This document shows, piece after piece, positions 1 through 64,000 of a stretch of 64,000 nt of DNA (the first letter of the stretch is position 1; each line of letters starts with the position of its first letter). The notes beneath the pieces are model-generated. The model searched no databases. It was not told the DNA's origin and worked only from the letters and a program-made list of their open reading frames with translations. The stretch comes from a plasmid. The position numbers were made by a program, and so were the translations under genes. The DNA is taken from sequence record NZ_CP013725.1; one strand, given 5' to 3'.

Positions 1-87
1 CATTGTGATCTGAACAGGCGGTGAACGTAACACGAGGTTCATGCAGCTGGGCTGCAATTATTTGCGGCAGCAGACTATGTATTCTAA

Positions 88-137
88 GGGCATATCTGTG
101 GGACAGTTAATTCTGTTCTACGGGTATGCCCTTTTTT
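88..137 (+). terminator. Rho-independent terminator-like hairpin (GGGCATA...TATGCCC followed by TTTTTT)
   Basis: GC stem arms at 88-94 and 125-131, followed by a T-run at 132-137. Confidence 0.45.
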
Positions 138-236
138 AATACAGAAAAATAAGTGGAAAAGGAGGGAGACCGCTCTTTAAGCCAGTTGTCTGTGATATGT
201 GATAGAATAAAAATAATGATGAAAGAAGGGAATAAC

Positions 237-2120
237 ATGATCAGTTATTTAATAAAGAGTAGGCAGGGCCAGTTTTTAGCTATCGGTATTTTGTTTGCCG
301 CAGCTGGCTTTATATTTGGAACGATGAATAGTGAGTACAGTCGCTGGCTTTTCTATGCTGCTATATTTTTCTTAGGCTTTTATGCGTCCAAAAATGCGAT
401 CGTAGAAACAGTGCGCTACAAGTCGCCCAACGTGGATCTACTTATGATCCTCGCTGCACTTGGTGCTGTGATCTTTGATTTTGAATCAGAAGGAGCAGCC
501 TTACTACTAATTTTTGCCGCAGCTGAAGTACTAGAAGATTATGCGAACAACAAATCGACCTCAGCGATCTCGGAATTGATGGCTCAGGTACCTGAAACAG
601 CTCAAGTCTTGAAAGAAAATGGTGAAGTGGTAACCGTTCCTACTGAAGACCTGAATGTAGGGGAAAGGGTCGTCGTTTCTGAAGGGGAACAGATCCCGAT
701 CGACGGAATCATTGACCGCAAATCGATCGTCAATGAATCAGCTCTCACTGGCGAATCGGTTCCTGTCGTGAAAGAGGCCGAAGATGAAGTGTTCGCAGGA
801 ACGATCAATGAAGGCGACGTTTTTTATATCGATGTAACCAAATCCAGCGATGAAACAGTCTTCTCCAATATCATTCGGATGGTCGAAGAAGCGCAGAGCC
901 GTCCTTCACGCATCTCTAAATTCATTGACCGGATAGAGAGCAAGTATGTTATTTCTGTACTAGTTATCGTGCCGATTTTCATCGTTGTGATGTATGCATT
1001 GATGGATCTGCCATTCGAAGAAGCCTTTTATCGCGGTATGGTCTTTCTAACAGTCGCCAGTCCCTGTGCCTTAGTCGCTTCGGCCACGCCAGCAACGTTG
1101 AGTGCGATCAGTAATGGAGCAAAAAACGGGATTTTATTCAAAGGGGGGGCTGCAATGGAAGCTTTGAGCACGATGGATATCTTATACACAGACAAGACAG
1201 GCACGCTGACTTATGGTGAATTCAAGGTCGATGAATACAGTGCTCCCGATGATGTATTGAAAGAAGTGATCTATATGGAACAGCAGTCGAGTCATCCGAT
1301 CGCTCGAGCTATCGTGACGGCGTTTAAAGAGACGGATCTGAGTTCAGTCGATCATAATGAACCTGTTAGTGAAATAGCCGGTTCCGGTATCAAGAAAGGC
1401 ACAGTAAGGGTGGGAAAACCTTCAGCCTTCAGTACATTCAAAAACTACGATCGCTTCAAGCAGTACTTCCAAAAAGGCAACACGATCATTCTCGCAGCAA
1501 AAGAAGAGGAGGTCGTTGGTTACTTTTCACTCAGTGACCAGATTCGCAGACAGTCGGCAGATGCCGTGGCTAACTTCCAGAAAGAAGGCATTAAAGTCAC
1601 GTTATTAACGGGTGATAACGAAGAAGTGACAGAGACGGTAGCAGAGGTCGTCGGTGTCGATGACTATAAAGCGTCCATGTTGCCGGAAGACAAGATCGCC
1701 TATGTCAGGGAGAGTCAGGATAAGGAAGAAGTGGTCGGCATGATCGGTGACGGGATCAATGATGCGCCAGCTCTGGCAAATGCAGATATCGGGATCGCGA
1801 TGGGCAGCGGTTCCTCTGTGGCGATGGAATCATCCGATGTCGTTGTCGTTAAAAATGACTTGTCGAAACTGTTCTACAGTTACAAGTTGAGTAAGAAACT
1901 GAACAAAATCATTTTGCAGAATGTGATTTTCTCGATCAGCGTGATCGTGACCTTGATCGTCTTGAACCTCTTTGGCGTATTAGGACTTCCACTAGCGGTA
2001 TTATTCCATGAAGGGTCAACAATACTCGTTATTCTTAATGGTCTCCGTCTACTTGGATCTAAAGGTCTGAAGCAAGAAGAGAGAGTCTCGGATCCATCTT
2101 TAAAGTCTGTAAAGGTTTAA
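237..2120 (+). CDS. Heavy-metal translocating P1B-type ATPase without an N-terminal metal-binding domain. TM6 motif is SPC (P1B-4-like; Co/Fe/Zn-type specificity is a guess)
   Basis: Motifs DKTGTLT, SPC (VASPCALV), [10 protein letters not shown] and TGES. Start chosen at ATG 237, 6 nt after AGAAGGG. The ORF track extends upstream to a GTG at 153. Confidence 0.85.
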   Translation: MISYLIKSRQGQFLAIGILFAAAGFIFGTMNSEYSRWLFYAAIFFLGFYASKNAIVETVRYKSPNVDLLMILAALGAVIFDFESEGAALLLIFAAAEVLEDYANNKSTSAISELMAQVPETAQVLKENGEVVTVPTEDLNVGERVVVSEGEQIPIDGIIDRKSIVNESALTGESVPVVKEAEDEVFAGTINEGDVFYIDVTKSSDETVFSNIIRMVEEAQSRPSRISKFIDRIESKYVISVLVIVPIFIVVMYALMDLPFEEAFYRGMVFLTVASPCALVASATPATLSAISNGAKNGILFKGGAAMEALSTMDILYTDKTGTLTYGEFKVDEYSAPDDVLKEVIYMEQQSSHPIARAIVTAFKETDLSSVDHNEPVSEIAGSGIKKGTVRVGKPSAFSTFKNYDRFKQYFQKGNTIILAAKEEEVVGYFSLSDQIRRQSADAVANFQKEGIKVTLLTGDNEEVTETVAEVVGVDDYKASMLPEDKIAYVRESQDKEEVVGMIGDGINDAPALANADIGIAMGSGSSVAMESSDVVVVKNDLSKLFYSYKLSKKLNKIILQNVIFSISVIVTLIVLNLFGVLGLPLAVLFHEGSTILVILNGLRLLGSKGLKQEERVSDPSLKSVKV

Positions 2121-2136
2121 ACTGAACATTTTATGA

Positions 2137-2177
2137 AAGAAAGCCCCTGAGACTGATCAAACAGACTTGGGGGCTTT
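2137..2177 (+). terminator. Terminator hairpin AAGCCCC...GGGGGCTT downstream of the ATPase gene
   Basis: Inverted repeat immediately after stop codon 2120, followed by a T-containing run. Confidence 0.5.
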
Positions 2178-2185
2178 CTAGTGTT

Positions 2186-2993
2186 GGTTCTGTTGCGAAG
2201 TTTGAAAATCAAACGCGCCCTCTCTGAACTCCAAATATCTTAGGCTGTTATTCCCATTAATACCTTGATTTCAGTAGACACCGAAAAGCCGAAGAGCGTT
2301 CCATTTCTTCGGTTCTTTTTATATATTCCTCGAATGGTCTCCATGCCCTTAATCGTGGAAGAGGCTGTACGGAGACTTTGATAAAATTTATTTCGTCGTT
2401 TAATAGGTCGATGGTCTTGTTCTATTAAATTGTTAAGATACTTCACAGTTCGGTGCTCTGTCTTAGTATATAAACCCACACTCTGTAACTTTCTAAAGGC
2501 GGAGCCAAGAGAAGGTGCTTTATCGGTCACAATTGCTTTCGGCTCACCAAACTGTTTATGGAGTCGTTTTAAGAAAGCATAGGCTGCTTGCGTATCCCGT
2601 TTCTTTCGTAACCAGATATCTAAGGTTAAGCCGTCCGCATCAATTGCACGATAAAGATAATGCCAACGTCCCTTAATTTTGATATAGGTTTCGTCCATTT
2701 TCCATGAATAGAAGGATTGTCTATTTTTCTTCTTCCAAAGATAATAGAGGACTTTGCTGTACTCTTGCACCCAACGATAAATCGTAGTATGACAAACATT
2801 TATTCCACGATCATATAACAATTCCTGAACTTCACGATAGCTTAGATTGTAACGCAGGTAGTAACCAACAGCGACAATAATGACGTCTTTTTTGAATTGT
2901 TTGCCTTTAAAATGATTCATTACTCTGTCCTCTCTGTCTTTTTTCTCAATTTTACACTAAAATAGATTTTTTGGAAAACTTTGCAACAGAACC
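2186..2993 (-). mobile_element. Complete IS6-family insertion sequence, IS1216-like, 808 bp with 18-bp terminal inverted repeats
   Basis: GGTTCTGTTGCGAAGTTT at 2186-2203 and its inverted copy AAACTTTGCAACAGAACC at 2976-2993. The 808-bp length matches IS1216/IS257-type elements. Encloses a 226-aa IS6 transposase. Confidence 0.9.
2240..2920 (-). CDS. tnp: IS6-family transposase (IS1216-type)
   Basis: 226 aa. N-terminal MNHFKGKQFKKDVIIVAVGYYLRYNLSYREV is characteristic of IS1216/IS257/IS26 transposases. DDE region present. Confidence 0.92.
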   Translation of the reverse strand: MNHFKGKQFKKDVIIVAVGYYLRYNLSYREVQELLYDRGINVCHTTIYRWVQEYSKVLYYLWKKKNRQSFYSWKMDETYIKIKGRWHYLYRAIDADGLTLDIWLRKKRDTQAAYAFLKRLHKQFGEPKAIVTDKAPSLGSAFRKLQSVGLYTKTEHRTVKYLNNLIEQDHRPIKRRNKFYQSLRTASSTIKGMETIRGIYKKNRRNGTLFGFSVSTEIKVLMGITA

Positions 2994-2999
2994 GATTGA

Positions 3000-3317
3000 T
3001 TGATGACGGAGGAGGAGTTATCTGTTCTTAATAGAATCAAAGAATGGTCTGTTCTTTTGAAGATTTATTATGGCATTCTGTTCTTTTCATTTGTTACAGT
3101 AGGCTTAGTTTCTCTTTTGTTGACTCTTTTATCGTTATGGACGAATATGATGCTATTTTTGTATTTACTTTTACTGTTTTTCTTAGGATTAGGGGGAGTA
3201 GGTACTGCCATTCTTGATGATTATAAGTGGTCATTGTTTAGTGGAATTTGTAGGAGAATGAAAAAAAGTGCAACTGTTGAGTCTTATGAATGCTGGAAGA
3301 AGGAAATGAATGTGTAG
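3000..3317 (+). CDS. Small hydrophobic membrane protein (hypothetical). Its 5' end abuts the IS1216 IR, so it may be a truncated gene
   Basis: 105-aa ORF with two or three predicted TM segments. No RBS. TTG/ATG start immediately after the IS end at 2993. Confidence 0.3.
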   Translation: MMTEEELSVLNRIKEWSVLLKIYYGILFFSFVTVGLVSLLLTLLSLWTNMMLFLYLLLLFFLGLGGVGTAILDDYKWSLFSGICRRMKKSATVESYECWKKEMNV

Positions 3318-3358
3318 AGGTATACAAAAGAGCCTAGCAATAGATACTAGGCTTTTTC

Positions 3359-3748
3359 CTATGGCTTTAAAATGTACACAGGTGGAATATGAATGTTGTT
3401 TGGACGATCACCGTTTCTGTCAGATAAACGTTGGAAAGCGCCGTGTAGACCTTCTACCAAATGACTGGATGGCAATAAATTGTGCCAATTTGTTACGATT
3501 TGATTTAATTTATTTAATCGATTCTGTTTTTCATTAAGTTGATCATCCATGTAAATATTTAGTACGTTTGTTAGGTATTGTGCCCACATTTTTAATTCGA
3601 TAGAGTCCACATGGTCTGCTACGAAAGCTAGTTTTTCCAATACGAGTTTAGATTTTTCAAAGTACACTAAGTCTATTAAGTAGTCAGATAGGATAATATT
3701 TTTTGTAAAAATGGCTGAATAAATCCATGGCATTGAAGTCAACAGCAA
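3359..3748 (-). CDS. Hypothetical protein
   Basis: 129-aa ORF with no recognisable motif and a TTG start. Overlaps an opposite-strand 75-aa ORF. Confidence 0.25.
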   Translation of the reverse strand: MLLTSMPWIYSAIFTKNIILSDYLIDLVYFEKSKLVLEKLAFVADHVDSIELKMWAQYLTNVLNIYMDDQLNEKQNRLNKLNQIVTNWHNLLPSSHLVEGLHGAFQRLSDRNGDRPNNIHIPPVYILKP

Positions 3749-4000
3749 GTAGTTTCTGGCTAATTATTGGCAGCTGGTCAATAGTTAATGGGGTAATAAA
3801 GTCTGTGAAAAATTGGAAATTATAAGAAGTCAGGTACGTGGCTTCTTATGATTTAATTTATAAGACCCAGGGCTTTAGTGATATCGATTTTAGGAATTTG
3901 AGTAGTGTCATTTGATAAAATTTTCTCAAGCAGCATTCTTAAACGGATTAGTGTCAAATTATTGTTTTCGTTTCTAAAACATCCTTGTATAGCAAGATAG

Positions 4001-4028
4001 CTTGTTGAACATCATGATGTTCAACAAG
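4001..4028. repeat. Perfect 28-bp palindrome CTTGTTGAACATCATGATGTTCAACAAG
   Basis: The sequence equals its own reverse complement. Candidate operator or recombination site. Confidence 0.8.
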
Positions 4029-4254
4029 GTTGTAACGTTTTTTTGAGTGTTGTTGTCTTCGGATATCGAATTCAAACAATCACTACTTATCACTAACAAG
4101 TCAATTATCAGATTGAACAGAAAAGTGGATTGACAGCTGAAGCAGTTGCAGAGCTCAAAGATTACTCAAATAAACAATTTCAAGGCTAGAGAACAAAAGC
4201 AAGAACAAACAATAGCTTTACAAAGAGAAGAAGAAAAATAAAGGAGAATGAGCT

Positions 4255-4395
4255 ATGAATTTTCTACAAAATAATTTCCAAACTTTATATTTAGGTGCAG
4301 CTGCAGGAGATATTCAAGGAAGAATTTCCGGAGCATTAACAACAGTTCAATCCGTATTGACAGGTATACAAGATCGTCAAAAAGCATTTAGATGA
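4255..4395 (+). CDS. 46-aa ORF with a strong RBS (AAAGGAGAA). It reads across a rearrangement junction into the topB remnant and is probably a chimeric or orphaned gene start
   Basis: ATG at 4255 lies 7 nt after AAAGGAGAA. Peptide is MNFLQNNFQTLYLGAAAGDIQGRISGALTTVQSVLTGIQDRQKAFR. Absent from the ORF track because it is under 60 aa. Confidence 0.3.
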   Translation: MNFLQNNFQTLYLGAAAGDIQGRISGALTTVQSVLTGIQDRQKAFR

Positions 4396-4958
4396 AGCGG
4401 AAACAATCGTGATTGCGACCGACAGCGACCGAGAAGGTGAAGCAATCGCCCGCTTGATTATCAACCTTTCGGGAAATAGCCGGAAAACCATTAAACGTTT
4501 ATGGATCAACTCGCTTGAAACTAGCGAAATCAAAAAAGGATTTCAAAATCTGAAGGACGGACAGGCGTTTTATTCCACTTACAAAGAAGCAGAAACCCGA
4601 CAAATCGCTGATTGGCTGGTAGGAATCAATCTCACCCGTCTTTACACGCTTTATATGCAGAAAAACGGCATGAGAGGCGTGTTTAGCGTTGGACGCGTCC
4701 AAACCCCGACTTTGTTCTTGATTTACCAACGCAACGAAGAAATCAAACATTTCGTCAGCAAGCCATTTTATGTATGAAGACGAATGGAGAGAATACTATG
4801 CAACCAAAATTGAGAGCATACATATTACGAGAAACAAACTCGTTTTCCAATGCAATGAAGGAATCGCTCTGTCTACTCATAAAACGGAAATTGAAAGAAT
4901 CATGCATGCATTGGCACTTAAACTCTTATTACTGGAGTTAAATTCATATGATTTTTAA
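4355..4958 (+). pseudogene. topB: DNA topoisomerase III (TopB-type) remnant. About 90 N-terminal residues are missing, it is frameshifted near 4777, and it is truncated after the TOPRIM-adjacent region
   Basis: IVKKHLDEAETIVIATDSDREGE...RVQTPTLFLIYQRNEEI aligns with residues ~95-215 of the intact topoisomerase III at 59930-62074 (QIVKKLLSEATTIIIATDCDREGE...RVQTPTLMMVYKREKEI). Reading continues in another frame at 4770-4958. Confidence 0.8.
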
Positions 4959-5616
4959 TCTGCAAAAAAGTTTATAGCACCGTCGCTTATACCAGAAAAT
5001 ATAACAAACGCCGCATTGTTTTTTTGTGCACTTTAATAATCTATTCAACTAAGGAATTAAGCTGGCTGTCAAGAGAGTAATATCGTATTGAATCTCAGGT
5101 GGAAATTTTCTGCGGTATCTTTTTTGACTGAAATGACATTAGTGTCTTTTGGGGATTGTGTATGTAAGTATTTTTTAAAATCATTTTAACAAGTTTTGGA
5201 CAAAAATTCTCATGAAAAAACAGAATTTAAATAGCATGATAAATTAGAGAAGATAGTTTAATGTGCTTATAGGAACACCCCACTTTTACAGTCACAATCA
5301 ATAACCTTGCTACTTTCTTTCGAAATTGATAAGAGTCTAAAGGATTGACAACGCTTGATAGTGAGCATAAACTTAATGTACGCTAGTTAGTTTACAAGTG
5401 CAAACTAAAAAAGTATGATGTGTCGTCTCTGAAATTCTCCCTGATTCAAGTCATAACCAGAGTACATATCGGTTATTTTTTGATTCCATATTTTTTCCTT
5501 TATGTGCTGAGGATTAAGGGGTACCAATTGTAATTGCGCGTTATATGGTCTTTGTTTAGAATCGCTCTCCAAAAAGCCAATTTTTTTGCATAGAATTTTA
5601 GATGTGGTATCATTAA

Positions 5617-5631
5617 TTAGAATTATTATAA
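5617..5631. promoter_or_regulatory. PerR/Fur-type box TTAGAATTATTATAA, one mismatch to the 7-1-7 consensus TTATAATNATTATAA, upstream of the cupin and ABC-exporter operon
   Basis: Site lies about 50 bp upstream of the RBS of the cupin gene at 5682. Confidence 0.45.
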
Positions 5632-5681
5632 ATAAGAAGTAGGTATCATTGTTTCAGTATAAAGACTAGGAGGAATGGAAG

Positions 5682-6104
5682 ATGGAAATAGACTACAAGG
5701 ATCATGGGAAGAAGCCGTATATCATTAATATTGAAGACGCCACCACAGGAAATGATAATTACCGGACGACCATTTGGACAGGCAGTAAACTGCAAGTCAC
5801 CGTAATGTCCATTCAACCGGGCGATGACATCGGTTTGGAAGTGCACGAAGGCATTGACCAATTTATCCGTATTGAAGAAGGAGAAGGCGTGTGTAAAATG
5901 GGGCCTTCTAAAGATAACTTACATGTTCAACAAAAAGTGATGGATGATGACGCCGTATTTGTTCCGGCGGACATGTGGCACAACATCGAAAACACCGGTG
6001 ATAAGCCGCTCAGACTGTATACCATTTATGCTGGTCCAGATCACCTTGAAGGAACGGTTCACCCTACTCATGAAGACGCCAAAAACGATCCAAACGAACA
6101 CTGA
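5682..6104 (+). CDS. Cupin-domain protein
   Basis: 140 aa. RBS AGGAGG. Cupin-like His/Glu motifs (HEGIDQF...; MWHNIENTG). Confidence 0.6.
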   Translation: MEIDYKDHGKKPYIINIEDATTGNDNYRTTIWTGSKLQVTVMSIQPGDDIGLEVHEGIDQFIRIEEGEGVCKMGPSKDNLHVQQKVMDDDAVFVPADMWHNIENTGDKPLRLYTIYAGPDHLEGTVHPTHEDAKNDPNEH

Positions 6105-6122
6105 GGTACACTAGGATGAAAC

Positions 6123-6166
6123 AAAAGCCCTGCACCCGTATGGATGGTCCACTGGTGCAGGGCTTT
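6123..6166 (+). terminator. Rho-independent terminator (GCCCTGCACC ... GGTGCAGGGC followed by TTTTTTAT)
   Basis: 10-bp perfect stem, 17-nt loop and a T-run between the cupin and ABC genes. Confidence 0.8.
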
Positions 6167-6187
6167 TTTATAAAGGAGAGAAGTGGT

Positions 6188-6841
6188 ATGAGTGATTCAT
6201 TGTTTCAATTAGAGAAGGTTGGTTTTCAGGCAAACGGAAAACAAATCCTTCAAGATATCTCTTTTACAGTAAACAAAGGGGAAGTGATTGTTTTTTCTGG
6301 TCCTTCTGGAAGTGGAAAAAGTACCCTTTTGAAATTAATTGGTACGCTGCTTTCCCCAACTTCCGGAAAAATTTATTATCGAGGTACGGATCTGCAAAAA
6401 ATCGATCCTGTGGAGTATAGAAAAGAAGTCTCTTATTTCTTTCAAAACGCTTCTCTATTCGATGAGACAGTTCAAGAGAACTTGTCTTTTCCTGCCCGCA
6501 TAAGAGAAGAAGGATTTGATCGGGAACGTGCAAAAAAATTGTTAGAACGAGTTCAAATACCTGAAACTTACTTATCGAAAGAGGTCAAGGAACTATCAGG
6601 AGGGGAAAAACAACGGGTTGCATTGGTCCGAAATTTGATGTATCAACCGAAAGTATTGCTCCTGGATGAAGTTACCAGTTCATTGGACCAAGAAAACAGA
6701 GCGATTGTCCTTGATTTAGTCCGAGACATGATGAAAGACCAACAAACTACGGTGTTGGCCGTCACTCACAACCAGGAAGAAATCGACCAAGCTTCTCGTC
6801 TGATTACTATCAAAGGTGGAAAAATGGAGGAATCGAAATGA
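6188..6841 (+). CDS. fetA: ABC transporter ATP-binding protein, FetA/YbbL-like (putative iron exporter subunit)
   Basis: Walker A GPSGSGKST, signature LSGGEKQR and Walker B LLLDE. Start at ATG 6188 after AAAGGAGAGAAG. The ORF-track start at 6116 lies inside the terminator hairpin. Confidence 0.8.
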   Translation: MSDSLFQLEKVGFQANGKQILQDISFTVNKGEVIVFSGPSGSGKSTLLKLIGTLLSPTSGKIYYRGTDLQKIDPVEYRKEVSYFFQNASLFDETVQENLSFPARIREEGFDRERAKKLLERVQIPETYLSKEVKELSGGEKQRVALVRNLMYQPKVLLLDEVTSSLDQENRAIVLDLVRDMMKDQQTTVLAVTHNQEEIDQASRLITIKGGKMEESK

Positions 6842-7602
6842 CAAACAATTTGGAAATCAGTAATCTTTCTTTGCTCTTATCCTCTGTCCTCTTGATAGTT
6901 GCCTTGTTGATTGATTACAAAGAGAAATTGGGATTAGGAAACGACATTTTTATTGCGGGAATTCGCGCTGTCGTTCAATTATTCCTTATTGGATATGTAT
7001 TGAGCTACGTATTACGAGTGGATAACAACTTTCTCACTTTAGCGATGGTTTTGTTCATTGTGTTCAACGCTTCTTATAACGCCCATACACGCAGTGAGGG
7101 GATCAACCGCTCTTTTAAAATTTCAACGACGGCTATTGGAGTAGGAACAGCCTTGTCCTTACTCATTCTTGTTTTTTCAGGAGTCATTGACTGGTCCCCT
7201 TCCCAAATCGTTCCAATTACAGGCATGATTGCCAGCAACGCCATGACTGCGATTGGAGTGACCTATCGGTCTTTGAATTCAAAATTTACGGACCAACGCC
7301 AACAGGTATTGGAAAAATTGGCATTGGGAGCCAATAAAAAACAAGCGTCCATGAGTATTGTAAGAGAAAGCGTCAAAACGGGCATGGCTCCTTCTATTGA
7401 CCGAACAAAAACGGTTGGACTTGTCAGCCTACCAGGTATGATGTCAGGGTTGATTTTTGCGGGAATTGATCCTGTTCAAGCGATTCGTTACCAAATTGTT
7501 GTGATGTTTATGTTGATTTCAGTTACTGCGATTTCTTCGTTTATTGCTAGTTATATGGCTTACCGTGAGTTTTATAACAATCGCAGTCAATTAATTATAT
7601 GA
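6838..7602 (+). CDS. fetB: ABC transporter permease, FetB/YbbM-like (UPF0014)
   Basis: 254-aa polytopic membrane protein. ATGA overlap with the upstream ATP-binding gene. Confidence 0.75.
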   Translation: MTNNLEISNLSLLLSSVLLIVALLIDYKEKLGLGNDIFIAGIRAVVQLFLIGYVLSYVLRVDNNFLTLAMVLFIVFNASYNAHTRSEGINRSFKISTTAIGVGTALSLLILVFSGVIDWSPSQIVPITGMIASNAMTAIGVTYRSLNSKFTDQRQQVLEKLALGANKKQASMSIVRESVKTGMAPSIDRTKTVGLVSLPGMMSGLIFAGIDPVQAIRYQIVVMFMLISVTAISSFIASYMAYREFYNNRSQLII

Positions 7603-7689
7603 TTTGGGATGATACACTACTCTTAAAACCAGTGATTACAATTTTATGTAGTTAAAAGAAGACCTCACGAGAATAATTGCAAAAAGAAC

Positions 7690-7984
7690 TTCATTTTTTA
7701 AGGAAGAAGGATATTTTTGTCATCGAATCTTTGGAACGACTAGGGCGAAACTATGATGAAATTTTTTATATAGTGCAGTAACTGGATTGATTGAATCCTT
7801 TAATAAGCAAATCAAGAAATACAGCCACCGCAAGGAACAGTTCCAAAATGAAGAGTCGATGGAACGTTTCTTAGTCTCGTCTTTTGATACTCACAACCAA
7901 AAATTCCTAGGTCGCAGTCATAAAGGTTTCCAACAGGCCGAAGGCGAGCTCGAACAAATGCTGAGTCAACCGATGGAGAATTAG
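7690..7984 (+). pseudogene. C-terminal remnant of an IS256/mutator-family transposase
   Basis: LIESFNKQIKKYSHRKEQFQNEESMERFL... matches the conserved C-terminus of IS256-family transposases (…IESLNxxIRK…FPNxES…). No N-terminal part is present and the upstream frame is broken. Confidence 0.5.
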
Positions 7985-8152
7985 AAACAATCTACAGTAG
8001 GAAAGAACCATTTACACAAAATTATTGACGCTCCCAAGCTAAAACTCCTATTAATCGATCTACTAAAAATAAATAAAAAATTCTTTTCAATTTTTATTTA
8101 TGGTATGACATAAATAAAGTAAAGTTATTCTTCTAGGTTAATCTTATTAATA

Positions 8153-8194
8153 CTCTTTCTCACTAGTGTTGCATGCAACACTAGTGAGAAAGAG
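8153..8194. repeat. Perfect 42-bp palindrome CTCTTTCTCACTAGTGTTGCATGCAACACTAGTGAGAAAGAG
   Basis: The sequence is its own reverse complement and has no flanking T-run. Lies between the IS256 remnant and dps. Confidence 0.85.
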
Positions 8195-8518
8195 CATTAA
8201 ATATACTGCAAGGCAAGACATTTGGTAATTGAAGAATAACAAGCAAAAAAATAGCAGTCAGGTCTCTTGACAAAGTATAGTTGCTATTCTTTTTTTAGGC
8301 CCTACTTTAATGAAATTTTTGTTTGGAGGGAACGACTTCATTCCTTTGATTATTTCAGTTGAATTTAATAGAGAAGCCTGGCGTCTATTAAGAAATACTT
8401 TTCTTGATGAGCGTCAATTTTTTTAACGGAAATCTATCCTATACTAAATTCAGTAAAGAAAAAGGAGGAATCAAAGAAAGCTATTTTAAACAAACCAAAA
8501 TTATAGGAGGAATAAATC

Positions 8519-9091
8519 ATGACTGAAAATAAAGCTACTCAAGAAAGAACACCCCAAGAAAGATTGCAAGAAGAACAAGAACACAAGGAACATGTTCATC
8601 ATACGAAAATTAATGCAGCGGCCATTGCGGATCATCTTTTAGGCAACATGCATACATTACATGTGAAACTGCACCAATATCACTGGTATGTAAAAGGAGC
8701 CAATTTCTTTACGTTGCATGAAAAATTTGAAGAGTTGTATAACGAAAATGAAAAATGGTTCGACAAACTTGCGGAGCGTCTAATTACTTCTGGGCATAAA
8801 CCTGCTTCGACAACGGTTGAATTTGAAAAATATTCGATGCTTTCGGAAGATGCAGTTAATAAATACGCTAAAGCAGAAGACATGGTTGAAAATATTATCG
8901 AGGACTTCAGAAGCACTCGTGACCTAACTATTCGCGCGATTCGTTTAGCTCAAGACGAGGGTGACGATGCTTTAGAAGATACATTGATTGCTTTTAAAAA
9001 TGACTTAGACAAGAACATTTGGATGCTGCAAGCGTTCATTGGTAAAGAAGCATTAGAAGATGATGACGCTCTTGATGAGGATGAAGATTAA
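8519..9091 (+). CDS. dps: Dps-family DNA-protecting ferritin-like protein
   Basis: HQYHWYVKGANFFTLHEKFEELY ferroxidase-centre motif. RBS TAGGAGGAAT. Acidic C-terminal tail. Confidence 0.88.
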   Translation: MTENKATQERTPQERLQEEQEHKEHVHHTKINAAAIADHLLGNMHTLHVKLHQYHWYVKGANFFTLHEKFEELYNENEKWFDKLAERLITSGHKPASTTVEFEKYSMLSEDAVNKYAKAEDMVENIIEDFRSTRDLTIRAIRLAQDEGDDALEDTLIAFKNDLDKNIWMLQAFIGKEALEDDDALDEDED

Positions 9092-9235
9092 GGTAAAAGT
9101 AGAAGCTGATTTAGGGATTGGAATTCTTTCCAGTCCTTTTTCCATTTTCTTGATGTGCATCAATTTTTTTGTAGTAAGAGACTTATATAATAAAAGCAGC
9201 GAATATAAACAAAATAAATAAAGGGGGAGAATGAA

Positions 9236-9940
9236 TTGACTAAACATACCCATCATGAAATTGGCGACCACGCAGCCTGTATCCGCTTGGTTCCAATATT
9301 CAATCACTTAGAGGATAGCGCGATGAATTACATTGCTGAAAAAGCCCACACGAAACAGTATCAAAAAGGAGAGTTTCTGTTTCGTTCACAAGAAAAAGAG
9401 GATACTTTATATATTATCAATCGTGGGAAAATCCGTATTTATCGATTGGCAGACTCTGGCAAAGAGCAGCTAGTGCGGATCTTGAACCCTGGTGATTTCA
9501 CCGGAGAATGGACCTTGTTCAACCCGGATGCAGTACACGAGGAATATGCCGAAGCAACCCGAGATACCGTTGTCTGTATGATTCAGCAAAAGGATGTCCA
9601 GGATTTTCTGGAACAGTACCCCGCTATTTCTCTAAAACTGCTGGCTGAAATGTCCAAGCGGTTAGAAAATTCCGAACGCCAAACCACACAAGTGGCGGTA
9701 GAGCATGTAACTACCCGTTTAATTTTATTTTTGGCAGAAAATGTGGAACCTGAAATGGGCAACTCTCCCACCATCACCCTGCCGATGGCAAAAAAGGACA
9801 TTGCTTCCTATTTAGGAACGACACCTGAGACCATCAGTCGCAAATTTGGAGAATTGGAGGACGAGGGATTGATTCAACAGCTGTCTGGGAAAAGGATCAA
9901 GATTCAGGATTTAGATGATTTATTGCTTTACAGCGAATAA
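9236..9940 (+). CDS. Crp/Fnr-family transcriptional regulator
   Basis: N-terminal cNMP-binding-like beta-roll followed by a C-terminal HTH (IASYLGTTPETISRKFGELEDEGLI). TTG start 6 nt after AAGGGGGAG. Confidence 0.8.
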   Translation: MTKHTHHEIGDHAACIRLVPIFNHLEDSAMNYIAEKAHTKQYQKGEFLFRSQEKEDTLYIINRGKIRIYRLADSGKEQLVRILNPGDFTGEWTLFNPDAVHEEYAEATRDTVVCMIQQKDVQDFLEQYPAISLKLLAEMSKRLENSERQTTQVAVEHVTTRLILFLAENVEPEMGNSPTITLPMAKKDIASYLGTTPETISRKFGELEDEGLIQQLSGKRIKIQDLDDLLLYSE

Positions 9941-9963
9941 TCGGACACACTTTTTTCTACACG

Positions 9964-10257
9964 TTGGTGTTCTGTCGCTCTTTATTAACAACGGGACAGA
10001 ACTCAGTGCTTTTGCGTCAAGGAGAAGTCGCTTTGAGTTACGTTTTGTGGTACTCAGTGGGTCGGTTCTTCATTGAAGGTATGCGAACGGACAGTTTATG
10101 GATTGGCGAGTGGATCCGCGTTTCGCAAGCCTTGTCTCTGGCCCTGTTTATTGGCGCGATTGTAGTATGGTTTATACGCAAACAAGATTATCCACCAATT
10201 TCTTATTATTCTGATGGCAATAAGGGGCAGAAAAAGACTATTAAGATGGTGAATTGA
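9964..10257 (+). pseudogene. lgt: 3' fragment of lgt (prolipoprotein diacylglyceryl transferase). Only about the last 80 residues are present
   Basis: WYSVGRFFIEGMRTDSLWIGEWIRVSQALSLALFIGAIVVWFIRK matches the conserved Lgt C-terminus (GRFFIEGLRTDSL). No N-terminal part. A stem GTTCTGTC...GACAGAAC sits at the 5' junction. Confidence 0.75.
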
Positions 10258-10325
10258 GCAAAAAGATAAAAAGAAGTACAAAACTTGATATGCGTCAATT
10301 TTCGTTTGCTAAAAGGGAGCTATAC

Positions 10326-10335
10326 TACAGTTGTA
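10326..10335. promoter_or_regulatory. CopY-type cop box TACAGTTGTA (consensus TACAnnTGTA) upstream of the HMA chaperone and ATPase operon
   Basis: Exact match to the TACAnnTGTA consensus, about 70 bp upstream of the start at 10404. Confidence 0.5.
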
Positions 10336-10403
10336 AAGAGGAAAAGGCAGTGTTCATTAATCTGCTGCCGATAAAATAAAAACACATAAAGGAGATAGGA
10401 ATT

Positions 10404-10637
10404 ATGGAAAAAGCTATATTGCAATTAGAAACGTTGTCTTGTCCAAGTTGTATGCAAAAAATTGAAGGTGCCGTAAAATCAGTTAACGGTGTTGATAAAG
10501 ACAGCATTAAAGTATTATTCAACTCCAGCAAAGTCAAAACCAATTTTGATTCAGCTGTCACTTCGATTGAAGAGATTCAAAAAGCTATCGAAAACGTAGG
10601 CTATCCGGTCCTTAAAGCAAAAGTCAAGGCCGCTTAA
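10404..10637 (+). CDS. copZ: Heavy-metal-associated (HMA) domain metallochaperone, CopZ-like
   Basis: 77 aa with LSCPSCM metal-binding motif (MxCxxC variant). RBS AAAGGAG. Confidence 0.8.
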   Translation: MEKAILQLETLSCPSCMQKIEGAVKSVNGVDKDSIKVLFNSSKVKTNFDSAVTSIEEIQKAIENVGYPVLKAKVKAA

Positions 10638-10834
10638 CAGATTAAATGAACTAGGCAATTCTGGAAGAAAAGCTATTTTTCCAGGATTGCTTTTTTTGTT
10701 GCAATCCGATTCGAGGTGCTTAGAAACGATAAAAGAGAACTTTCTAAACTTGATGTCAGTCAATTAATTACTTAGGCAATTATCTTATACTGTGTTTATC
10801 AATAAAAGAGAAATTAAATTTGGAGGGAAAAAGC

Positions 10835-12739
10835 ATGCAACAATATATATTAAGCAAGAAAAATGTTATCACCGTCATCAGTGGATTGTTAATCGTACTC
10901 GGTTTCTTCAGTCACTTTGTTTTAGAAAACGTAGGACTTTCAGAGTGGTCTTTGATCATCGCCTCTGTCTTTGGGATTACGCCAATTGCCATTCAAGCGT
11001 TTCAAGCAATGAAAGTCAAAGTCATTAGTATTGATGTCTTAGTCAGTATTGCAGCGATTGGTGCGCTTTTTATTCAAAATTATGAAGAATCGGCTATTGT
11101 CACGTTCTTATTCTTATTCGGACACTACTTGGAACAACGAACATTGAACCAAACGCGATCTGCTATCAAAGAATTGACTGAAATGGCACCCGAAAGCGCC
11201 TTGAAACAAATGGATAATGGCGAATTTGAAGAAGTAGAAGTGGATGATATAGATGAAGGGGATATCTTGCTCGTTAAAACGGGTGCGAAAGTTCCAGTAG
11301 ATGGCATAGTCCTTACGGGTGAAGGGCATATCAATGAAGCTAGCATTACAGGTGAAGCTGTTCCAGTCAACAAGCTAGCTGATGCAGAAGTTTTTGCAGG
11401 AACCATTTTAGAAAACGGAACGATTCAAATCAGAGCTGACCGAGTTGGTGAGGACACCACATTTGGAAAAATTATTGAACTCGTGGAAGAAGCACAAGAT
11501 TCTAAATCCGAAGCGGAACGGTTCATTGATCGCTTTTCTAAATACTACACACCAGCTGTCTTGGTTCTGGCAATTGTTGTATGGGCGTTCAGTCAAAATA
11601 TTGAGTTAGCAATCACCATCTTGGTTCTAGGTTGCCCAGGCGCATTAGTTATCGGAGTGCCTGTCTCAAACGTTGCCGGTATTGGGAATGGTGCTCGTAA
11701 CGGTGTTCTTTTAAAAGGGAGTGAAGTCATTCAAGACTTCAGCAATGTGGATACAATTGTATTTGATAAGACAGGTACTTTAACTGTCGGAAACCCAACC
11801 GTTGCAGCGACTGAACTGTATGAAAAAGATCCTGCTGAAACGCTTGGCTATCTGGCCAGTGTGGAACGGGAATCAGATCATCCATTAGCAAAAGCGGTCT
11901 TAAATCAAATTGGAGAAACAAACTTTTATCCTGTTGAAGGAACTGAAGTCGTGAAAGGCGGCGGAATCGTTTCAAGTGTAGCTGGACATAGAGTGGCTGT
12001 TGGGAATGTGGCCTTGATGGAAAAAGAAAATGTCACTCTCAGCAAAAAAGTGCAAAAAGATGTCAAACGGTTTGAACAACAAGGGAACTCTCTCGTTTTG
12101 ACAGCGGTCGACGGTGAATTAAAAGTACTGATGGGCATTCGCGATCAAGTCCGTCCGGGTGTGAAAGCTAATTTGCAGGAATTAAAAGACTTGGGCGTGA
12201 AAAATCTAGTCGTTCTTTCAGGAGATAACCAAGGAACCGTTGATGTGGTCGCCGGCGAACTTGGTTTGACCGAAGCTCACGGCCACATGTTGCCGGAAGA
12301 CAAATCGGCTTATATCGGAAAACTTCAACAACGTGGTCAAATTGTAGCCTTTGTTGGAGATGGCGTTAACGACAGTCCGTCCTTAGCTTTAGCAGACATT
12401 GGCATCGCAATGGGAAGCGGAACGGACGTAGCGATTGAAACATCCGATGTCGTTTTAATGAACTCGAACTTCAGCAACTTGCCTCACGCATTAGGATTAG
12501 TAAAAGCCACCGCAAATAATATGAAACAAAATATCGTGATTTCAATTGGAGTAGTGTTGGTCTTGTTGACCAGCGTCTTCTTCAGCGAATGGATGAATAT
12601 GTCTATCGGAATGTTGGTTCATGAAGGTAGTATCTTGGTGGTAATTTTCAATGGCATGAGATTAATGAAGTATAAGTTGAAAGGTCGAAAAGAACAAAAA
12701 GAAATATCAGCACCTGCAGAGAAAGTAAAAATATCTTAA
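10835..12739 (+). CDS. Heavy-metal P1B-type ATPase without an N-terminal metal-binding domain and with an atypical CPG transmembrane motif
   Basis: DKTGTLT, GDGVNDSPSL and TGEA motifs. TM6 reads VLGCPGALVIGVP (CPG rather than CPC/CPH/SPC). ATG 10835 is preceded by GGAGGG. Paralogous to the ATPase at 237-2120. Confidence 0.85.
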   Translation: MQQYILSKKNVITVISGLLIVLGFFSHFVLENVGLSEWSLIIASVFGITPIAIQAFQAMKVKVISIDVLVSIAAIGALFIQNYEESAIVTFLFLFGHYLEQRTLNQTRSAIKELTEMAPESALKQMDNGEFEEVEVDDIDEGDILLVKTGAKVPVDGIVLTGEGHINEASITGEAVPVNKLADAEVFAGTILENGTIQIRADRVGEDTTFGKIIELVEEAQDSKSEAERFIDRFSKYYTPAVLVLAIVVWAFSQNIELAITILVLGCPGALVIGVPVSNVAGIGNGARNGVLLKGSEVIQDFSNVDTIVFDKTGTLTVGNPTVAATELYEKDPAETLGYLASVERESDHPLAKAVLNQIGETNFYPVEGTEVVKGGGIVSSVAGHRVAVGNVALMEKENVTLSKKVQKDVKRFEQQGNSLVLTAVDGELKVLMGIRDQVRPGVKANLQELKDLGVKNLVVLSGDNQGTVDVVAGELGLTEAHGHMLPEDKSAYIGKLQQRGQIVAFVGDGVNDSPSLALADIGIAMGSGTDVAIETSDVVLMNSNFSNLPHALGLVKATANNMKQNIVISIGVVLVLLTSVFFSEWMNMSIGMLVHEGSILVVIFNGMRLMKYKLKGRKEQKEISAPAEKVKIS

Positions 12740-13038
12740 GAATAAATTAGAGGATGAACATAGGCACTGATTGTCCCTTATTCAAAAAATAGTTTTTTGC
12801 GTATTGGGAAAAGTCTTTAATGGGTCAGAAACTTAAAAAGTTTTTGATCCTTTTTTAATTTCTCATTTAATAGCTCTTTCAGCAACTCAATTAATTAGGT
12901 CAGAAAGTATTTCATATAGCGGTCAGCAGAGTATGCCTTAACGCCCAATTGTCTAATAAAAGTTTCAGCCAAATAGAAAATGGACGAATAAGTTGCGCAT
13001 ATAATAATTGTTTTATAGTGGGCAAAAAATACGGGTTG

Positions 13039-13100
13039 TATGATGCTACCAATAAGATACTTATTCTCATTTTTGTTGAGATACCGATAAATATCTGTTC
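13039..13100 (-). pseudogene. Degenerate remnant of a serine-resolvase gene 3' end, a direct repeat of 16422-16490
   Basis: CCAATAAGATACTTATTC..TTTTTGTTGAGATACCGATAAAT aligns with GCTAATAAGATATTTATTCGCTCTGATTTTTGTTGAGATATCGATAAAT at the 3' end of the resolvase gene at 16433-17011, with about 85% identity and one indel. Confidence 0.7.
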
Positions 13101-13121
13101 CCTGTTTTGTAATAAGATTAT

Positions 13122-14978
13122 TTAATTATTTTTTTCTATATACCATTTTTTTGATATCTTAGCACTATTACCATCTGTATTAGGTATTGCCTCACCAAAT
13201 GAAGTTAACATGGGAATTCGTATTGCTGAGCCGAAAACGAGAGCATGCCCTGTTTGTAAATAAGTCAAACGATCAATTGTGTCTCTATCAATATATGGAA
13301 CCATTCGAGATATATAATTTAAATCATCAGGATTTTGAATTCTATGAACGATAAAATTACTACATTGAGAAACTACCGTTTTTGATAAATCACTAGGTCT
13401 TTGTGTAGAAACACACATCAAAAATCCATATTTTCTACCTTCTTTTGAAATTCTTTGAAATATATCAAAATCATATGTCCCATGTGAAAGAGTATTATCT
13501 TTTATATACCTATGTGCTTCTTCAATAAATAAGTTTATAGGTTTATCTGCTTTTTTTTGATGCCCTTTTTGATAATCTAAAATTATTTTAGCTAGCACTC
13601 TTATAAGAACCTCCGCCATTGAATCATTCATAGCACTTATATCTATGTTTACAATATTACTATTGTCCAAAAACTTCTCAAAAAAAGATTCTTTATTTTT
13701 AAATTGAGTTACATTGAAAATCCTACTAAAAGATGACTCTACTAAACTTTGCATTCTAGAAACTAATGGCGCGGTGTATTCTTGTACTCTTTGACTATTC
13801 AAGCTTCCTTCATATAAAATGGCAAATTTCATAGCAGTTAAAAAATTATTAGGTGAAAAACGTACTAATTGGTCAAATTTAAATTCTTCCATTTGAGTAA
13901 AATTTACATATGATTGTAAAAAAGAGATGATTTTTTCAATATCGTCCATTTTTCCATAGGCCACATTTATACTATTTCTTAAAGTTTTTTCATCATTGAT
14001 TTTTGTGTCTAGATTAATGCTCTGAGTTTGGAAGTTTGATAATAATGAACTTACTTTATCTGCTTTAGATGGGGATGATTCAGAGCTATTTAACATAGCT
14101 ATGATAGTAGAAGCTAGTATATGGTTCTTAGCATCTTCAGAATTACTATTATCCGAAAAGAAAATTTGAACTACTTCCATTGTTTTCCTTAAAACTGGAA
14201 TTTGGGTTTTTTCTGATGCATTTAGCAAAATAGCCCAATCATCTACTGATAACAGCCAAATTGGAACTTCAAAATTATCCTCGTCTGAAAGTGGTTTAAT
14301 GAATTGGCACTTAATATCATTATTATTTTCTTCTATTATTTTAGAAAAAGATTTTTGATATTCACCATTGGAATCAATCAGGATTAATCTAGATCCAAGT
14401 GCTGAATAATTTGACTTTAAATATATATTTTGAATTATTCTTGCAATGGAGTTAGACTTACCTGCTCCAGTATTTCCAAATATAGCCGAATGGTAGCCAA
14501 AAAACTTATCTAAATCTACTTTCACATCGTATTCTGAGAATAAAACTGATTTTCCTAATGAAAATGTTGCAACTCTAGTATTACCATCAGAAACGTTAAT
14601 TTCAGAATTCTTTACATCTAACATGATATCTAATTCTTCGTTTGTAACAATGTGAACTTCAGAATAAAGTAGAGGCATTTTAGATACCCCAAAAAAGAAC
14701 TCATTATTAGTAATCTCACCTATCAATCTTAAAGAAATAACTCTACTAGCATTAGGTTTAGCTAACGGAGCACTGGAAATATGTCGAGAACTTTCGGCAG
14801 ATAATACTTCGGCTATCAGAGTTCGACCTAATTCGTAAATTGATACATATGTTCCAATCTCTCCAACAAACCTAGTTTCATCCAATGTATTTATATAATT
14901 ATCTATATTATTAAATACTTCTGCTAATACTATGGAATTTTTAATAAGGATTAGCCTTCCAATAGAACGATTATTCAT
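13122..14978 (-). CDS. herA: HerA-like (DUF87/FtsK-HerA superfamily) ATPase. Second gene of a SIR2-HerA anti-phage module
   Basis: 618 aa. Walker A FGNTGAGKSN. Walker B with EAH (INLFIEEAHRY). C-terminal VSTQRPSDL motif. RBS GGAGGAAAT. The start ATG overlaps the stop of the upstream SIR2 gene by 8 nt (ATGAATAA). Confidence 0.85.
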   Translation of the reverse strand: MNNRSIGRLILIKNSIVLAEVFNNIDNYINTLDETRFVGEIGTYVSIYELGRTLIAEVLSAESSRHISSAPLAKPNASRVISLRLIGEITNNEFFFGVSKMPLLYSEVHIVTNEELDIMLDVKNSEINVSDGNTRVATFSLGKSVLFSEYDVKVDLDKFFGYHSAIFGNTGAGKSNSIARIIQNIYLKSNYSALGSRLILIDSNGEYQKSFSKIIEENNNDIKCQFIKPLSDEDNFEVPIWLLSVDDWAILLNASEKTQIPVLRKTMEVVQIFFSDNSNSEDAKNHILASTIIAMLNSSESSPSKADKVSSLLSNFQTQSINLDTKINDEKTLRNSINVAYGKMDDIEKIISFLQSYVNFTQMEEFKFDQLVRFSPNNFLTAMKFAILYEGSLNSQRVQEYTAPLVSRMQSLVESSFSRIFNVTQFKNKESFFEKFLDNSNIVNIDISAMNDSMAEVLIRVLAKIILDYQKGHQKKADKPINLFIEEAHRYIKDNTLSHGTYDFDIFQRISKEGRKYGFLMCVSTQRPSDLSKTVVSQCSNFIVHRIQNPDDLNYISRMVPYIDRDTIDRLTYLQTGHALVFGSAIRIPMLTSFGEAIPNTDGNSAKISKKWYIEKNN

Positions 14979-16164
14979 TTATATTTCCTCCGTTTTCCCT
15001 TATTTCTGAGAAAACTTTGTTTATTTGTTCAGAAATTTTTTGTTTTTCCTGTTCTTCGCTTGGGATAGCCGGCATTAACTTCTCAACAAAATTATTAAAA
15101 TAATGAATTTTATTTTTTGAATTAATGATAGTAATTCTACTATCATCCATATTTTTAATTTTCCCTATATTGGTCTCTATTTTCTCATCAGCATTATTTT
15201 CGTATTCAGTATCGCCTAAGATGATTAGCCTAAAAGAAGGAATTGATAAATTATTTAGTATTATTCGATTGATGTGATCGTCGCCAAAGCTGTAACCTAG
15301 TGTAATTAATACACTATTCTTTTGGGTTAAATTATCTTGAAACGATCGCATTAAATCTGTATAGGGTACCATTAAGGTACTTCTATCTTTTAAAGGTGTT
15401 GGATATATCATCACATTCTCAAGAGAACTTTTATCTATTTCTTTCATGGATATTTCATATATCTTATCTTCGCTTTTTTTCCATGAAATAGATCCGTGAA
15501 TTTTATACAAATTATAAAAATGATCAACTCTGTTCCATACATCCTTATTTAAATTCATATTGTCCACATACATATATCTATACATATTTGGGTTGAATGT
15601 TCTCATATATGAACCAGTAAATCCGCTATTATAAATAAAATTCAATTCATCCAATGCACGCTCATTATACATATCATAATTTGTAGTTACTATATTAATT
15701 GGACTTTTTCTACTTGAAGAAATTGTTTTTAAATAAAGCTTTTTGTATATTTCAGATAGCTCCTTGCAATCCATGCCTTGAGTAATTTTATCTGTAATGA
15801 ATTTTTTAACAATATTAATCTTTTTATCAATTTCTTTATCAATTTCCTTAATATGATTTACTTGTCTGAGCGCATTCATGAAATCCATCAGTTCTTCAAG
15901 ATTTCGGTTAACTTTATCTTCTATACCAACACCCAATATTTCGAAATCTGGGTTTGATTTTATGAAGTCTTTAAAAAGACCAGCCATTGTAGATATAGCT
16001 GCTTCTTCATTATCGATATAAAAGCTAGAGCAACCTGCACCCATTAATATAGAAAGATTTTCCATTTGTAATGCTTGAGCAATGGTTTTTTGTACATCAC
16101 TTAGAGATTTTTTTACTTTATTAGCTCCTTGGTAGTAATTAATTTCTTCATCAATTTGATTCAA
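14971..16164 (-). CDS. SIR2-family (SIR2_2/DHS-like) NAD-binding protein, predicted NADase effector of a SIR2-HerA defense module
   Basis: GAGCS (GAGxS) Rossmann motif, TTNYD motif and catalytic-type HGS (KIHGSISW). Start chosen at TTG 16164, 6 nt after GGAGGGA. The ORF track extends to 16182. Confidence 0.85.
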   Translation of the reverse strand: MNQIDEEINYYQGANKVKKSLSDVQKTIAQALQMENLSILMGAGCSSFYIDNEEAAISTMAGLFKDFIKSNPDFEILGVGIEDKVNRNLEELMDFMNALRQVNHIKEIDKEIDKKINIVKKFITDKITQGMDCKELSEIYKKLYLKTISSSRKSPINIVTTNYDMYNERALDELNFIYNSGFTGSYMRTFNPNMYRYMYVDNMNLNKDVWNRVDHFYNLYKIHGSISWKKSEDKIYEISMKEIDKSSLENVMIYPTPLKDRSTLMVPYTDLMRSFQDNLTQKNSVLITLGYSFGDDHINRIILNNLSIPSFRLIILGDTEYENNADEKIETNIGKIKNMDDSRITIINSKNKIHYFNNFVEKLMPAIPSEEQEKQKISEQINKVFSEIRENGGNINE

Positions 16165-16432
16165 ACCTAATCCCTCCAACAACTATAAATACTTTATAAC
16201 AATTATATCATTATTAAATACATTTTTTCCTATAGTTCTTTTTTTAGTCAGGCGAATAAGTTATGTATTAGAATAGAAGGAAGTAGAAATCTATGCTCTA
16301 ATTTAGTGAAAAATTTGTGGACCCTGCTATAATGATACTCGATTAACATAGGTAGATAAACGTGAATCGAGTATTTTTTACTTGAAACGGCAAGACAAAT
16401 TTGGCTTAAGCACAACGCGGCTAATAAGATAT

Positions 16433-17011
16433 TTATTCGCTCTGATTTTTGTTGAGATATCGATAAATCGTTGTTCGCGAAACATTCCAGCGTGCAGCAA
16501 TTGTTTTAATGGGAGTTCCATTATCAATGAGGGTTCGCATTAAAGCCAGATCTTCTGCTGTTAGTTTTTCCGGCCGGCCACCAAAACGACCTCTTGCCCG
16601 AGCAGCTTCTCTTCCTGCTGCAGAACGTTCTAAAATCAAATTCCGTTCAAATTCTGCGAAAGCAGCGAACAAATGAAAGATAAGCTGGCCGGTGGAACTG
16701 GATTTATTCATCGTAATATTTTCTTGGAGACTATGAAAACTGATCCCATTATCATTTAGTTGATTGACAACACGAATAAGATCTTCCATATTCCTACCTA
16801 ATCGATCTAAACGCCAAACCACAATCGTATCTCCAGAACGACAAAAATCAATCGCAGCGTCCAATCCAGGGCGTTTACTTTTTGCGCCACTGATATGATC
16901 CTGGAAAATTTTCTCACAACCATCTTTTTCTAAACTATCGATTTGTAAATCTAAATTTTGTAAGCCAGTTGAAACTCGTGCATACCCAATTTTCAATTTC
17001 GTCACATCCAT
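16433..17011 (-). CDS. Serine recombinase/resolvase (Sin/Res/Bin type)
   Basis: N-terminal YARVSTxxQ catalytic serine motif and C-terminal HTH (RTTIYRYLNK). Confidence 0.9.
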   Translation of the reverse strand: MDVTKLKIGYARVSTGLQNLDLQIDSLEKDGCEKIFQDHISGAKSKRPGLDAAIDFCRSGDTIVVWRLDRLGRNMEDLIRVVNQLNDNGISFHSLQENITMNKSSSTGQLIFHLFAAFAEFERNLILERSAAGREAARARGRFGGRPEKLTAEDLALMRTLIDNGTPIKTIAARWNVSRTTIYRYLNKNQSE

Positions 17012-17137
17012 AAATTTATTTTTCTGTTCTTAGTGTAACATATCTTTATTTCGATAGATATAATGGACATAGATTTATTGATGGCTTATTGAACATACAA
17101 ATGGATCAAAATGAGTGTAAAAAAGATATATTAACTA

Positions 17138-17167
17138 GGTGTACAGAAAATGGTTATTTTCTGTACA
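17138..17167. promoter_or_regulatory. Perfect 12-bp-arm inverted repeat GTGTACAGAAAA-N6-TTTTCTGTACAC in the divergent resolvase/copB intergenic region. Candidate operator or res subsite
   Basis: Arms are exactly complementary. Not followed by a T-run on either strand. Confidence 0.6.
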
Positions 17168-17271
17168 CTACAAAATAAAAAAGTCAAATGGTATATACCC
17201 CTATACTGTATATGTTATACTCAAATTGTCTTATTACTATCTTTAAAAATATAAAATTAGGAGGTTTAATT

Positions 17272-19317
17272 TTGTCGAATAACAAAAAACACCAAAATCA
17301 TGAGCATCATAGTCATCAAGAACATGAAAATCACACTAGTCATGGTAATCATGAACATCACCATCATGGAAATTTTAAAAGTAAATTCTTTATTTCTTTG
17401 ATTTTTGCGATACCGATTATTATTTTATCGCCCATGATGGGAGTTAAATTACCGTTTCAAATTTCATTTACAGGGTCAGATTGGATTGTATTAATTCTTG
17501 CTACAATTTTATTCTTTTACGGAGGAAAGCCATTTTTATCAGGGGCTAAAGATGAAATTTCAACTAAAAAACCTGGAATGATGACGCTTGTTGCTCTAGG
17601 TATTTCAGTAGCTTATATTTATAGTTTATACGCCTTTTATATGAATAACTTCAGTGGTTCATCCACACATACAATGGACTTTTTCTGGGAATTAGCGACT
17701 TTAATTTTAATCATGTTATTAGGTCATTGGATTGAAATGAACGCAGTAGGTAATGCAGGCAATGCACTGAAGAAAATGGCAGAACTTTTACCTAATACTG
17801 CAGTGAAGCTGATTGATAACAATCAACGAGAAGAAGTTAAAATATCAGATATTCATATTGACGATATTGTGGAAGTCAGAGCAGGCGAAAGTATACCCAC
17901 AGACGGAATCATTGTTCAAGGAGAAACATCAATTGACGAATCATTAGTTACTGGCGAATCAAAAAAAGTTCATAAAACTCATAATGATGATGTTATTGGA
18001 GGTTCAATTAATGGTTCAGGTACAGTACAAGTTAAAGTGACTGCTACGGGTGAAAATGGCTACCTATCTCAAGTTATGGGTCTTGTTAACCAAGCTCAAA
18101 ACGATAAGTCAAAAGCTGAACTCCTCTCTGATAAAGTCGCAGGTTATTTGTTTTACTTTGCAGTAAGTATTGGCCTGATTTCATTTATTGTATGGATGCT
18201 TATTCAAAACAACGTCGATTTCGCACTTGAACGGCTAGTAACCGTATTAGTCATTGCTTGTCCACATGCATTAGGCTTGGCAATACCTTTAGTTACAGCA
18301 CGTTCTACCTCTATAGGCGCACATAATGGTTTAATCATTAAAAACAGAGAATCTGTAGAAATCGCACAACACATTGATTACATCATGATGGATAAAACTG
18401 GGACACTAACTGAAGGTAACTTTTCAGTGAATCACTATGAAAGTTTTACAGACGAGTTAAATAATGAAGAAATATTGAGTCTATTTGCTTCATTAGAAAG
18501 TAATTCTAATCATCCACTTGCCACTGGTATTGTTGATTTTGCTAAAGGCAAAAATATTTCATATGCTACTCCTCAAGAAGTTAATAATATTCCAGGTGTA
18601 GGCTTAGAAGGCACAGTTGATAATAAAAAACTCAAAATAGTGAATGTTTCTTATCTCGATAAAAGCAATTTTGATTATAATAAAGAACAATTTACGAATC
18701 TCGCTCAACAAGGGAATTCTATTAGTTATCTAATTCATGACCGACAAGTTATTGGTATTATCGCACAAGGCGATAAAATTAAAGAAAGTTCAAAACAAAT
18801 GGTTTCGGATTTATTATCGAGAAACATTACGCCAGTCATGCTTACAGGCGATAATAAAGAAGTGGCACAAACAGTGGCTGAAGAATTAGGTATTAGTGAT
18901 GTCCACGCGCAATTGATGCCCGAAGATAAAGAAAGTATTATCCAAGATTATCAAAGCAATGGTAGCAAAATCATGATGGTTGGTGATGGTATCAATGATG
19001 CGCCAAGCCTTATTAGAGCAGATATTGGTATGGCAATTGGCGCAGGGACAGATGTAGCTATTGAATCGGGGGATGTCATACTCGTTAAAAGTAATCCTTC
19101 TGATATTATCAATTTTTTGTCCCTTTCAAAAAATACGATGAAAAAAATGGTTCAAAATTTATGGTGGGGCGCAGGATATAACGTGATTGCAGTTCCTCTT
19201 GCAGCTGGTATATTAGCTTCTATTGGTTTAATATTATCACCTGCTGTGGGTGCAATACTTATGTCTTTAAGTACGATCATCGTAGCAATTAATGCATTTA
19301 CATTAAAATTAAAATAA
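17272..19317 (+). CDS. copB: Copper-translocating P1B-3-type ATPase with His-rich N-terminus, CopB-like
   Basis: His-rich tract [30 protein letters not shown] motif ([10 protein letters not shown]), DKTGTLT and [13 protein letters not shown] start 7 nt after AGGAGG. About 30% GC, as in staphylococcal DNA. Confidence 0.9.
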
Positions 19318-19331
19318 AAGAGGTAAATATA

Positions 19332-20492
19332 ATGTATAAAAAAATGTTCACAATTTTAATTACGTTATTTTCTATAATGTTTATGGTTCCTAATGATACT
19401 TTTGCAGAAGGTAAGCACAACATGATGGACATGAAAGAAAATGATCAAAAGCGAAATGATATGATGGATATGAAAAGTCATGACGAAAGAAAAAATTTGA
19501 ATTCTTCACAAGGAAAAAATGAAATAACATTTCCCAAAGTTTTAGATCCTAAAAAAGATAACAATGGTTATAAAAGTTATACATTAAAAGCGCAGAAAGG
19601 AAAGACAGAATTTTACAAAGGTAATTTCTCTAACACTTTAGGATACAATGGAAATTTACTTGGGCCAACTTTAAAATTAAAAAAAGGAGATAAGGTTAAA
19701 ATTAAGTTAGTCAACAACTTAGATGAAAATACAACATTTCATTGGCATGGGTTAGAAATAGATGGAAAAGTGGATGGAGGCCCTTCTCAAGTTATAAAAC
19801 CAGGAAAAGAAAAAACAATAAAATTTGAGGTTAAACAAGAGGCTGCTACATTATGGTATCATCCCCACCCCTCCCCAAATACAGCTAAACAAGTTTATAA
19901 TGGTTTATCAGGGTTATTATATATAGAGGATGACAAAAAGAATAATTATCCTAGCAATTATGGGAAAAATGATTTGCCTATAATAATCCAAGATAAAACA
20001 TTTGTATCTAAAAAATTAAATTATACAAAAACGAAAGATGAAGATGGTACTCAAGGTGATACAGTCCTTGTGAATGGGAAAGTAGATCCTAAATTAACAA
20101 CAAAAGAAGGAAAAATACGTTTGAGACTTTTAAATGGCTCCAATGCTCGGGATTTAAATCTTAAGCTAAGTAATAATCAAAGTTTTGAATATATTGCTTC
20201 AGAAGGCGGCCATTTAGAAAAGACTAAAAAGTTAAAAGAAATTAATTTAGCTCCTTCAGCAAGAAAAGAAATAGTAATAGATTTATCTAAAATGAAAGAA
20301 GAAAAAGTCAATCTTGTTGATAATGATGAAACAGTAATTTTACCAATTATTAACAAAGAAAAAAGTACTAACAAAGACACTACTCCAAAAGTAGATAAAA
20401 AAATCAAATTAGAAGGTATGGACGGGGTCCCAAGCGCCTACGGGAAATTTGTATCGATAAGGATTACAAATTCCCGTAATATCAACGTTTGA
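19332..20492 (+). pseudogene. mco: Multicopper oxidase, 3'-truncated. The reading frame runs into the transposon terminal inverted repeat at 20424
   Basis: Signal peptide, HWHG and WYHPHP copper-site motifs present. C-terminal HCH / HxxH type-1 copper motifs absent. The last ~23 codons are encoded by the Tn3-family IR. Confidence 0.8.
20424..20461 (+). repeat. Tn3-family left terminal inverted repeat (38 bp)
   Basis: GGGG....ACGxTAAG-type Tn3-family IR, adjacent to the tnpA 3' end. Confidence 0.85.
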
Positions 20493-20499
20493 CGACTCT

Positions 20500-23415
20500 C
20501 TATTTTTCTATGTTTAATTTTCTCAACCTCTTGGGAATAGATAACAAATCAAATTTGTATTCACCAAGAAACGTAATATGCTCCCAATTAATAGGAGAAA
20601 TATGGTTCATATAGTTGGTTACTTCTGGATCTATTTTCACTAGATAATCATAGGCTTCTTGTAAATAGACGGCGTTCCATATACTAATAGCATTTATTAA
20701 AACATTTAGTGCACTTGCACTTTGAAGTTGCCGACGAATATCACGTTCCATGAATTTACCTCGGCGACCAAAAAATAGTTCTCTTGCCAAAGCATTTACG
20801 GCTTCCGTTTTATTCAAACCATGGGTAATCTTACGTCTTAAGCTATCATCTGTCACATAATCTATCATGAAAATACTCTTCTCAATCCGTCCCAATTCTC
20901 TTAAAGCGGTAGCTACCTTATTTTTTCGTGCGTAAGAACCTAGCTTTCCTAAAATTAGCGAACTTGAGACTTTACCAGTTTGAATGGAATAAGCGATTCG
21001 TTTAATTTCTTCGTAACTTTCATCAATGGTTTTTATATTGATCCTACCACTGATGAGCCCTAATAAATCAGGGTATTCTGAAGTTGGCTTTATAGAAAAT
21101 AATTGAGACTTTTTTATATTCCTAATACGGGGTTCAAAATGAAACCCTAGTAAAGCCGTCATACCAAACACTTGATCTGTATAACCATTTGTGTCAGTGA
21201 AGTGTTCTTCAATATCTAAATCTGTTTCGTGGTAAAGCAAGCCATCTAATGTATGAGTCGCTTCTCTCGTGTTGGTCGAAACAACTTCAACATGATGTGA
21301 GGTATTTCTGTCATTGATTGACCGAATCATTGTGGCGCCTTTCTCTAAGCTTTTATAATGTGGATTCACGTCAGCCTTAATGGCGGATACACCTACTGGT
21401 ACACGCATTCCATCGGAAGCACTCGTTTTACCTTCTCCCCAAAAATCAGCTATAGGAATTCCTAATTGAAAATTAACCAAAATAGATTGGGCACAGGTTA
21501 AGGCTTCTTTATAAAACCGCCATTGTTTAGTATTCGCCAATTGAGGATAAGTAATTCCGGGGGTGGATTGGGCCATTTTCTCAAGCCCAATATTCATTCC
21601 TAATCCTAATAAAGTGGCAAAAACAATTTTCTTTTCTCGTTCATTTGGCGGATTTCCAGTTGAATCATGGATAAATTCTTGCGAAAATTGAGTCCAGCTA
21701 TCCACTTCTATTAATAGGTCACTTAATCTTATTTTGGGAATCATTGAATAAAGTTTTTTTCTATATTCCTCTGCTTCATCTGGTGTAACTTTCTCCAATT
21801 TTTTTAGCACCATTTTGGCTGAACTTTTGCCAGAATTCGAATAATATTGTAGTTGTGAGTCCAATATTGCGCCCCTAGAAGTCAAATAATCATCAAATGT
21901 ATCTGGAATAGTGAGTGAGTTAACGCAAGCATCGGAACTGATTAAGTAATCATCAATGTTTCGATGGGCTAAGCTTCCTTCTACCGAAATATTTCCTGAT
22001 CTAATATTATTTTTTAACTCTGTGAACGCTACCAACTCGTAGAAGGATCGGTCTATTTTTCCTTCTTCAGGTTGAACAAGACGTTCCCATTTTTTACTCA
22101 CAAATTCAATGGATGTGTTTGCTGGTATTTTCCGTTTACCATCGTTTTTTAACTCATTTATTTGAGTAAGCGCTGTAAGAATTGGTTGTGCAGATGAGGT
22201 TGCTTTAAACGAGAGTATTTTTAAAAGCATTGGGGTATATCTTCTAAGGTAAGTGGCTTTATTTCTCACCATTTCTAAATATCCGTGATTTTTCTTACCA
22301 GTAATTCGTTTAGCGTCTTCTCCATCTTGGATTAAGTCATGCCAGGGGATAACTCGTTCTATTTCGTCAAAAGGATTACTGTCGTTGTCTTTTGCAAAAT
22401 GAAGTGCATCAATCAGAGACGCATAATGTTCTAATTTTTCAGTCGCCAACTTCCCTTTCTCTTTCAACAGTTCTTGCGAATCGTGCATCCCTTTTCGTTT
22501 AATCCCCGCTAAAATCCGGTCATTAATTTCAATGAGCAGATCGATCAGATACTGATGATGATCCACTAAAAAAGCAATGAGTAAGGAATACTTTTTTTCG
22601 AATTCAAAACGAGAAAAATCATAGGCATCGTAATTATCACCTAATCGTGCTAACTGAAGAAATCTATTTCGGTGAATATGCGACACATTGATTGTTCCTA
22701 GTTCAAGAACCGTAATCGTCTCAACTTTTTTGCAAATGGTCATAAAACTCTCTGGATTGGCTTTGCCAGGGATATCTTTTAACCAGGCGAGTTTAGTCAT
22801 CTTCGTTTCTTTATATACTAGAAACAACTCATCTAATTTCTCGATTTGTGTTTCTGTTAGTGAATCCAGAAGAATTGAAAACAGTGTGCTTTCAGCCTTA
22901 TCACGACAATGGCTGATAATGTCTTCTAGTGTCGCTATCGATGGAAAAATAATTCGATTTTGGGTGAGGAAGCCTAATGTTTTTTTCATGAGATAGGTAG
23001 AGTCATCATTTTCTAATGCCAGCTTAATAAGAAATGCTATTAATTGATTGCGTGTGTCGACACTTCCAAAACGCTGATACCTAAATGTTTCTAATATCTC
23101 ATTAAAGTGATTGGCACGTGTGTTCCTATGGGCGTATAAGGCCAGTTCAATTGAGTCAAGATGTAACTGGCGCCTTACATAAGAGATTAAACGGTCTGAT
23201 TGGATGGACCAGTTACTCAACGAACACCCAGGGTATCGTGCCAAGCAGAGCTGAATGGCAAACCCTAACTTATTGATATCCCCTCTGTGTTGGTTGATGA
23301 TATCTAAATCAGAGTCAGAGAAACTGAAATAAGCTTGAAAATCCTCTTCAGATAAGTGATCGACAGAAAGAAGTTGCTCCCGCTGTGCTGCTGTTAAAAT
23401 TTTCTTTAATGCCAT
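20500..23415 (-). CDS. tnpA: Tn3-family transposase TnpA
   Basis: 971 aa, the typical length. DDE-type Tn3 transposase C-terminal region. Gene end lies next to the IR. Confidence 0.9.
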   Translation of the reverse strand: MALKKILTAAQREQLLSVDHLSEEDFQAYFSFSDSDLDIINQHRGDINKLGFAIQLCLARYPGCSLSNWSIQSDRLISYVRRQLHLDSIELALYAHRNTRANHFNEILETFRYQRFGSVDTRNQLIAFLIKLALENDDSTYLMKKTLGFLTQNRIIFPSIATLEDIISHCRDKAESTLFSILLDSLTETQIEKLDELFLVYKETKMTKLAWLKDIPGKANPESFMTICKKVETITVLELGTINVSHIHRNRFLQLARLGDNYDAYDFSRFEFEKKYSLLIAFLVDHHQYLIDLLIEINDRILAGIKRKGMHDSQELLKEKGKLATEKLEHYASLIDALHFAKDNDSNPFDEIERVIPWHDLIQDGEDAKRITGKKNHGYLEMVRNKATYLRRYTPMLLKILSFKATSSAQPILTALTQINELKNDGKRKIPANTSIEFVSKKWERLVQPEEGKIDRSFYELVAFTELKNNIRSGNISVEGSLAHRNIDDYLISSDACVNSLTIPDTFDDYLTSRGAILDSQLQYYSNSGKSSAKMVLKKLEKVTPDEAEEYRKKLYSMIPKIRLSDLLIEVDSWTQFSQEFIHDSTGNPPNEREKKIVFATLLGLGMNIGLEKMAQSTPGITYPQLANTKQWRFYKEALTCAQSILVNFQLGIPIADFWGEGKTSASDGMRVPVGVSAIKADVNPHYKSLEKGATMIRSINDRNTSHHVEVVSTNTREATHTLDGLLYHETDLDIEEHFTDTNGYTDQVFGMTALLGFHFEPRIRNIKKSQLFSIKPTSEYPDLLGLISGRINIKTIDESYEEIKRIAYSIQTGKVSSSLILGKLGSYARKNKVATALRELGRIEKSIFMIDYVTDDSLRRKITHGLNKTEAVNALARELFFGRRGKFMERDIRRQLQSASALNVLINAISIWNAVYLQEAYDYLVKIDPEVTNYMNHISPINWEHITFLGEYKFDLLSIPKRLRKLNIEK

Positions 23416-23418
23416 AAG

Positions 23419-23973
23419 TTAGTTTTTCCTTCCATTAAGATAGCGGTATAGGGTTGTTTTGCTTAGTTTAGAGGCATCAAGAATCTGATTAATTGAATAT
23501 TCCTTACTATCGTACATTTTCAAAGCCAACTCAATTGATTGACTGGCTTTACTTGGTCGCCCCCCTTTTTTTCCACGTGCTCTTGCTGCTTCAAGACCTG
23601 ATTTGGTTCTTTCAATTGTAATATCACGTTCCAACTCTGCTAAACTAGCCATGACTCGGAAAAAGAATCTTCCCATAGAAGTAGAGGTATCAACGTTATC
23701 TTGAATAGAGATAAAATTAACCCCAAGCTCTTCAAACGTTTCTGAAAGCTCAATCAAATGTTTAGTTGAACGTGAAATTCGATCAAGTTTATAAATAACC
23801 ACTGAGTCACCTTCACGTAACCCCTTTATCATGTCTTCCAATTGTGGACGGTCTCGTTTTGAACCCGTCACCTTTTCTTGGAATAGTTTATCGATACCGT
23901 GTTGGGTGAGTGCATCAATTTGCAAATTCAAATTTTGATCCTCTGTACTCACTCGAGCATAGCCAAAAATCAT
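23419..23973 (-). CDS. tnpR: Tn3-family serine resolvase TnpR
   Basis: MIFGYARVSTEDQNL catalytic motif and C-terminal HTH (KTTLYRYL). Start taken at the internal Met. The ORF track extends to 24021. Confidence 0.88.
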   Translation of the reverse strand: MIFGYARVSTEDQNLNLQIDALTQHGIDKLFQEKVTGSKRDRPQLEDMIKGLREGDSVVIYKLDRISRSTKHLIELSETFEELGVNFISIQDNVDTSTSMGRFFFRVMASLAELERDITIERTKSGLEAARARGKKGGRPSKASQSIELALKMYDSKEYSINQILDASKLSKTTLYRYLNGRKN

Positions 23974-24212
23974 AAAAAGCCTCCTTACTATTAATGACTT
24001 AAATGTACCATAACTCATCAATAATTACCATATAGGCACTTTGAAAAAAGAACGAGTTTTGGTACCTGGTTTAGGGCTCAAACGGATGAAAAACAGATGA
24101 ATTCAAAAAGTGCCATAAACGACCATTTAAGGTACTGGTTATAATAGTCAATTGTTATTCAAACGAACACTTGACTATCAGATTGGAACAGAGTATAATC
24201 ACCCCTATAAAC

Positions 24213-24240
24213 ATTCAAGTGTCTCTTTGAGTGTTGGAAG
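24213..24240. promoter_or_regulatory. Putative cad operator: imperfect dyad AACATTCAAGTGTCTCTTTGAGTGTT between a TTGACT-17-TATAAT promoter and the cadC RBS
   Basis: TTGACT at about 24169, then 17 nt, then TATAAT. The dyad overlaps the predicted transcription start, as in CadC-regulated cad operons. Confidence 0.45.
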
Positions 24241-24252
24241 GAGAAACTGAAT

Positions 24253-24612
24253 ATGACTGTAGATATTTGCGAAATTACTTGTATTGATGAAGAAAAAGTA
24301 AAACGGGTGAAGACTGGACTGGAAACCGTAGAAGTTACAACTATCAGTCAAATATTTAAAATTCTGTCTGATGAAACAAGGGTTAAAATTGTGTATGCAT
24401 TACTGACAGAAAATGAACTTTGTGTATGCGATCTAGCTAATATTGTCGAAGCAACAGTTGCCGCTACGTCCCACCATTTACGCTTTTTAAAGAAGCAAGG
24501 GATTGCGAACTATCGAAAAGATGGAAAGCTTGTTTATTATTCTCTTGCGAATGAAAGGGTTAGAGATCGGATAAAACTTATATTACTTAATTTTGAAGGA
24601 GTGGGAGTCTAA
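24253..24612 (+). CDS. cadC: ArsR/SmtB-family cadmium-responsive repressor CadC
   Basis: 119 aa. ELCVCDL metal-sensing motif and HTH ([12 protein letters not shown]). Highly similar in layout and sequence to pI258 CadC. Confidence 0.9.
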
Positions 24613-26747
24613 TGGCAGAAAAGACTGTTTATAGAGTTGATGGATTAAGCTGTACAAATTGTGCGGCCAAATTTGAACGGAATGTAAAAGAAATTGAGGG
24701 TGTAACAGAAGCTATTGTAAACTTTGGCGCATCAAAAATCACGGTAACAGGTGAAGCAAGTATTCAACAAGTTGAACAGGCTGGAGCATTTGAACACTTG
24801 AAAATCATTCCAGAGAAAGAATCTTTTACTGATCCAGAGCACTTTACTGACCATCAATCGTTTATTAGAAAAAATTGGCGATTATTGCTTTCTGGATTAT
24901 TTATTGCAGTGGGGTATGCGTCACAGATCATGAATGGGGAGGACTTTTATCTTACTAATGCACTATTTATTTTTGCAATTTTCATAGGAGGCTATTCTCT
25001 CTTTAAGGAAGGATTCAAAAATTTATTGAAGTTTGAATTTACAATGGAGACACTGATGACAATAGCTATTATTGGAGCTGCTTTCATTGGTGAATGGGCA
25101 GAAGGATCCATTGTGGTGATTCTATTCGCAGTAAGCGAGGCGCTTGAGCGTTACTCGATGGATAAGGCACGACAATCTATTCGTTCCCTAATGGATATTG
25201 CGCCAAAAGAAGCACTTGTGAGACGCTCGGGCACCGACAGAATGGTTCATGTAGATGACATTCAAATTGGCGACATTATGATTATAAAACCTGGTCAAAA
25301 AATTGCGATGGATGGTCACGTTGTGAAAGGTTATTCAGCCGTCAATCAAGCAGCGATTACTGGTGAATCTATTCCTGTTGAAAAAAACATCGATGATTCC
25401 GTTTTTGCTGGAACGTTAAATGAAGAAGGATTGCTTGAAGTTGCGGTCACAAAACGAGTAGAAGATACCACGATTTCAAAAATTATTCACTTAGTTGAGG
25501 AGGCACAAGGTGAACGTGCTCCAGCTCAAGCATTTGTTGATACATTTGCTAAATATTATACGCCAGCCATTATTGTGATCGCCGCACTGATTGCAACAGT
25601 ACCGCCATTGCTGTTTGGTGGAAACTGGGAAACGTGGGTGTATCAAGGGTTATCTGTATTAGTGGTTGGGTGTCCTTGCGCCTTAGTTGTTTCAACTCCT
25701 GTTGCCATCGTCACCGCCATTGGAAATGCAGCTAAAAATGGCGTATTGGTAAAAGGTGGTGTGTATTTAGAAGAAATTGGTGGGCTAAAAGCCATTGCGT
25801 TCGATAAAACTGGTACCTTGACAAAAGGTGTGCCGGTGGTCACTGATTATATTGAACTAACAGAAGCCACAAACATTCAACATAATAAAAACTATATCAT
25901 CATGGCAGCACTGGAACAATTATCTCAACACCCCCTTGCTTCAGCCATTATTAAGTATGGAGAAACGAGAGAAATGGATTTAACTAGTATTAATGTGAAC
26001 GATTTTACATCCATCACAGGAAAAGGGATTAGAGGAACTGTAGATGGTAACACCTATTATGTTGGAAGTCCCGTTCTATTTAAGGAATTACTAGCATCGC
26101 AATTTACTGACTCCATTCATCGACAAGTGAGTGACTTACAACTTAAAGGGAAGACTGCTATGCTTTTTGGAACAAATCAGAAACTGATTTCTATAGTGGC
26201 AGTTGCTGACGAGGTTAGGTCATCCAGTCAACATGTTATTAAACGACTTCATGAGCTGGGGATTGAAAAAACTATTATGTTGACTGGCGATAACCAAGCC
26301 ACAGCGCAAGCAATTGGCCAACAGGTGGGTGTTTCTGAAATAGAAGGTGAGTTAATGCCCCAAGATAAACTAGATTACATTAAACAGTTGAAAATAAACT
26401 TTGGTAAAGTGGCCATGGTTGGAGACGGTATTAATGATGCGCCAGCCCTAGCAGCGGCCACGGTTGGAATTGCAATGGGCGGAGCTGGAACTGACACAGC
26501 CATTGAAACAGCTGATGTTGCCTTAATGGGAGACGACTTACAAAAATTACCTTTCACGGTAAAGTTGAGTAGAAAAACACTCCAAATTATTAAGCAAAAT
26601 ATCACATTTTCCTTGGTCATCAAACTGATTGCTCTTTTGCTAGTCATTCCAGGGTGGTTAACATTATGGATTGCAATTATGGCGGATATGGGTGCGACTC
26701 TTTTAGTCACGTTAAATGGCTTACGATTAATGAAAGTGAAAGATTAA
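24612..26747 (+). CDS. cadA: Cadmium/zinc-translocating P1B-2-type ATPase CadA
   Basis: N-terminal HMA domain ([12 protein letters not shown]), CPC motif ([12 protein letters not shown]), DKTGTLT and [10 protein letters not shown]. Near-collinear with pI258 and Tn5422 CadA. Start overlaps the cadC stop (TAATG). Confidence 0.95.
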
Positions 26748-26834
26748 TTACCGCTATTGTCTAGTTGGTTTTTTGAATTATTCTGAAAGCATTCCTTATT
26801 GTACAAAATAACAGGTGAGATCAAAGGAAATCTC

Positions 26835-26872
26835 CTTATCGATACAAATTCCCCGTTGGCGCTCGGGACCCC
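26835..26872 (-). repeat. Tn3-family right terminal inverted repeat (38 bp)
   Basis: Reverse complement reads GGGGTCCCGAGCGCCAACGGGGAATTTGTATCGATAAG, with 4 mismatches to the left IR. Confidence 0.85.
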
Positions 26873-26881
26873 GCAGTAAGC

Positions 26882-29800
26882 ATGAAGACAGGAAGCAGCA
26901 ACACACGAACAATACCTAAAAAAGTGGAAACTGTAGAAGCATCAGAAGAAATTATTGAGGAATTGACAGAAATGGATTGGCAAGAAGGTGATGAAATACC
27001 TGGACATGTTCGGAATGATACGTTTTTCGTGCATCAGGATAAGGTCTATTATCATCATAATGGGCGAGCAGAAACCGTTGAGGTTTCAAAAGGGATGCAA
27101 GATCGCATTAAAAAGATGTGTCAAGTGCGACAAGCCTTGATAAACATTATTGATTTGCAACTTCGTCCTTCCTACCAAGCAGCTGAACTGGAGAAACGTC
27201 TTTCTGTGCTGAATCAAGTATACGATACCTTTACCGAAAAATATGGTTTTTTTCACGATACATCGAACCAACGTGCTTTCTTTGATGATGATCAGCTGGC
27301 ACTTTTGGAATCTATTGAGATCCAAGAAAAGCCCGGCGTTTATGCGAAAGGGAGAATTTTCAGAGAAGCAACGATTCGTCCAATCATAGAGGTGGAGCGT
27401 GTACAATCAGCAGAAGAAGCATTGCAGCTGTCCCTTAGTAAAAAATTGATAATCGATTTTGAGTATATGCAGCAAATTAGTGGAAAGACACAAGAGATAT
27501 TACTTAAAGAATTAGATGGACTACTATATGAAGATCCGACTTATCATGGTGATCAGCCAAACAAAGGATGGCTATATCGAGATGACTATTTATCTGGAGA
27601 TATTGTAGAGAAACTAGCCCTCGCAAAATCTCGAGAAGAATCCAACTATCAAAAAAATATAGAGGCGCTTAAAAAAGTAATGCCGAAACCACTACAAGCG
27701 AAAGACATTCAATTTCAATTAGGGAGTACTTGGATACCGATTGACATCTATGAGAGGTTCATGTATCAAACATTTGGGACACCTAGTTATTATCAGTTTG
27801 GAACAAATCCAGATATTAAACTGGAATATGCTCGATATAACAACACTTGGCATATCAAGGGAAAAGGGCTAGATAAAGGTTCTATCAAAGCTTCTAGTGT
27901 ATATGGAACAAAAAGAATGAGTGCTTATGAAATATTGGAGTGTTCCCTCAACCTGCAGCAAGTTATTATACGCGATCCTGAAGAGTATTATGATGAGAAT
28001 GGCAATAAAAAAATTAAGTATGTCATTAACCCAAAAGAAACCATGATTGCTAGAGGAAAACAGACGCAGATGAAAAATGCGTTTCAAAAATGGTTATTCC
28101 AAGATAATTTTCGGGCAGATAAGCTGGTTGAAATTTATAATGAGAGGTTCAATCGTGTGGTCCCAAGAAAATATGATGGAAGTCATCTCACTTTTGACAG
28201 CATGAATTCCAGCTGGGAACTTAGACCTCATCAGCGGAATGTCGTGGCAAGGATTATTTACAATGGATCAGCTCTTATGGCTCATGAAGTGGGAGCAGGA
28301 AAGACAGCATCAATGATTGCGGCAGGCATGTATATGAAACAAGCAGGTGCTGTGCAAAAACCGATGTATGTGGTTCCTAATCATTTGACGCAGCAATTTG
28401 CGAATGAGTTTCTTGCTTTGTATCCGTCGGCTAATGTACTTCGAACCACGAAAAAAGATTTTGAGAAAAAGAATCGCCATCGCTTTATATCCAAAATTGC
28501 TACTAACAACTATGACGCCGTAATCATTGGTCATAGTCAGTTTGAAAAAATTCCTTTAAGCAAAGAAAGACAAGCTGACTTTTTACGGAAGGAGCTTACT
28601 TCGATCAGTATCCAAATGAGAGAAGCAGAAGAAAAAGAAGGACGTTCTTTTACAGTGAAAAGAATGGCAGGTTTCCAAAAAAAATTAAGAGAACGTCTGG
28701 AAACTTTGTCTAATAAGGAAAAGAAAGATGATATTTTAGACTTTGAACAGCTAGGAGTAGACTTTTTATTTATCGATGAAGCGCATGTTTATAAAAATCT
28801 TTATACCGTGACAAAGATGAACAACGTGGCAGGGATCAATACATCGCAGAGTCAACGTGCAATGGATATGTTCCAAAAAGTGCAATATATCCAGGAAATG
28901 AATGGAGGGAAAGGTGTCGTGTTTGCGACTGGTACACCAATTAGTAACAGTATGTCTGAGATGTTTACGATGCAGCGATTCTTGCAAAATGATCAGTTGG
29001 AACGAATGGGATTAGATACTTTTGATAGCTGGGCTTCCACATTTGGGGAGGTAATTTCTTCATTAGAAATGACGCCAGAAGGTTCCGGCTACCGTATGCG
29101 TAATCGTTTTGCGAAATTCCATAACCTTCCGGAACTCATGGCCACTTTCCAATCAGTCGCAGATATTCAGACGCATGATATGCTTAATTTGCCTAAACCC
29201 GATTTGAAAAATGGGAAGGCAGAGATTATCGTGAGCGAAATTTCTCCTTATCAGGAACGATTAATGCAAGAGTTCGCAGAACGAGCGGAGATGATTCGTG
29301 CGGGTGTAGTACAGCCATATGAAGATAATATGTTGAAGGTCACTCATGAGGCAAAACTAATGGCGATTGATTCCAGATTACTGGATGAAGCTGCACCGGT
29401 GGATGAAAATGCAAAACTATTCAAGTGTGCCGAAAACGTACACCGAATTTGGGAAGAAACAACCGCACAAAAAAGCACACAAATTATCTTTAGTGATTCA
29501 GGAACGCCGAAAAAAGACGTTTTCAATGTCTACGATGAGATTAAGCATCTTTTAATTGAGAAAGGTATTCCGGCAGACCAAGTTGCTTTTATTCATGACT
29601 GCAATAACGATCAGCAACGAGAAACCTTATTTGAAAAGGTAAGACGCGGAGAGGTTCGTGTTCTTTTGGGAAGTACAGGTAAACTAGGTACAGGTACTAA
29701 TGTTCAAAATAAATTGATTGCTGGCCATCACATCGATTGTCCGTGGAGACCAAGTGATCTTACACAAAGAGATGGTCGTGTCGTAAGACAAGGAAATGAG

Positions 29801-30679
29801 AATGATGAGGTCCAGCTGTATCGATATGTTACGAAAGGGACATTCGATAGTTACTTGTGGCAAATACAGGAACAAAAACTCAAATATATTTCTCAAGTCA
29901 TGACAGGGAAAAGTATTTCGAGATCTTGTGATGATCTGGATGAAACGGTTCTATCAGCGGCAGAAGTAAAAGCAATTGCCACAGATAATCCTTTATTAGC
30001 AGAAAAAATGTCGGTCGATAATGATATCACTCGTCTGCAGATCATGCGAAGCAGCTGGGAAACAGAACGATTAGACATGCAAAAGAAAATTGATACGATT
30101 CTTCCTGATGCGATCAATCAAAATAAAAATCAGCAAATGAATATCCAAGAAATGATACTGCTTGTTCAAAACTATCCATTACCCAAAAAAGATGGAAAGC
30201 CGGTCTTTGAAATGGAGATCGATGGCGCCATTTATCAAGGTCGCAAGGAAGTCGCAGAAATGATGGATGAGAAGGTAAGCCAAACGGACTTTAAAGAAGT
30301 GGACCAAGTTGAGATAGGGAGATATCGGGGACTGAAAGTTACTGTCCATAAAGATGTACAGTACGAAAAAAAGATTGTTCTTTCCTCAGATAATTACTCT
30401 GTTCACATGCGCTATACTTTAGAGGGTGGAACTGGAAACACGGTGCGGATCAGCAATCAATTGAGCGAGCTTCCCAAACAGCTGACGAGTTTAAACGAAC
30501 AGTTAGAAAATATGGAAGTCAATCTTCAAATGGCGAAGCAAGAAATCCATCTTCCTTTTGAAGAAGATGAAAAACTACAAAAGCTGCTTGCGAGACAAAC
30601 AGAGATTAATACATCCTTAGAATTGGAAAATTTAAGTAAGCCTTCTATTCTTGAAAAAGAAGAGGTTATTGAACGATGA
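26882..30679 (+). CDS. SNF2/DEAD-like superfamily-2 helicase domain protein. Probably the helicase half of a plasmid methylase-helicase giant protein, with its 5' end truncated at the transposon end
   Basis: Motif I HEVGAGKTASM, motif II FIDEAHVYKN, motif VI TQRDGRVVRQGN. The ATG lies only 10 bp from the transposon IR and no RBS is visible. Confidence 0.75.
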   Translation: MKTGSSNTRTIPKKVETVEASEEIIEELTEMDWQEGDEIPGHVRNDTFFVHQDKVYYHHNGRAETVEVSKGMQDRIKKMCQVRQALINIIDLQLRPSYQAAELEKRLSVLNQVYDTFTEKYGFFHDTSNQRAFFDDDQLALLESIEIQEKPGVYAKGRIFREATIRPIIEVERVQSAEEALQLSLSKKLIIDFEYMQQISGKTQEILLKELDGLLYEDPTYHGDQPNKGWLYRDDYLSGDIVEKLALAKSREESNYQKNIEALKKVMPKPLQAKDIQFQLGSTWIPIDIYERFMYQTFGTPSYYQFGTNPDIKLEYARYNNTWHIKGKGLDKGSIKASSVYGTKRMSAYEILECSLNLQQVIIRDPEEYYDENGNKKIKYVINPKETMIARGKQTQMKNAFQKWLFQDNFRADKLVEIYNERFNRVVPRKYDGSHLTFDSMNSSWELRPHQRNVVARIIYNGSALMAHEVGAGKTASMIAAGMYMKQAGAVQKPMYVVPNHLTQQFANEFLALYPSANVLRTTKKDFEKKNRHRFISKIATNNYDAVIIGHSQFEKIPLSKERQADFLRKELTSISIQMREAEEKEGRSFTVKRMAGFQKKLRERLETLSNKEKKDDILDFEQLGVDFLFIDEAHVYKNLYTVTKMNNVAGINTSQSQRAMDMFQKVQYIQEMNGGKGVVFATGTPISNSMSEMFTMQRFLQNDQLERMGLDTFDSWASTFGEVISSLEMTPEGSGYRMRNRFAKFHNLPELMATFQSVADIQTHDMLNLPKPDLKNGKAEIIVSEISPYQERLMQEFAERAEMIRAGVVQPYEDNMLKVTHEAKLMAIDSRLLDEAAPVDENAKLFKCAENVHRIWEETTAQKSTQIIFSDSGTPKKDVFNVYDEIKHLLIEKGIPADQVAFIHDCNNDQQRETLFEKVRRGEVRVLLGSTGKLGTGTNVQNKLIAGHHIDCPWRPSDLTQRDGRVVRQGNENDEVQLYRYVTKGTFDSYLWQIQEQKLKYISQVMTGKSISRSCDDLDETVLSAAEVKAIATDNPLLAEKMSVDNDITRLQIMRSSWETERLDMQKKIDTILPDAINQNKNQQMNIQEMILLVQNYPLPKKDGKPVFEMEIDGAIYQGRKEVAEMMDEKVSQTDFKEVDQVEIGRYRGLKVTVHKDVQYEKKIVLSSDNYSVHMRYTLEGGTGNTVRISNQLSELPKQLTSLNEQLENMEVNLQMAKQEIHLPFEEDEKLQKLLARQTEINTSLELENLSKPSILEKEEVIER

Positions 30680-30689
30680 AAGAGGGATG

Positions 30690-30716
30690 AGGCACGATTT
30701 GTGCCTCATTCTTTTT
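30690..30716 (+). terminator. Rho-independent terminator (GAGGCACGATTTGTGCCTCATTCTTTTT)
   Basis: Perfect 8-bp stem plus a T-run immediately after the helicase stop. Confidence 0.8.
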
Positions 30717-30845
30717 ATACATATAGGGTTTCTTTTTATTCACGACAGCTTGGTATTGCTAGTATTTATTACGATATCGTCATGACGATATCGTAACTAT
30801 TTACTAAAATGAAAGTACGTTAAATAAAAGGAACGGAGTATCATA

Positions 30846-31100
30846 ATGGCGCGATTTGAAGCGGAACCAGATGTTAAAATCCGGGTCAATATCCTGGGTA
30901 TATGTGAAAAATATAATATATCAATGAGTGAGCTTTCCAAAATAGCAGACATCGATCTAGGAAAATTAATTGCTTTGTCGAGAGATGAACGACAACGTGT
31001 ACAACTTGCTCACTTAGAACGCATTTGTCAATCACTGCATATTCGTGATGCCAGAGAACTGTTATTAATTGAAGTGATCAATGAGGAGGAGCAAGGGTAA
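30846..31100 (+). CDS. XRE/Cro-type helix-turn-helix transcriptional regulator
   Basis: 84 aa. HTH-like ISMSELSKIADIDLGKLIALSRDERQRVQLAHLERICQSL. RBS AAAGGAACGGAG. Confidence 0.6.
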   Translation: MARFEAEPDVKIRVNILGICEKYNISMSELSKIADIDLGKLIALSRDERQRVQLAHLERICQSLHIRDARELLLIEVINEEEQG

Positions 31101-31103
31101 ATT

Positions 31104-32075
31104 GTGAAAACATTGCGAGAAATAAAAAAGGAAAAACAATCTGTAATGATTATTTTAGCAGAGTTGTACGAAGAACATGATCTATCCTTTCCAGACCATA
31201 AAGCAGGAAGCAAGATAGGCTGTCCTGTTTGTGATCAGATAGTAACATGTACCAGCGTTATTAAGCGATTAGAAAACGAAATAGCTACTTACGGTAAAAG
31301 TCAGAGAAGCGAACCAGGCAGTGCAAAGAATAAAGTATTGGAAGAAAATAAGATTCTACATTCGGAAAATATGGAAGATATGGAACGTGTTTTACATTGG
31401 GAACGTGTATTTACAAAACGAATGTATCAGGATTTGACAAGTGCCGGCTGGACTTCTGCAGAGATTCGAGATAACTATGATATTCCTGATTTTTTCTTTA
31501 AACGTTGGAAATATAAACATGAACTTTATGTGGCTGTTCCACTGATATATCGCGTAAAGACAGTGGATGAACGGGTATTCTTTTATAAAGTTTTTTTGGA
31601 GAAAGATATTTTTTTTCTTACTCACTTAGATAATTTACTTATAGATAGATACGATCGCGTGGAAAAAGAGAACTGGACGGACATTTATTTTTGGCATCAA
31701 GGGGCATATCGAACACTTCATCAAGTGATCCTAAATAGTGAGTTCGGAAAAATTGGTGAAACTGTTGTACGGCTTCATAATGTTCAATATTGTAAGCGAA
31801 AAGAAGCAGAGCAAGTGATCTTTTATGATGGGGATAATAAGGCAGATATTGATGCTTTTTGTGAGCCTCATGAGGTTGTAGCATTAAAGAAGAAAAAGAA
31901 GTTACACTTTTCTACGAATTACGGCTCCGTAACACTGGGACCGGGTGAATTTTTAGTACGAGATATGACTAATCGGTTTTATCGGTATACAAAGGATGAA
32001 TTTCATCAAATGTATGAACTGACAGAAAATAAGCATGATATTGGATTAATCAGTGAGGCAACTTATCATGGATAA
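31104..32075 (+). CDS. Hypothetical 323-aa protein translationally coupled to the upstream HTH regulator
   Basis: GTG start 4 nt after the regulator stop. CxxC pair (CPVCDQIVTC). No other recognisable motif. Confidence 0.5.
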   Translation: MKTLREIKKEKQSVMIILAELYEEHDLSFPDHKAGSKIGCPVCDQIVTCTSVIKRLENEIATYGKSQRSEPGSAKNKVLEENKILHSENMEDMERVLHWERVFTKRMYQDLTSAGWTSAEIRDNYDIPDFFFKRWKYKHELYVAVPLIYRVKTVDERVFFYKVFLEKDIFFLTHLDNLLIDRYDRVEKENWTDIYFWHQGAYRTLHQVILNSEFGKIGETVVRLHNVQYCKRKEAEQVIFYDGDNKADIDAFCEPHEVVALKKKKKLHFSTNYGSVTLGPGEFLVRDMTNRFYRYTKDEFHQMYELTENKHDIGLISEATYHG

Positions 32076-32221
32076 TAGGAAGTGTGATACTTTTCGCAAC
32101 GGCGGTGGCGGTTGGAGTGTAAGGGAGGTTGATTGTTGAAGCAGGTAATGCCAAATAGGATCTTAATTTGGCGTTATCGGCTGAAAGAATCAAAACTATC
32201 ATGAAGTAAAAGGAGATTATT

Positions 32222-32613
32222 ATGAAAATGAATCGATTTAATTTTAGAAAAAGTAGTCTGTTAGTTGGCTTTATTGTATTAATAGGCGGCTTGTTTCTGG
32301 CTGGCTGCGAAGGGGATGCAGGCGAACTTGATGCGAAACAGAACTAAAAATATAAACTGGTTTATAGTGAGTACTGGCTTCCCAACATGAAAAGGGTAAG
32401 TATGCAATTGGCTATATAAAAGCCGGCAAGGAAAAGCAAACATATATTAATGGGGAGTATGTAGAAGAGCGAATCTTAACGAATCCGGATAAAGAACCCT
32501 ATTTGATGACGGATGGAATAAAAGTAAAAGTTTACTGGCAGCCGTATCAACGATATATCTATCCGGATGTAGCAAAGGCCAAAGTCATCGAAAAAGAAAC
32601 GCACGGAAAGTAG
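32222..32613 (+). pseudogene. Frameshifted small lipoprotein gene (signal peptide with LAGC lipobox, then a frame change)
   Basis: MKMNRFNFRKSSLLVGFIVLIGGLFLAGC... terminates after 41 codons. The mature-domain-like sequence GKYAIGYIKAGKEKQTYINGEYVEERILTNPDKEPYLMTDGIKVKVYWQPY continues in another frame. Confidence 0.45.
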
Positions 32614-32970
32614 GTGATCATCGTGAAAAAACGCTCTACATGGATGCTGCTGATAGGGGTAATCTTTGGGGTAGCCTTGCTGCTTTTGCCAGATAATATC
32701 CAAGCGGCGCCGGTGGTTAGTCATCCGGCCACGTCAGCTGCGCGCGGAAAAACGGCTTCTTCGGCGGCAGCATCGAAAGCACCCTCTTCAGCTGGATTGC
32801 GGTCAGCTGTCGGCCGTAATGCTATCCAATCGATACCAAAGGCATTTTATAAGGGGAATATCGGCAATAAAAACAAGGGAGCGAAAGGGTTTAATAAGGC
32901 CAACAATCGGAATCATGCCACCGTTTTTGCGCCGTTTCGTGGATTCCCGGTAGCAGCCGGGATCTCGTAG
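32614..32970 (+). CDS. Small secreted Ala/Ser/Lys/Asn-rich protein with a signal peptide
   Basis: Signal peptide with an AxA-type site (NIQA/AP). GC content about 50%, higher than the flanks. Confidence 0.45.
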   Translation: MIIVKKRSTWMLLIGVIFGVALLLLPDNIQAAPVVSHPATSAARGKTASSAAASKAPSSAGLRSAVGRNAIQSIPKAFYKGNIGNKNKGAKGFNKANNRNHATVFAPFRGFPVAAGIS

Positions 32971-32974
32971 CATT

Positions 32975-33239
32975 ATGGGAAAAACAATTTTTATCATGCT
33001 GCTTTTCCTTATTGGCTATTTTATATGCAGGTTGCAAGTCAGCAGATCCCGAAAAGAAAACGGCCTTATTAGAAGCTTTAGATCAGCAAGCCAAAACCTA
33101 TTTCATTACAATCCAAGTGGGGGAAAAGAAGCGCATGATCAGTGTCACGAAAACAGAATATCAGCAGGTTAAAATCGGCCAAACTATATCTTTGCGGCAG
33201 GGAAACTGTATACTCAATATAATCCTTCTACACTATTGA
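32975..33239 (+). pseudogene. Second possibly frameshifted small lipoprotein (signal peptide in one frame, YAGC lipobox and mature part in the overlapping frame)
   Basis: ORFs 32975-33172 and 33012-33239 overlap in different frames. One carries the hydrophobic leader and the other LYAGCKSADPEKK... Confidence 0.3.
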
Positions 33240-33272
33240 CTATTAACAATAGTTATGATATGATTATTGCAG

Positions 33273-33360
33273 ATAAAGTCGAAGGACAATATCGACTTCT
33301 CAAAAAGAAAATGTTCATAGTTGATAAAGTCGTAGAGAGCGCGACTTCTCAAAAAGAAAG
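33273..33360. repeat. Two tandem ~38-bp direct repeats, each with an internal hairpin (AAGTCG...CGACTT) followed by CTCAAAAAGAAA
   Basis: GATAAAGTCGAAGGACAATATCGACTTCTCAAAAAGAAA at 33273-33310 and GATAAAGTCGTAGAGAGCGCGACTTCTCAAAAAGAAAG at 33323-33360. Confidence 0.7.
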
Positions 33361-33394
33361 TCTCTTTTTTTTTATATAAAAAGGGGAAAACTAA

Positions 33395-33934
33395 ATGTTA
33401 GCTAAAGGTAGTTTATATTTCTTTTTTATGAATTCATCTTATTTTCAGGATTATGGGGAAATAGATGAATTTCAAACGGACATCCAAAGAGGTCATGGAG
33501 TAACTATACTAGAGATATCTCCAGAAATCATGGTTGCTATCCCTATGCGCTCAAGCCTAAGGCCTTACATGAAAAATCAGAGACATCTGTTTCCTTATAA
33601 AGTTTATGAAAAAGAAGATGGAAATGAAGCGTTAAAAGCATTGGACTTTAGTAAGTTAACTATAATTGACGAAAAGTATATTGATAAATCTACTACTTAT
33701 TTTTTTCAAGATGATGCTGAAAGGTCTTATTACCTGGAGAATTTTGATAGAATAAGTACCCTAATAAAGAATTATATTAATAGCTACATAAGAATGTGTG
33801 AAACAATAAAAAAGGGAGAGGGAATTAGCATCAGCTATAAAAAAATGTTTCGGTATAGTACATTAAGAAATTTTCATGAAGAATTAGGTATATCGATATC
33901 TAAAGAAGAAATAATTAATTGCCTTAATCAATAA
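33395..33934 (+). CDS. Hypothetical protein in an AT-rich (~28% GC) islet next to a resolvase
   Basis: 179-aa ORF. RBS AAAAGGGGAAAA. No recognisable domain. Confidence 0.45.
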   Translation: MLAKGSLYFFFMNSSYFQDYGEIDEFQTDIQRGHGVTILEISPEIMVAIPMRSSLRPYMKNQRHLFPYKVYEKEDGNEALKALDFSKLTIIDEKYIDKSTTYFFQDDAERSYYLENFDRISTLIKNYINSYIRMCETIKKGEGISISYKKMFRYSTLRNFHEELGISISKEEIINCLNQ

Positions 33935-34113
33935 ACTTGAGTAAATTATTTTCTTCTTACCAAGAGTCTAGAAATTATAATTTCTAGACTTTTTTTATGC
34001 TGACGAACGAATGCGGGTTTTGAGTATATAAAATTGCTTGATTTTGTCTATAAGATAGTCTATAATTAAAGGTATAGAATATTGAATATTATAGACTGTT
34101 AGAAGGTGGAAAA

Positions 34114-34713
34114 GTGAAATTAGGATATGCACGTGTCAGTACCGTTGGTCAAGATCTGCAGACACAGATTGAAAAGCTCAAAAATGTAGGGATCACGGAT
34201 GACTATTTATATATTGAAAAAAAATCTGGAACGACCACAAGAAATCGACATGAGCTTGAAAATTTACTGAAGCAGGCAAGAACAGGTGATCATGTTTTTG
34301 TGACAAAGATCGATCGATTAGCAAGATCGATTATTGATTTAAATAACGTGATGAACCGATTTAAAGAAAAAGGCGTCAGCGTCACTTTTTTAGATAATAA
34401 CATGACGTTTGAAGCAGATACCGAAAATAATGCGATGCAACGTCTGTTATTTAATGTTCTTGGCTCTTTTGCAGAATTTGAGCGCGATATGATCGTTAAC
34501 CGAACCGGAGAAGGCCGAAAACGTGCAAAAGCAGCTGGAAAAAAATTAGGACGAACAGGACAACCAGAAGAAAAAATTCGGAGAGCAATCGCGATGTGGC
34601 AGAATAGAAAACAATTGGATGTATCTATTTCTGAAATTGTAGAAGATACTGGTGTTCCAAAAGCAACGCTTTATAAAAAAATAAAGGAGATGGAGAGAGG
34701 GAATAAAAGATAA
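34114..34713 (+). CDS. Serine recombinase/resolvase
   Basis: MKLGYARVSTVGQDL catalytic motif and C-terminal HTH (KATLYKKI). GTG start after AAGGTGG. Confidence 0.88.
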   Translation: MKLGYARVSTVGQDLQTQIEKLKNVGITDDYLYIEKKSGTTTRNRHELENLLKQARTGDHVFVTKIDRLARSIIDLNNVMNRFKEKGVSVTFLDNNMTFEADTENNAMQRLLFNVLGSFAEFERDMIVNRTGEGRKRAKAAGKKLGRTGQPEEKIRRAIAMWQNRKQLDVSISEIVEDTGVPKATLYKKIKEMERGNKR

Positions 34714-34866
34714 TTTATATCACTATTTTTGGATTCGTCTTGGTTTTGCTAGTTACGGCCGTGTTTAGTCAAGTATCTTAAACTTGGAGAAATTGACTTA
34801 TGAATCCGGTTGCAATGTGAGAGAGAAGGATGAACACAAAAAAAAGGATATAATAGGGAGGATAAA

Positions 34867-35157
34867 ATGAAAAAGAGAATGTATTGTTTAGTGATGCTTC
34901 TTGCGTTCGTGTTGTTGGTTAGTTTATCAAATCAACAAGTAGCAGCATCAGAAACGGGAAATGATGATAAAGAAATTCAAACATTGTATCAAAAAGCGAT
35001 TAATGAAAAGAAAGTAGATCCTAATAAGTTAGTAAATAAATTTTTTATTATGTGTTCATTCGCAAGCTTCAGTTTTTGGCTGGAGCTTTTTTATTATTTA
35101 ATAAAATTTAAACTTGCCAAACAGAACATTTGTTTGTATAATTTAATACATAAATAG
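34867..35157 (+). CDS. Small protein with N-terminal signal peptide (hypothetical, possibly truncated)
   Basis: MKKRMYCLVMLLAFVLLVSLSNQQVAASE signal peptide. RBS GGGAGG. Confidence 0.35.
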   Translation: MKKRMYCLVMLLAFVLLVSLSNQQVAASETGNDDKEIQTLYQKAINEKKVDPNKLVNKFFIMCSFASFSFWLELFYYLIKFKLAKQNICLYNLIHK

Positions 35158-35170
35158 AACATTTGTTCTT
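35113..35170 (+). promoter_or_regulatory. SOS-type promoter with two Cheo/LexA boxes: TTGCCA-17-TATAAT with AGAACATTTGTTTG in the spacer and a perfect AGAACATTTGTTCT at the RBS
   Basis: -35 at 35113-35118 and -10 at 35136-35141. Box 1 at 35123-35136 (GAAC-N4-GTTT) and box 2 at 35157-35170 (GAAC-N4-GTTC). Confidence 0.7.
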
Positions 35171-35189
35171 GTTGGAGGAGGTCATTTCA

Positions 35190-35534
35190 ATGGCTTATCG
35201 AGATCGAGGCATGCAAAAGTGGCAAGGCATGATTCTATCCGAGCATACAGAACAACTAGAACAAGCAAAAAGAAAGTTATCTTGGCTACCGCAGCAAAGT
35301 GAAGAATGCCTGGTAGAAATTTTAAGCTACGCTGTTACAAAGCAGCATGCTATAATGATACAACGACTTACAGAAGATGAAAATGGTTATCCCCTCCCCT
35401 TTGTGGTAGGTAGAATCGTTGGTGTGGAAGACGATCGTATGTTTATTAGAGATATGGCCGGAGAGATCACTGTGTTGACATTTGACGATATTAATCATAT
35501 TTCAGAAGGGACAATCGAAAAATGGTACAGGTAG
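35190..35534 (+). CDS. yolD: YolD-like protein (companion of Y-family polymerase genes)
   Basis: Small protein immediately upstream of, and overlapping, a UmuC-like gene. Start at ATG 35190 after GGAGGAGG. Confidence 0.6.
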   Translation: MAYRDRGMQKWQGMILSEHTEQLEQAKRKLSWLPQQSEECLVEILSYAVTKQHAIMIQRLTEDENGYPLPFVVGRIVGVEDDRMFIRDMAGEITVLTFDDINHISEGTIEKWYR

Positions 35535-36874
35535 AAGATTACACCCACGTCCCCTCTCGCGATATTCTTTGTGTCGATGTGAAGTCGTTTTTTGCCAGTG
35601 TGGAGTGCGTTAAACGTGGATTAGATCCACTCCAGGCTTTTCTTGTCGTCATGAGTAATGCAGATCGCGCCGGAGGATTGGTGCTTGCAGCAAGTCCTCA
35701 AATGAAGAAAGTTTTTCGAATTAAGACAGGATCTAGAAAATTTGAAGTGCCAGAGGACGATCCTCGCATTATTATTGCTCCCCCTAGAATGAAACTGTAT
35801 TTAAAAGTGAATGAGCTCATCCAGAAAATCTTCCTTCGATACGTTTCCAGGGAAGATTTTCATGTGTATTCGATTGATGAGGCTTTTTTAGATGTGACAA
35901 ATAGCAAGAAACTTTTTGGATCAGCAGAAGAGATCGCAAAAAAAATTCAAACAGATATTTTAAAGGAGTTAAGGCTGTATGTCACGGTTGGTATTGGCGA
36001 CAATCCCCTTCTTGCAAAATTAGCCCTGGATAATGCAGCTAAACATCAAAAATCAGGTATTGCGGAGTGGCGATATAAAGATGTACCGGCAACGGTGTGG
36101 AAGATCCGACCAATCACTGATTTTTGGGGAATCGGAAAAAGGACTGCTTTTCAGCTGGAGCGAATGGGTATCTATAGCATTTATGGTTTGAGCCAGATGC
36201 CTCCCTCCTATTTAAAAAAGCGTTTAGGTGTGATTGGAGAGCAGCTCTACTATCATTCGCATGGCATTGATTATAGTCGTTTGTCAGAAAAGTATAAGCC
36301 ACTTGAGAAGTCTTATGGTAAAAGCCAAATATTGGAAAAAGATTATCATGATCCGGAACAGGTCGCCGTGATTATTCAAGAAATGGTGGAAGAAGTAGCG
36401 ATGCGCTTGCGCAATCATCACGTCGATACCAGCGTCATTCATCTAAGCGCCGGCTACAGCCGATATTCCACTCGGAACGGTTTTAGCCACCAAAAAAAGA
36501 TCATGGCCACAAATAGCAGCAAGGAGCTTGTCCCCTACTTCTTAGAAATGTTTTGGAAGTATCAGGAAAATGATGCGGTGCGATCAGTTGCGGTTAGTTG
36601 TGGTGGCATCAAAAGAAAAACATCGATGCAGCTGAGTGTGTTTGAAGACTATACAAAAACGCTCCAGCAAGAGCAGCTAGAGCGGACGATTGATAAAATT
36701 AGAGATCGCTATGGTTTTAAAGCACTCATGCATGCTAATAGTTTGATTGATGGTGCTACCGGCTTGAAAGATCTGATTTGGTCGGTGGGCATAAAGGATA
36801 AAATAGTAATTACTATTTTTCTTTGCCATATCTGTTTGAGTGGAGTAAAATCTCGAGAGTATATTAGTGAATAG
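35522..36874 (+). CDS. umuC: Y-family DNA polymerase (UmuC/UvrX-like, error-prone repair)
   Basis: N-terminal ILCVDVKSFFASVE and SIDEAFLDVT catalytic motifs of Y-family polymerases. Resembles plasmid UV-resistance genes. Confidence 0.88.
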   Translation: MVQVEDYTHVPSRDILCVDVKSFFASVECVKRGLDPLQAFLVVMSNADRAGGLVLAASPQMKKVFRIKTGSRKFEVPEDDPRIIIAPPRMKLYLKVNELIQKIFLRYVSREDFHVYSIDEAFLDVTNSKKLFGSAEEIAKKIQTDILKELRLYVTVGIGDNPLLAKLALDNAAKHQKSGIAEWRYKDVPATVWKIRPITDFWGIGKRTAFQLERMGIYSIYGLSQMPPSYLKKRLGVIGEQLYYHSHGIDYSRLSEKYKPLEKSYGKSQILEKDYHDPEQVAVIIQEMVEEVAMRLRNHHVDTSVIHLSAGYSRYSTRNGFSHQKKIMATNSSKELVPYFLEMFWKYQENDAVRSVAVSCGGIKRKTSMQLSVFEDYTKTLQQEQLERTIDKIRDRYGFKALMHANSLIDGATGLKDLIWSVGIKDKIVITIFLCHICLSGVKSREYISE

Positions 36875-37345
36875 GAAGTAGGGTTTCATAATAACATACT
36901 ACCTAAATGTTGTTTATTAATTATGGTAGTATGTTACTACTATAAAATGGTTAGTGTGATTTAAATGGTAAAGTTTAAAATGATATGGTGATGCTAGAAC
37001 ACATTTAACAATGTATAACAATCTTGAGAGTATATTAGTGAATAGGAATTAGAATTTCATAATAACGTACTACCTAAATATTATTTATTAATTACGGTAG
37101 TATATTACTACCGTAAAATGGTTAGTGTGATTTAAATGACAACGGTTAATACAATCTGATGATGCTAAAACACATTTAACACTATTTAGAAATTAAGGTA
37201 GTATGATACTACCTTAATTTTAAAGGATGACTGATATAGAAACCATTCGATAAATAAATAACATACTACCTTAAATAAACTATTGTATTTTATTATGGTA
37301 GTATGTTATTATAATATATAAGGTAGTACATAATAAAAAATGAGG
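36845..37345. repeat. Iteron/centromere-like repeat cluster upstream of parA. It contains a ~170-bp tandem duplication plus further copies of the inverted motif ACATACTACC...GGTAGTATGT
   Basis: Unit 1 at about 36845-37020 and unit 2 at about 37023-37190 are near-identical. Multiple TAGTA/TACTA-containing 10-11-bp inverted pairs are present. Unit 1 overlaps the 3' end of the polymerase gene. Confidence 0.8.
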
Positions 37346-37353
37346 TGGAATAA

Positions 37354-38181
37354 ATGACAGCAAAAATTTATGTAATTGGTAATTTTAAAGGTGGAGTTGG
37401 TAAAAGCACTTCTGCACAAATGTTAGGTTTTGAATCTGCTATTAAAAAACAAAAAACATTACTTATAGACCTAGACATGCAAGGAAACACTTCAGACGTA
37501 ATGAATTTAACGCATATGAACTTTTCTGATGATGATGAAGTTATAGAATACGAAAATACAATAACTGATGTATTAATTAATGGTACTCCACCAGAACAAG
37601 CAGTGTATTCGGTTATTGAAAATTTAGATATTCTTCCAGCAGACATGTCATTTGAAATTTATGATGATTGGATTAAAAAGAATTTCCCAGAGTCAATAGA
37701 TCAATTCCAATATATGCAAAAAAGATTGAGCCCATTATTTGATAAATATGATGTTATTTATTTAGATGTCCCACCTTCCATTTCTGTATATAGCAAGTCG
37801 GCAATGTATATAGCAGAGTGGGCAATTGTCATTTTACAAACACAGGTTAAATCAATGCGTAATGCTATGCAATATCTTGAGTATATGGAATTTTTTGTAG
37901 ATGCTTTCGACACTGATTTAAAGATTGCTGGAGTTATCCCTTTCATGCTAGAAAGTGGTGATGCGGTTGACAAAGAAATGTATGAACTTGCCAAAAAAAC
38001 CTATGGAAAACATTTACTAAATAATGTTGTACTTAAAAATGCACGATTGAAGAGATATGATGGATCTGGTATTTCAATGGAGTTGAAAAAAAATGGTGAA
38101 ATAAAACAATGGGATAAGAAATGTCATGAACTTTTCACCGCAATTTTGGCTGAATTAAATGAACACGAATCATGGTATTGA
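37354..38181 (+). CDS. parA: ParA-family partition ATPase (RepB/PrgP-like)
   Basis: Deviant Walker A NFKGGVGKST. 275 aa. RBS GAGGTGG. Confidence 0.9.
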   Translation: MTAKIYVIGNFKGGVGKSTSAQMLGFESAIKKQKTLLIDLDMQGNTSDVMNLTHMNFSDDDEVIEYENTITDVLINGTPPEQAVYSVIENLDILPADMSFEIYDDWIKKNFPESIDQFQYMQKRLSPLFDKYDVIYLDVPPSISVYSKSAMYIAEWAIVILQTQVKSMRNAMQYLEYMEFFVDAFDTDLKIAGVIPFMLESGDAVDKEMYELAKKTYGKHLLNNVVLKNARLKRYDGSGISMELKKNGEIKQWDKKCHELFTAILAELNEHESWY

Positions 38182-38197
38182 TAAGGAGGAATGAAGT

Positions 38198-38695
38198 ATG
38201 GCTGACATTAAAGATTTAGGGATTTTTGGGGCAAAAAATAAAGGTCTGCAGAAGATCAAGGAAGCTTCTCACAAAAAAGAATCTAGTAGTAGACGCTCTT
38301 CCCCTATCGAACAAAAAAATGTAGTGAGAGAAAATAGAGATAACAAAAAAAATATAAAAACTAATAATTCCGTAGGTGCTCCAATAAAGAATTATGATCG
38401 AATCTATGTTGCATCACAGCCAATTAAATTGTCAGCGTTATTGAATTCAACATCAAGAGTATTAAATGAGAAATATATGGCTGGTTATACGAGAGATGAA
38501 ATTTTAAGACTAGCTCTCGATTCATATATTAAAATGAACTTCACAAAAGAAGATAAAATAGATCTATATAGAGATGTTTCTAAGGAATTAAATTTATTTA
38601 GAGAAAAACATCCAACTATCCCACGGGACGATATGACTGAAGAGGTTATTGAAGAACAGTCAGCAAATGAAATAAAAAAGAATTGGGGGCTATAG
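38198..38695 (+). CDS. Partition adaptor/centromere-binding protein (RepC/PrgO-like)
   Basis: 165-aa basic protein immediately downstream of parA. RBS AAGGAGG. Confidence 0.6.
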   Translation: MADIKDLGIFGAKNKGLQKIKEASHKKESSSRRSSPIEQKNVVRENRDNKKNIKTNNSVGAPIKNYDRIYVASQPIKLSALLNSTSRVLNEKYMAGYTRDEILRLALDSYIKMNFTKEDKIDLYRDVSKELNLFREKHPTIPRDDMTEEVIEEQSANEIKKNWGL

Positions 38696-38699
38696 TTAT

Positions 38700-39070
38700 A
38701 GTAGTATATTATTGGGATGAAACAGTCATTTCGGTAGTAGGTAAATATGTATACTCCCTTATTTAAGTAGTATATAATTGTAACATATTTAAAGTATAGG
38801 TAGTATACAACTACTATAATAAACAGCCAATGATTAAAGTAGTTATATACTACTTTAATCATTGGCTGTCAAAAACAAGTTTATCTCTCTAAATTAGAAA
38901 CAAAACAAATAATTAAAACTGATATTACATTATCTACTACTTTAATTAAGAATAATAATCACAATAAGGTAGTAGATAATGTATAATTAATACTAATTAT
39001 GGTAGTAGTGTACTACTGCAACTGACTGATTGCATACTACCGTAATATGTAATTGCCTACTACTTTAACA
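38700..39070. repeat. Second iteron cluster downstream of the partition genes (GGTAGTA/TACTACC motifs in direct and inverted pairs)
   Basis: At least 10 copies of TAGTAGTA/GGTAGTAG/TACTACTTTAA-type motifs. Includes the inverted pair GATTAAAGTAGTTATATACTACTTTAATC. Confidence 0.75.
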
Positions 39071-39448
39071 AACTTTTTGAAAAATTCTTTTTGCATTTTA
39101 TCAATTTATCTGCTATTTTTAATTTACAAATAAAAAAAGGAATCGCATTTCATAAAAAATGTACGTCCAATACATTTTTTATGAAACGTTACATATCGTC
39201 CAAATATGTAACTAAACGAAATCCTTCTTTGCTATAATATTCGATTGTTTATCTTAAAAAAATTATAGCATAAGTAGGCTTATTTAACAATGCTTTTAAC
39301 CGCATTTTATCTAAGGTTTTTAACGTTTCGTGGCGATAACTTGGCTACGAAACGTTTGTTGTTTTCTGACAAACTTTCTAATTGGCGAAGTTTGTCTTTT
39401 TTTATTGGCAAAATCGTGCGGATAAAAAACGGGAAAGGAGACCTCCTT

Positions 39449-41098
39449 ATGCTAGTGAACGATGCAATTTATACGTACTCCGCGGTGATCAATACAGTGG
39501 TGCACGAGGGATTAACTGCTTATCGTAAAAAAAATAGTCACGGCGTGATGGCCGTGCGTGATCACTTTGCAACGATCGAAGCAGCCAGTGTAAACCGGAA
39601 GGGCGTTCAATTTGTGGTTCGAGAGAAAAGCCACCTGCAAACGTCACGCGGCGTGCGCGGCTTTATCGTGACCAGCCAAGAAGCCTTGATCGCGGAAGCA
39701 GATCGGATCAGTCACTGGACACCGAATACATACCGAGTTGGTACTTACTCGGACCGAAATCGAAAATACATAAAAGGACACGAAGAAAAGAACTTGCAAC
39801 AAATCAACACGTTTGTGATCGATATCGATACGCAAAAAGTCGACGTGGCAAAAATGATCACGGCATCGATGCGTGTCTTGAATCAAACACCTACGTTCAT
39901 CTTGAAAACCGATCACGGCTTTCAAATGTACTTCGTATTAGAAACACCTAGCTTTGTTAGTAATGCGAATCAATTTAAATCGTTAAAAATCGCCAAAAGA
40001 ATTTCGCAAAACGTCAAATATGCGTTTGCGGAAGAGTTGCCAGCTGTCGATATTGGCTGCAATGACTTTGGTTTCTTTCGCGCGCCAAATACGCAGAATG
40101 TAGCCTTTTTAAACCTAGAAAGTCAATTCGATTTCCAGGAAATGATGGAATGGTCGAAAAGTTACAGTGATCAAAAACGGCGTTCGGTGCTTTCTTTGAT
40201 ACCGGAATCTTCAACTGCAGTCTTTGATGCGACCAAACAAGAATGGTTTTCCATCATGGCGAATCTAAAAAATGTACGTGGACGCAAAGGCCAATACGGC
40301 CGAAATAACGTTACATTTACGCTAGCCTTAGCTTGTTATGCTTCCGGTAAAAGTAAACAAGAAGCGACAGATTTGCTTGATCAGTTCAATGACACGCTGG
40401 AAGCACCATTGCGATTTAGGGAAATCGAAACATGTATTCGCAATGCATACTCGGGAAGATACCAGGGCGCAAATGCTGAAAAAATCAGCGATATCTTGCA
40501 GACGTATTGGAAATCTGAATACGAAATCAAGGGCTACACGCCATTTATCTTTGATGAAGCAGGTAAGGTTAAACCTCAATTCTTTAGAAAGCACAGGAAG
40601 AGTAGGGAAGAACGTACGTATTCGCATTTTAGCGAATGGGAAAAAGACTTAGAATGTTACATCGAGTCACAGCTGTTATCCGGACAAACTTTTTTAGAAC
40701 GTTCGCAGCGCTCGGTCGCTGAAGCATTAAAAATGCCTTATGCGACGCTAAAAAAAATACTGAAGCAATCGGATCGCATTATTAGCAGAGTGAACGGGAA
40801 GGGGAGAGCTGCCCAAACCCTTTTTTCTACAGTGGCCATCGTTGTGGAGCAAGCGATACGACACGCTTTGACAAAGAAAGCGGCAGAAAAAGAAGCATAC
40901 ATGGAATTTTTAGCGAGCTTTACGGATGCGGCACGACATGTGATTACATTGATCGAATCTACTGGTAAGTTATCGGAGGCATATAAGCCACCTGTGAGTT
41001 TGATTGGAAATGGGGATCGTACTGTCCAGCTGTCATTAAACCTACTGGGTAATGTCTACCGAAGGCGTAATAATAACGATTATAGACGAAGTAGTTAG
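39449..41098 (+). CDS. rep: Plasmid replication initiator with primase-like N-terminal region and PriCT-like domain (Rep)
   Basis: Position next to parAB and the iterons. NVTFTLALACYASGKSKQEATDLL matches primase C-terminal (PriCT-1)-type Rep proteins. Start taken at ATG 39449 after AAAGGAG. The ORF track extends to 39290. Confidence 0.65.
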   Translation: MLVNDAIYTYSAVINTVVHEGLTAYRKKNSHGVMAVRDHFATIEAASVNRKGVQFVVREKSHLQTSRGVRGFIVTSQEALIAEADRISHWTPNTYRVGTYSDRNRKYIKGHEEKNLQQINTFVIDIDTQKVDVAKMITASMRVLNQTPTFILKTDHGFQMYFVLETPSFVSNANQFKSLKIAKRISQNVKYAFAEELPAVDIGCNDFGFFRAPNTQNVAFLNLESQFDFQEMMEWSKSYSDQKRRSVLSLIPESSTAVFDATKQEWFSIMANLKNVRGRKGQYGRNNVTFTLALACYASGKSKQEATDLLDQFNDTLEAPLRFREIETCIRNAYSGRYQGANAEKISDILQTYWKSEYEIKGYTPFIFDEAGKVKPQFFRKHRKSREERTYSHFSEWEKDLECYIESQLLSGQTFLERSQRSVAEALKMPYATLKKILKQSDRIISRVNGKGRAAQTLFSTVAIVVEQAIRHALTKKAAEKEAYMEFLASFTDAARHVITLIESTGKLSEAYKPPVSLIGNGDRTVQLSLNLLGNVYRRRNNNDYRRSS

Positions 41099-41385
41099 CT
41101 TTTAAACTAATGGGCTCAATTGCCAATTACTTATTTCTAGTTACTAGGCCTGTTGTTCTTGACTATTTACTAGCGCTATATTTAGCTTGGGATATTGTTT
41201 TAGTATTTGTTTGTTATATCCTGAAAGTTGGGCTAATCTATATATGTTTTGTTTTTTAAAAAAATGATAGTATTTATTTATTTTTCTTTTTTGACATCGT
41301 TTGAATAAACCATTTGTATATTGGTAATACTATGTTTATGTAAGTTTAAAAGTATTTTTAGTCTTTTTGTTTTTTTAAAAAATAA

Positions 41386-41414
41386 TTGATTTGAGTCCAC
41401 TTTTATGGTATAAT
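41386..41414 (+). promoter_or_regulatory. Strong sigma-70-type promoter TTGATT-17-TGGTATAAT (extended -10)
   Basis: TTGATT at 41386, 17-nt spacer, TGnTATAAT at 41406-41414. Confidence 0.6.
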
Positions 41415-41861
41415 ATTAACAAAGGCTGATGTGTATTCTTAAAAAAATTAAGTTATCCATTGCTTTTAGAGAGAGTATGTTTTTTGTTTGTTTATGAACT
41501 TTAGACGGGAAAAGTTTTGAAAAAAAAGTTATTGACAATAAATTTTTTCTGAAGTATGGTTGAGTGGACATGAGCTGTGAGCTCTCATAAGGATTTTTGA
41601 ATGCAAAAAAAAAGGGCAACCACCTAAACCCTGGTAAGGTTTAGATGGCATGTAGCTCAAAATACAGCAGCAACTGTATTGAGAACCTAGCCCCAGATGT
41701 TGCACGACTTAACGTACAACTATTCTAATATATCATGAATTGACTTTTTCTGCTAGAAGAAAACTGGCACTGTATTTGGCTGTGAAATGCAGTATTAAGA
41801 ACTTCACGGATAAGTTGTTCCATATTTTTAGGATGATTTGTAGTTTGTGTTGTGTGATTGA

Positions 41862-41907
41862 AGGAGGAGTTAGTGATCTTAATTGGTCGCTAACTCCTTT
41901 TTTTATT
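41862..41907 (+). terminator. Rho-independent terminator (GGAGGAGTTAGTGA..TCGCTAACTCCTTTTTTTATT) sitting directly before the RBS of the next gene
   Basis: About 13-bp stem plus T7, then the RBS GGAGGGG and a start at 41960. Confidence 0.8.
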
Positions 41908-41959
41908 TGTTAGAGAGCAGCTTGTGCGCTATATTTATTATTTGTGGAGGGGATTTCAT

Positions 41960-42514
41960 TTGGGTAAAGTGCATGTGGTAAATAAAGTTCTAAACGAAGA
42001 TGAGTTATTAGCATTGGATTATGAAACCTATTGTAAGTTGTTTGATCGTTCCACATGGAAATTATCAGATGGTGTTGTAGTAAATATTCATACACAGCAA
42101 AAGGAGCCTCTTTCAAGTATTTATACGGATATCAAAAACATAAAAAATATGAAACAAGAAATCATTGCGAAACGAAAACAAAAGTATGGACCACTTTTAG
42201 TGACAAGTACCTTTTTTGAAGTAAATATAAGATCAATGAAAAAAAAGAAAATGGTAGAAAGCACCTATTTTCCAGTTCTCGATAGCAGAGGCAAGGACCC
42301 TACATATAATGATCTAACCATCTATAAGAAGCATTTACGAAGTAGTAAGCCTGTTTTAATGGGTGTGCCACTTCAAGCATTACCTTTTGAAAGTCAGGAA
42401 AAGTGTAAAGAATTCTTACTTGCACAGGGCTGTCGAGATATTCGTTTTTATGTGACCAAGCAATCTGTTCAAGTTGTAACGGATCGCCAAGAAGTCTTGG
42501 AAGCATTGCTTTAA
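41960..42514 (+). CDS. Hypothetical protein, preceded by a long leader with a terminator
   Basis: 184-aa ORF. TTG start 7 nt after GGAGGGG; a GTG at 41969 is an alternative. No recognisable domain. Confidence 0.45.
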   Translation: MGKVHVVNKVLNEDELLALDYETYCKLFDRSTWKLSDGVVVNIHTQQKEPLSSIYTDIKNIKNMKQEIIAKRKQKYGPLLVTSTFFEVNIRSMKKKKMVESTYFPVLDSRGKDPTYNDLTIYKKHLRSSKPVLMGVPLQALPFESQEKCKEFLLAQGCRDIRFYVTKQSVQVVTDRQEVLEALL

Positions 42515-42599
42515 TGAATAAAGATATCTATTCACGTTTGTCAATTAAAGCTTCTAAAAAGCTAATTTTATTAATTGACGTTTAACCAGGAGAGTGATG

Positions 42600-43010
42600 A
42601 ATAAACAGAATGACCAATTAAATATGTAGGGATGCCTCCCCTCCGGCGCATAATGGCACTAGTAATGCGTTCGGGTTTGATATTTCTTCCTGTCGTGAGA
42701 AGCGGTGAACCGTGGTAACCATCAGGTATAGTGCGCATTAGCAGATACACTTTGTATACTCGACTGCTATAGGGTTTTAGTGAGTTCCGACTGCCACAAA
42801 CTCACATGTTGCGAAACAAATTTTTAATTTGGAGTAGAGACGAGGCAAAAGGTTCTAAAATTGACGATTTGCATGGGAAAACGGGAAACCATAGTCAATT
42901 TAGTGTTCTAGCTTTCTGCGAGGAAGTAGCCAGAGAGTACCGTGACATTGCTTGATTTCATATTGGGAGCTTTTTTCTAATTGAAATACTCGGCGAGCAT
43001 AGAGTTTATA
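42600..43010. other. GC-rich (~47%) structured noncoding island in an AT-rich background. Candidate structured ncRNA or oriT-like region; contains TATAGTGCGCAT, resembling the MOBQ nic core AAGTGCGCCCT
   Basis: No ORF over 60 aa on either strand. Multiple stems, for example ATGCC..GGCGCAT. High local GC. Confidence 0.3.
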
Positions 43011-43105
43011 GGGGAACGACTGCTAAAAACCTATTGATAGAACCAATTCATTTTATTTTATTGATAAACGTGAGTAGATATCAACGTTCAGAAAGGGGAA
43101 TACGT

Positions 43106-43423
43106 ATGGAAAATTATTGGAAAAGATCACTTTATTATTTTAGGTTTGGACCATTCTTTTTTTTGAAGTATTTAAAAGGCTATCGTTTTTATATCATTTG
43201 GGAAAAAAAATTATTTCGAATCGATGGTTATCTAGATAACCATCGCCATTGTATGTGTACCGATGTAGAAACTAGATGGAGAAGGTTTGCTATTGAACAT
43301 GCAAATGATAGCAAGGATTCCACAAAATGGATTGTTCTTGCAAATCAAAAGTTGGTTTTCTATAAAAAATCGAATGAAAAACAGTTGCTTCAGAAAACAA
43401 TCGAAAAGGGCTGGAAATTTTAG
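43106..43423 (+). CDS. Hypothetical protein
   Basis: Start at ATG 43106 after GAAAGGGG. The ORF track extends to 43034. Confidence 0.4.
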   Translation: MENYWKRSLYYFRFGPFFFLKYLKGYRFYIIWEKKLFRIDGYLDNHRHCMCTDVETRWRRFAIEHANDSKDSTKWIVLANQKLVFYKKSNEKQLLQKTIEKGWKF

Positions 43424-43434
43424 GAGGTATTCAA

Positions 43435-43974
43435 ATGGACTACAGTGAATTATTTGATCGATTAGATAGTATCAATCGTAGGGTAATACATACGATGATA
43501 AGCAGTTCTAATGGTGTGGAATGCAGTACAAAAAATTTAGAAGATATTATTTACTTACTTGAAGTACTGGCAGAGGAACCAATCATTCATAATCCAGATG
43601 GATATGAAATTAAACGTATAGATCTTGATGGAAAAGCTACCCTATTACAAGAAGTGCTGCACCATGTTACCGATAATATACGAACGGTTCTAGATTATAT
43701 TAAAGGAACAGGCTTAATTGATTTTCTGTATCTAAAACAACTTGTCTTTTTAAAAGATGGTTTACATACCATTACGCTTCCAATAAATGATTTACCTAAA
43801 TTAAAAGGTGATCTGAACTATTTAGAGAGTATTTTTCTAACAGCTCATACAGCTGAGATTGACTGGTCGAAGCTTATTGATACGATCGAAGAATATCAAA
43901 ATATTCTTCTAGTGAGTGAAAAAATGAAAAATTTTGATCAGATACTTGATACTTACATAAAAGTTGCTTGTTAA
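43435..43974 (+). CDS. Hypothetical protein
   Basis: 179 aa. RBS TAGGAGG. Confidence 0.5.
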   Translation: MDYSELFDRLDSINRRVIHTMISSSNGVECSTKNLEDIIYLLEVLAEEPIIHNPDGYEIKRIDLDGKATLLQEVLHHVTDNIRTVLDYIKGTGLIDFLYLKQLVFLKDGLHTITLPINDLPKLKGDLNYLESIFLTAHTAEIDWSKLIDTIEEYQNILLVSEKMKNFDQILDTYIKVAC

Positions 43975-44029
43975 AACACAAAAATCTATACTTAAAGTGG
44001 GGAATTAAAACAGAAGGGAAGAAAGGGAT

Positions 44030-45007
44030 ATGAAAAAGAAAATTTCTATCATTGTTATCCTTGCAATCGCAGTTATCGCGGTCGCCTTCGGATCTATCGG
44101 TTATCAGCAGCATGTTGAAGCAGCAAACCGAGCAGCCGTTCAAAAGAAAGAGAATAAGGTGAAAAAGCAGGTCGAAGCATTATACCTCGATCCAACCGAA
44201 AAAAAGTTAGCGAAGCAGCTGACGAAGGAACAAATAAACAAAGCCAATCACGCTTTATCCTCCTTATCCGATAAGGAGCTGAAAAAGCAGCTGCAGGTAA
44301 AAGTAGATGATGTCAAAGACATGTATGCGGCAGAACAATCAATCACTACTTTATTAGATTCCAAATCGGTATTAAAGAATAAGGTTTCAGACGTGCAGTT
44401 TAAAAAAGTGAAACAGCTAATAGATAAGGTCCATTCGAGCAAAAAAGTATTCAAGCAATCGCTACATAAACGCTATCAAGCAGCTGAAAAACAATACAAG
44501 CAGATCGAACAACTGAAAATAGCGATCCAAAAAGCTTCTACTAAGTCCAACGTGGATTACAAAAAATATACACAACAAGTAAAAACAGTATCAAACAAGC
44601 AGGCAAAACAAGCTTTAAATAAATCTTTGCAAGCATTGAAAAAGAAAATCGATCACTATCAAGCAGAGCAATTGAAAAAAGAACAAGCAGCAAAGGAGAA
44701 AGAAGCACAACAACAAGCAGCTTCTTCTAAGCAACAAGTAGTTACATCAACACCAAGTTCACAGAATGGTGATAACTCTTCAAATGCTGGCTCTGGAGCT
44801 AAAAACAGCAACAGCAGCACGCCAAAAGGTGGTTCTTCCAACACTTCTAAATCAAGTAGTGGGAAGAATAACAGCAACGATAAACAATATATGAGTCAAA
44901 TAAATGGTATTATGGGCAATATAAATAAAGGAAATACTACTAAGAATGGTAGCGGAGATAATGGTACAGGTAATAGTTGGGATTCATACAAAGTAAATGA
45001 TAAATAA
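44030..45007 (+). CDS. Secreted Lys/Gln-rich coiled-coil protein with Ser/Asn/Gly-rich C-terminus
   Basis: Signal peptide MKKKISIIVILAIAVIAVAFGS. Terminator hairpin at 45007-45034. Confidence 0.6.
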   Translation: MKKKISIIVILAIAVIAVAFGSIGYQQHVEAANRAAVQKKENKVKKQVEALYLDPTEKKLAKQLTKEQINKANHALSSLSDKELKKQLQVKVDDVKDMYAAEQSITTLLDSKSVLKNKVSDVQFKKVKQLIDKVHSSKKVFKQSLHKRYQAAEKQYKQIEQLKIAIQKASTKSNVDYKKYTQQVKTVSNKQAKQALNKSLQALKKKIDHYQAEQLKKEQAAKEKEAQQQAASSKQQVVTSTPSSQNGDNSSNAGSGAKNSNSSTPKGGSSNTSKSSSGKNNSNDKQYMSQINGIMGNINKGNTTKNGSGDNGTGNSWDSYKVNDK

Positions 45008-45049
45008 GACAGCCATTGCGGCTGTCTTTTTTTGTTGGAGTGATAAATT

Positions 45050-45436
45050 ATGTTGCAAAATGATTTAAAAGTGTCTATTACTAACGTTGCTTCTACTGCA
45101 GCAAAGAATATCGCCAAGGCAATGAACGTGAAACAACCAGAGCTACACAGATTTACTGTTATACATCGGGATAGCCTTAGCATAATACTTATTAATTATC
45201 CGATTCAGCATTTGGAGTATAACTATATTAGCTACCTGGTTCGTTCTTTTGAAGCGGATGAAATAGAGGAGTTGATTATTATTACATCGGATATCCGTTT
45301 TATTCAAGATTCCATGCTTTGGATCGAGTTGAATAAATTTTTAGAGGAAGAAAATATACAAAATATACAAAAAGAGTATGAAGAAGAACTTGTTACTATA
45401 AAATCAAAAGGATGGTGTTTAAATGAATATATCTAG
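45050..45436 (+). CDS. Hypothetical protein
   Basis: 128 aa. RBS GGAGTGA. Confidence 0.45.
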   Translation: MLQNDLKVSITNVASTAAKNIAKAMNVKQPELHRFTVIHRDSLSIILINYPIQHLEYNYISYLVRSFEADEIEELIIITSDIRFIQDSMLWIELNKFLEEENIQNIQKEYEEELVTIKSKGWCLNEYI

Positions 45437-45583
45437 CTGGGTAGGAAAACGAATTACTGTGGAAGAACAAGATATGAAGTTGATTCAGGATCCAAAATTA
45501 ATTGCAATCAAACTGCGAACTCTTAAAAAGAAAGCACACATTTAAAAAGAAGTCGATAGCTCAATAAAGGAGGATGACCTACT

Positions 45584-45880
45584 TTGGTGGATTTTTTGAT
45601 TAAAATAGGTTTGGCACTATTAATCGTTTTAGCTTGTCACACGTATATTACAAATAATGTACGAACACGTTTTTTTAAGTGCTTAGTATTCCTTCTGTTT
45701 TTAATTATAGTAGCTCTTACAGTAAGACTAGCTATAGAATTTAGGTATTTCCAAATTGTAAAGGAAATATTGATAAGACCAACTATGCCTTCTAATTTTC
45801 TTACAATAATTGTAGATGGATTTGTAACTATAGTAACGGTCAGAGGTTTGAATTATGGAATAACTCATTTGTTAAAGTAA
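45584..45880 (+). CDS. Small membrane protein (hypothetical)
   Basis: 98 aa with 3 predicted TM segments. Terminator at 45906-45932. Confidence 0.45.
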   Translation: MVDFLIKIGLALLIVLACHTYITNNVRTRFFKCLVFLLFLIIVALTVRLAIEFRYFQIVKEILIRPTMPSNFLTIIVDGFVTIVTVRGLNYGITHLLK

Positions 45881-46055
45881 CACTAATAATCCACAAAACT
45901 ATGTAGACTAGCCAAAGGCTAGTCCTTTTTTTATGGAATAAAAAGGGGAGATACCTGGCTATTCCACCGAATGAATACAGAGGAGGTGTTGAGCTTGATT
46001 GTGTAACTGTTTCTCGTCCCTTTTGTCAAACCAATACAATGAAAAGGAGCAAATT

Positions 46056-46757
46056 ATGGGAAATTATGATGTAAGTTATGCACGTCGTCTTCACAAGCGG
46101 ACGAAAACGTGGCTTTTCCGTTTCGCAATGACGCTAGCTATCAGTACGCTTATCGCAACCCCGTTTCTCGTCCCTCATTCCGTTAGCGCGGCACAATCCA
46201 CTTCCACGAAAGGAACGGCTGCGGTTAAAGCTGGTGATCTGACGGCAAACTTTGCTGGGAATGTGATCGGTTCTTTTAGTGATACGATCGATCTTTCCAC
46301 CAATAAGAGTGGCAGTATCACCGCAAAACTCAATAATCTAACGGTACAAGATAGTACAGGAACAGGGCGTGGGTACGATGTTGTATTATCGGCCACTCAA
46401 TTAAAAGAAGTGACGCCAACTGGAGGGTTCAAAGCTGGGACAACAGCTAAAACTCTTCCAACGAAGTCACTTCAATTGAATGTTTCTGGATCGGAGCTGC
46501 AAGCAGCTTCGAATACGACATCCGTCAAGCCTGCTCTCCAAACCGGCAATAAAACGGTGGATGGCGACTCTGTTACTATTTTAAAGGCTGGGAAGAACGC
46601 TGGTCAAGGGCAATTTGATTATTCCTTTTCGGATCAATCGTTGACGCTTTTCTATGATCCAGCAACAACTCCTGCTGATCCAGTGAACTATCCGAGTCAA
46701 GATACACCTTATGAGACGACTGTTACAGTTGCTGTGGTGCAAGGACCTCAAAATTAA
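46056..46757 (+). CDS. WxL-domain cell-surface protein (small, CscB-like)
   Basis: Signal peptide. C-terminus DPVNYPSQDTPYETTVTVAVVQGPQN is shared with the large WxL protein at 47824 (DPYNYPNQETPYETTITATIVQGP). Start at ATG 46056 after AAAGGAG. Confidence 0.7.
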   Translation: MGNYDVSYARRLHKRTKTWLFRFAMTLAISTLIATPFLVPHSVSAAQSTSTKGTAAVKAGDLTANFAGNVIGSFSDTIDLSTNKSGSITAKLNNLTVQDSTGTGRGYDVVLSATQLKEVTPTGGFKAGTTAKTLPTKSLQLNVSGSELQAASNTTSVKPALQTGNKTVDGDSVTILKAGKNAGQGQFDYSFSDQSLTLFYDPATTPADPVNYPSQDTPYETTVTVAVVQGPQN

Positions 46758-46773
46758 AAGGAGGTGCTCTTCA

Positions 46774-47811
46774 ATGAAGCAATTTAGGAACAAGCATGTA
46801 TTTTCTTGCGTGCTTGTTTTTCTTTTACTGATTTCTGGATTTGGAGAAATCGCAAAGGCTGCAGAAACACCAACGCGTGATCTCGCCGTGACCCCTCTCT
46901 TTTCCAGTCATCAAAAGAAAAACGTGACCAATTATTTTTCCGTTTCTGGAACAGGAAAGCAAACTTTTCAGGCGCGTGTAACGAATACAAGCAAGCATAC
47001 CAAAACGATCCAGATCGAATTAACCGATGCGATCAGCACACAAACTGGTATTCAATATACGAAGGCCACCAAAGCACAAATCAAACCGGCGTATGCCTTA
47101 ACCAGTTACAGTAAGCACCCAAAACAAACGGTGACACTACAGCCAAGTGCGTCGAAGATCGTGAGCATATCGGCCACGATCCCCAAAGACCTGCAAGGAA
47201 CGATTTTAGGCGGTATTCACTATTATGAGGTAAGCAAAAACAAATCCTCTAAGACAGAGGGAAGCAACCACGTGTCGGTGCACGTGCATTACCAGCGCGA
47301 CTATGTGCTTGCTGTTGCCATACACGCTAGCCCACAAAAAGCAAAAGATGCGTTTTATTTTCAAGATGCGAGTTATTTAGTCTATCCTTCCGGCAGTGTC
47401 GTGAAAACGATCTTTACGAATGAAGCGCCTGCTATCACAGGAGCCAAACAATTTACCTATCGCGTGACCAAACGTGGCCGAGATACTACCTTGTTTCAAG
47501 GTAGCAGTAGTGAAATGAAAGCTGCGCCAATGACGACTGGTTATTTTGAATTCTCTTGGGGCGCAAAAAGTGTGCGTCCAGGAAACTATACGATCCATTT
47601 TTATGAGAATAAGAAGGAAGTTGCTTTTCGAGATTTTACGATTCCAGCTGCGAAAGTAGAACAGCTTGCCAAGCAAAATAATCAACCGATTGCGGACATC
47701 ACGCCGTGGTGGGTCATCGTTCTTTATATGATCGCCGGTGCTGTGATGGCGTTGCTTCTTTTCTATATCAGCAAAAAAGTGAAAGCGAAACAAGCCAAAA
47801 AAAACGAGTAG
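46774..47811 (+). CDS. DUF916/DUF3324-type cell-surface protein with C-terminal TM anchor (CscA-like, WxL-locus partner)
   Basis: Signal peptide. C-terminal WWVIVLYMIAGAVMALLLFYISKKVKAKQAKKNE anchor with a positively charged tail. Start at ATG 46774 after AAAGGAGG. Confidence 0.7.
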   Translation: MKQFRNKHVFSCVLVFLLLISGFGEIAKAAETPTRDLAVTPLFSSHQKKNVTNYFSVSGTGKQTFQARVTNTSKHTKTIQIELTDAISTQTGIQYTKATKAQIKPAYALTSYSKHPKQTVTLQPSASKIVSISATIPKDLQGTILGGIHYYEVSKNKSSKTEGSNHVSVHVHYQRDYVLAVAIHASPQKAKDAFYFQDASYLVYPSGSVVKTIFTNEAPAITGAKQFTYRVTKRGRDTTLFQGSSSEMKAAPMTTGYFEFSWGAKSVRPGNYTIHFYENKKEVAFRDFTIPAAKVEQLAKQNNQPIADITPWWVIVLYMIAGAVMALLLFYISKKVKAKQAKKNE

Positions 47812-47823
47812 GAGGAGAAAAAA

Positions 47824-49416
47824 ATGCGAATAGGCTGGCCAGTAATCAAATCGATTTTACTTGTATGGATGACCTTCGTTATTTTCACTCCCACGAGTGT
47901 CTTTGCGGCAAATGGAGGGGATTGGGTCAAGGCGAACTGGGAGAACTATCCCGACAATACGGGGCAATGGACAGTACTGACACGTAATAAGGTAACCAGT
48001 ATCGGAAGTACCCAAAATGTCAAATGGACTGGATTTCTCAATACAAAAGCCTTGAAAACGGTGGATGCCACCTTCGAGTATGATTTTGTCCATGATGATC
48101 CCAATAATAAAGATACCGACAATGATATGATCGGCTGGACGTTTCGACATACTAGTTCGACCAATAATTTTAATGACATCACGAAACAAAGCTTCTACTA
48201 TGTGACGTTCCGTGGACCATATGATGGCGGCGGTACCGCACCAAGCCGTTCAGGAGTCTTCAAAAATGCGTCTGGCTTAGAACCTCGCTTCAATAACGAT
48301 ACGGACAATACTACGCCTGCTGTTGGCGAAGGAAGGAATGATTTTAAGCTCCTTCAAGGAATCAGCCTGATCTGGGCGGATAAAAAAACGTATCATGTGA
48401 AGATCACTGTCAAAGATGAAGCAGCTGGTACCCGAATCCAAGTGTGGGTTGATGGTAAAAGTTATGCCAATGTATTAGATAAAGAGCCCCTGCCGATTGG
48501 TGGTTATGGACCATACACTTACAGTCAAGCACACGCTTATTTTTCGAACATCGAGATAAACGGTGCATCGTTTTTGAATACACCTCCTGTTTTCACAAGA
48601 AGTAGCCCAGCAGATAATACCGTTTTTCGAAATAATCAAGCGATCCCAATCAAAGGGACGATGTCGGATAGCGATGCGACCGGAACGATCGCCGCTTATT
48701 ATGCGATCGACAATCCGGACGCAAAACAAGTTATCCAAACTGCAGCGAGTACCGGAAAAAATGTTTCGGTAAGTGGGCAAGTTCCGGTCGCCACCGTCCA
48801 AAACTTAAAGCTAGGGAAGCATATGCTGTATGTCTGGTCAGAAGATAGTGAAAAAGCAGTGTCGGACAAGGTAGCCATTCCGATCGTGATCAAAGATGGA
48901 CAACTCGCAATCAATTGGCAAGGAAGTAGCTTTTCCTTTTCCACGATCGATCTAACCACGGGAAAAGACGGCCAAGTAACCACTACCTTACCAAAACTAC
49001 TTTTACAAGATGGAACTGATAGCAATAAAGGATATAGCGTAAGCATCCAAGCGACTCCTTTGAAAGAAGTAACACCAAAAAATGGGTATGTGACCGGCAC
49101 GAGTGCACGTAGCTTTCCTTCTGGTACGTTACAGCTGAAGACAACCGGTAAAGAAGCGATCACGCTGGGAGATCAAGGAACGAAAGATAACCAGCCGAAC
49201 ATCCCTGCAGGCAACTATACGATTGATGCCACACCGGTGACAGTTATTCCGGGAAAAGCTAACGCAGGATCTGGTATTTATACCGTATCCTTCATCGCGA
49301 ATAGCCTTTCCCTCAACTATCAGTTGAAAAACGTGTTTGCCGATCCCTACAATTATCCAAACCAAGAGACTCCTTATGAAACCACCATAACAGCAACCAT
49401 CGTACAAGGCCCATAA
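47824..49416 (+). CDS. Large WxL-domain surface protein (CscC-like)
   Basis: Signal peptide. C-terminal WxL-type region homologous to 46056-46757. Confidence 0.7.
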   Translation: MRIGWPVIKSILLVWMTFVIFTPTSVFAANGGDWVKANWENYPDNTGQWTVLTRNKVTSIGSTQNVKWTGFLNTKALKTVDATFEYDFVHDDPNNKDTDNDMIGWTFRHTSSTNNFNDITKQSFYYVTFRGPYDGGGTAPSRSGVFKNASGLEPRFNNDTDNTTPAVGEGRNDFKLLQGISLIWADKKTYHVKITVKDEAAGTRIQVWVDGKSYANVLDKEPLPIGGYGPYTYSQAHAYFSNIEINGASFLNTPPVFTRSSPADNTVFRNNQAIPIKGTMSDSDATGTIAAYYAIDNPDAKQVIQTAASTGKNVSVSGQVPVATVQNLKLGKHMLYVWSEDSEKAVSDKVAIPIVIKDGQLAINWQGSSFSFSTIDLTTGKDGQVTTTLPKLLLQDGTDSNKGYSVSIQATPLKEVTPKNGYVTGTSARSFPSGTLQLKTTGKEAITLGDQGTKDNQPNIPAGNYTIDATPVTVIPGKANAGSGIYTVSFIANSLSLNYQLKNVFADPYNYPNQETPYETTITATIVQGP

Positions 49417-49439
49417 ATGTAGAAAGGAGGAGTGAGAAG

Positions 49440-51752
49440 ATGATAGTAGCAAGAAAATGGCCATTGGCTCTCTTTTTAGTGATTGTAACTATGTTTGTAT
49501 TTTTTCAACCCAAGCCGGTTGCAGCAGCTACTGCAGAAGCTTGGGGTCCCTATTCATGGACTGATCCTGGAGGAGCAACTCATACTACTGCATTAATAAA
49601 GATTAATGGCGTAATAACATATTGCATTAATCCGGATTTACCAGCCCCTTATGGGGGGCATAACTATAATGAAGGTGAATCTCAATATGGACCAGGTGAT
49701 AAGGCAATTCTCTACTATGGTTATGGAGGAGAAGGGAATCAACTAGGGAATTCAATAGAGGACTATATAAAAACTTATGTAGCCATTAATAATTGGAAAA
49801 CTGGTAAAAAGACTCAATCCACTTATTCTAATAAAGATCCAAAGGTTTGGAAATTAATTCAACATGCAATTAAAGAAGACGCGCCTAACTATGATTTGAA
49901 ATTTTCTAAAACTAGCTTAAATAGCAAGGTTAGCGATAATATTCAAAAGTCCGAAACAAACAAATTGGTAGGTAATGGTTCCACAGAAATAGTAGTTCCA
50001 TCAAAAGTTACTATATATGTAAATGGTGAGAAAAAAGGGTCTGGGAAAAAAGTGAAAATAGAATCTGGAGACGCTTTTTACTTTACTGCTAATCTAGAAT
50101 ATGATGAAGATTTTGATACTGGAAATCTAAATGGTAAAAGAAAAGAATTGGCTACCCTATTATATCTTCCCAATAATAGTAACTATCAACGATTATTAAG
50201 TCCAGAAATCAAGTTTGACCCTATTAAACAAGCAGGTTTTAAAGTTCACTTTGAAGCTAGACAAAGTAAGGTCATAGTGGAACATCGGGATAAGTACGAT
50301 GATGCTTTGTTGGAGAAATCTTCGTCCGATAAAACGATCGGAACAACGTATACCTATAAACCAAAGACCAAAATTACGAAGGGATCTAACAGCTACGTTC
50401 CTACATCCATGAAAGAAAAGACTGGGACTGTTGGAACCAAAGATAAAACGATTATTTTTTACTACAATTTACAACGTGAAATCAAAATAGAACACCGGGA
50501 CGCACGCGATGATCGGTTGATAAAGACTGAGAAATATACGAAGCTACGCGGCCAATCCTATTCTTACGGGCCAAAGAAAGACTTGAAAAAAGACAGTTAC
50601 ACGTATCGACCAACAAGTACTAGTAAAAAAACCGGGACGGTTGGAAAAAATAATGTGACGCTTACTTTCTATTATGATGTTCCGTTAGTAAAAGTAGCGC
50701 TAGAAAAACTACAAATCTATACGGCACTTTCTATCAAAGGGCTGCCAGTAAAAGTAAATCTAGCCAAAACACTTATCTATAAAAATGCAACAAAAGGCAT
50801 GACCACGGCCAACCTTACGATTGGTTTATATCAAGGGAAAACGAAACTTGATAGCGTCACGTATAGTGCGCAAAAACTACCGAAGAAAGCAACCTTTACG
50901 ATTAAAAAAGGACTAGCAGTGAATCAGCATTTACCGTATACGCTCAAGTTAGAAGGATTTAGTAAAAATGACTTTGACGTAGTAAGCACGGCAAAGCAAC
51001 TCACCACACAAGGATACACTAGCTCGGAAGAGGTCATAGAACCGAATGCAGCGAAGAAAAACCAAGTAGATGTGAAGCGCGTGATTATGACAGAGATCAC
51101 ACCGACTACTAAGATGAAAAGTTACTATGAACATTTTGTGCTTGAAAAAGCGAAGATACCAACAATGAAAACCGGATATGGCTTTGAAAATAACGTTTCG
51201 CTCACATACAGCAACGAGTTAGCGCAAACAAAGACTTTTAAGGCATTTACCTTTGCTACTCCAAAAAAACTGATAGACAGCTTTATAGAAGCTAAGACGA
51301 AGGAGAATATGGCGACATTAACGATGTCAGAAACAAATAATAAGACAACGACAGCTGGAGGCGTTACAACAACTTCTGTCGCTTATGAATTACCGCATAT
51401 TCAAGTCGAAAGACAGACGGGTCATTTGTTCTCGGACGATCAAGTAAAAGCAAAAGATAAACGAATTCAGTTTGCGATGCGTGACGGTGGCCACAAATTT
51501 TATTTACCGATCTGGATGGATCTTGGCAAGTATAACACGATCACAGCTACTGGAAAACTTGGGACACATGCCATTCAAGTGAATTGGAAAGATCAAATCA
51601 ATGTAGAAGCATTTATGTACCTTACAATGGACTCTACCACCAAAGATAAAGATGCGATTATGTTAAAGCCAGTCAATGGAGATAACCCATTTCCGGAGGG
51701 ATTACCAAAGGGCTGGAGCAAAGCGGAAGAAAACTGGATCAAAAGTCATTAA
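49440..51752 (+). CDS. Large secreted adhesin-like protein with two MucBP-like repeats
   Basis: Signal peptide. Repeated ~70-aa units (…EHRDxxDDxL…TYxYxPK…KTGTVG…FYY) at about 50220-50700. No LPXTG motif. Confidence 0.6.
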   Translation: MIVARKWPLALFLVIVTMFVFFQPKPVAAATAEAWGPYSWTDPGGATHTTALIKINGVITYCINPDLPAPYGGHNYNEGESQYGPGDKAILYYGYGGEGNQLGNSIEDYIKTYVAINNWKTGKKTQSTYSNKDPKVWKLIQHAIKEDAPNYDLKFSKTSLNSKVSDNIQKSETNKLVGNGSTEIVVPSKVTIYVNGEKKGSGKKVKIESGDAFYFTANLEYDEDFDTGNLNGKRKELATLLYLPNNSNYQRLLSPEIKFDPIKQAGFKVHFEARQSKVIVEHRDKYDDALLEKSSSDKTIGTTYTYKPKTKITKGSNSYVPTSMKEKTGTVGTKDKTIIFYYNLQREIKIEHRDARDDRLIKTEKYTKLRGQSYSYGPKKDLKKDSYTYRPTSTSKKTGTVGKNNVTLTFYYDVPLVKVALEKLQIYTALSIKGLPVKVNLAKTLIYKNATKGMTTANLTIGLYQGKTKLDSVTYSAQKLPKKATFTIKKGLAVNQHLPYTLKLEGFSKNDFDVVSTAKQLTTQGYTSSEEVIEPNAAKKNQVDVKRVIMTEITPTTKMKSYYEHFVLEKAKIPTMKTGYGFENNVSLTYSNELAQTKTFKAFTFATPKKLIDSFIEAKTKENMATLTMSETNNKTTTAGGVTTTSVAYELPHIQVERQTGHLFSDDQVKAKDKRIQFAMRDGGHKFYLPIWMDLGKYNTITATGKLGTHAIQVNWKDQINVEAFMYLTMDSTTKDKDAIMLKPVNGDNPFPEGLPKGWSKAEENWIKSH

Positions 51753-51809
51753 GCGTAACCAAAAAGGTTGCGCTTTTATTCATTTTAAAATAAAGGAGAC
51801 GATTGGAAA

Positions 51810-52001
51810 ATGGAAACATGGAGATCATTATTGGAGAATTTCTATTGGATCATTCAAATTATTGGAGTAGGAGTATTAATTGCTGCAGTTTACTACGCTT
51901 GGAAAGTGAAAGTTAAGAAATACCGCTCCTTTTATATTATTGAAGCAGTGATTTTATTTAGCTTAAATGGTTTCTTTGTCTATAGCCATTTCATAGGGTG
52001 A
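51810..52001 (+). CDS. Small two-TM membrane protein
   Basis: 63 aa. RBS AAGGAG. Confidence 0.4.
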   Translation: METWRSLLENFYWIIQIIGVGVLIAAVYYAWKVKVKKYRSFYIIEAVILFSLNGFFVYSHFIG

Positions 52002-52007
52002 CAGGCA

Positions 52008-52394
52008 ATGAATCAGGGACCAAAATGGATTTTAATCCTTGTTATTGGAGTAGCGTTAGTAAGCGCATTGACTTACTTTTTGATGGAGAAATACCGTTAT
52101 AATGCAACGGTTGCCAGCATGAATGAAGCTACTCAAGTAGCGGCCTACCAAAGTTTGGATAATAGTGCCAGAGTTGCTCCAGGGGAAGCAGAAATAACAG
52201 AAACTACATTTGAGAAAGTTTTTCAGGCAGAATTTGAAAAAAGACAAAACGCAAAACTATCTTCTACGAAATATGCGTTTGATTTTTTGAAAACAGCTTC
52301 TGGACAATTCAAAGCAGTGAACGTAAAGATAACAGATGAGCACAACTCAACGTTCCAAACTACTTATGCAGCAGATACTGTACTAACAAAATAA
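52008..52394 (+). CDS. Membrane-anchored protein (N-terminal TM), possible pilus-assembly accessory
   Basis: 128 aa. N-terminal TM WILILVIGVALVSALTYFL. Confidence 0.4.
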   Translation: MNQGPKWILILVIGVALVSALTYFLMEKYRYNATVASMNEATQVAAYQSLDNSARVAPGEAEITETTFEKVFQAEFEKRQNAKLSSTKYAFDFLKTASGQFKAVNVKITDEHNSTFQTTYAADTVLTK

Positions 52395-52406
52395 ACAAAG
52401 GAGTGA

Positions 52407-53669
52407 ATGTTGTTGTCAACGACTAGCAAGTTAGATCAAAAGGTGCTCCAAGAAGTAAGAACTCTCTTGAGATCAAATTACTCAGAAGTCTATAACGAAG
52501 CCTTCAGTGATGAAGCTGCTCGCATCGCTCTTGCAGAACTCATTCAAGCAGAATTCACGATGTTAGATTCCGACCAGATCGATTATGCCGTTCAAGAAAT
52601 AGTTGGATTAGGCTTTATTGAAGGAATTATGCAAGATCCAGATGTCACAGATATTGCTTTTAATGGACAAGATATCATCGTGGAGAGAAATAATGCGCCA
52701 AAAGAACGTTTTCTTATGCCAATGGAAAATGATAGTGCAGAAGACGATATTATCAAAAAAATAACGAAATTCGCTAATGCAGTAGGCAAAGACTTTACAA
52801 ACCGTAGCCCGATTTTAAATTCTTCTTTGCGAAAACTACGCATCAATGCAGTACATCGGGCAAATAGCCCTTATGGTGCAACAATGGCTTTGCGTTCTGC
52901 TAAACCCATACTCGCATTACATGAAAGTAATTTTGATGCTTTTGCCCCAACAGAGATTTTACCTCTATTAAAAGCTCTTGTGGCAATCAGAAGCAATATA
53001 GTTATTGCAGGAGAAACTGGAACAGGTAAAACAGAATTACAAAAATTGTTGATAAGCTTTATTCCGTTTGAAGAAAGAATCATTTTAATTGAATCTGTCT
53101 TAGAAAATTTTGCGAAAGAGTTATTTCCTGATAAAGACATCTTTTCTTGGCTAACGGATGAGGCAACTTCTACTGAAACGTTGATTAAAGCAGCGCTGCG
53201 TTCACATCCAATTTGGATTATTATTGCGGAAACTCTAGGACAAGAAGCTTATGAAATGATGCAAGCCGTTTTATCGGGACATCATATTATAACTACCTTA
53301 CACGCTGTAAATACGGCAGCAATTCCAGAAAGACTTCTTAACATGTCCAAGATGGGCTATAAAGTTGATGAAAAATCCTATTTAGATAACGTGTATAAAT
53401 ATTTTCAAATTGGGGCGCATATCAAAAAACGACGCATCAACGGAAAAATGGTTCGTTATTTAAGTGAATTAGTAGAATATCAAGAAAATCATACAGTAAA
53501 GGTTTTGTTTAGAGCAAAAGAAACGGTAGACGGATTTGTTTATACCTATGGGGAGATCAGCGAAGATTTGCAACAAAAGTTGATTGAATTCGGTGTGAAT
53601 TATGAAGGAAAATTCCTTCCAAAAAAGGGGGAGGTTCTGATTGGCCAAAAAGAAAAGACAAACCTTTAA
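52407..53669 (+). CDS. CpaF/TadA/VirB11-family secretion ATPase
   Basis: Walker A IVIAGETGTGKTE. Conserved Asp and His boxes of secretion ATPases. 420 aa. Confidence 0.75.
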   Translation: MLLSTTSKLDQKVLQEVRTLLRSNYSEVYNEAFSDEAARIALAELIQAEFTMLDSDQIDYAVQEIVGLGFIEGIMQDPDVTDIAFNGQDIIVERNNAPKERFLMPMENDSAEDDIIKKITKFANAVGKDFTNRSPILNSSLRKLRINAVHRANSPYGATMALRSAKPILALHESNFDAFAPTEILPLLKALVAIRSNIVIAGETGTGKTELQKLLISFIPFEERIILIESVLENFAKELFPDKDIFSWLTDEATSTETLIKAALRSHPIWIIIAETLGQEAYEMMQAVLSGHHIITTLHAVNTAAIPERLLNMSKMGYKVDEKSYLDNVYKYFQIGAHIKKRRINGKMVRYLSELVEYQENHTVKVLFRAKETVDGFVYTYGEISEDLQQKLIEFGVNYEGKFLPKKGEVLIGQKEKTNL

Positions 53670-54453
53670 CTTAGATGAACTCAATGCTTACAAGAAAGCT
53701 TTCGGAAATCCATTATTAAAGAAAGAAATATTCGTTAGTATTGCTGGTCCAGCCATTGTTAGTGGAGGATATGTTTTCATTTTGACCTACTATTGGTGGC
53801 TGGCTGCTATATTCGCTATTGTAGGAGGGATTTATGGATATCGTGTTTCTATGCCAATGAATATCAAACGGGTTTATGAACAACAAGCTTTGTATGAACG
53901 AAATCGATTTATTAATTACATGACCCAAATTTTATCAGATCCTAGCAAAACGGTAGTAACTGCTCTAGGAATTGTTGCTGATCGAGCCAAAGGAGAGTTT
54001 AGAGATAACTTAAAAAAACTACGAGGAACACTTATGGATGCTACACCAAATGATGTTACTAAAGCCTTTCATGATCTAAAAGAAAAGTATCCAAATGATA
54101 TTGTGTTTGATTTGTATTTAGAGCAACTTGTAACAGCGACGATCGAAGGTCGCGCTAGTATGGATACTTTAAAGAATATAAAATCGTGGCACAATAGCCT
54201 ATTAGACAAACAGAAAATGTTTATTGATAAGAAAAAAGGTTTTTCAAAGGACTTTCGTCTTACGGCATTGATTGGCGTTGGGATTGTAGCCGTATTAACA
54301 GTATCATTAGGGCTTCCTAAGTTTATTGATTACTTTGCTCACTTTTGGATTGGATGGGTTACGAGTCTTATCTATTTAGGGGCACATTTTCATTATTATC
54401 GAAGGTATCAAAAACAAATTGTGGACGATGACGTTATGGAGGTGACGGTTTAA
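53641..54453 (+). CDS. TadB-like (T2SS-F domain) inner-membrane platform protein
   Basis: 270 aa. N-terminal TM, cytoplasmic domain and C-terminal TM pair. Start overlaps the ATPase gene. RBS GGGGGAGG. Confidence 0.55.
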   Translation: MAKKKRQTFNLDELNAYKKAFGNPLLKKEIFVSIAGPAIVSGGYVFILTYYWWLAAIFAIVGGIYGYRVSMPMNIKRVYEQQALYERNRFINYMTQILSDPSKTVVTALGIVADRAKGEFRDNLKKLRGTLMDATPNDVTKAFHDLKEKYPNDIVFDLYLEQLVTATIEGRASMDTLKNIKSWHNSLLDKQKMFIDKKKGFSKDFRLTALIGVGIVAVLTVSLGLPKFIDYFAHFWIGWVTSLIYLGAHFHYYRRYQKQIVDDDVMEVTV

Positions 54454-55226
54454 TGGTTCAGCGTGTTGTATTGGAAGTTAAACAGCGGCCAATATGGTTA
54501 CAGAAATTTTATCACGCAATTGCAGAAATCAACCTATATACGATGGTACAAAAAATGGGATATGGAGAAGAAGAATTTTTCCTTTTTCAACGTAAGCGAA
54601 TCGTCAAATCGTCATTCATGATGTTAGCTGCAATTCCTTTGGCATTAACAATCTCAAAATGGCTTTTTTTATTAGCACCAGTTCTTTTTATTTATAATTG
54701 GTGGAGCGATTATCAAAAGGAAAAAAGAGAGTTCCATCACTTTATCTTTTTGAAAAATCTTGATTTTGCTAAATTCATGCGGCTTGTGGTTCCCTATCTG
54801 ATGCAGAATAATACCTCTTTATATGGCGTGTTTAATCGTATGATCAAACGGCTTGATGAAGGAGAAGTAAAACAGCTGCTTCGTCAGCTAATGATTGACA
54901 TGACAAATAACCCTGGCACAGATGAACCTTTTCGTACTTTTGCCGAAAGTGCTGGAGACAGTGAAGAAGCTATTACTTTTATGGTTACACTGTATGACTA
55001 CAGTGAGTATGCAAAAGATGATTCGGTTTTAAAAGATTTGAGTGAGCTAGCAAGTAACGAAATACTGCGTGGATCAGATGAAATCATTACAATTAAATCA
55101 AAACGATTTGCATTTTTCCCAACCAAGTTAAATATGCTCAGTACGCTTCTTCTTATGGGATATATGGGAAGCGTTGCATACGGTTTGATCACGATGATGC
55201 TTCACATGAATACTGGAGGGTTGTAA
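54453..55226 (+). CDS. TadC-like (T2SS-F domain) inner-membrane platform protein
   Basis: 257 aa with the same topology as the preceding gene. ATGG overlap with the upstream stop. Confidence 0.55.
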   Translation: MVQRVVLEVKQRPIWLQKFYHAIAEINLYTMVQKMGYGEEEFFLFQRKRIVKSSFMMLAAIPLALTISKWLFLLAPVLFIYNWWSDYQKEKREFHHFIFLKNLDFAKFMRLVVPYLMQNNTSLYGVFNRMIKRLDEGEVKQLLRQLMIDMTNNPGTDEPFRTFAESAGDSEEAITFMVTLYDYSEYAKDDSVLKDLSELASNEILRGSDEIITIKSKRFAFFPTKLNMLSTLLLMGYMGSVAYGLITMMLHMNTGGL

Positions 55227-55583
55227 ATGGAACACGGTATCAATCACGCAGTGACTATTATTATTTTTAGTTTTTTAATTTTTGTTACAGTGGGACTTAC
55301 TTCTTACGGTATCGAATTTGCGCATGCAATCGAATATAAAGCGCAAGTCAATAATCAAGTAGAGAGACAAGGTGGGCTAACGAAACAAGCTCAAAAGTCA
55401 CTAGCTGCTTATAGCAAAAGTCACTACAATAATAAGATTAGTGTCAATAGTAGTCAGACAACAAAGCAAGCCTATGGAACGACAGTGGAATATGAAATCC
55501 ATAGTGAAGTACAATTCTTGTTTTTCCAAATGCCTAAGCAAATGCTGACAGTAAAAGGATCTGCAGTGAGTCTAGTGAGGTGA
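55227..55583 (+). CDS. Pilin/pseudopilin-like protein with N-terminal hydrophobic helix
   Basis: 118 aa. N-terminal TM IIIFSFLIFVTVGLTSYGIEFAHAIEY. Confidence 0.4.
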   Translation: MEHGINHAVTIIIFSFLIFVTVGLTSYGIEFAHAIEYKAQVNNQVERQGGLTKQAQKSLAAYSKSHYNNKISVNSSQTTKQAYGTTVEYEIHSEVQFLFFQMPKQMLTVKGSAVSLVR

Positions 55584-55589
55584 AAAATC

Positions 55590-55733
55590 ATGTTTGAGAG
55601 CAATAGTTCTAGAATAATGGAAATGATTGGATGGATCATTGTTTGTAGTGTTGTGTTCGGGTCTATCGGCTTATTCCTTCAACATTTTCATCCGTTGGTT
55701 ATTCATTTTTTTCAATCTTTAATTACAAAATAA
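55590..55733 (+). CDS. Small hydrophobic peptide (47 aa)
   Basis: MFESNSSRIMEMIGWIIVCSVVFGSIGLFLQ... Not in the ORF track because it is under 60 aa. Confidence 0.25.
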   Translation: MFESNSSRIMEMIGWIIVCSVVFGSIGLFLQHFHPLVIHFFQSLITK

Positions 55734-55978
55734 ATATGCAAGCGACAACTTGATAAGTTATAAGATAGAAACCATCCAACCAAATTTGTCAGGTGGATGG
55801 AATGGGTATCTACAAAAAAAAGTTAAACCAGAATAGGCATTAGCCTATTCTTTTCTTCTTTTAGGAGGTGAGGTTGAGTACTGTCTGTTATATAGAAAGT
55901 ATTGGTAGTTGCGGTAGGCCAGTAGTTAGTTGAAAAAGAAACAAAAATAAAATTAATTAAAGAATAGGAGAATGAAAA

Positions 55979-56221
55979 ATGAGTTTTGAAGCAAATGCAG
56001 ATCGTAGTATGCACGGAGTAGGGGCGATTATTATTGGATCCATTATTATAGCTTTGTTGGCAGTAGCTTTGCCTGAGTTAATTAAACACGCGATGGATGT
56101 TATGAATAAATATTTAGATACAGGCTTAAAAAACGTCGCATTAGGAACTAGAGATGTGGCTGTTCATTCCATTAAAGCAGCTGGAGCTTTAGTACAAGCA
56201 AGCATTTCTAAAACAGTATAA
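55979..56221 (+). CDS. Flp/Fap-like small pilin candidate
   Basis: 80 aa. Short charged N-terminus, then G/AIIIGSIIIALLAVALPEL hydrophobic helix. RBS TAGGAGAATG. Confidence 0.45.
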   Translation: MSFEANADRSMHGVGAIIIGSIIIALLAVALPELIKHAMDVMNKYLDTGLKNVALGTRDVAVHSIKAAGALVQASISKTV

Positions 56222-56253
56222 AAACAAAGAATGGACAGTAGAGGGAGTGGAAT

Positions 56254-56478
56254 ATGTCAGAAGAGGAGGGTGTAATGCGAGTTAAGCTATCAAGAAAAGC
56301 ATACCGTAAAGCAGTAAAAGAAAAGAAAGTGCGTGTTCCTTATAATCGACAAGTACAAGATCGATGGAAAGATGCTAAATGGGTCGAATTGATCTGTAAG
56401 GAAGAAGGTACCATTACAAAATGGCTTGTGGGGCATTATGAAACAATGCCTCACTTTGTAATGCTCGAATTGAAGTAA
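56254..56478 (+). CDS. Hypothetical protein
   Basis: 74 aa. RBS GAGGGAGTGG. Confidence 0.4.
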   Translation: MSEEEGVMRVKLSRKAYRKAVKEKKVRVPYNRQVQDRWKDAKWVELICKEEGTITKWLVGHYETMPHFVMLELK

Positions 56479-56494
56479 GGAGGGGATAAAGGCA

Positions 56495-57133
56495 ATGAAT
56501 AAAAATGTATCTTCCGGAAATTCTTTAGAGAAAGCTCCAACGGACGACTTAAAATTGAAATTGGAAGCAACAGGGATCTCTTATGAAGACTGGTACAACG
56601 ATGCCGTACTTAGTACGCTAAACTTAATGGACGATTTGGAAGCAGAAGAAATGAGCGTTCCTCGTCGGTTATGGCGTGCCGTAGTGAAAGGAAGTATTGT
56701 TTTCGGTAAGACCGTAAAAAAAATAGTTCTTTGGCTGCAAGAGAAAAGAAGAGAAAGAAAAAAAGAGAAACAAAGTCAAATTATTCCAAGTGCAGAGGAA
56801 GTCAAAGAAGCAAAAACGGCTCCCAAAGTAGATGAAGATATTAAAAGTGTGATTAAAACAAGCATTCAACTTGCGACTCAAGAAGCAGAAGAAGAAAGAG
56901 CAGCACTTATGAGATACCGAGAAGAGGTAGAACATAACTATCAAAAAGAACGGAAACTAAACGATCGTAAAAATGCTTATTTACTTCGTCAAATTAAAGC
57001 CAATAATGCAGGCGGTGGAAGGTCATTGGGCCACAGCCGGTTATCCGGTACGATTATTTTCGTGTTGATAGTCCTAACATCTTATCTTTTAGCAAAGCAT
57101 CCGCCTGTTTTTATCACTAATTTGCTATCATAA
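56495..57133 (+). CDS. Coiled-coil protein with C-terminal TM anchor
   Basis: 212 aa. C-terminal IIFVLIVLTSYLLA. Confidence 0.45.
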   Translation: MNKNVSSGNSLEKAPTDDLKLKLEATGISYEDWYNDAVLSTLNLMDDLEAEEMSVPRRLWRAVVKGSIVFGKTVKKIVLWLQEKRRERKKEKQSQIIPSAEEVKEAKTAPKVDEDIKSVIKTSIQLATQEAEEERAALMRYREEVEHNYQKERKLNDRKNAYLLRQIKANNAGGGRSLGHSRLSGTIIFVLIVLTSYLLAKHPPVFITNLLS

Positions 57134-57144
57134 GGAGGAAAAAA

Positions 57145-57648
57145 ATGAGTACACCATTAAATTACAGAGTAAACCATCAAAATAAACGGCCCGATATTCC
57201 CAAAATCACAACAAACGGCGAATATGAAATAGAAATCATTAAATGTGATGTAATGATAACCAAGCAGAAAGATCCCATGCTTAGCTTTACCCATAAAGTT
57301 CGGGACGATGTAAAACAAGATGCAGCAGGTGCTATCATTCGGTATGATAACCTTACGTATAAAGAGGATACGGTCTATCGATTGGATGAACTATCGATCG
57401 CAGCTATGATTCCGCAAAATCGTGTATTTGAAACGATGGAGGAACTTGCAGAAGAATTGGTCGGGAAGTGTATTCGTGTAAATGTCTATATGCGAAAGAT
57501 GACGAATGGTACTTATCCGCGAGTTAAAGAATATATGCGGACCAACCACAGTCGAACGTTCAATGGGGGCGTAATTCCTAGCGTGTCTGATTTTATTACT
57601 GAAGCATCAGACTTAGAGGAATTGGATGACTTTGAAGAAAGCTATTAA
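57145..57648 (+). CDS. Hypothetical protein with acidic C-terminal tail
   Basis: 167 aa. Tail LEELDDFEESY. Terminator at 57696-57723. Confidence 0.45.
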   Translation: MSTPLNYRVNHQNKRPDIPKITTNGEYEIEIIKCDVMITKQKDPMLSFTHKVRDDVKQDAAGAIIRYDNLTYKEDTVYRLDELSIAAMIPQNRVFETMEELAEELVGKCIRVNVYMRKMTNGTYPRVKEYMRTNHSRTFNGGVIPSVSDFITEASDLEELDDFEESY

Positions 57649-57745
57649 TTATGTGTGATGATCTAATTGTTTTAACTGTCTATAAAAAGGCGAGGCACCC
57701 TCCGTAGAGGGTGTTTTTTTATTTAATAAAGAAAGGAGTAATGGT

Positions 57746-57931
57746 ATGGCAGTAAAGAAAAAAGATGTAGAGAATCTAATGAAGATTTTAGGCATTAATT
57801 ACAACGATTGGCTTCAAGATCATTATGACAGCTTTATGAATGACAATCTGAGTAGTGCCCTTGAAATTGCATTAGATGTCAAGAAAACAAACAAAAAAGA
57901 ACCAATCAATAAAGAGCTTATCCACGGATAA
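57746..57931 (+). CDS. Hypothetical protein
   Basis: 61 aa. RBS AAAGGAG. Confidence 0.35.
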   Translation: MAVKKKDVENLMKILGINYNDWLQDHYDSFMNDNLSSALEIALDVKKTNKKEPINKELIHG

Positions 57932-57954
57932 GCAATGATTTAGGAGGAATTTAT

Positions 57955-58242
57955 ATGTTAACAAGTATTTTTATTAAAGCACAACTTTTGCTACCTCAAG
58001 TCTTCTTATTTGGAGCAAATAAGTCCACGATTTTAAAAAAAATTGGGGGCTTAACAAAGGATGCTTCCGATTTTTTAATTCCAATTTGCACACTGATTTT
58101 AGTCGTTGCGGGCATTTGCTTTATGTTTGGTGATGGTGGACGTCGTATTGGTAAGGGAATGGGAATCGGAGCAGCAGGAGGACTAGTTCTGGGGTTAATT
58201 GCTGCAGCAATTGCTGGAATGCTTAAATCCACGTTAGCTTAA
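57955..58242 (+). CDS. Gly-rich two-TM small membrane protein, VirB2/TrbC-like or PrgF-like pilin-type
   Basis: 95 aa with GMGIGAAGGLVLGLIAAAIAG. RBS TAGGAGG. Terminator at 58244-58290. Confidence 0.4.
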   Translation: MLTSIFIKAQLLLPQVFLFGANKSTILKKIGGLTKDASDFLIPICTLILVVAGICFMFGDGGRRIGKGMGIGAAGGLVLGLIAAAIAGMLKSTLA

Positions 58243-58327
58243 TCAATAGAGGGATAACTGCTTTTCTGTTATCCCTCTTTCTTTTTTAATCGTTTCATTA
58301 ATAGTTATAAAAACTGGAGGTGTATTT

Positions 58328-59029
58328 TTGTTAATTAAGCGATTTACAAAGCCATTGCTATCGTATGGAGGCTTTTATATGTTGACGCTATTGCTGTATG
58401 TTGTCTTTGTGAAGGTGACCCTATTTTTTAACGGGAAATCGCTTGCCACAACGGAAGAATCTGTTCTCTTTTTTATGTATAAGAGTGCAACCCTAATCAG
58501 TGTCTGCTTCATTTTGTATCTTTTTTATGATCGCAAATGGAGAGAAACTTTTTCACGTCACCTTATTTCTATGGTGGAATGGAAATTTATTTTAAAAGGA
58601 CTTGGACTGATTGCTGCTATCAACATCGGTTTCTTTTTAGTCCTATTAGTTACCGGTCATTCCCCTAATCAACCTGAAAACCAACGTTCTCTTATTGATA
58701 TGTTCGCACATGGGTTTGTATGGCAACTTCTTACAGTGGTATTTATAGCCCCTGTCGCTGAAGAATTGTTTTATCGGGGACTGTTGATGAAATTTATTGG
58801 TCGTTTTTTTCAGATAGATAAAAAGCTGAAAAAATGGATCACGCTAGTCATTGTTAGTATGGTATTTGCTGCAAGTCACTCCAGTTACTTTCTTTCTGTT
58901 GACTTTATTCTCTATTTTTCACTTGGTTTAATTTTAGGTCTTAGTTATTGGAAAACACAACGTATTGAAGTACCTATTATCATTCACATATTGAATAACG
59001 CATTATCATTCTTAATCATGCTTATTTAA
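58328..59029 (+). CDS. CPBP-family (CAAX/Abi) intramembrane metalloprotease
   Basis: Motifs AEELFYRGLL, FAASHS and IIHILNNAL (EExxxR / FxxxH / HxxxN). Polytopic. Confidence 0.8.
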   Translation: MLIKRFTKPLLSYGGFYMLTLLLYVVFVKVTLFFNGKSLATTEESVLFFMYKSATLISVCFILYLFYDRKWRETFSRHLISMVEWKFILKGLGLIAAINIGFFLVLLVTGHSPNQPENQRSLIDMFAHGFVWQLLTVVFIAPVAEELFYRGLLMKFIGRFFQIDKKLKKWITLVIVSMVFAASHSSYFLSVDFILYFSLGLILGLSYWKTQRIEVPIIIHILNNALSFLIMLI

Positions 59030-59049
59030 AAGAAGGGAGGAGTGTATCT

Positions 59050-64000: not shown

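Follow-up and report, generated by a model that had tools for sequence, protein, structure and literature searches.

Two overlapping genes on the minus strand of the window (the whole 64,000-nt stretch of plasmid DNA that was analysed, record NZ_CP013725.1) encode a SIR2 protein and a HerA-type ATPase, as the first-pass annotation of this DNA had claimed. The SIR2 gene (14971–16164) starts with TTG and encodes 397 aa, the predicted NADase effector; RefSeq has it at the same coordinates as WP_012952176.1. The gene for the ATPase (HerA/DUF87; 13122–14978) starts with ATG and encodes 618 aa. The two genes share 8 nt (ATGAATAA, 14971–14978), with the SIR2 stop lying within the HerA start, and GGAGGA at 14986–14991 precedes the overlap, an arrangement consistent with translational coupling. 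The TTG start of SIR2 at 16164, also noticed at first pass, is located 7 nt past a GGAGGG ribosome-binding site (16172–16177); an in-frame TTG at 16182 makes a second possible start. A promoter search for SIR2 gave nothing convincing. The pair was described as AT-rich, and its G+C content is indeed 28.9%, compared with 36.9% over the window as a whole and 39.9% in the adjacent recombinase gene.

This third gene (16433–16996, minus strand; 187 aa, alternative start at 17011) encodes a small serine recombinase of the resolvase/invertase family. Its stop is separated from the SIR2 start by a 250-bp spacer (16183–16432) present only in the Listeria block described below; homology with Enterococcus-type SIR2-HerA copies starts only at 16211/16212, inside the spacer. 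The spacer matched no Rfam family and contains only chance-like small ORFs. A recombinase gene of this type was found within 5 kb in only two of 80 related SIR2-HerA loci. The linkage is specific to this Listeria plasmid lineage, and the recombinase is outside the defence system. The region has a P-type ATPase module on one side and copB on the other, in agreement with the metal-resistance cargo setting initially proposed.

Identity and predicted function of the SIR2-HerA pair

All motifs quoted in the first-pass annotation were found in the respective genes: GAGCS (residues 42–46), TTNYD (160–164) and KIHGS (221–225) in SIR2, and Walker A GNTGAGKSN (168–176), Walker B LFIEEAH (483–489) and TQRP (525–528) in HerA. 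In profile searches SIR2 matched Pfam SIR2_2 (1.3e-9) and HerA matched DUF87 (5.5e-21), both above the curated cut-offs, while the PADLOC profiles matched near full length: PDLC04084 to SIR2 residues 10–393 (4.7e-99) and PDLC04102 to HerA residues 3–617 (1.2e-154). The NCBIfam anti-phage equivalog cut-offs were not reached (SIR2, 145 vs 500 bits; HerA, 167 vs 800 bits). The pair had been called divergent; this holds with respect to the narrow equivalog cut-offs, but is overstated in view of the PADLOC matches.

The closest solved structures are those of the Staphylococcus aureus system, SaSir2 (8YHX, 6.5e-40) for SIR2 and SaHerA (8YHO, 1.1e-40, residues 40–593) for HerA. The S. aureus and Listeria pairs have in common the two-gene order, the catalytic Asn/His and the Walker motifs. 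However, Listeria SIR2 aligns well with SaSir2 only at its C-terminal part (residues 88–363), the N-terminal ∼90 residues being divergent, and the Listeria pair is plasmid-borne and linked to a recombinase. [quoted passage not shown]

A Foldseek search against PDB with the AlphaFold model of SIR2 (mean pLDDT 68, a moderate value; residues 177–267, including H223, are modelled poorly) produced 39 top matches, all of them SIR2 chains of SIR2-HerA complexes. The predicted fold compares with the E. coli Sir2 chains at TM 0.55–0.60. The E. coli Sir2-HerA system ‘Nezha’ (8J4U, 8SU9, 8SUB, 8SUW, 8UAE; SIR2 2.2e-26 over residues 9–364, HerA 1.4e-29) is more distant from the Listeria pair than the S. 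aureus one. The Paenibacillus sp. 453MF system (8W9L, 8WLD; PMC11472057) belongs to the same family (SIR2 1.7e-21, HerA 1.4e-36), though its SIR2 has the lowest identity to Listeria SIR2, ∼20% in structural alignment, and its HerA is longer (696 aa vs 618 aa). Thoeris ThsA, DSR2, SPARSA and Avs5 share the SIR2 NADase fold and rank far below the SIR2-HerA chains (E 1e-5 to 4e-3, TM 0.30–0.38); none of them has a HerA partner. According to the literature, the outcome in these four systems is NAD+ depletion.

In 79 of the 80 related loci (from species-representative genomes) HerA is directly downstream of SIR2, and against two diverged copies the dN/dS values are 0.12–0.18 for each of the two genes. 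Based on the profiles, solved structures, catalytic residues, fold search, gene order and purifying selection, we identify the pair as an ordinary, canonical member of the known SIR2-HerA anti-phage family, predicted to act by abortive infection, with infected cells killed via NAD+ destruction. The NAD-depleting SIR2-HerA architecture, recognized at first pass from motifs, is thus backed by every test that could be run. In the literature library that was searched, no paper connects Listeria plasmids with SIR2-HerA.

The solved S. aureus, E. coli and Paenibacillus systems serve as the model for the mechanism expected in Listeria: a HerA hexamer with ATPase activity would bind SIR2 oligomers and turn on the SIR2 NADase, whose activity would be restrained by cellular ATP. 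During phage infection, hydrolysis of NAD+ would yield ADP-ribose and nicotinamide, growth of the infected cell would stop and phage multiplication would fail. Activation of the NADase by HerA, inhibition by ATP and the N226/H287 dyad were demonstrated in experiments with SaSir2-HerA (Zhen et al. 2024, PMC11514289); SaSir2 is without the C-terminal helix that E. coli Sir2 uses to make a dodecamer (PMC11514289). For the Listeria pair the whole mechanism is inferred; homology, retention of the catalytic residues, the preserved order of the genes and purifying selection are what is shown.

Still, expression of SaSir2-HerA in E. coli gave no growth arrest (PMC11514289). This observation, together with the missed equivalog cut-offs, the annotation of HerA as two pieces in one plasmid record (NZ_MZ090007.1) and the interruption of HerA by an insertion sequence in a chromosomal copy of Enterococcus durans, could be taken to mean that the pair is inactive as a phage defence in Listeria, being a decaying passenger or serving in plasmid maintenance or competition, or in DNA repair similar to archaeal HerA-NurA. 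We consider this very unlikely: both reading frames are intact and, across 43 plasmids, 99.9% conserved, dN/dS is low, the catalytic and Walker residues are retained, the partner of HerA is SIR2 rather than a NurA nuclease, and the high-significance matches to the SIR2 fold are to SIR2-HerA defence complexes only.

A relic of the recombinase gene downstream of herA

Downstream of herA we observed a relic of the 3′ end of the recombinase gene (13047–13105, minus strand; ∼17 codons, with the frame and the stop lost). Local alignment of 13051–13100 with 16423–16476 gives 45 identical positions out of 50 and two 2-nt gaps. The alignment score of 61 compares with 20.9 ± 2.6 (maximum 32) in 500 dinucleotide shuffles, so the resemblance reported at first pass is beyond chance; the 23-nt core of the repeat occurs at just two places in the window, where none is expected by chance. 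The minus-strand translation of the downstream copy reads ..GTDIYRYLNKNENKYL.., matching the recombinase C-terminus ..TTIYRYLNKNQSE that precedes the stop. It best resembles the recombinase end of its own block (61, versus 40 for the recombinase of a different Listeria plasmid, L007, and at most 32 for ten other recombinase ends). L007, whose block is 88% identical, has the relic too, and in both block variants it is situated inside the conserved block.

The direct orientation of the two copies on both sides of the pair had led to the proposal that they delimit, as its functional ends, a 3.3-kb SIR2-HerA cassette able to insert or excise by recombination between them. Recombinase genes near close relatives would agree with such mobility: L007 has a small serine one, L005 has two on the downstream side and E. 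durans has two large serine ones upstream. Small serine recombinases, however, act at sites upstream of their own genes and not at the 3′ ends, and the palindrome conserved in this recombinase family is upstream of the gene. In PLSDB we found no plasmid with a recombinase gene of at least 95% identity that is missing the pair; the comparison of plasmids suggested earlier thus contains nothing pointing to insertion or excision between the repeats. The segment common to the Enterococcus-type loci extends from 16212 to 13131 and leaves out both copies, whereas the relic is inside a larger block with other, sharp ends. Finally, five substitutions and two indels separate the copies while the plasmids are 99.9% identical, which makes the duplication old. 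We find the cassette explanation hardly credible.

The ∼55-bp relic is a non-functional old scar and not a cassette boundary. Most likely it goes back to an old event that brought in SIR2-HerA with a part of a recombinase gene, at the expense of most of a closely related recombinase gene already resident there; one junction would then require homologous recombination, and the other, 17 nt past the herA stop, an illegitimate join. Co-movement of the pair with a resolvase-associated unit, as suggested earlier, is upheld in a modified form: the unit is a 4.2-kb block that includes the recombinase gene, and the repeats do not bound a 3.3-kb cassette.

Ends and spread of the 4.2-kb block

The conserved block (12934–17153) contains the scar, HerA, SIR2, the recombinase gene and the site region upstream of it. 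We found it in 43 complete plasmids (L. monocytogenes, L. innocua and L. welshimeri) at 99.9–100% identity; the window region is 100% identical to L. monocytogenes pLM58. The block breakpoints are the exact centres of two palindromic sites, 17140–17167 and 12921–12946, both lying beyond the coordinates given at first pass. In L007 the block is colinear (88% identity) and has the same left end, while the right-hand homology stops at 17095, within the putative accessory region, and not at the palindrome.

The right site (17140–17167) has the structure TGTACAGAAAATG-GT-TATTTTCTGTACA, with perfect 12-bp arms and the central GT at 17153–17154. Three plasmid contexts diverge exactly past 17154, and each retains a half-site-like right arm. 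The reciprocal junction, TGTTCCAAAACTC-GT-TATTTTCTGTACA followed by copB and without SIR2-HerA, is present in pLIS35. In an S. aureus plasmid the identical palindrome and copB flank adjoin a recombinase gene of only 72% identity. The palindrome is kept at equal distance upstream of six related recombinase genes, with homology stopping just past it. Between this site and the recombinase gene we aligned the upstream regions of six related recombinases (from four genera and one metagenome contig) and observed conserved blocks with TGnACA-type half-site motifs; the segment 17012–17139 is a probable accessory binding region of the recombinase.

The left site (12921–12946) is a hybrid, GGTCAGCAGAGTA|TGCCTTAACGCCC, with the central AT at 12933–12934. 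Its right half is constant and its left half is different in four Listeria contexts. Homology with Enterococcus plasmid sequence covers the left half and its flank as far as 12934–12937; in the Enterococcus plasmids the palindrome GGTCAACAGAGTATACCCTGTTGGTC is located upstream of a plus-strand recombinase gene. The adjoining region 12947–13046 has half-site-like motifs AGCCAAATAGAAAA and TGGGCAAAAAATA and, by analogy with the Enterococcus plasmids, could represent the accessory portion of a res site left without its own recombinase gene. The sequences of the two end sites are unrelated, so one recombinase cannot act on both, and the window encodes none for the left one.

These breakpoints suggest that the block was placed into differing plasmid contexts via recombinase crossovers at the centres of the end sites, with the block's own recombinase as the presumed catalyst. 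Could the palindromes instead serve as operators or terminators, with homologous recombination or IS6/IS1216 activity having produced the mosaic ends? IS6-family elements do occur near the block in pLM5578, pCFSAN021143 and pLIS36, and the right palindrome is in the copB promoter region and identical in the S. aureus copB plasmid. Yet independent junctions coincide at one central dinucleotide with partner arms still half-site-like, and the junctions have no IS ends (in pLM5578 the IS6 end is ∼180 bp off). In addition, the six related recombinase genes have unrelated neighbours, only those in the window and in the S. aureus plasmid adjoining copB. We see only a slim chance for this explanation. 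Recombinase crossovers moving the 4.2-kb block, a canonical SIR2-HerA system within it and the scar as an old event make a combination that we judge highly probable. The mode of spread is of modest interest, the defence family itself being already known.

The recombinase has the Resolvase (1.7e-43) and HTH_7 (1e-17) Pfam domains, as do the Gin/Hin, Tn3/γδ and Sin recombinases, and its nearest solved relative is an invertase and not a resolvase (Gin 1.2e-47, γδ resolvase 2e-29, Sin 1.8e-23). As in these systems, a ∼28-bp palindromic site is located upstream of the gene with half-site-like motifs between, and exchange would occur at the central dinucleotide. This dinucleotide is GT in the right site, in contrast to the palindromic AT or TA of known small serine recombinase sites, and the site sequence is presumably unlike hix/gix, Tn3 res and Sin res.

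Identity of the gene pair

Three minus-strand genes, annotated in RefSeq as 'DUF87 domain-containing protein', 'SIR2 family protein' (WP_012952176.1) and 'recombinase family protein', are flanked in the same annotation by a heavy-metal P-type ATPase gene and copB, in agreement with the metal-resistance setting described in the first-pass annotation. An ORF scan of the window delimits the HerA gene at 13122-14978 (618 aa) and the SIR2 ORF at 14971-16182. The annotated SIR2 start (397 aa) is a TTG at 16164, as had been noticed earlier, and is located 7 nt past GGAGGG. The two genes overlap by 8 nt (ATGAATAA), and GGAGGA precedes the HerA start. All the motifs previously quoted for SIR2 and HerA are present in the sequence, and the pair is indeed AT-rich, with a G+C content of 28.9% versus 36.9% for the whole window.

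Profile searches gave significant matches for both proteins. The Pfam scores exceed the model cut-offs for SIR2_2 on SIR2 (38.7 bits against 24.5; E-value 1.3e-9) as well as for DUF87 on HerA (76.1 bits against 23.2; E-value 5.5e-21). The PADLOC models cover nearly the whole of each protein: PDLC04084 matches SIR2 with E-value 4.7e-99 (residues 10-393 of 397), and PDLC04102 matches HerA with E-value 1.2e-154 (residues 3-617 of 618). The NCBIfam cut-offs were missed, both by SIR2 (SIR2_antiphage, NF042942; 145 bits against 500) and by HerA (HerA_antiphage, NF042943/4; 167 and 153 bits against 800 and 850). These are narrow equivalog models, so the low scores show a different subfamily and not a different system; they also explain the generic names of the two proteins in RefSeq.

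The closest solved relatives of SIR2 and HerA are the respective subunits of the Staphylococcus aureus SaSir2-HerA complex (8YHX/8YHO). For SIR2 the next relatives are the homologous subunits of the Escherichia coli ('Nezha') and Paenibacillus systems, which rank behind SaSir2. For HerA, the SaHerA match spans residues 40-593, and four other HerA-family chains stand between SaHerA and E. coli HerA. The NADase of SaSir2 is switched on by HerA binding and inhibited by ATP, and its catalytic pair is N226/H287 (PMC11514289). HMMER aligns this pair with N162 and H223 of the Listeria SIR2, and neither residue varies among 16 aligned homologues with identities down to 49%. The AlphaFold model of SIR2 has moderate confidence (pLDDT 68, pTM 0.72), with residues 177-267 modelled poorly and too uncertain for active-site geometry; the model was used for the fold search only. 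With this moderate-confidence model, Foldseek against the PDB places SIR2 chains of SIR2-HerA complexes at all of ranks 1-39 (E-values from 9e-17 to 2e-6), with ThsA, DSR2, SPARSA and Avs5 far below.

The closest homologues come from Enterococcus hirae (86%), E. durans (82%), Carnobacterium (75%) and Vagococcus (73%), and a large further group, including Veillonella and Lachnospiraceae, has ∼50% identity. Of 80 related loci in species-representative genomes, 79 have HerA directly after SIR2, and the adjacent, co-oriented and overlapping arrangement that had been described stands. Comparison with two diverged copies (88% and 87% nucleotide identity) gave dN/dS values of 0.12 for SIR2 and 0.14-0.18 for HerA. 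The earlier assignment to the SIR2-HerA (Gao_Her_SIR / Nezha) architecture is thus upheld by Pfam, PADLOC, the solved relatives, the catalytic pair, the fold search and gene order. Together with the dN/dS values, this evidence argues that the pair, judged from its sequence, is an intact and selected standard member of the SIR2-HerA family. By homology with the three studied systems, HerA hexamers would recruit and activate SIR2; on infection, NAD+ would be destroyed and the infected cell would arrest.

No Rfam family was found in 12000-18000, the small ORFs in the two spacers were chance-like only, and a promoter scan returned 28 sites where 26.6 were expected, a near-chance number from which no promoter is assigned to SIR2. 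In the spacer that separates the recombinase gene from SIR2, but on the other strand than these two genes, a promoter-like element at 16306-16380 (+) has an extended −10 (TGCTATAAT) followed directly by a hairpin with a T run (−14.4 kcal/mol, z = −2.7). It may give rise to a small antisense transcript or act as a terminator in one direction.

The repeated recombinase end and the extent of the block

The similarity to the end of the resolvase gene that had been reported on both sides of the pair is real: between 13051-13100 and 16423-16476, 45 of 50 positions match with two small gaps, and the alignment score is 61, as compared with 20.9 ± 2.6 for shuffled sequences. The downstream copy is a relic (13047-13105, minus strand) that starts 17 nt past the herA stop; in translation it corresponds to the last ∼17 codons of a recombinase but has lost both frame and stop. 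Its best match is the end of the neighbouring recombinase gene (16433-16996, minus strand); the ends of eleven other recombinase genes score 40 or less.

It had been proposed that these repeats bound a 3.3-kb cassette. Four observations bear on this proposal. First, a different Listeria plasmid (L007) is colinear at 88% identity from window position 17095 to 12928, a stretch that includes the recombinase, the pair and the relic. Second, copies with 99.9% identity sit in at least four flank combinations: the left flank is an Enterococcus-like ATPase module, a short fragment with IS6, or glycoside-hydrolase genes, and the right flank is copB, the yobA/bcrABC region, or IS1216-clpL. Third, the SIR2-HerA copy held in common with Enterococcus-type loci spans only 16212 to 13131, and both repeat copies are outside it. 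Fourth, presence/absence polymorphism exactly at the repeats was not seen, and in PLSDB a near-identical recombinase without the pair is absent. Therefore, there is no sign of insertion or excision between the repeats; the larger colinear block, the limits of the Enterococcus-type copy and the lack of an empty site in PLSDB argue against the cassette. The ends of the block lie elsewhere than at the repeat copies. The associated suggestion, that the module moved with a resolvase-associated unit, holds in part: the pair does travel in a block beside a recombinase, but the repeats are not the edge of a mobile unit. Neither terminal inverted repeats nor target duplications of a transposon were found around the pair or the block.

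The relic is probably the scar of an old acquisition, in which an incoming segment with SIR2-HerA and part of a recombinase gene would have taken the place of most of a resident recombinase gene closely related to it. Because a recombinase is within reach of the pair in only two of the 80 related SIR2-HerA loci, it is placed outside the defence system. Between the window and L007 (5173-5739), dS of the recombinase is 0.80, about twice that of SIR2 (0.37) and HerA (0.44), and the relic of both block variants resembles the window-type recombinase end; these two observations suggest that recombinase segments may have been exchanged within the block.

Probable crossover sites at the two ends

The recombinase has the Pfam Resolvase domain (1.7e-43) and a C-terminal HTH_7 (1e-17), and its closest solved protein is the Gin invertase. 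Upstream of its gene, at 17140-17167, the right crossover site has perfect 12-bp arms around a central GT (17153-17154). All contexts are identical through TGTACAGAAAATG-GT and diverge at the very next base, where three different but related half-sites follow: TATTTTCTGTACA in the window and pLM5578, GAGTTTTGGAACA in pCFSAN021143 and GGTTTTCTGAACA in pLIS36. In pLIS35 (NZ_MZ127844.1, 3480-3520), which has no SIR2-HerA, a hybrid site TGTTCCAAAACTC-GT-TATTTTCTGTACA joins phosphotransferase genes to copB; reverse-complemented, the left arm of this hybrid gives the right arm found in pCFSAN021143. The pLIS35 and pCFSAN021143 junctions resemble the pair of products expected when two palindromic sites recombine.

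Exactly the same palindrome and a near-identical copB flank occur in an S. aureus plasmid, where the adjacent recombinase gene has only ∼72% identity. When the regions upstream of six related recombinase genes are aligned (Listeria, S. aureus, E. faecium, E. hirae, L. petauri and a metagenome contig), a palindrome TGTnCAGAAA...TTTTnTGnACA stands at equal distance from each gene, with conserved TGnACA-containing blocks between palindrome and gene and with homology lost directly past the palindrome. Crossover sites with accessory sites have this layout. The breakpoint pattern at 17140-17167 is read directly from the compared plasmids; strand exchange there would be carried out by this recombinase.

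The left crossover site (12921-12946) consists of GGTCAGCAGAGTA and TGCCTTAACGCCC on the two sides of its centre. The sequence to the right of the centre is common to the Listeria contexts, and the left arm varies; in the window, the left arm and flank run on into sequence of >200 Enterococcus plasmids. In both Enterococcus plasmids that were examined, a palindrome GGTCAACAGAGTATACCCTGTTGGTC is located upstream of a recombinase gene. The left end is therefore read as a hybrid crossover site belonging to a different type of recombinase. A cognate recombinase was not found within the window, where the other two serine recombinases (23434-23967 and 34114-34713) share just 42% and 34% identity with that of the block and have no similar site in their upstream regions. 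A search of species-representative genomes for the exact right-arm pattern of the left site, TATGYCTTAACGCCCAATTG, gave no matches, and no further copies of either half-site type above chance were present in the window. The left and right sites are unrelated in sequence, which argues that each end formed independently.

The pair is cargo beside a plasmid recombinase, in a block whose observed breakpoints are consistent with re-assortment by crossovers at the two sites. More broadly, we tentatively propose, as a reading that falls a little short of an even call, that the recombinase-SIR2-HerA block (12934-17153) is a defence module that passes from plasmid to plasmid, in Listeria and related Gram-positive genera, through exchange by serine recombinases at res-type crossover sites, with no need for transposition or homologous recombination. 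Defence would then hitch-hike on plasmid site-specific recombination machinery, and the same sites would join the block to Staphylococcus-type copper and Enterococcus-type metal-resistance modules.

Two features of the flanks were also recorded. To the left, a strong terminator-like hairpin (13 pairs and a T run) lies at 12822-12850, downstream of the P-type ATPase gene; Enterococcus plasmids conserve this sequence immediately beyond the crossover sites of their recombinases. To the right (17155-20492), the copB flank differs from that of the S. aureus plasmid NZ_CP011527.1 by ∼3 mismatches over ∼90 compared bases. Downstream, a multicopper-oxidase-like ORF (19332-20492, 386 aa) has no CDS in the pLM58 annotation and ends 8 bases short of a Tn3-family transposase ORF (20500-23415); this ORF may be truncated.

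Prevalence, relevance and related loci

The window is a Listeria plasmid, and over 12740-17190 it has 100% identity to six Listeria plasmids, one of them L. monocytogenes pLM58 (NZ_CP023753.1), and 99.9% identity to many further plasmids; the intact pair is present on 43 complete plasmids from three Listeria species. Virulent Listeria phages serve as biocontrol agents, which makes a phage-resistance trait relevant, and an NAD+-depleting defence system on 43 plasmids adds a plausible trait of this kind to these replicons. Were it active against virulent biocontrol phages in food plants, the proposed recombinase route would carry phage resistance along with stress-tolerance cargo. Record sources and PMC7994336 indicate that such plasmids are frequent among isolates from food and food plants. 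Papers on Listeria plasmids discuss stress and metal tolerance or heat resistance, and those searched for the terms mention neither a SIR2 nor a HerA gene. In the literature searched, we found no note of SIR2-HerA on Listeria plasmids and no report of phage protection by SIR2-HerA in Listeria.

A system of this kind is well known and detectable by standard tools, and knowledge of how SIR2-HerA works is unchanged by our findings. Their interest is mainly that the pair is prevalent among Listeria plasmids of the food chain and that modules, on clean evidence, are exchanged at recombinase sites, the breakpoints giving a concrete, testable picture of how Listeria plasmids exchange modules with Staphylococcus and Enterococcus plasmids.

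Among related loci, a metagenome scaffold (ERZ28647356, 6001-10470) has an 87%-identical SIR2-HerA pair, and after it come two small serine recombinase genes that point the other way; the second of these has 76% DNA identity to the window recombinase, and a RelB/ParE toxin-antitoxin pair lies beyond. On the E. durans chromosome (PDEB01000004.1, 2808-10470) a copy of the pair with ∼79% nucleotide identity is located downstream of two large serine recombinases, and its HerA is broken by an insertion sequence (rve-domain transposase). An E. casseliflavus plasmid (NZ_CP050489.1, 2280-2462) carries a lone 183-bp herA fragment with 87% identity, and HerA is annotated as two pieces in the Listeria plasmid NZ_MZ090007.1; these last two cases are signs of occasional decay of the system.

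Follow-up and report, generated by a model that had tools for sequence, protein, structure and literature searches.

How Tn5422 came to lie between a truncated multicopper oxidase gene and a broken SNF2 gene on a Listeria plasmid: a probable replicative transposase event

How does a transposon with two complete ends come to lie between the front part of one broken gene and the back part of another, with different bases at its two borders? The question is raised by a stretch of 64,000 nucleotides from the plasmid record NZ_CP013725.1 (the window), in which the cadmium-resistance transposon Tn5422 occupies positions 20424-26872 (6,449 bp) and is flanked by TGGAC on the left (20419-20423) and GCAGT on the right (26873-26877), with no 5-bp direct repeat. 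An earlier note on this DNA had described flanks that differ and ends that sit in unrelated targets, and both descriptions stand: re-inspection reveals no hidden 5-bp repeat, and one end lies in a staphylococcal mco gene while the other lies in a plasmid SNF2 gene.

The identity of the element is clear. Tn5422 is said to have been described by Lebrun, Audurier and Cossart in 1994 as the cadAC transposon of Listeria plasmids, and the element of the window shares with it membership of the Tn917/Tn3 family, the tnpA-tnpR / cadC-cadA gene set, inverted repeats of ∼40 bp and a length of ∼6.4 kb. The terminal inverted repeats, 38 bp each and identical at 35 of the 38 positions, lie at 20424-20461 (plus strand, with the letters GGGGTCCCAAGCGCC...) and 26835-26872 (minus strand, ending ...CGCTCGGGACCCC and complete to the final base), exactly where the earlier note had placed them. 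Complementarity reaches 41 nt at 93 per cent (20423-20463 with 26833-26873), the repeats start with GGGG and run to ∼38 bp as in the Tn5422/Tn917 group of the Tn3 family, and a degenerate pattern of the repeat occurs at these two sites only in the 64-kb window, against zero expected (100 shuffles). Between them, tnpA (20500-23415, minus strand) encodes a 971-aa Tn3-family DDE transposase, matched over its full length by the DDE_Tnp_Tn3 profile (E=9e-138) and carrying DUF4158 as its N-terminal domain, and tnpR (23419-23973, minus strand) encodes a serine resolvase of 184 aa as called, with resolvase and HTH_7 domains; the mechanical open reading frame of tnpR extends to 24021. A putative res site is expected in the intergenic region between tnpR and cadC (23974-24252). 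The passenger genes cadC-cadA (cadA1C1) follow on the plus strand: cadC (cadC1, 24253-24612) encodes an ArsR/SmtB-type repressor with an HTH_5 domain, called by AMRFinder at 100 per cent on identical DNA, and cadA (cadA1, 24612-26747) a 711-aa cadmium-exporting P-type ATPase with HMA, E1-E2_ATPase and Hydrolase domains. Gene set, repeats, length and the name given to the copy in papers on pLMR479a-type plasmids identify it as Tn5422 itself, where the earlier note had written of a Tn5422-like element. Its cadAC and transposition genes are intact, and it is like Tn5422 as described in all but the right-hand target, SNF2 nt 2245, which is lineage-specific.

On the left, the transposon interrupts a copper-resistance segment. 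The gene copB (17272-19317, plus strand; called at 681 aa and annotated as such on identical DNA) encodes a copper P-type ATPase whose N-terminus is rich in His, and likely starts at the TTG at 17272, after AGGAGG; the mechanical frame starts at 17188. It is a short variant without a 51-bp repeat that is present in sister plasmids, the length difference being located in the His-rich repeat region, and Tandem Repeats Finder reported no repeat in the copB 5' region. Downstream lies the truncated multicopper oxidase gene mco' (19332-20492, plus strand), whose 364 native codons end at 20423 and whose last 22 codons and stop come from the Tn5422 inverted repeat. Over 1,092 nt the mco part matches S. 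aureus plasmids at 100 per cent identity, and the order recombinase-copB-mco is that of the S. aureus operon (ATCC 12600 plasmid CP035102.1; SAP078A). The segment is thus staphylococcal, as had been proposed, with mco itself derived from S. aureus. Alignment with the intact S. aureus Mco (477 aa) places the break at residue 364. Unlike the S. aureus gene, the Listeria gene has lost codons 365-477 and two of the four copper-binding His motifs: HWH (137) and HPH (177) are kept, whereas HIH (408) and HCH (458), the latter being the type-1 site, are gone. The Cu-oxidase_2 domain found at residues 350-476 of the S. aureus protein is missing, and only Cu-oxidase_3 is left. The lost type-1 C-terminus and the read-through into the repeat were therefore correctly recognized before. 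The copB-mco'-left repeat junction is common to about 90 Listeria plasmids at ∼100 per cent identity.

Among related plasmids, pLM5578 (CP019168.1 / NC_013767.1) carries mco::Tn5422. Its Tn5422 shows 0 differences over 6,449 bp and sits at the same mco position, surrounded by a perfect TGGAC duplication and followed by the 3' end of mco and ydhK; once joined, its flanks restore the intact S. aureus mco sequence, and intact homologues accordingly do not end at the break seen in the window. Tn5422, the copB-mco' junction and the boundary between the SNF2 5' part and the IS21 fragment are as in the window, whereas the duplication, the mco 3' end and ydhK are kept in pLM5578 only and the replication regions are 92-94 per cent identical. 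On its sequence, pLM5578 represents the ancestral state, a canonical insertion into mco. Of the two TGGAC copies that the original insertion created, the window keeps the one at 20419-20423 and lacks the second. Since the canonical, TGGAC-flanked insertion survives in pLM5578, the left junction is old and the right junction is derived. Similarly, because this sequence-identical copy has TGGAC on both sides, the lack of a duplication in the window is a secondary loss and no argument against placing the element in the Tn3 family.

The derived junction joins the last base of the complete right repeat to codon 749 (nt 2245) of a gene for a 2,016-aa ArdC/methylase/SNF2 protein. The GCAGT at 26873-26877 corresponds to nt 2245-2249 of the intact gene and is presumed to be the Tn5422 target. 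The 3' remnant of the gene (nt 2245-6051; 26873-30679, plus strand) carries SNF2-rel_dom, ResIII and Helicase_C domains and has 0 mismatches to the pLIS14 allele. Within it the ATG at 26882, an internal in-frame Met752 that stands 9 nt past the repeat, opens a 1,265-aa frame equal to residues 752-2016 of the intact 2,016-aa 'SNF2-related protein' of sister plasmids, with SNF2/ResIII at residues 446-641 and Helicase_C at 868-971 of the shorter frame. No Shine-Dalgarno sequence precedes this ATG, in agreement with the earlier description of a frame without a ribosome-binding site, and scanning for terminators and promoters around the right junction yielded no signal beyond chance level. The DNA to the right of the repeat is plasmid backbone in its normal order, because the genes for an HTH regulator and a 323-aa hypothetical protein (30846-32075, plus strand) come next after the SNF2 gene in every intact relative.

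The N-terminal domain that the earlier note had missed from the helicase is lacking from the reading frame but not from the plasmid. Nucleotides 1-1486 of the SNF2 gene persist ∼33 kb away, beyond the cargo island and outside the window, and the 495 ArdC-like codons form a separate frame 33 kb from the 1,265-aa one. Comparison of the two junctions with intact genes puts the missing sequence at mco codons 365-477 and SNF2 nt 1487-2244, and these 758 bp are all that the SNF2 gene has lost; inside them lies the methylase match of the intact protein (Eco57I/N6-methylase region, residues 567-654). A homology search with the 748 missing N-terminal residues showed this part of the intact protein to be homologous to N6-methylases, all distant relatives, and returned no Listeria fragment. 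The two pieces of the SNF2 gene, like the truncated mco', are most probably nonfunctional remains.

The plasmid circle was rebuilt by walking out from the topoisomerase gene and then from the IS21 fragment, to which a homology search had led. The circle measures 86,632 bp and holds one Tn5422 copy (two inverted repeats); the complete plasmid CP169694.1 has the identical length and overlaps the window at 100 per cent, and short-read contigs cover the whole of Tn5422 with unique DNA on either side. A second, inverted Tn5422 beyond the window, as the product of an intramolecular inversion, is excluded by the circle and the spanning contigs. Transposons often cause misassembly, and a chimeric join at a repeated transposon might be suspected here; however, a single copy leaves no repeat to collapse, the arrangement recurs in contigs of different projects and in the complete 86,632-bp plasmid, and about 1,700 (1,703) blocks of independent assemblies record precisely this 1,265-aa product; such an artefact is almost inconceivable.

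At the other border of the cargo, the 5' part of the SNF2 gene (1,486 nt) is joined to a truncated IS21-family element. Members of this family have TGT...ACA terminal inverted repeats and internal repeats, and intact copies of 2,164-2,178 bp with istA/istB occur in 65 PLSDB plasmids; the copy that bounds the island, which lies outside the window, retains its left repeat and 150 istA codons and is cut by an IS6 element. Because the break at nt 1486 is found in 59 PLSDB plasmids, the SNF2 insert is the 33-kb island and not Tn5422 alone. The gene had already been broken there by the IS21-family element before Tn5422 was joined to it, and the island now stands in place of 758 bp. Plasmids that differ by 6-8 per cent in their replication regions share the island and Tn5422 at 99.9-100 per cent identity, which argues that the cargo moves between backbones with the right repeat as a sharp boundary.

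There is reason to think that the transposase itself made this boundary. At least five different sequences adjoin the right repeat among Listeria plasmids that share the left junction: the mco 3' end in pLM5578, SNF2 nt 2245 in the window, a site in pLM1686 that corresponds to position 33007 of the window, a sequence in pLIS14 that is the reverse complement of the window at 55506, and, in the 57.5-kb plasmids, a PemK toxin-antitoxin module. All five right junctions sit at the terminal base of the repeat. A constant left junction combined with varying right junctions is what Tn3-type replicative transposition characteristically leaves, and strand transfer by the transposase is supported by a junction that coincides exactly with the final base of an undamaged repeat; from this we infer that the transposase was the maker of the right junction. 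The arrangement resembles the adjacent deletions and unresolved cointegrates of Tn3, gamma-delta, Tn917 and Tn21-family elements, in which one original and one new junction are found, target duplication is lacking, and nested or alternative junctions lie on one side. The present series comes from natural plasmids and the Tn3-type series from the laboratory, with no difference in principle.

Other ways of reaching the same terminal base fare poorly. Tn3-family elements are capable of one-ended transposition, and the missing duplication would fit such an event, or an illegitimate recombination that ended at the repeat by chance. Yet neither repeat is damaged, the length of the element (6,449 bp) is exactly canonical, the other boundary is an old and widespread IS21 junction (59 PLSDB plasmids) instead of a variable donor end, and illegitimate recombination would rarely strike the exact terminal base that five different junctions share; either process is extremely unlikely. 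The shortlist of mechanisms in the earlier note did include the explanation favored here, while one-ended transposition, also on it, is unneeded with both repeats intact. A single inversion leading from pLIS14 to the window, or in the opposite direction, was rejected, since each keeps intact a gene that is broken in the other (the SNF2 gene, and a T4SS gene at window position 55506). An origin of the two SNF2 halves from different plasmids, considered on account of their 16 and 0 mismatches to pLIS14, was dropped after a per-site table: most differences form a private pLIS14 cluster at nt 1140-1284, and a further two come from the alignment running on into the IS21 end.

The arrangement was probably produced by a later, replicative event of the Tn5422 transposase. 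Tn5422 would first have entered the staphylococcal mco on the cargo island of a Listeria plasmid, duplicating TGGAC; the transposase would then have linked the right repeat to GCAGT, a 5-bp target within the ArdC/methylase/SNF2 gene, with the left repeat retaining its old mco junction throughout. By one route (A), the attack would be intramolecular and would delete all DNA between the right repeat and the target. By another (B), a second, related plasmid would be attacked to give a cointegrate of both, and recombination between extended direct repeats of the backbone, not res resolution, would trim it, removing the second Tn5422 copy, the mco 3' end with ydhK, and redundant backbone. Either route would leave one Tn5422 without a duplication, deprive mco of its 3' end and have the SNF2 gene start at nt 2245. 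The SNP patterns of the two SNF2 halves do not tell the routes apart. No plasmid was found with the precursor that route A would require (the island, the mco 3' end and, later, SNF2 from nt 1487 onward), and the reciprocal junction (SNF2 ...GCAGT to the left repeat) is absent from PLSDB and the GTDB species representatives. The right junction itself was not found in PLSDB (72,556 plasmids), nor were the junction patterns in GTDB representative genomes.

The same final structure could also have arisen from two independent canonical insertions, one in mco and one in SNF2 at GCAGT on another or the same plasmid, with the two Tn5422 copies then recombining, either through their homology or, by the action of TnpR, res x res. 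Copies that are sequence-identical across plasmids would offer ample homology and a res site for this, and Listeria plasmids are mosaic, with IS21 copies at different sites that seem to have swapped flanks. However, neither a simple SNF2::Tn5422 insertion nor a left-repeat junction at the SNF2 site turned up in the 72,556 PLSDB plasmids or the GTDB representatives, and one extra independent transposition is needed relative to the replicative route. The scheme is formally the reverse of cointegrate resolution and hard to separate from route B, and it is rather unlikely.

One feature of the locus is left unexplained by the replicative model, namely its proximity, within 9 bp, to the IS21 junction of pLI100-type plasmids. 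In those plasmids the same IS21 element adjoins SNF2 nt 2253 (...GCAGTAAGC followed by TGTAAAGG), and in the window Tn5422 adjoins nt 2245 (the repeat followed by GCAGTAAGC), and the two retained flanks overlap by exactly 9 bp. It might be supposed that a composite island, with an IS21 left end and the Tn5422 right repeat, entered SNF2 once and duplicated the 9 bp of GCAGTAAGC, its left flank later eroding back to nt 1486; the exact overlap would be accounted for, and three breakpoints so close together in a 6,051-nt gene would occur by chance at ∼1 per cent (a rough estimate). IS21-family elements duplicate 4-8 bp, and we know of no transposase that pairs an IS21 end with a Tn3-family repeat. 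The need for such a pairing counts against the composite island, as do a 9-bp length that matches the duplication of neither element (Tn5422 duplicates 5 bp) and cannot be constructed from 5 + 4 bp, the failure to find any plasmid with both junctions, and the unrelated DNA on the other side of the pLI100 IS21 copy. A single entry of this kind is very improbable, and the chance that the overlap is non-coincidental at all, through either a hot spot shared by two unrelated transposases or the insertion of one hybrid-ended island, is slim.

A replicative event of the favored kind fits what has been said of this transposon. Work by Lebrun in 1994 reportedly found that intramolecular replicative transposition of Tn5422 generates deletions, and reportedly put flanks without direct repeats down to replicative rearrangements. 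Chmielowska et al. (2021) is counted with Lebrun (1994) as prior documentation of the phenomenon. A rearranged Tn5422 flank and the truncation of mco are thus already known from the literature, and the shift of the right junction is an already documented, ordinary type of rearrangement for Tn5422 that leaves current understanding unchanged. The plasmid type is familiar as well: pLMR479a (HG813248) was published as 86,652 bp, close to the 86,632 bp of the rebuilt circle, and 'virtually identical 86 kbp' plasmids were reported in ST8 strains. The likeness, judged by published size and description, extends to a gene order that fits, one Tn5422 beside copper genes, ∼10 kb of genes from non-Listeria Firmicutes and a very wide distribution.

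The practical relevance of the rearranged flank is modest, and bears mainly on how such plasmids are read. The 'multicopper oxidase' is routinely listed and assayed as a Listeria plasmid stress gene; in the very common plasmid type seen here it is C-terminally truncated and, as predicted from its remaining motifs, could not bind the full copper set, and for that reason phenotypes should not be credited to it. The annotated 1,265-aa 'SNF2 helicase' and 500-aa 'ArdC-like protein' are two pieces of a single gene whose methylase core is gone, and this breakage may affect an anti-restriction or establishment function during conjugation. More broadly, the combination of a fixed and a variable Tn5422 junction is a clean natural illustration of how Listeria plasmids are reshuffled by this transposon acting alongside IS21 and IS6 copies, with a 33-kb metal-resistance and defence cargo moved between plasmid backbones and the plasmids themselves resized.

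Tn5422, a Tn3-family cadmium-resistance transposon, occupies 20424–26872 (6,449 bp), and the pair of terminal inverted repeats (IRs) that the earlier note placed at 20424–20461 and 26835–26872 is borne out by direct reading, by a repeat finder and by a degenerate pattern search. The left IR reads GGGGTCCCAAGCGCCTACGGGAAATTTGTATCGATAAG and the right IR is its imperfect inverse; in the repeat finder the pair reaches 41 nt with 93 per cent complementarity, and the degenerate pattern matches at these two sites only in the 64 kb, whereas 100 shuffled sequences gave no match. The four genes that the IRs enclose encode a Tn3-type DDE transposase (tnpA, 971 aa, E=9e-138), a serine resolvase (tnpR), the ArsR-type CadC and the P-type ATPase CadA; the element is Tn5422, with cadAC, tnpA and tnpR all intact. 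The 5-bp flanks do differ as first described, with TGGAC on the left and GCAGT on the right. The 5-bp duplication is missing only secondarily, because an identical copy of Tn5422 elsewhere, in the Listeria plasmid pLM5578, has one. In that plasmid the transposon sits at the same mco site with 0 differences in 6,449 bp and TGGAC on either side; the mco 3' end and ydhK come next, and the S. aureus sequence is regained when Tn5422 is taken out together with one TGGAC. The mco::Tn5422 arrangement of pLM5578 represents the ancestral state, a canonical insertion of a Tn3-family element; the left junction in the window is the original one and the right junction is derived.

At the left junction, comparison with the intact 477-aa Mco confirms that the multicopper oxidase gene is cut at the left IR, loses its C-terminal copper site and reads through into the repeat. 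The native 1,092 nt of the truncated gene (mco', 19332–20492, + strand) are 100 per cent identical to mco of S. aureus plasmids; the break falls after residue 364, at the cost of two copper motifs, HIH and HCH, and of the complete Cu-oxidase_2 domain, and the ORF continues for 22 codons into the IR. With only half of the copper ligands left, the product is expected to have no oxidase activity; some surveys list and assay mco' as a stress gene. The junction of copB, mco' and IR is common to about 90 Listeria plasmids at about 100 per cent identity, 12 of which still have the mco 3' end. The window has a shorter variant of copB, differing at about 17290–17360 (the copB 5' end), whereas in pLM1686, pLIS14, pLM5578 and the 57.5-kb plasmids the His-rich N-terminal repeat is longer by 51 bp (17 aa). 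This length difference matches the two CopB variants reported previously (Chmielowska et al. 2021), and translation of copB likely starts from a TTG (17272) preceded by AGGAGG rather than from the ATG at 17188.

The DNA to the right of the transposon belongs, in the sister plasmids pLIS14, pLM6179, pLI42 and pLM1686, to a 6,051-nt 'SNF2-related protein' gene, of which the window keeps nt 2245–6051 with 0 mismatches to the pLIS14 allele. Set against these plasmids, the description of a 1,265-aa SNF2 ORF that opens just after the right IR with no ribosome-binding site and no N-terminal part holds, and its ATG, 9 nt past the IR, is the in-frame Met752 of the intact gene. In its N-terminal part the intact protein is homologous to N6-methylases; Pfam gives it a methylase match of Eco57I type at residues 567–654, and SNF2, ResIII and Helicase_C domains downstream of that match. 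The N-terminal part is missing, as the earlier note claimed, from the ORF beside the right IR, but not wholly from the plasmid: nt 1–1486 survive elsewhere in the rebuilt circle as a 500-aa ORF fused to the left end of an IS21-family element (TGTAAAGGGCC...). The backbone order before that ORF is T4SS, NlpC/P60, MobL relaxase and Fic genes, and istA of the IS21 is cut by an IS6 element after 150 codons. The same junction of SNF2-5', IS21' and IS6 is found in 59 PLSDB plasmids, with the SNF2 fragment annotated 'ArdC-like ssDNA-binding protein', and is old and widespread. Thus 758 bp of the SNF2 gene (nt 1487–2244, methylase core included) are replaced by an island of about 33.1 kb. We regard both SNF2 fragments as remnants and Met752 as a putative start only. 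No terminator is predicted on the + strand between cadA and the SNF2 remnant, and read-through transcription from cadA into the remnant is therefore possible.

An old junction paired with a new one, around a single copy that lacks a duplication, is the mark of Tn3-type replicative transposition, which would have proceeded either by an intramolecular attack leading to an adjacent deletion or by way of an inter-plasmid cointegrate reduced by recombination between repeated backbone segments, not by resolution at res. The two routes cannot be separated on present sequence evidence: once a cluster of differences private to pLIS14 is set aside, the SNPs of the two SNF2 halves carry no information on this point, and neither a transposition intermediate nor the reciprocal left-IR junction (SNF2 ...AAATGGGCAGT joined to GGGGTCCCAAGCG) was found in PLSDB or GTDB representatives. 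Two independent Tn5422 insertions followed by recombination between them are a serious rival to either replicative route, since they yield the same final structure. No description of the SNF2 right junction was found in the literature; it exemplifies, in a routine way, a process already known. The rearranging activity of Tn5422 has been published, and was reportedly described by Lebrun in 1994.

The only reading with some novelty is an overlap with an IS21 junction. SNF2 nt 2253 is bordered by an intact IS21 in pLI100 (NC_003383.1, L025 9940–9970) and some nine further plasmids (...GCAGTAAGC joined to TGTAAAGG; the opposite, right end of IS21 is ...GGCCCTTGACA), and in the window Tn5422 abuts nt 2245 (IR joined to GCAGTAAGC, 26873–26881), such that the retained SNF2 flanks share 9 bp resembling a 9-bp duplication. 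By a rough estimate the chance of such an overlap is about 1 per cent for three breakpoints in the SNF2 gene. It may reflect a hot spot, coincidence or an ancestral composite insertion, and we consider it very improbable that it is anything more than coincidence. The 9 bp cannot be explained as the sum of two duplications, one of 5 bp and one of 4 bp, and no plasmid with both junctions was found.

The entire window is Listeria plasmid DNA. No PLSDB record spans the arrangement around the right IR; public assemblies contain the exact 1,265-aa SNF2 product in 1,703 blocks, with contigs as long as 86.6 kb, and an assembly artefact is unlikely to have created the junction. A complete 86,632-bp plasmid, CP169694.1, is 100 per cent identical to window 49930–64000, and the circle rebuilt by chaining four pieces (the window, the CP169694.1 locus, a Logan contig with 100 per cent overlap and a deletion-variant contig) comes to exactly 86,632 bp with one Tn5422 copy. 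In size, gene order and abundance the plasmid agrees with the pLMR479a type (HG813248; 86,652 bp, with 'a Tn5422 copy' and a ~10-kb segment derived from other Firmicutes), which is carried by 39 of 53 plasmid-bearing ST8 strains worldwide; this type has already been sequenced and surveyed, and the mco truncation is published. The deletion variant (L011; GCA_016597995.1, contig JADKWU010000009.1) has lost window 1411–24404, from inside a cation P-type ATPase gene to inside cadC, and with it most of the island and tnpA/tnpR, and keeps cadA, the right IR and its junction with SNF2. Between a recombinase gene and the backbone parA/repA module lies a Y-family DNA polymerase gene (35522–36874; IMS domains, UvrX-like) that is only about 92 per cent identical to its pLM5578 homologue.

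The island comprises, in order, IS21' and IS6; an NADH-peroxidase-type oxidoreductase gene and gbuC; metal ATPases and an Enterococcus-like segment; SIR2-HerA and a recombinase; and copB, mco' and Tn5422. The segment at about 2200–13000, flanked by an IS6/ISS1N copy (2240–2920), has protein identifiers and best DNA matches that are Enterococcus- or Lactococcus-like and encodes FetB, Dps, a Crp/Fnr regulator, a heavy-metal ATPase and a cupin, among others; it is absent from the 57.5-kb plasmids and is probably the '~10 kbp region of 14 genes' from other Firmicutes in pLMR479a. Adjacent genes at 13122–16182 (− strand) encode SIR2 (403 aa) and HerA/DUF87 (618 aa) proteins, and the PADLOC models (SIR2, E=5e-99; HerA, 1e-154) mark them as an anti-phage defence pair of SIR2-HerA type within the cargo. 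A recombinase gene (16433–17011) adjoins the pair.

Plasmids with the same left junction differ in what adjoins the right IR: in pLM5578 it is the mco 3' end, in the window SNF2 nt 2245, in pLM1686 the equivalent of window 33007 (same orientation), in pLIS14 the reverse complement of window 55506, which lies inside a T4SS gene, and in the 57.5-kb plasmids DNA beside a PemK/MazF module. At all five right junctions the IR is preserved up to its final base, and both one-ended transposition and illegitimate recombination are unlikely sources of the one in the window. The pLM1686 junction lies 6.1 kb further along than that of the window, a position that a second adjacent deletion of a window-like arrangement would give; pLM1686 must be a recombinant, because an intact SNF2 gene of a different allele sits elsewhere on it. 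In pLIS14 (MZ043154.1, 24217–57370) the same 33-kb island is inverted and is bordered by a truncated NlpC/P60 gene and a T4SS gene, and the plasmid's own SNF2 gene is intact. Direct descent of the window plasmid from pLIS14, or the reverse, is excluded, as each has intact a gene that is broken in the other. The left end of the pLIS14 island is IS21' and IS6 as in the window plasmid, but joined to the truncated NlpC/P60 gene. Since pCFSAN074382 and pLI42 have intact IS21 copies at exactly this point of NlpC/P60 (L027, L028 position 1500/1501), the changed left flank can be explained by recombination in ~530 bp of IS21 homology; an intact IS21 copy is present in 65 PLSDB plasmids, and the flank was probably swapped within IS21 with no active IS21' copy needed. 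The island and transposon are 99.9–100 per cent identical among plasmids whose replication regions are 6–8 per cent apart; the cargo therefore moves from one backbone to another, and its sharp edge is the right IR.
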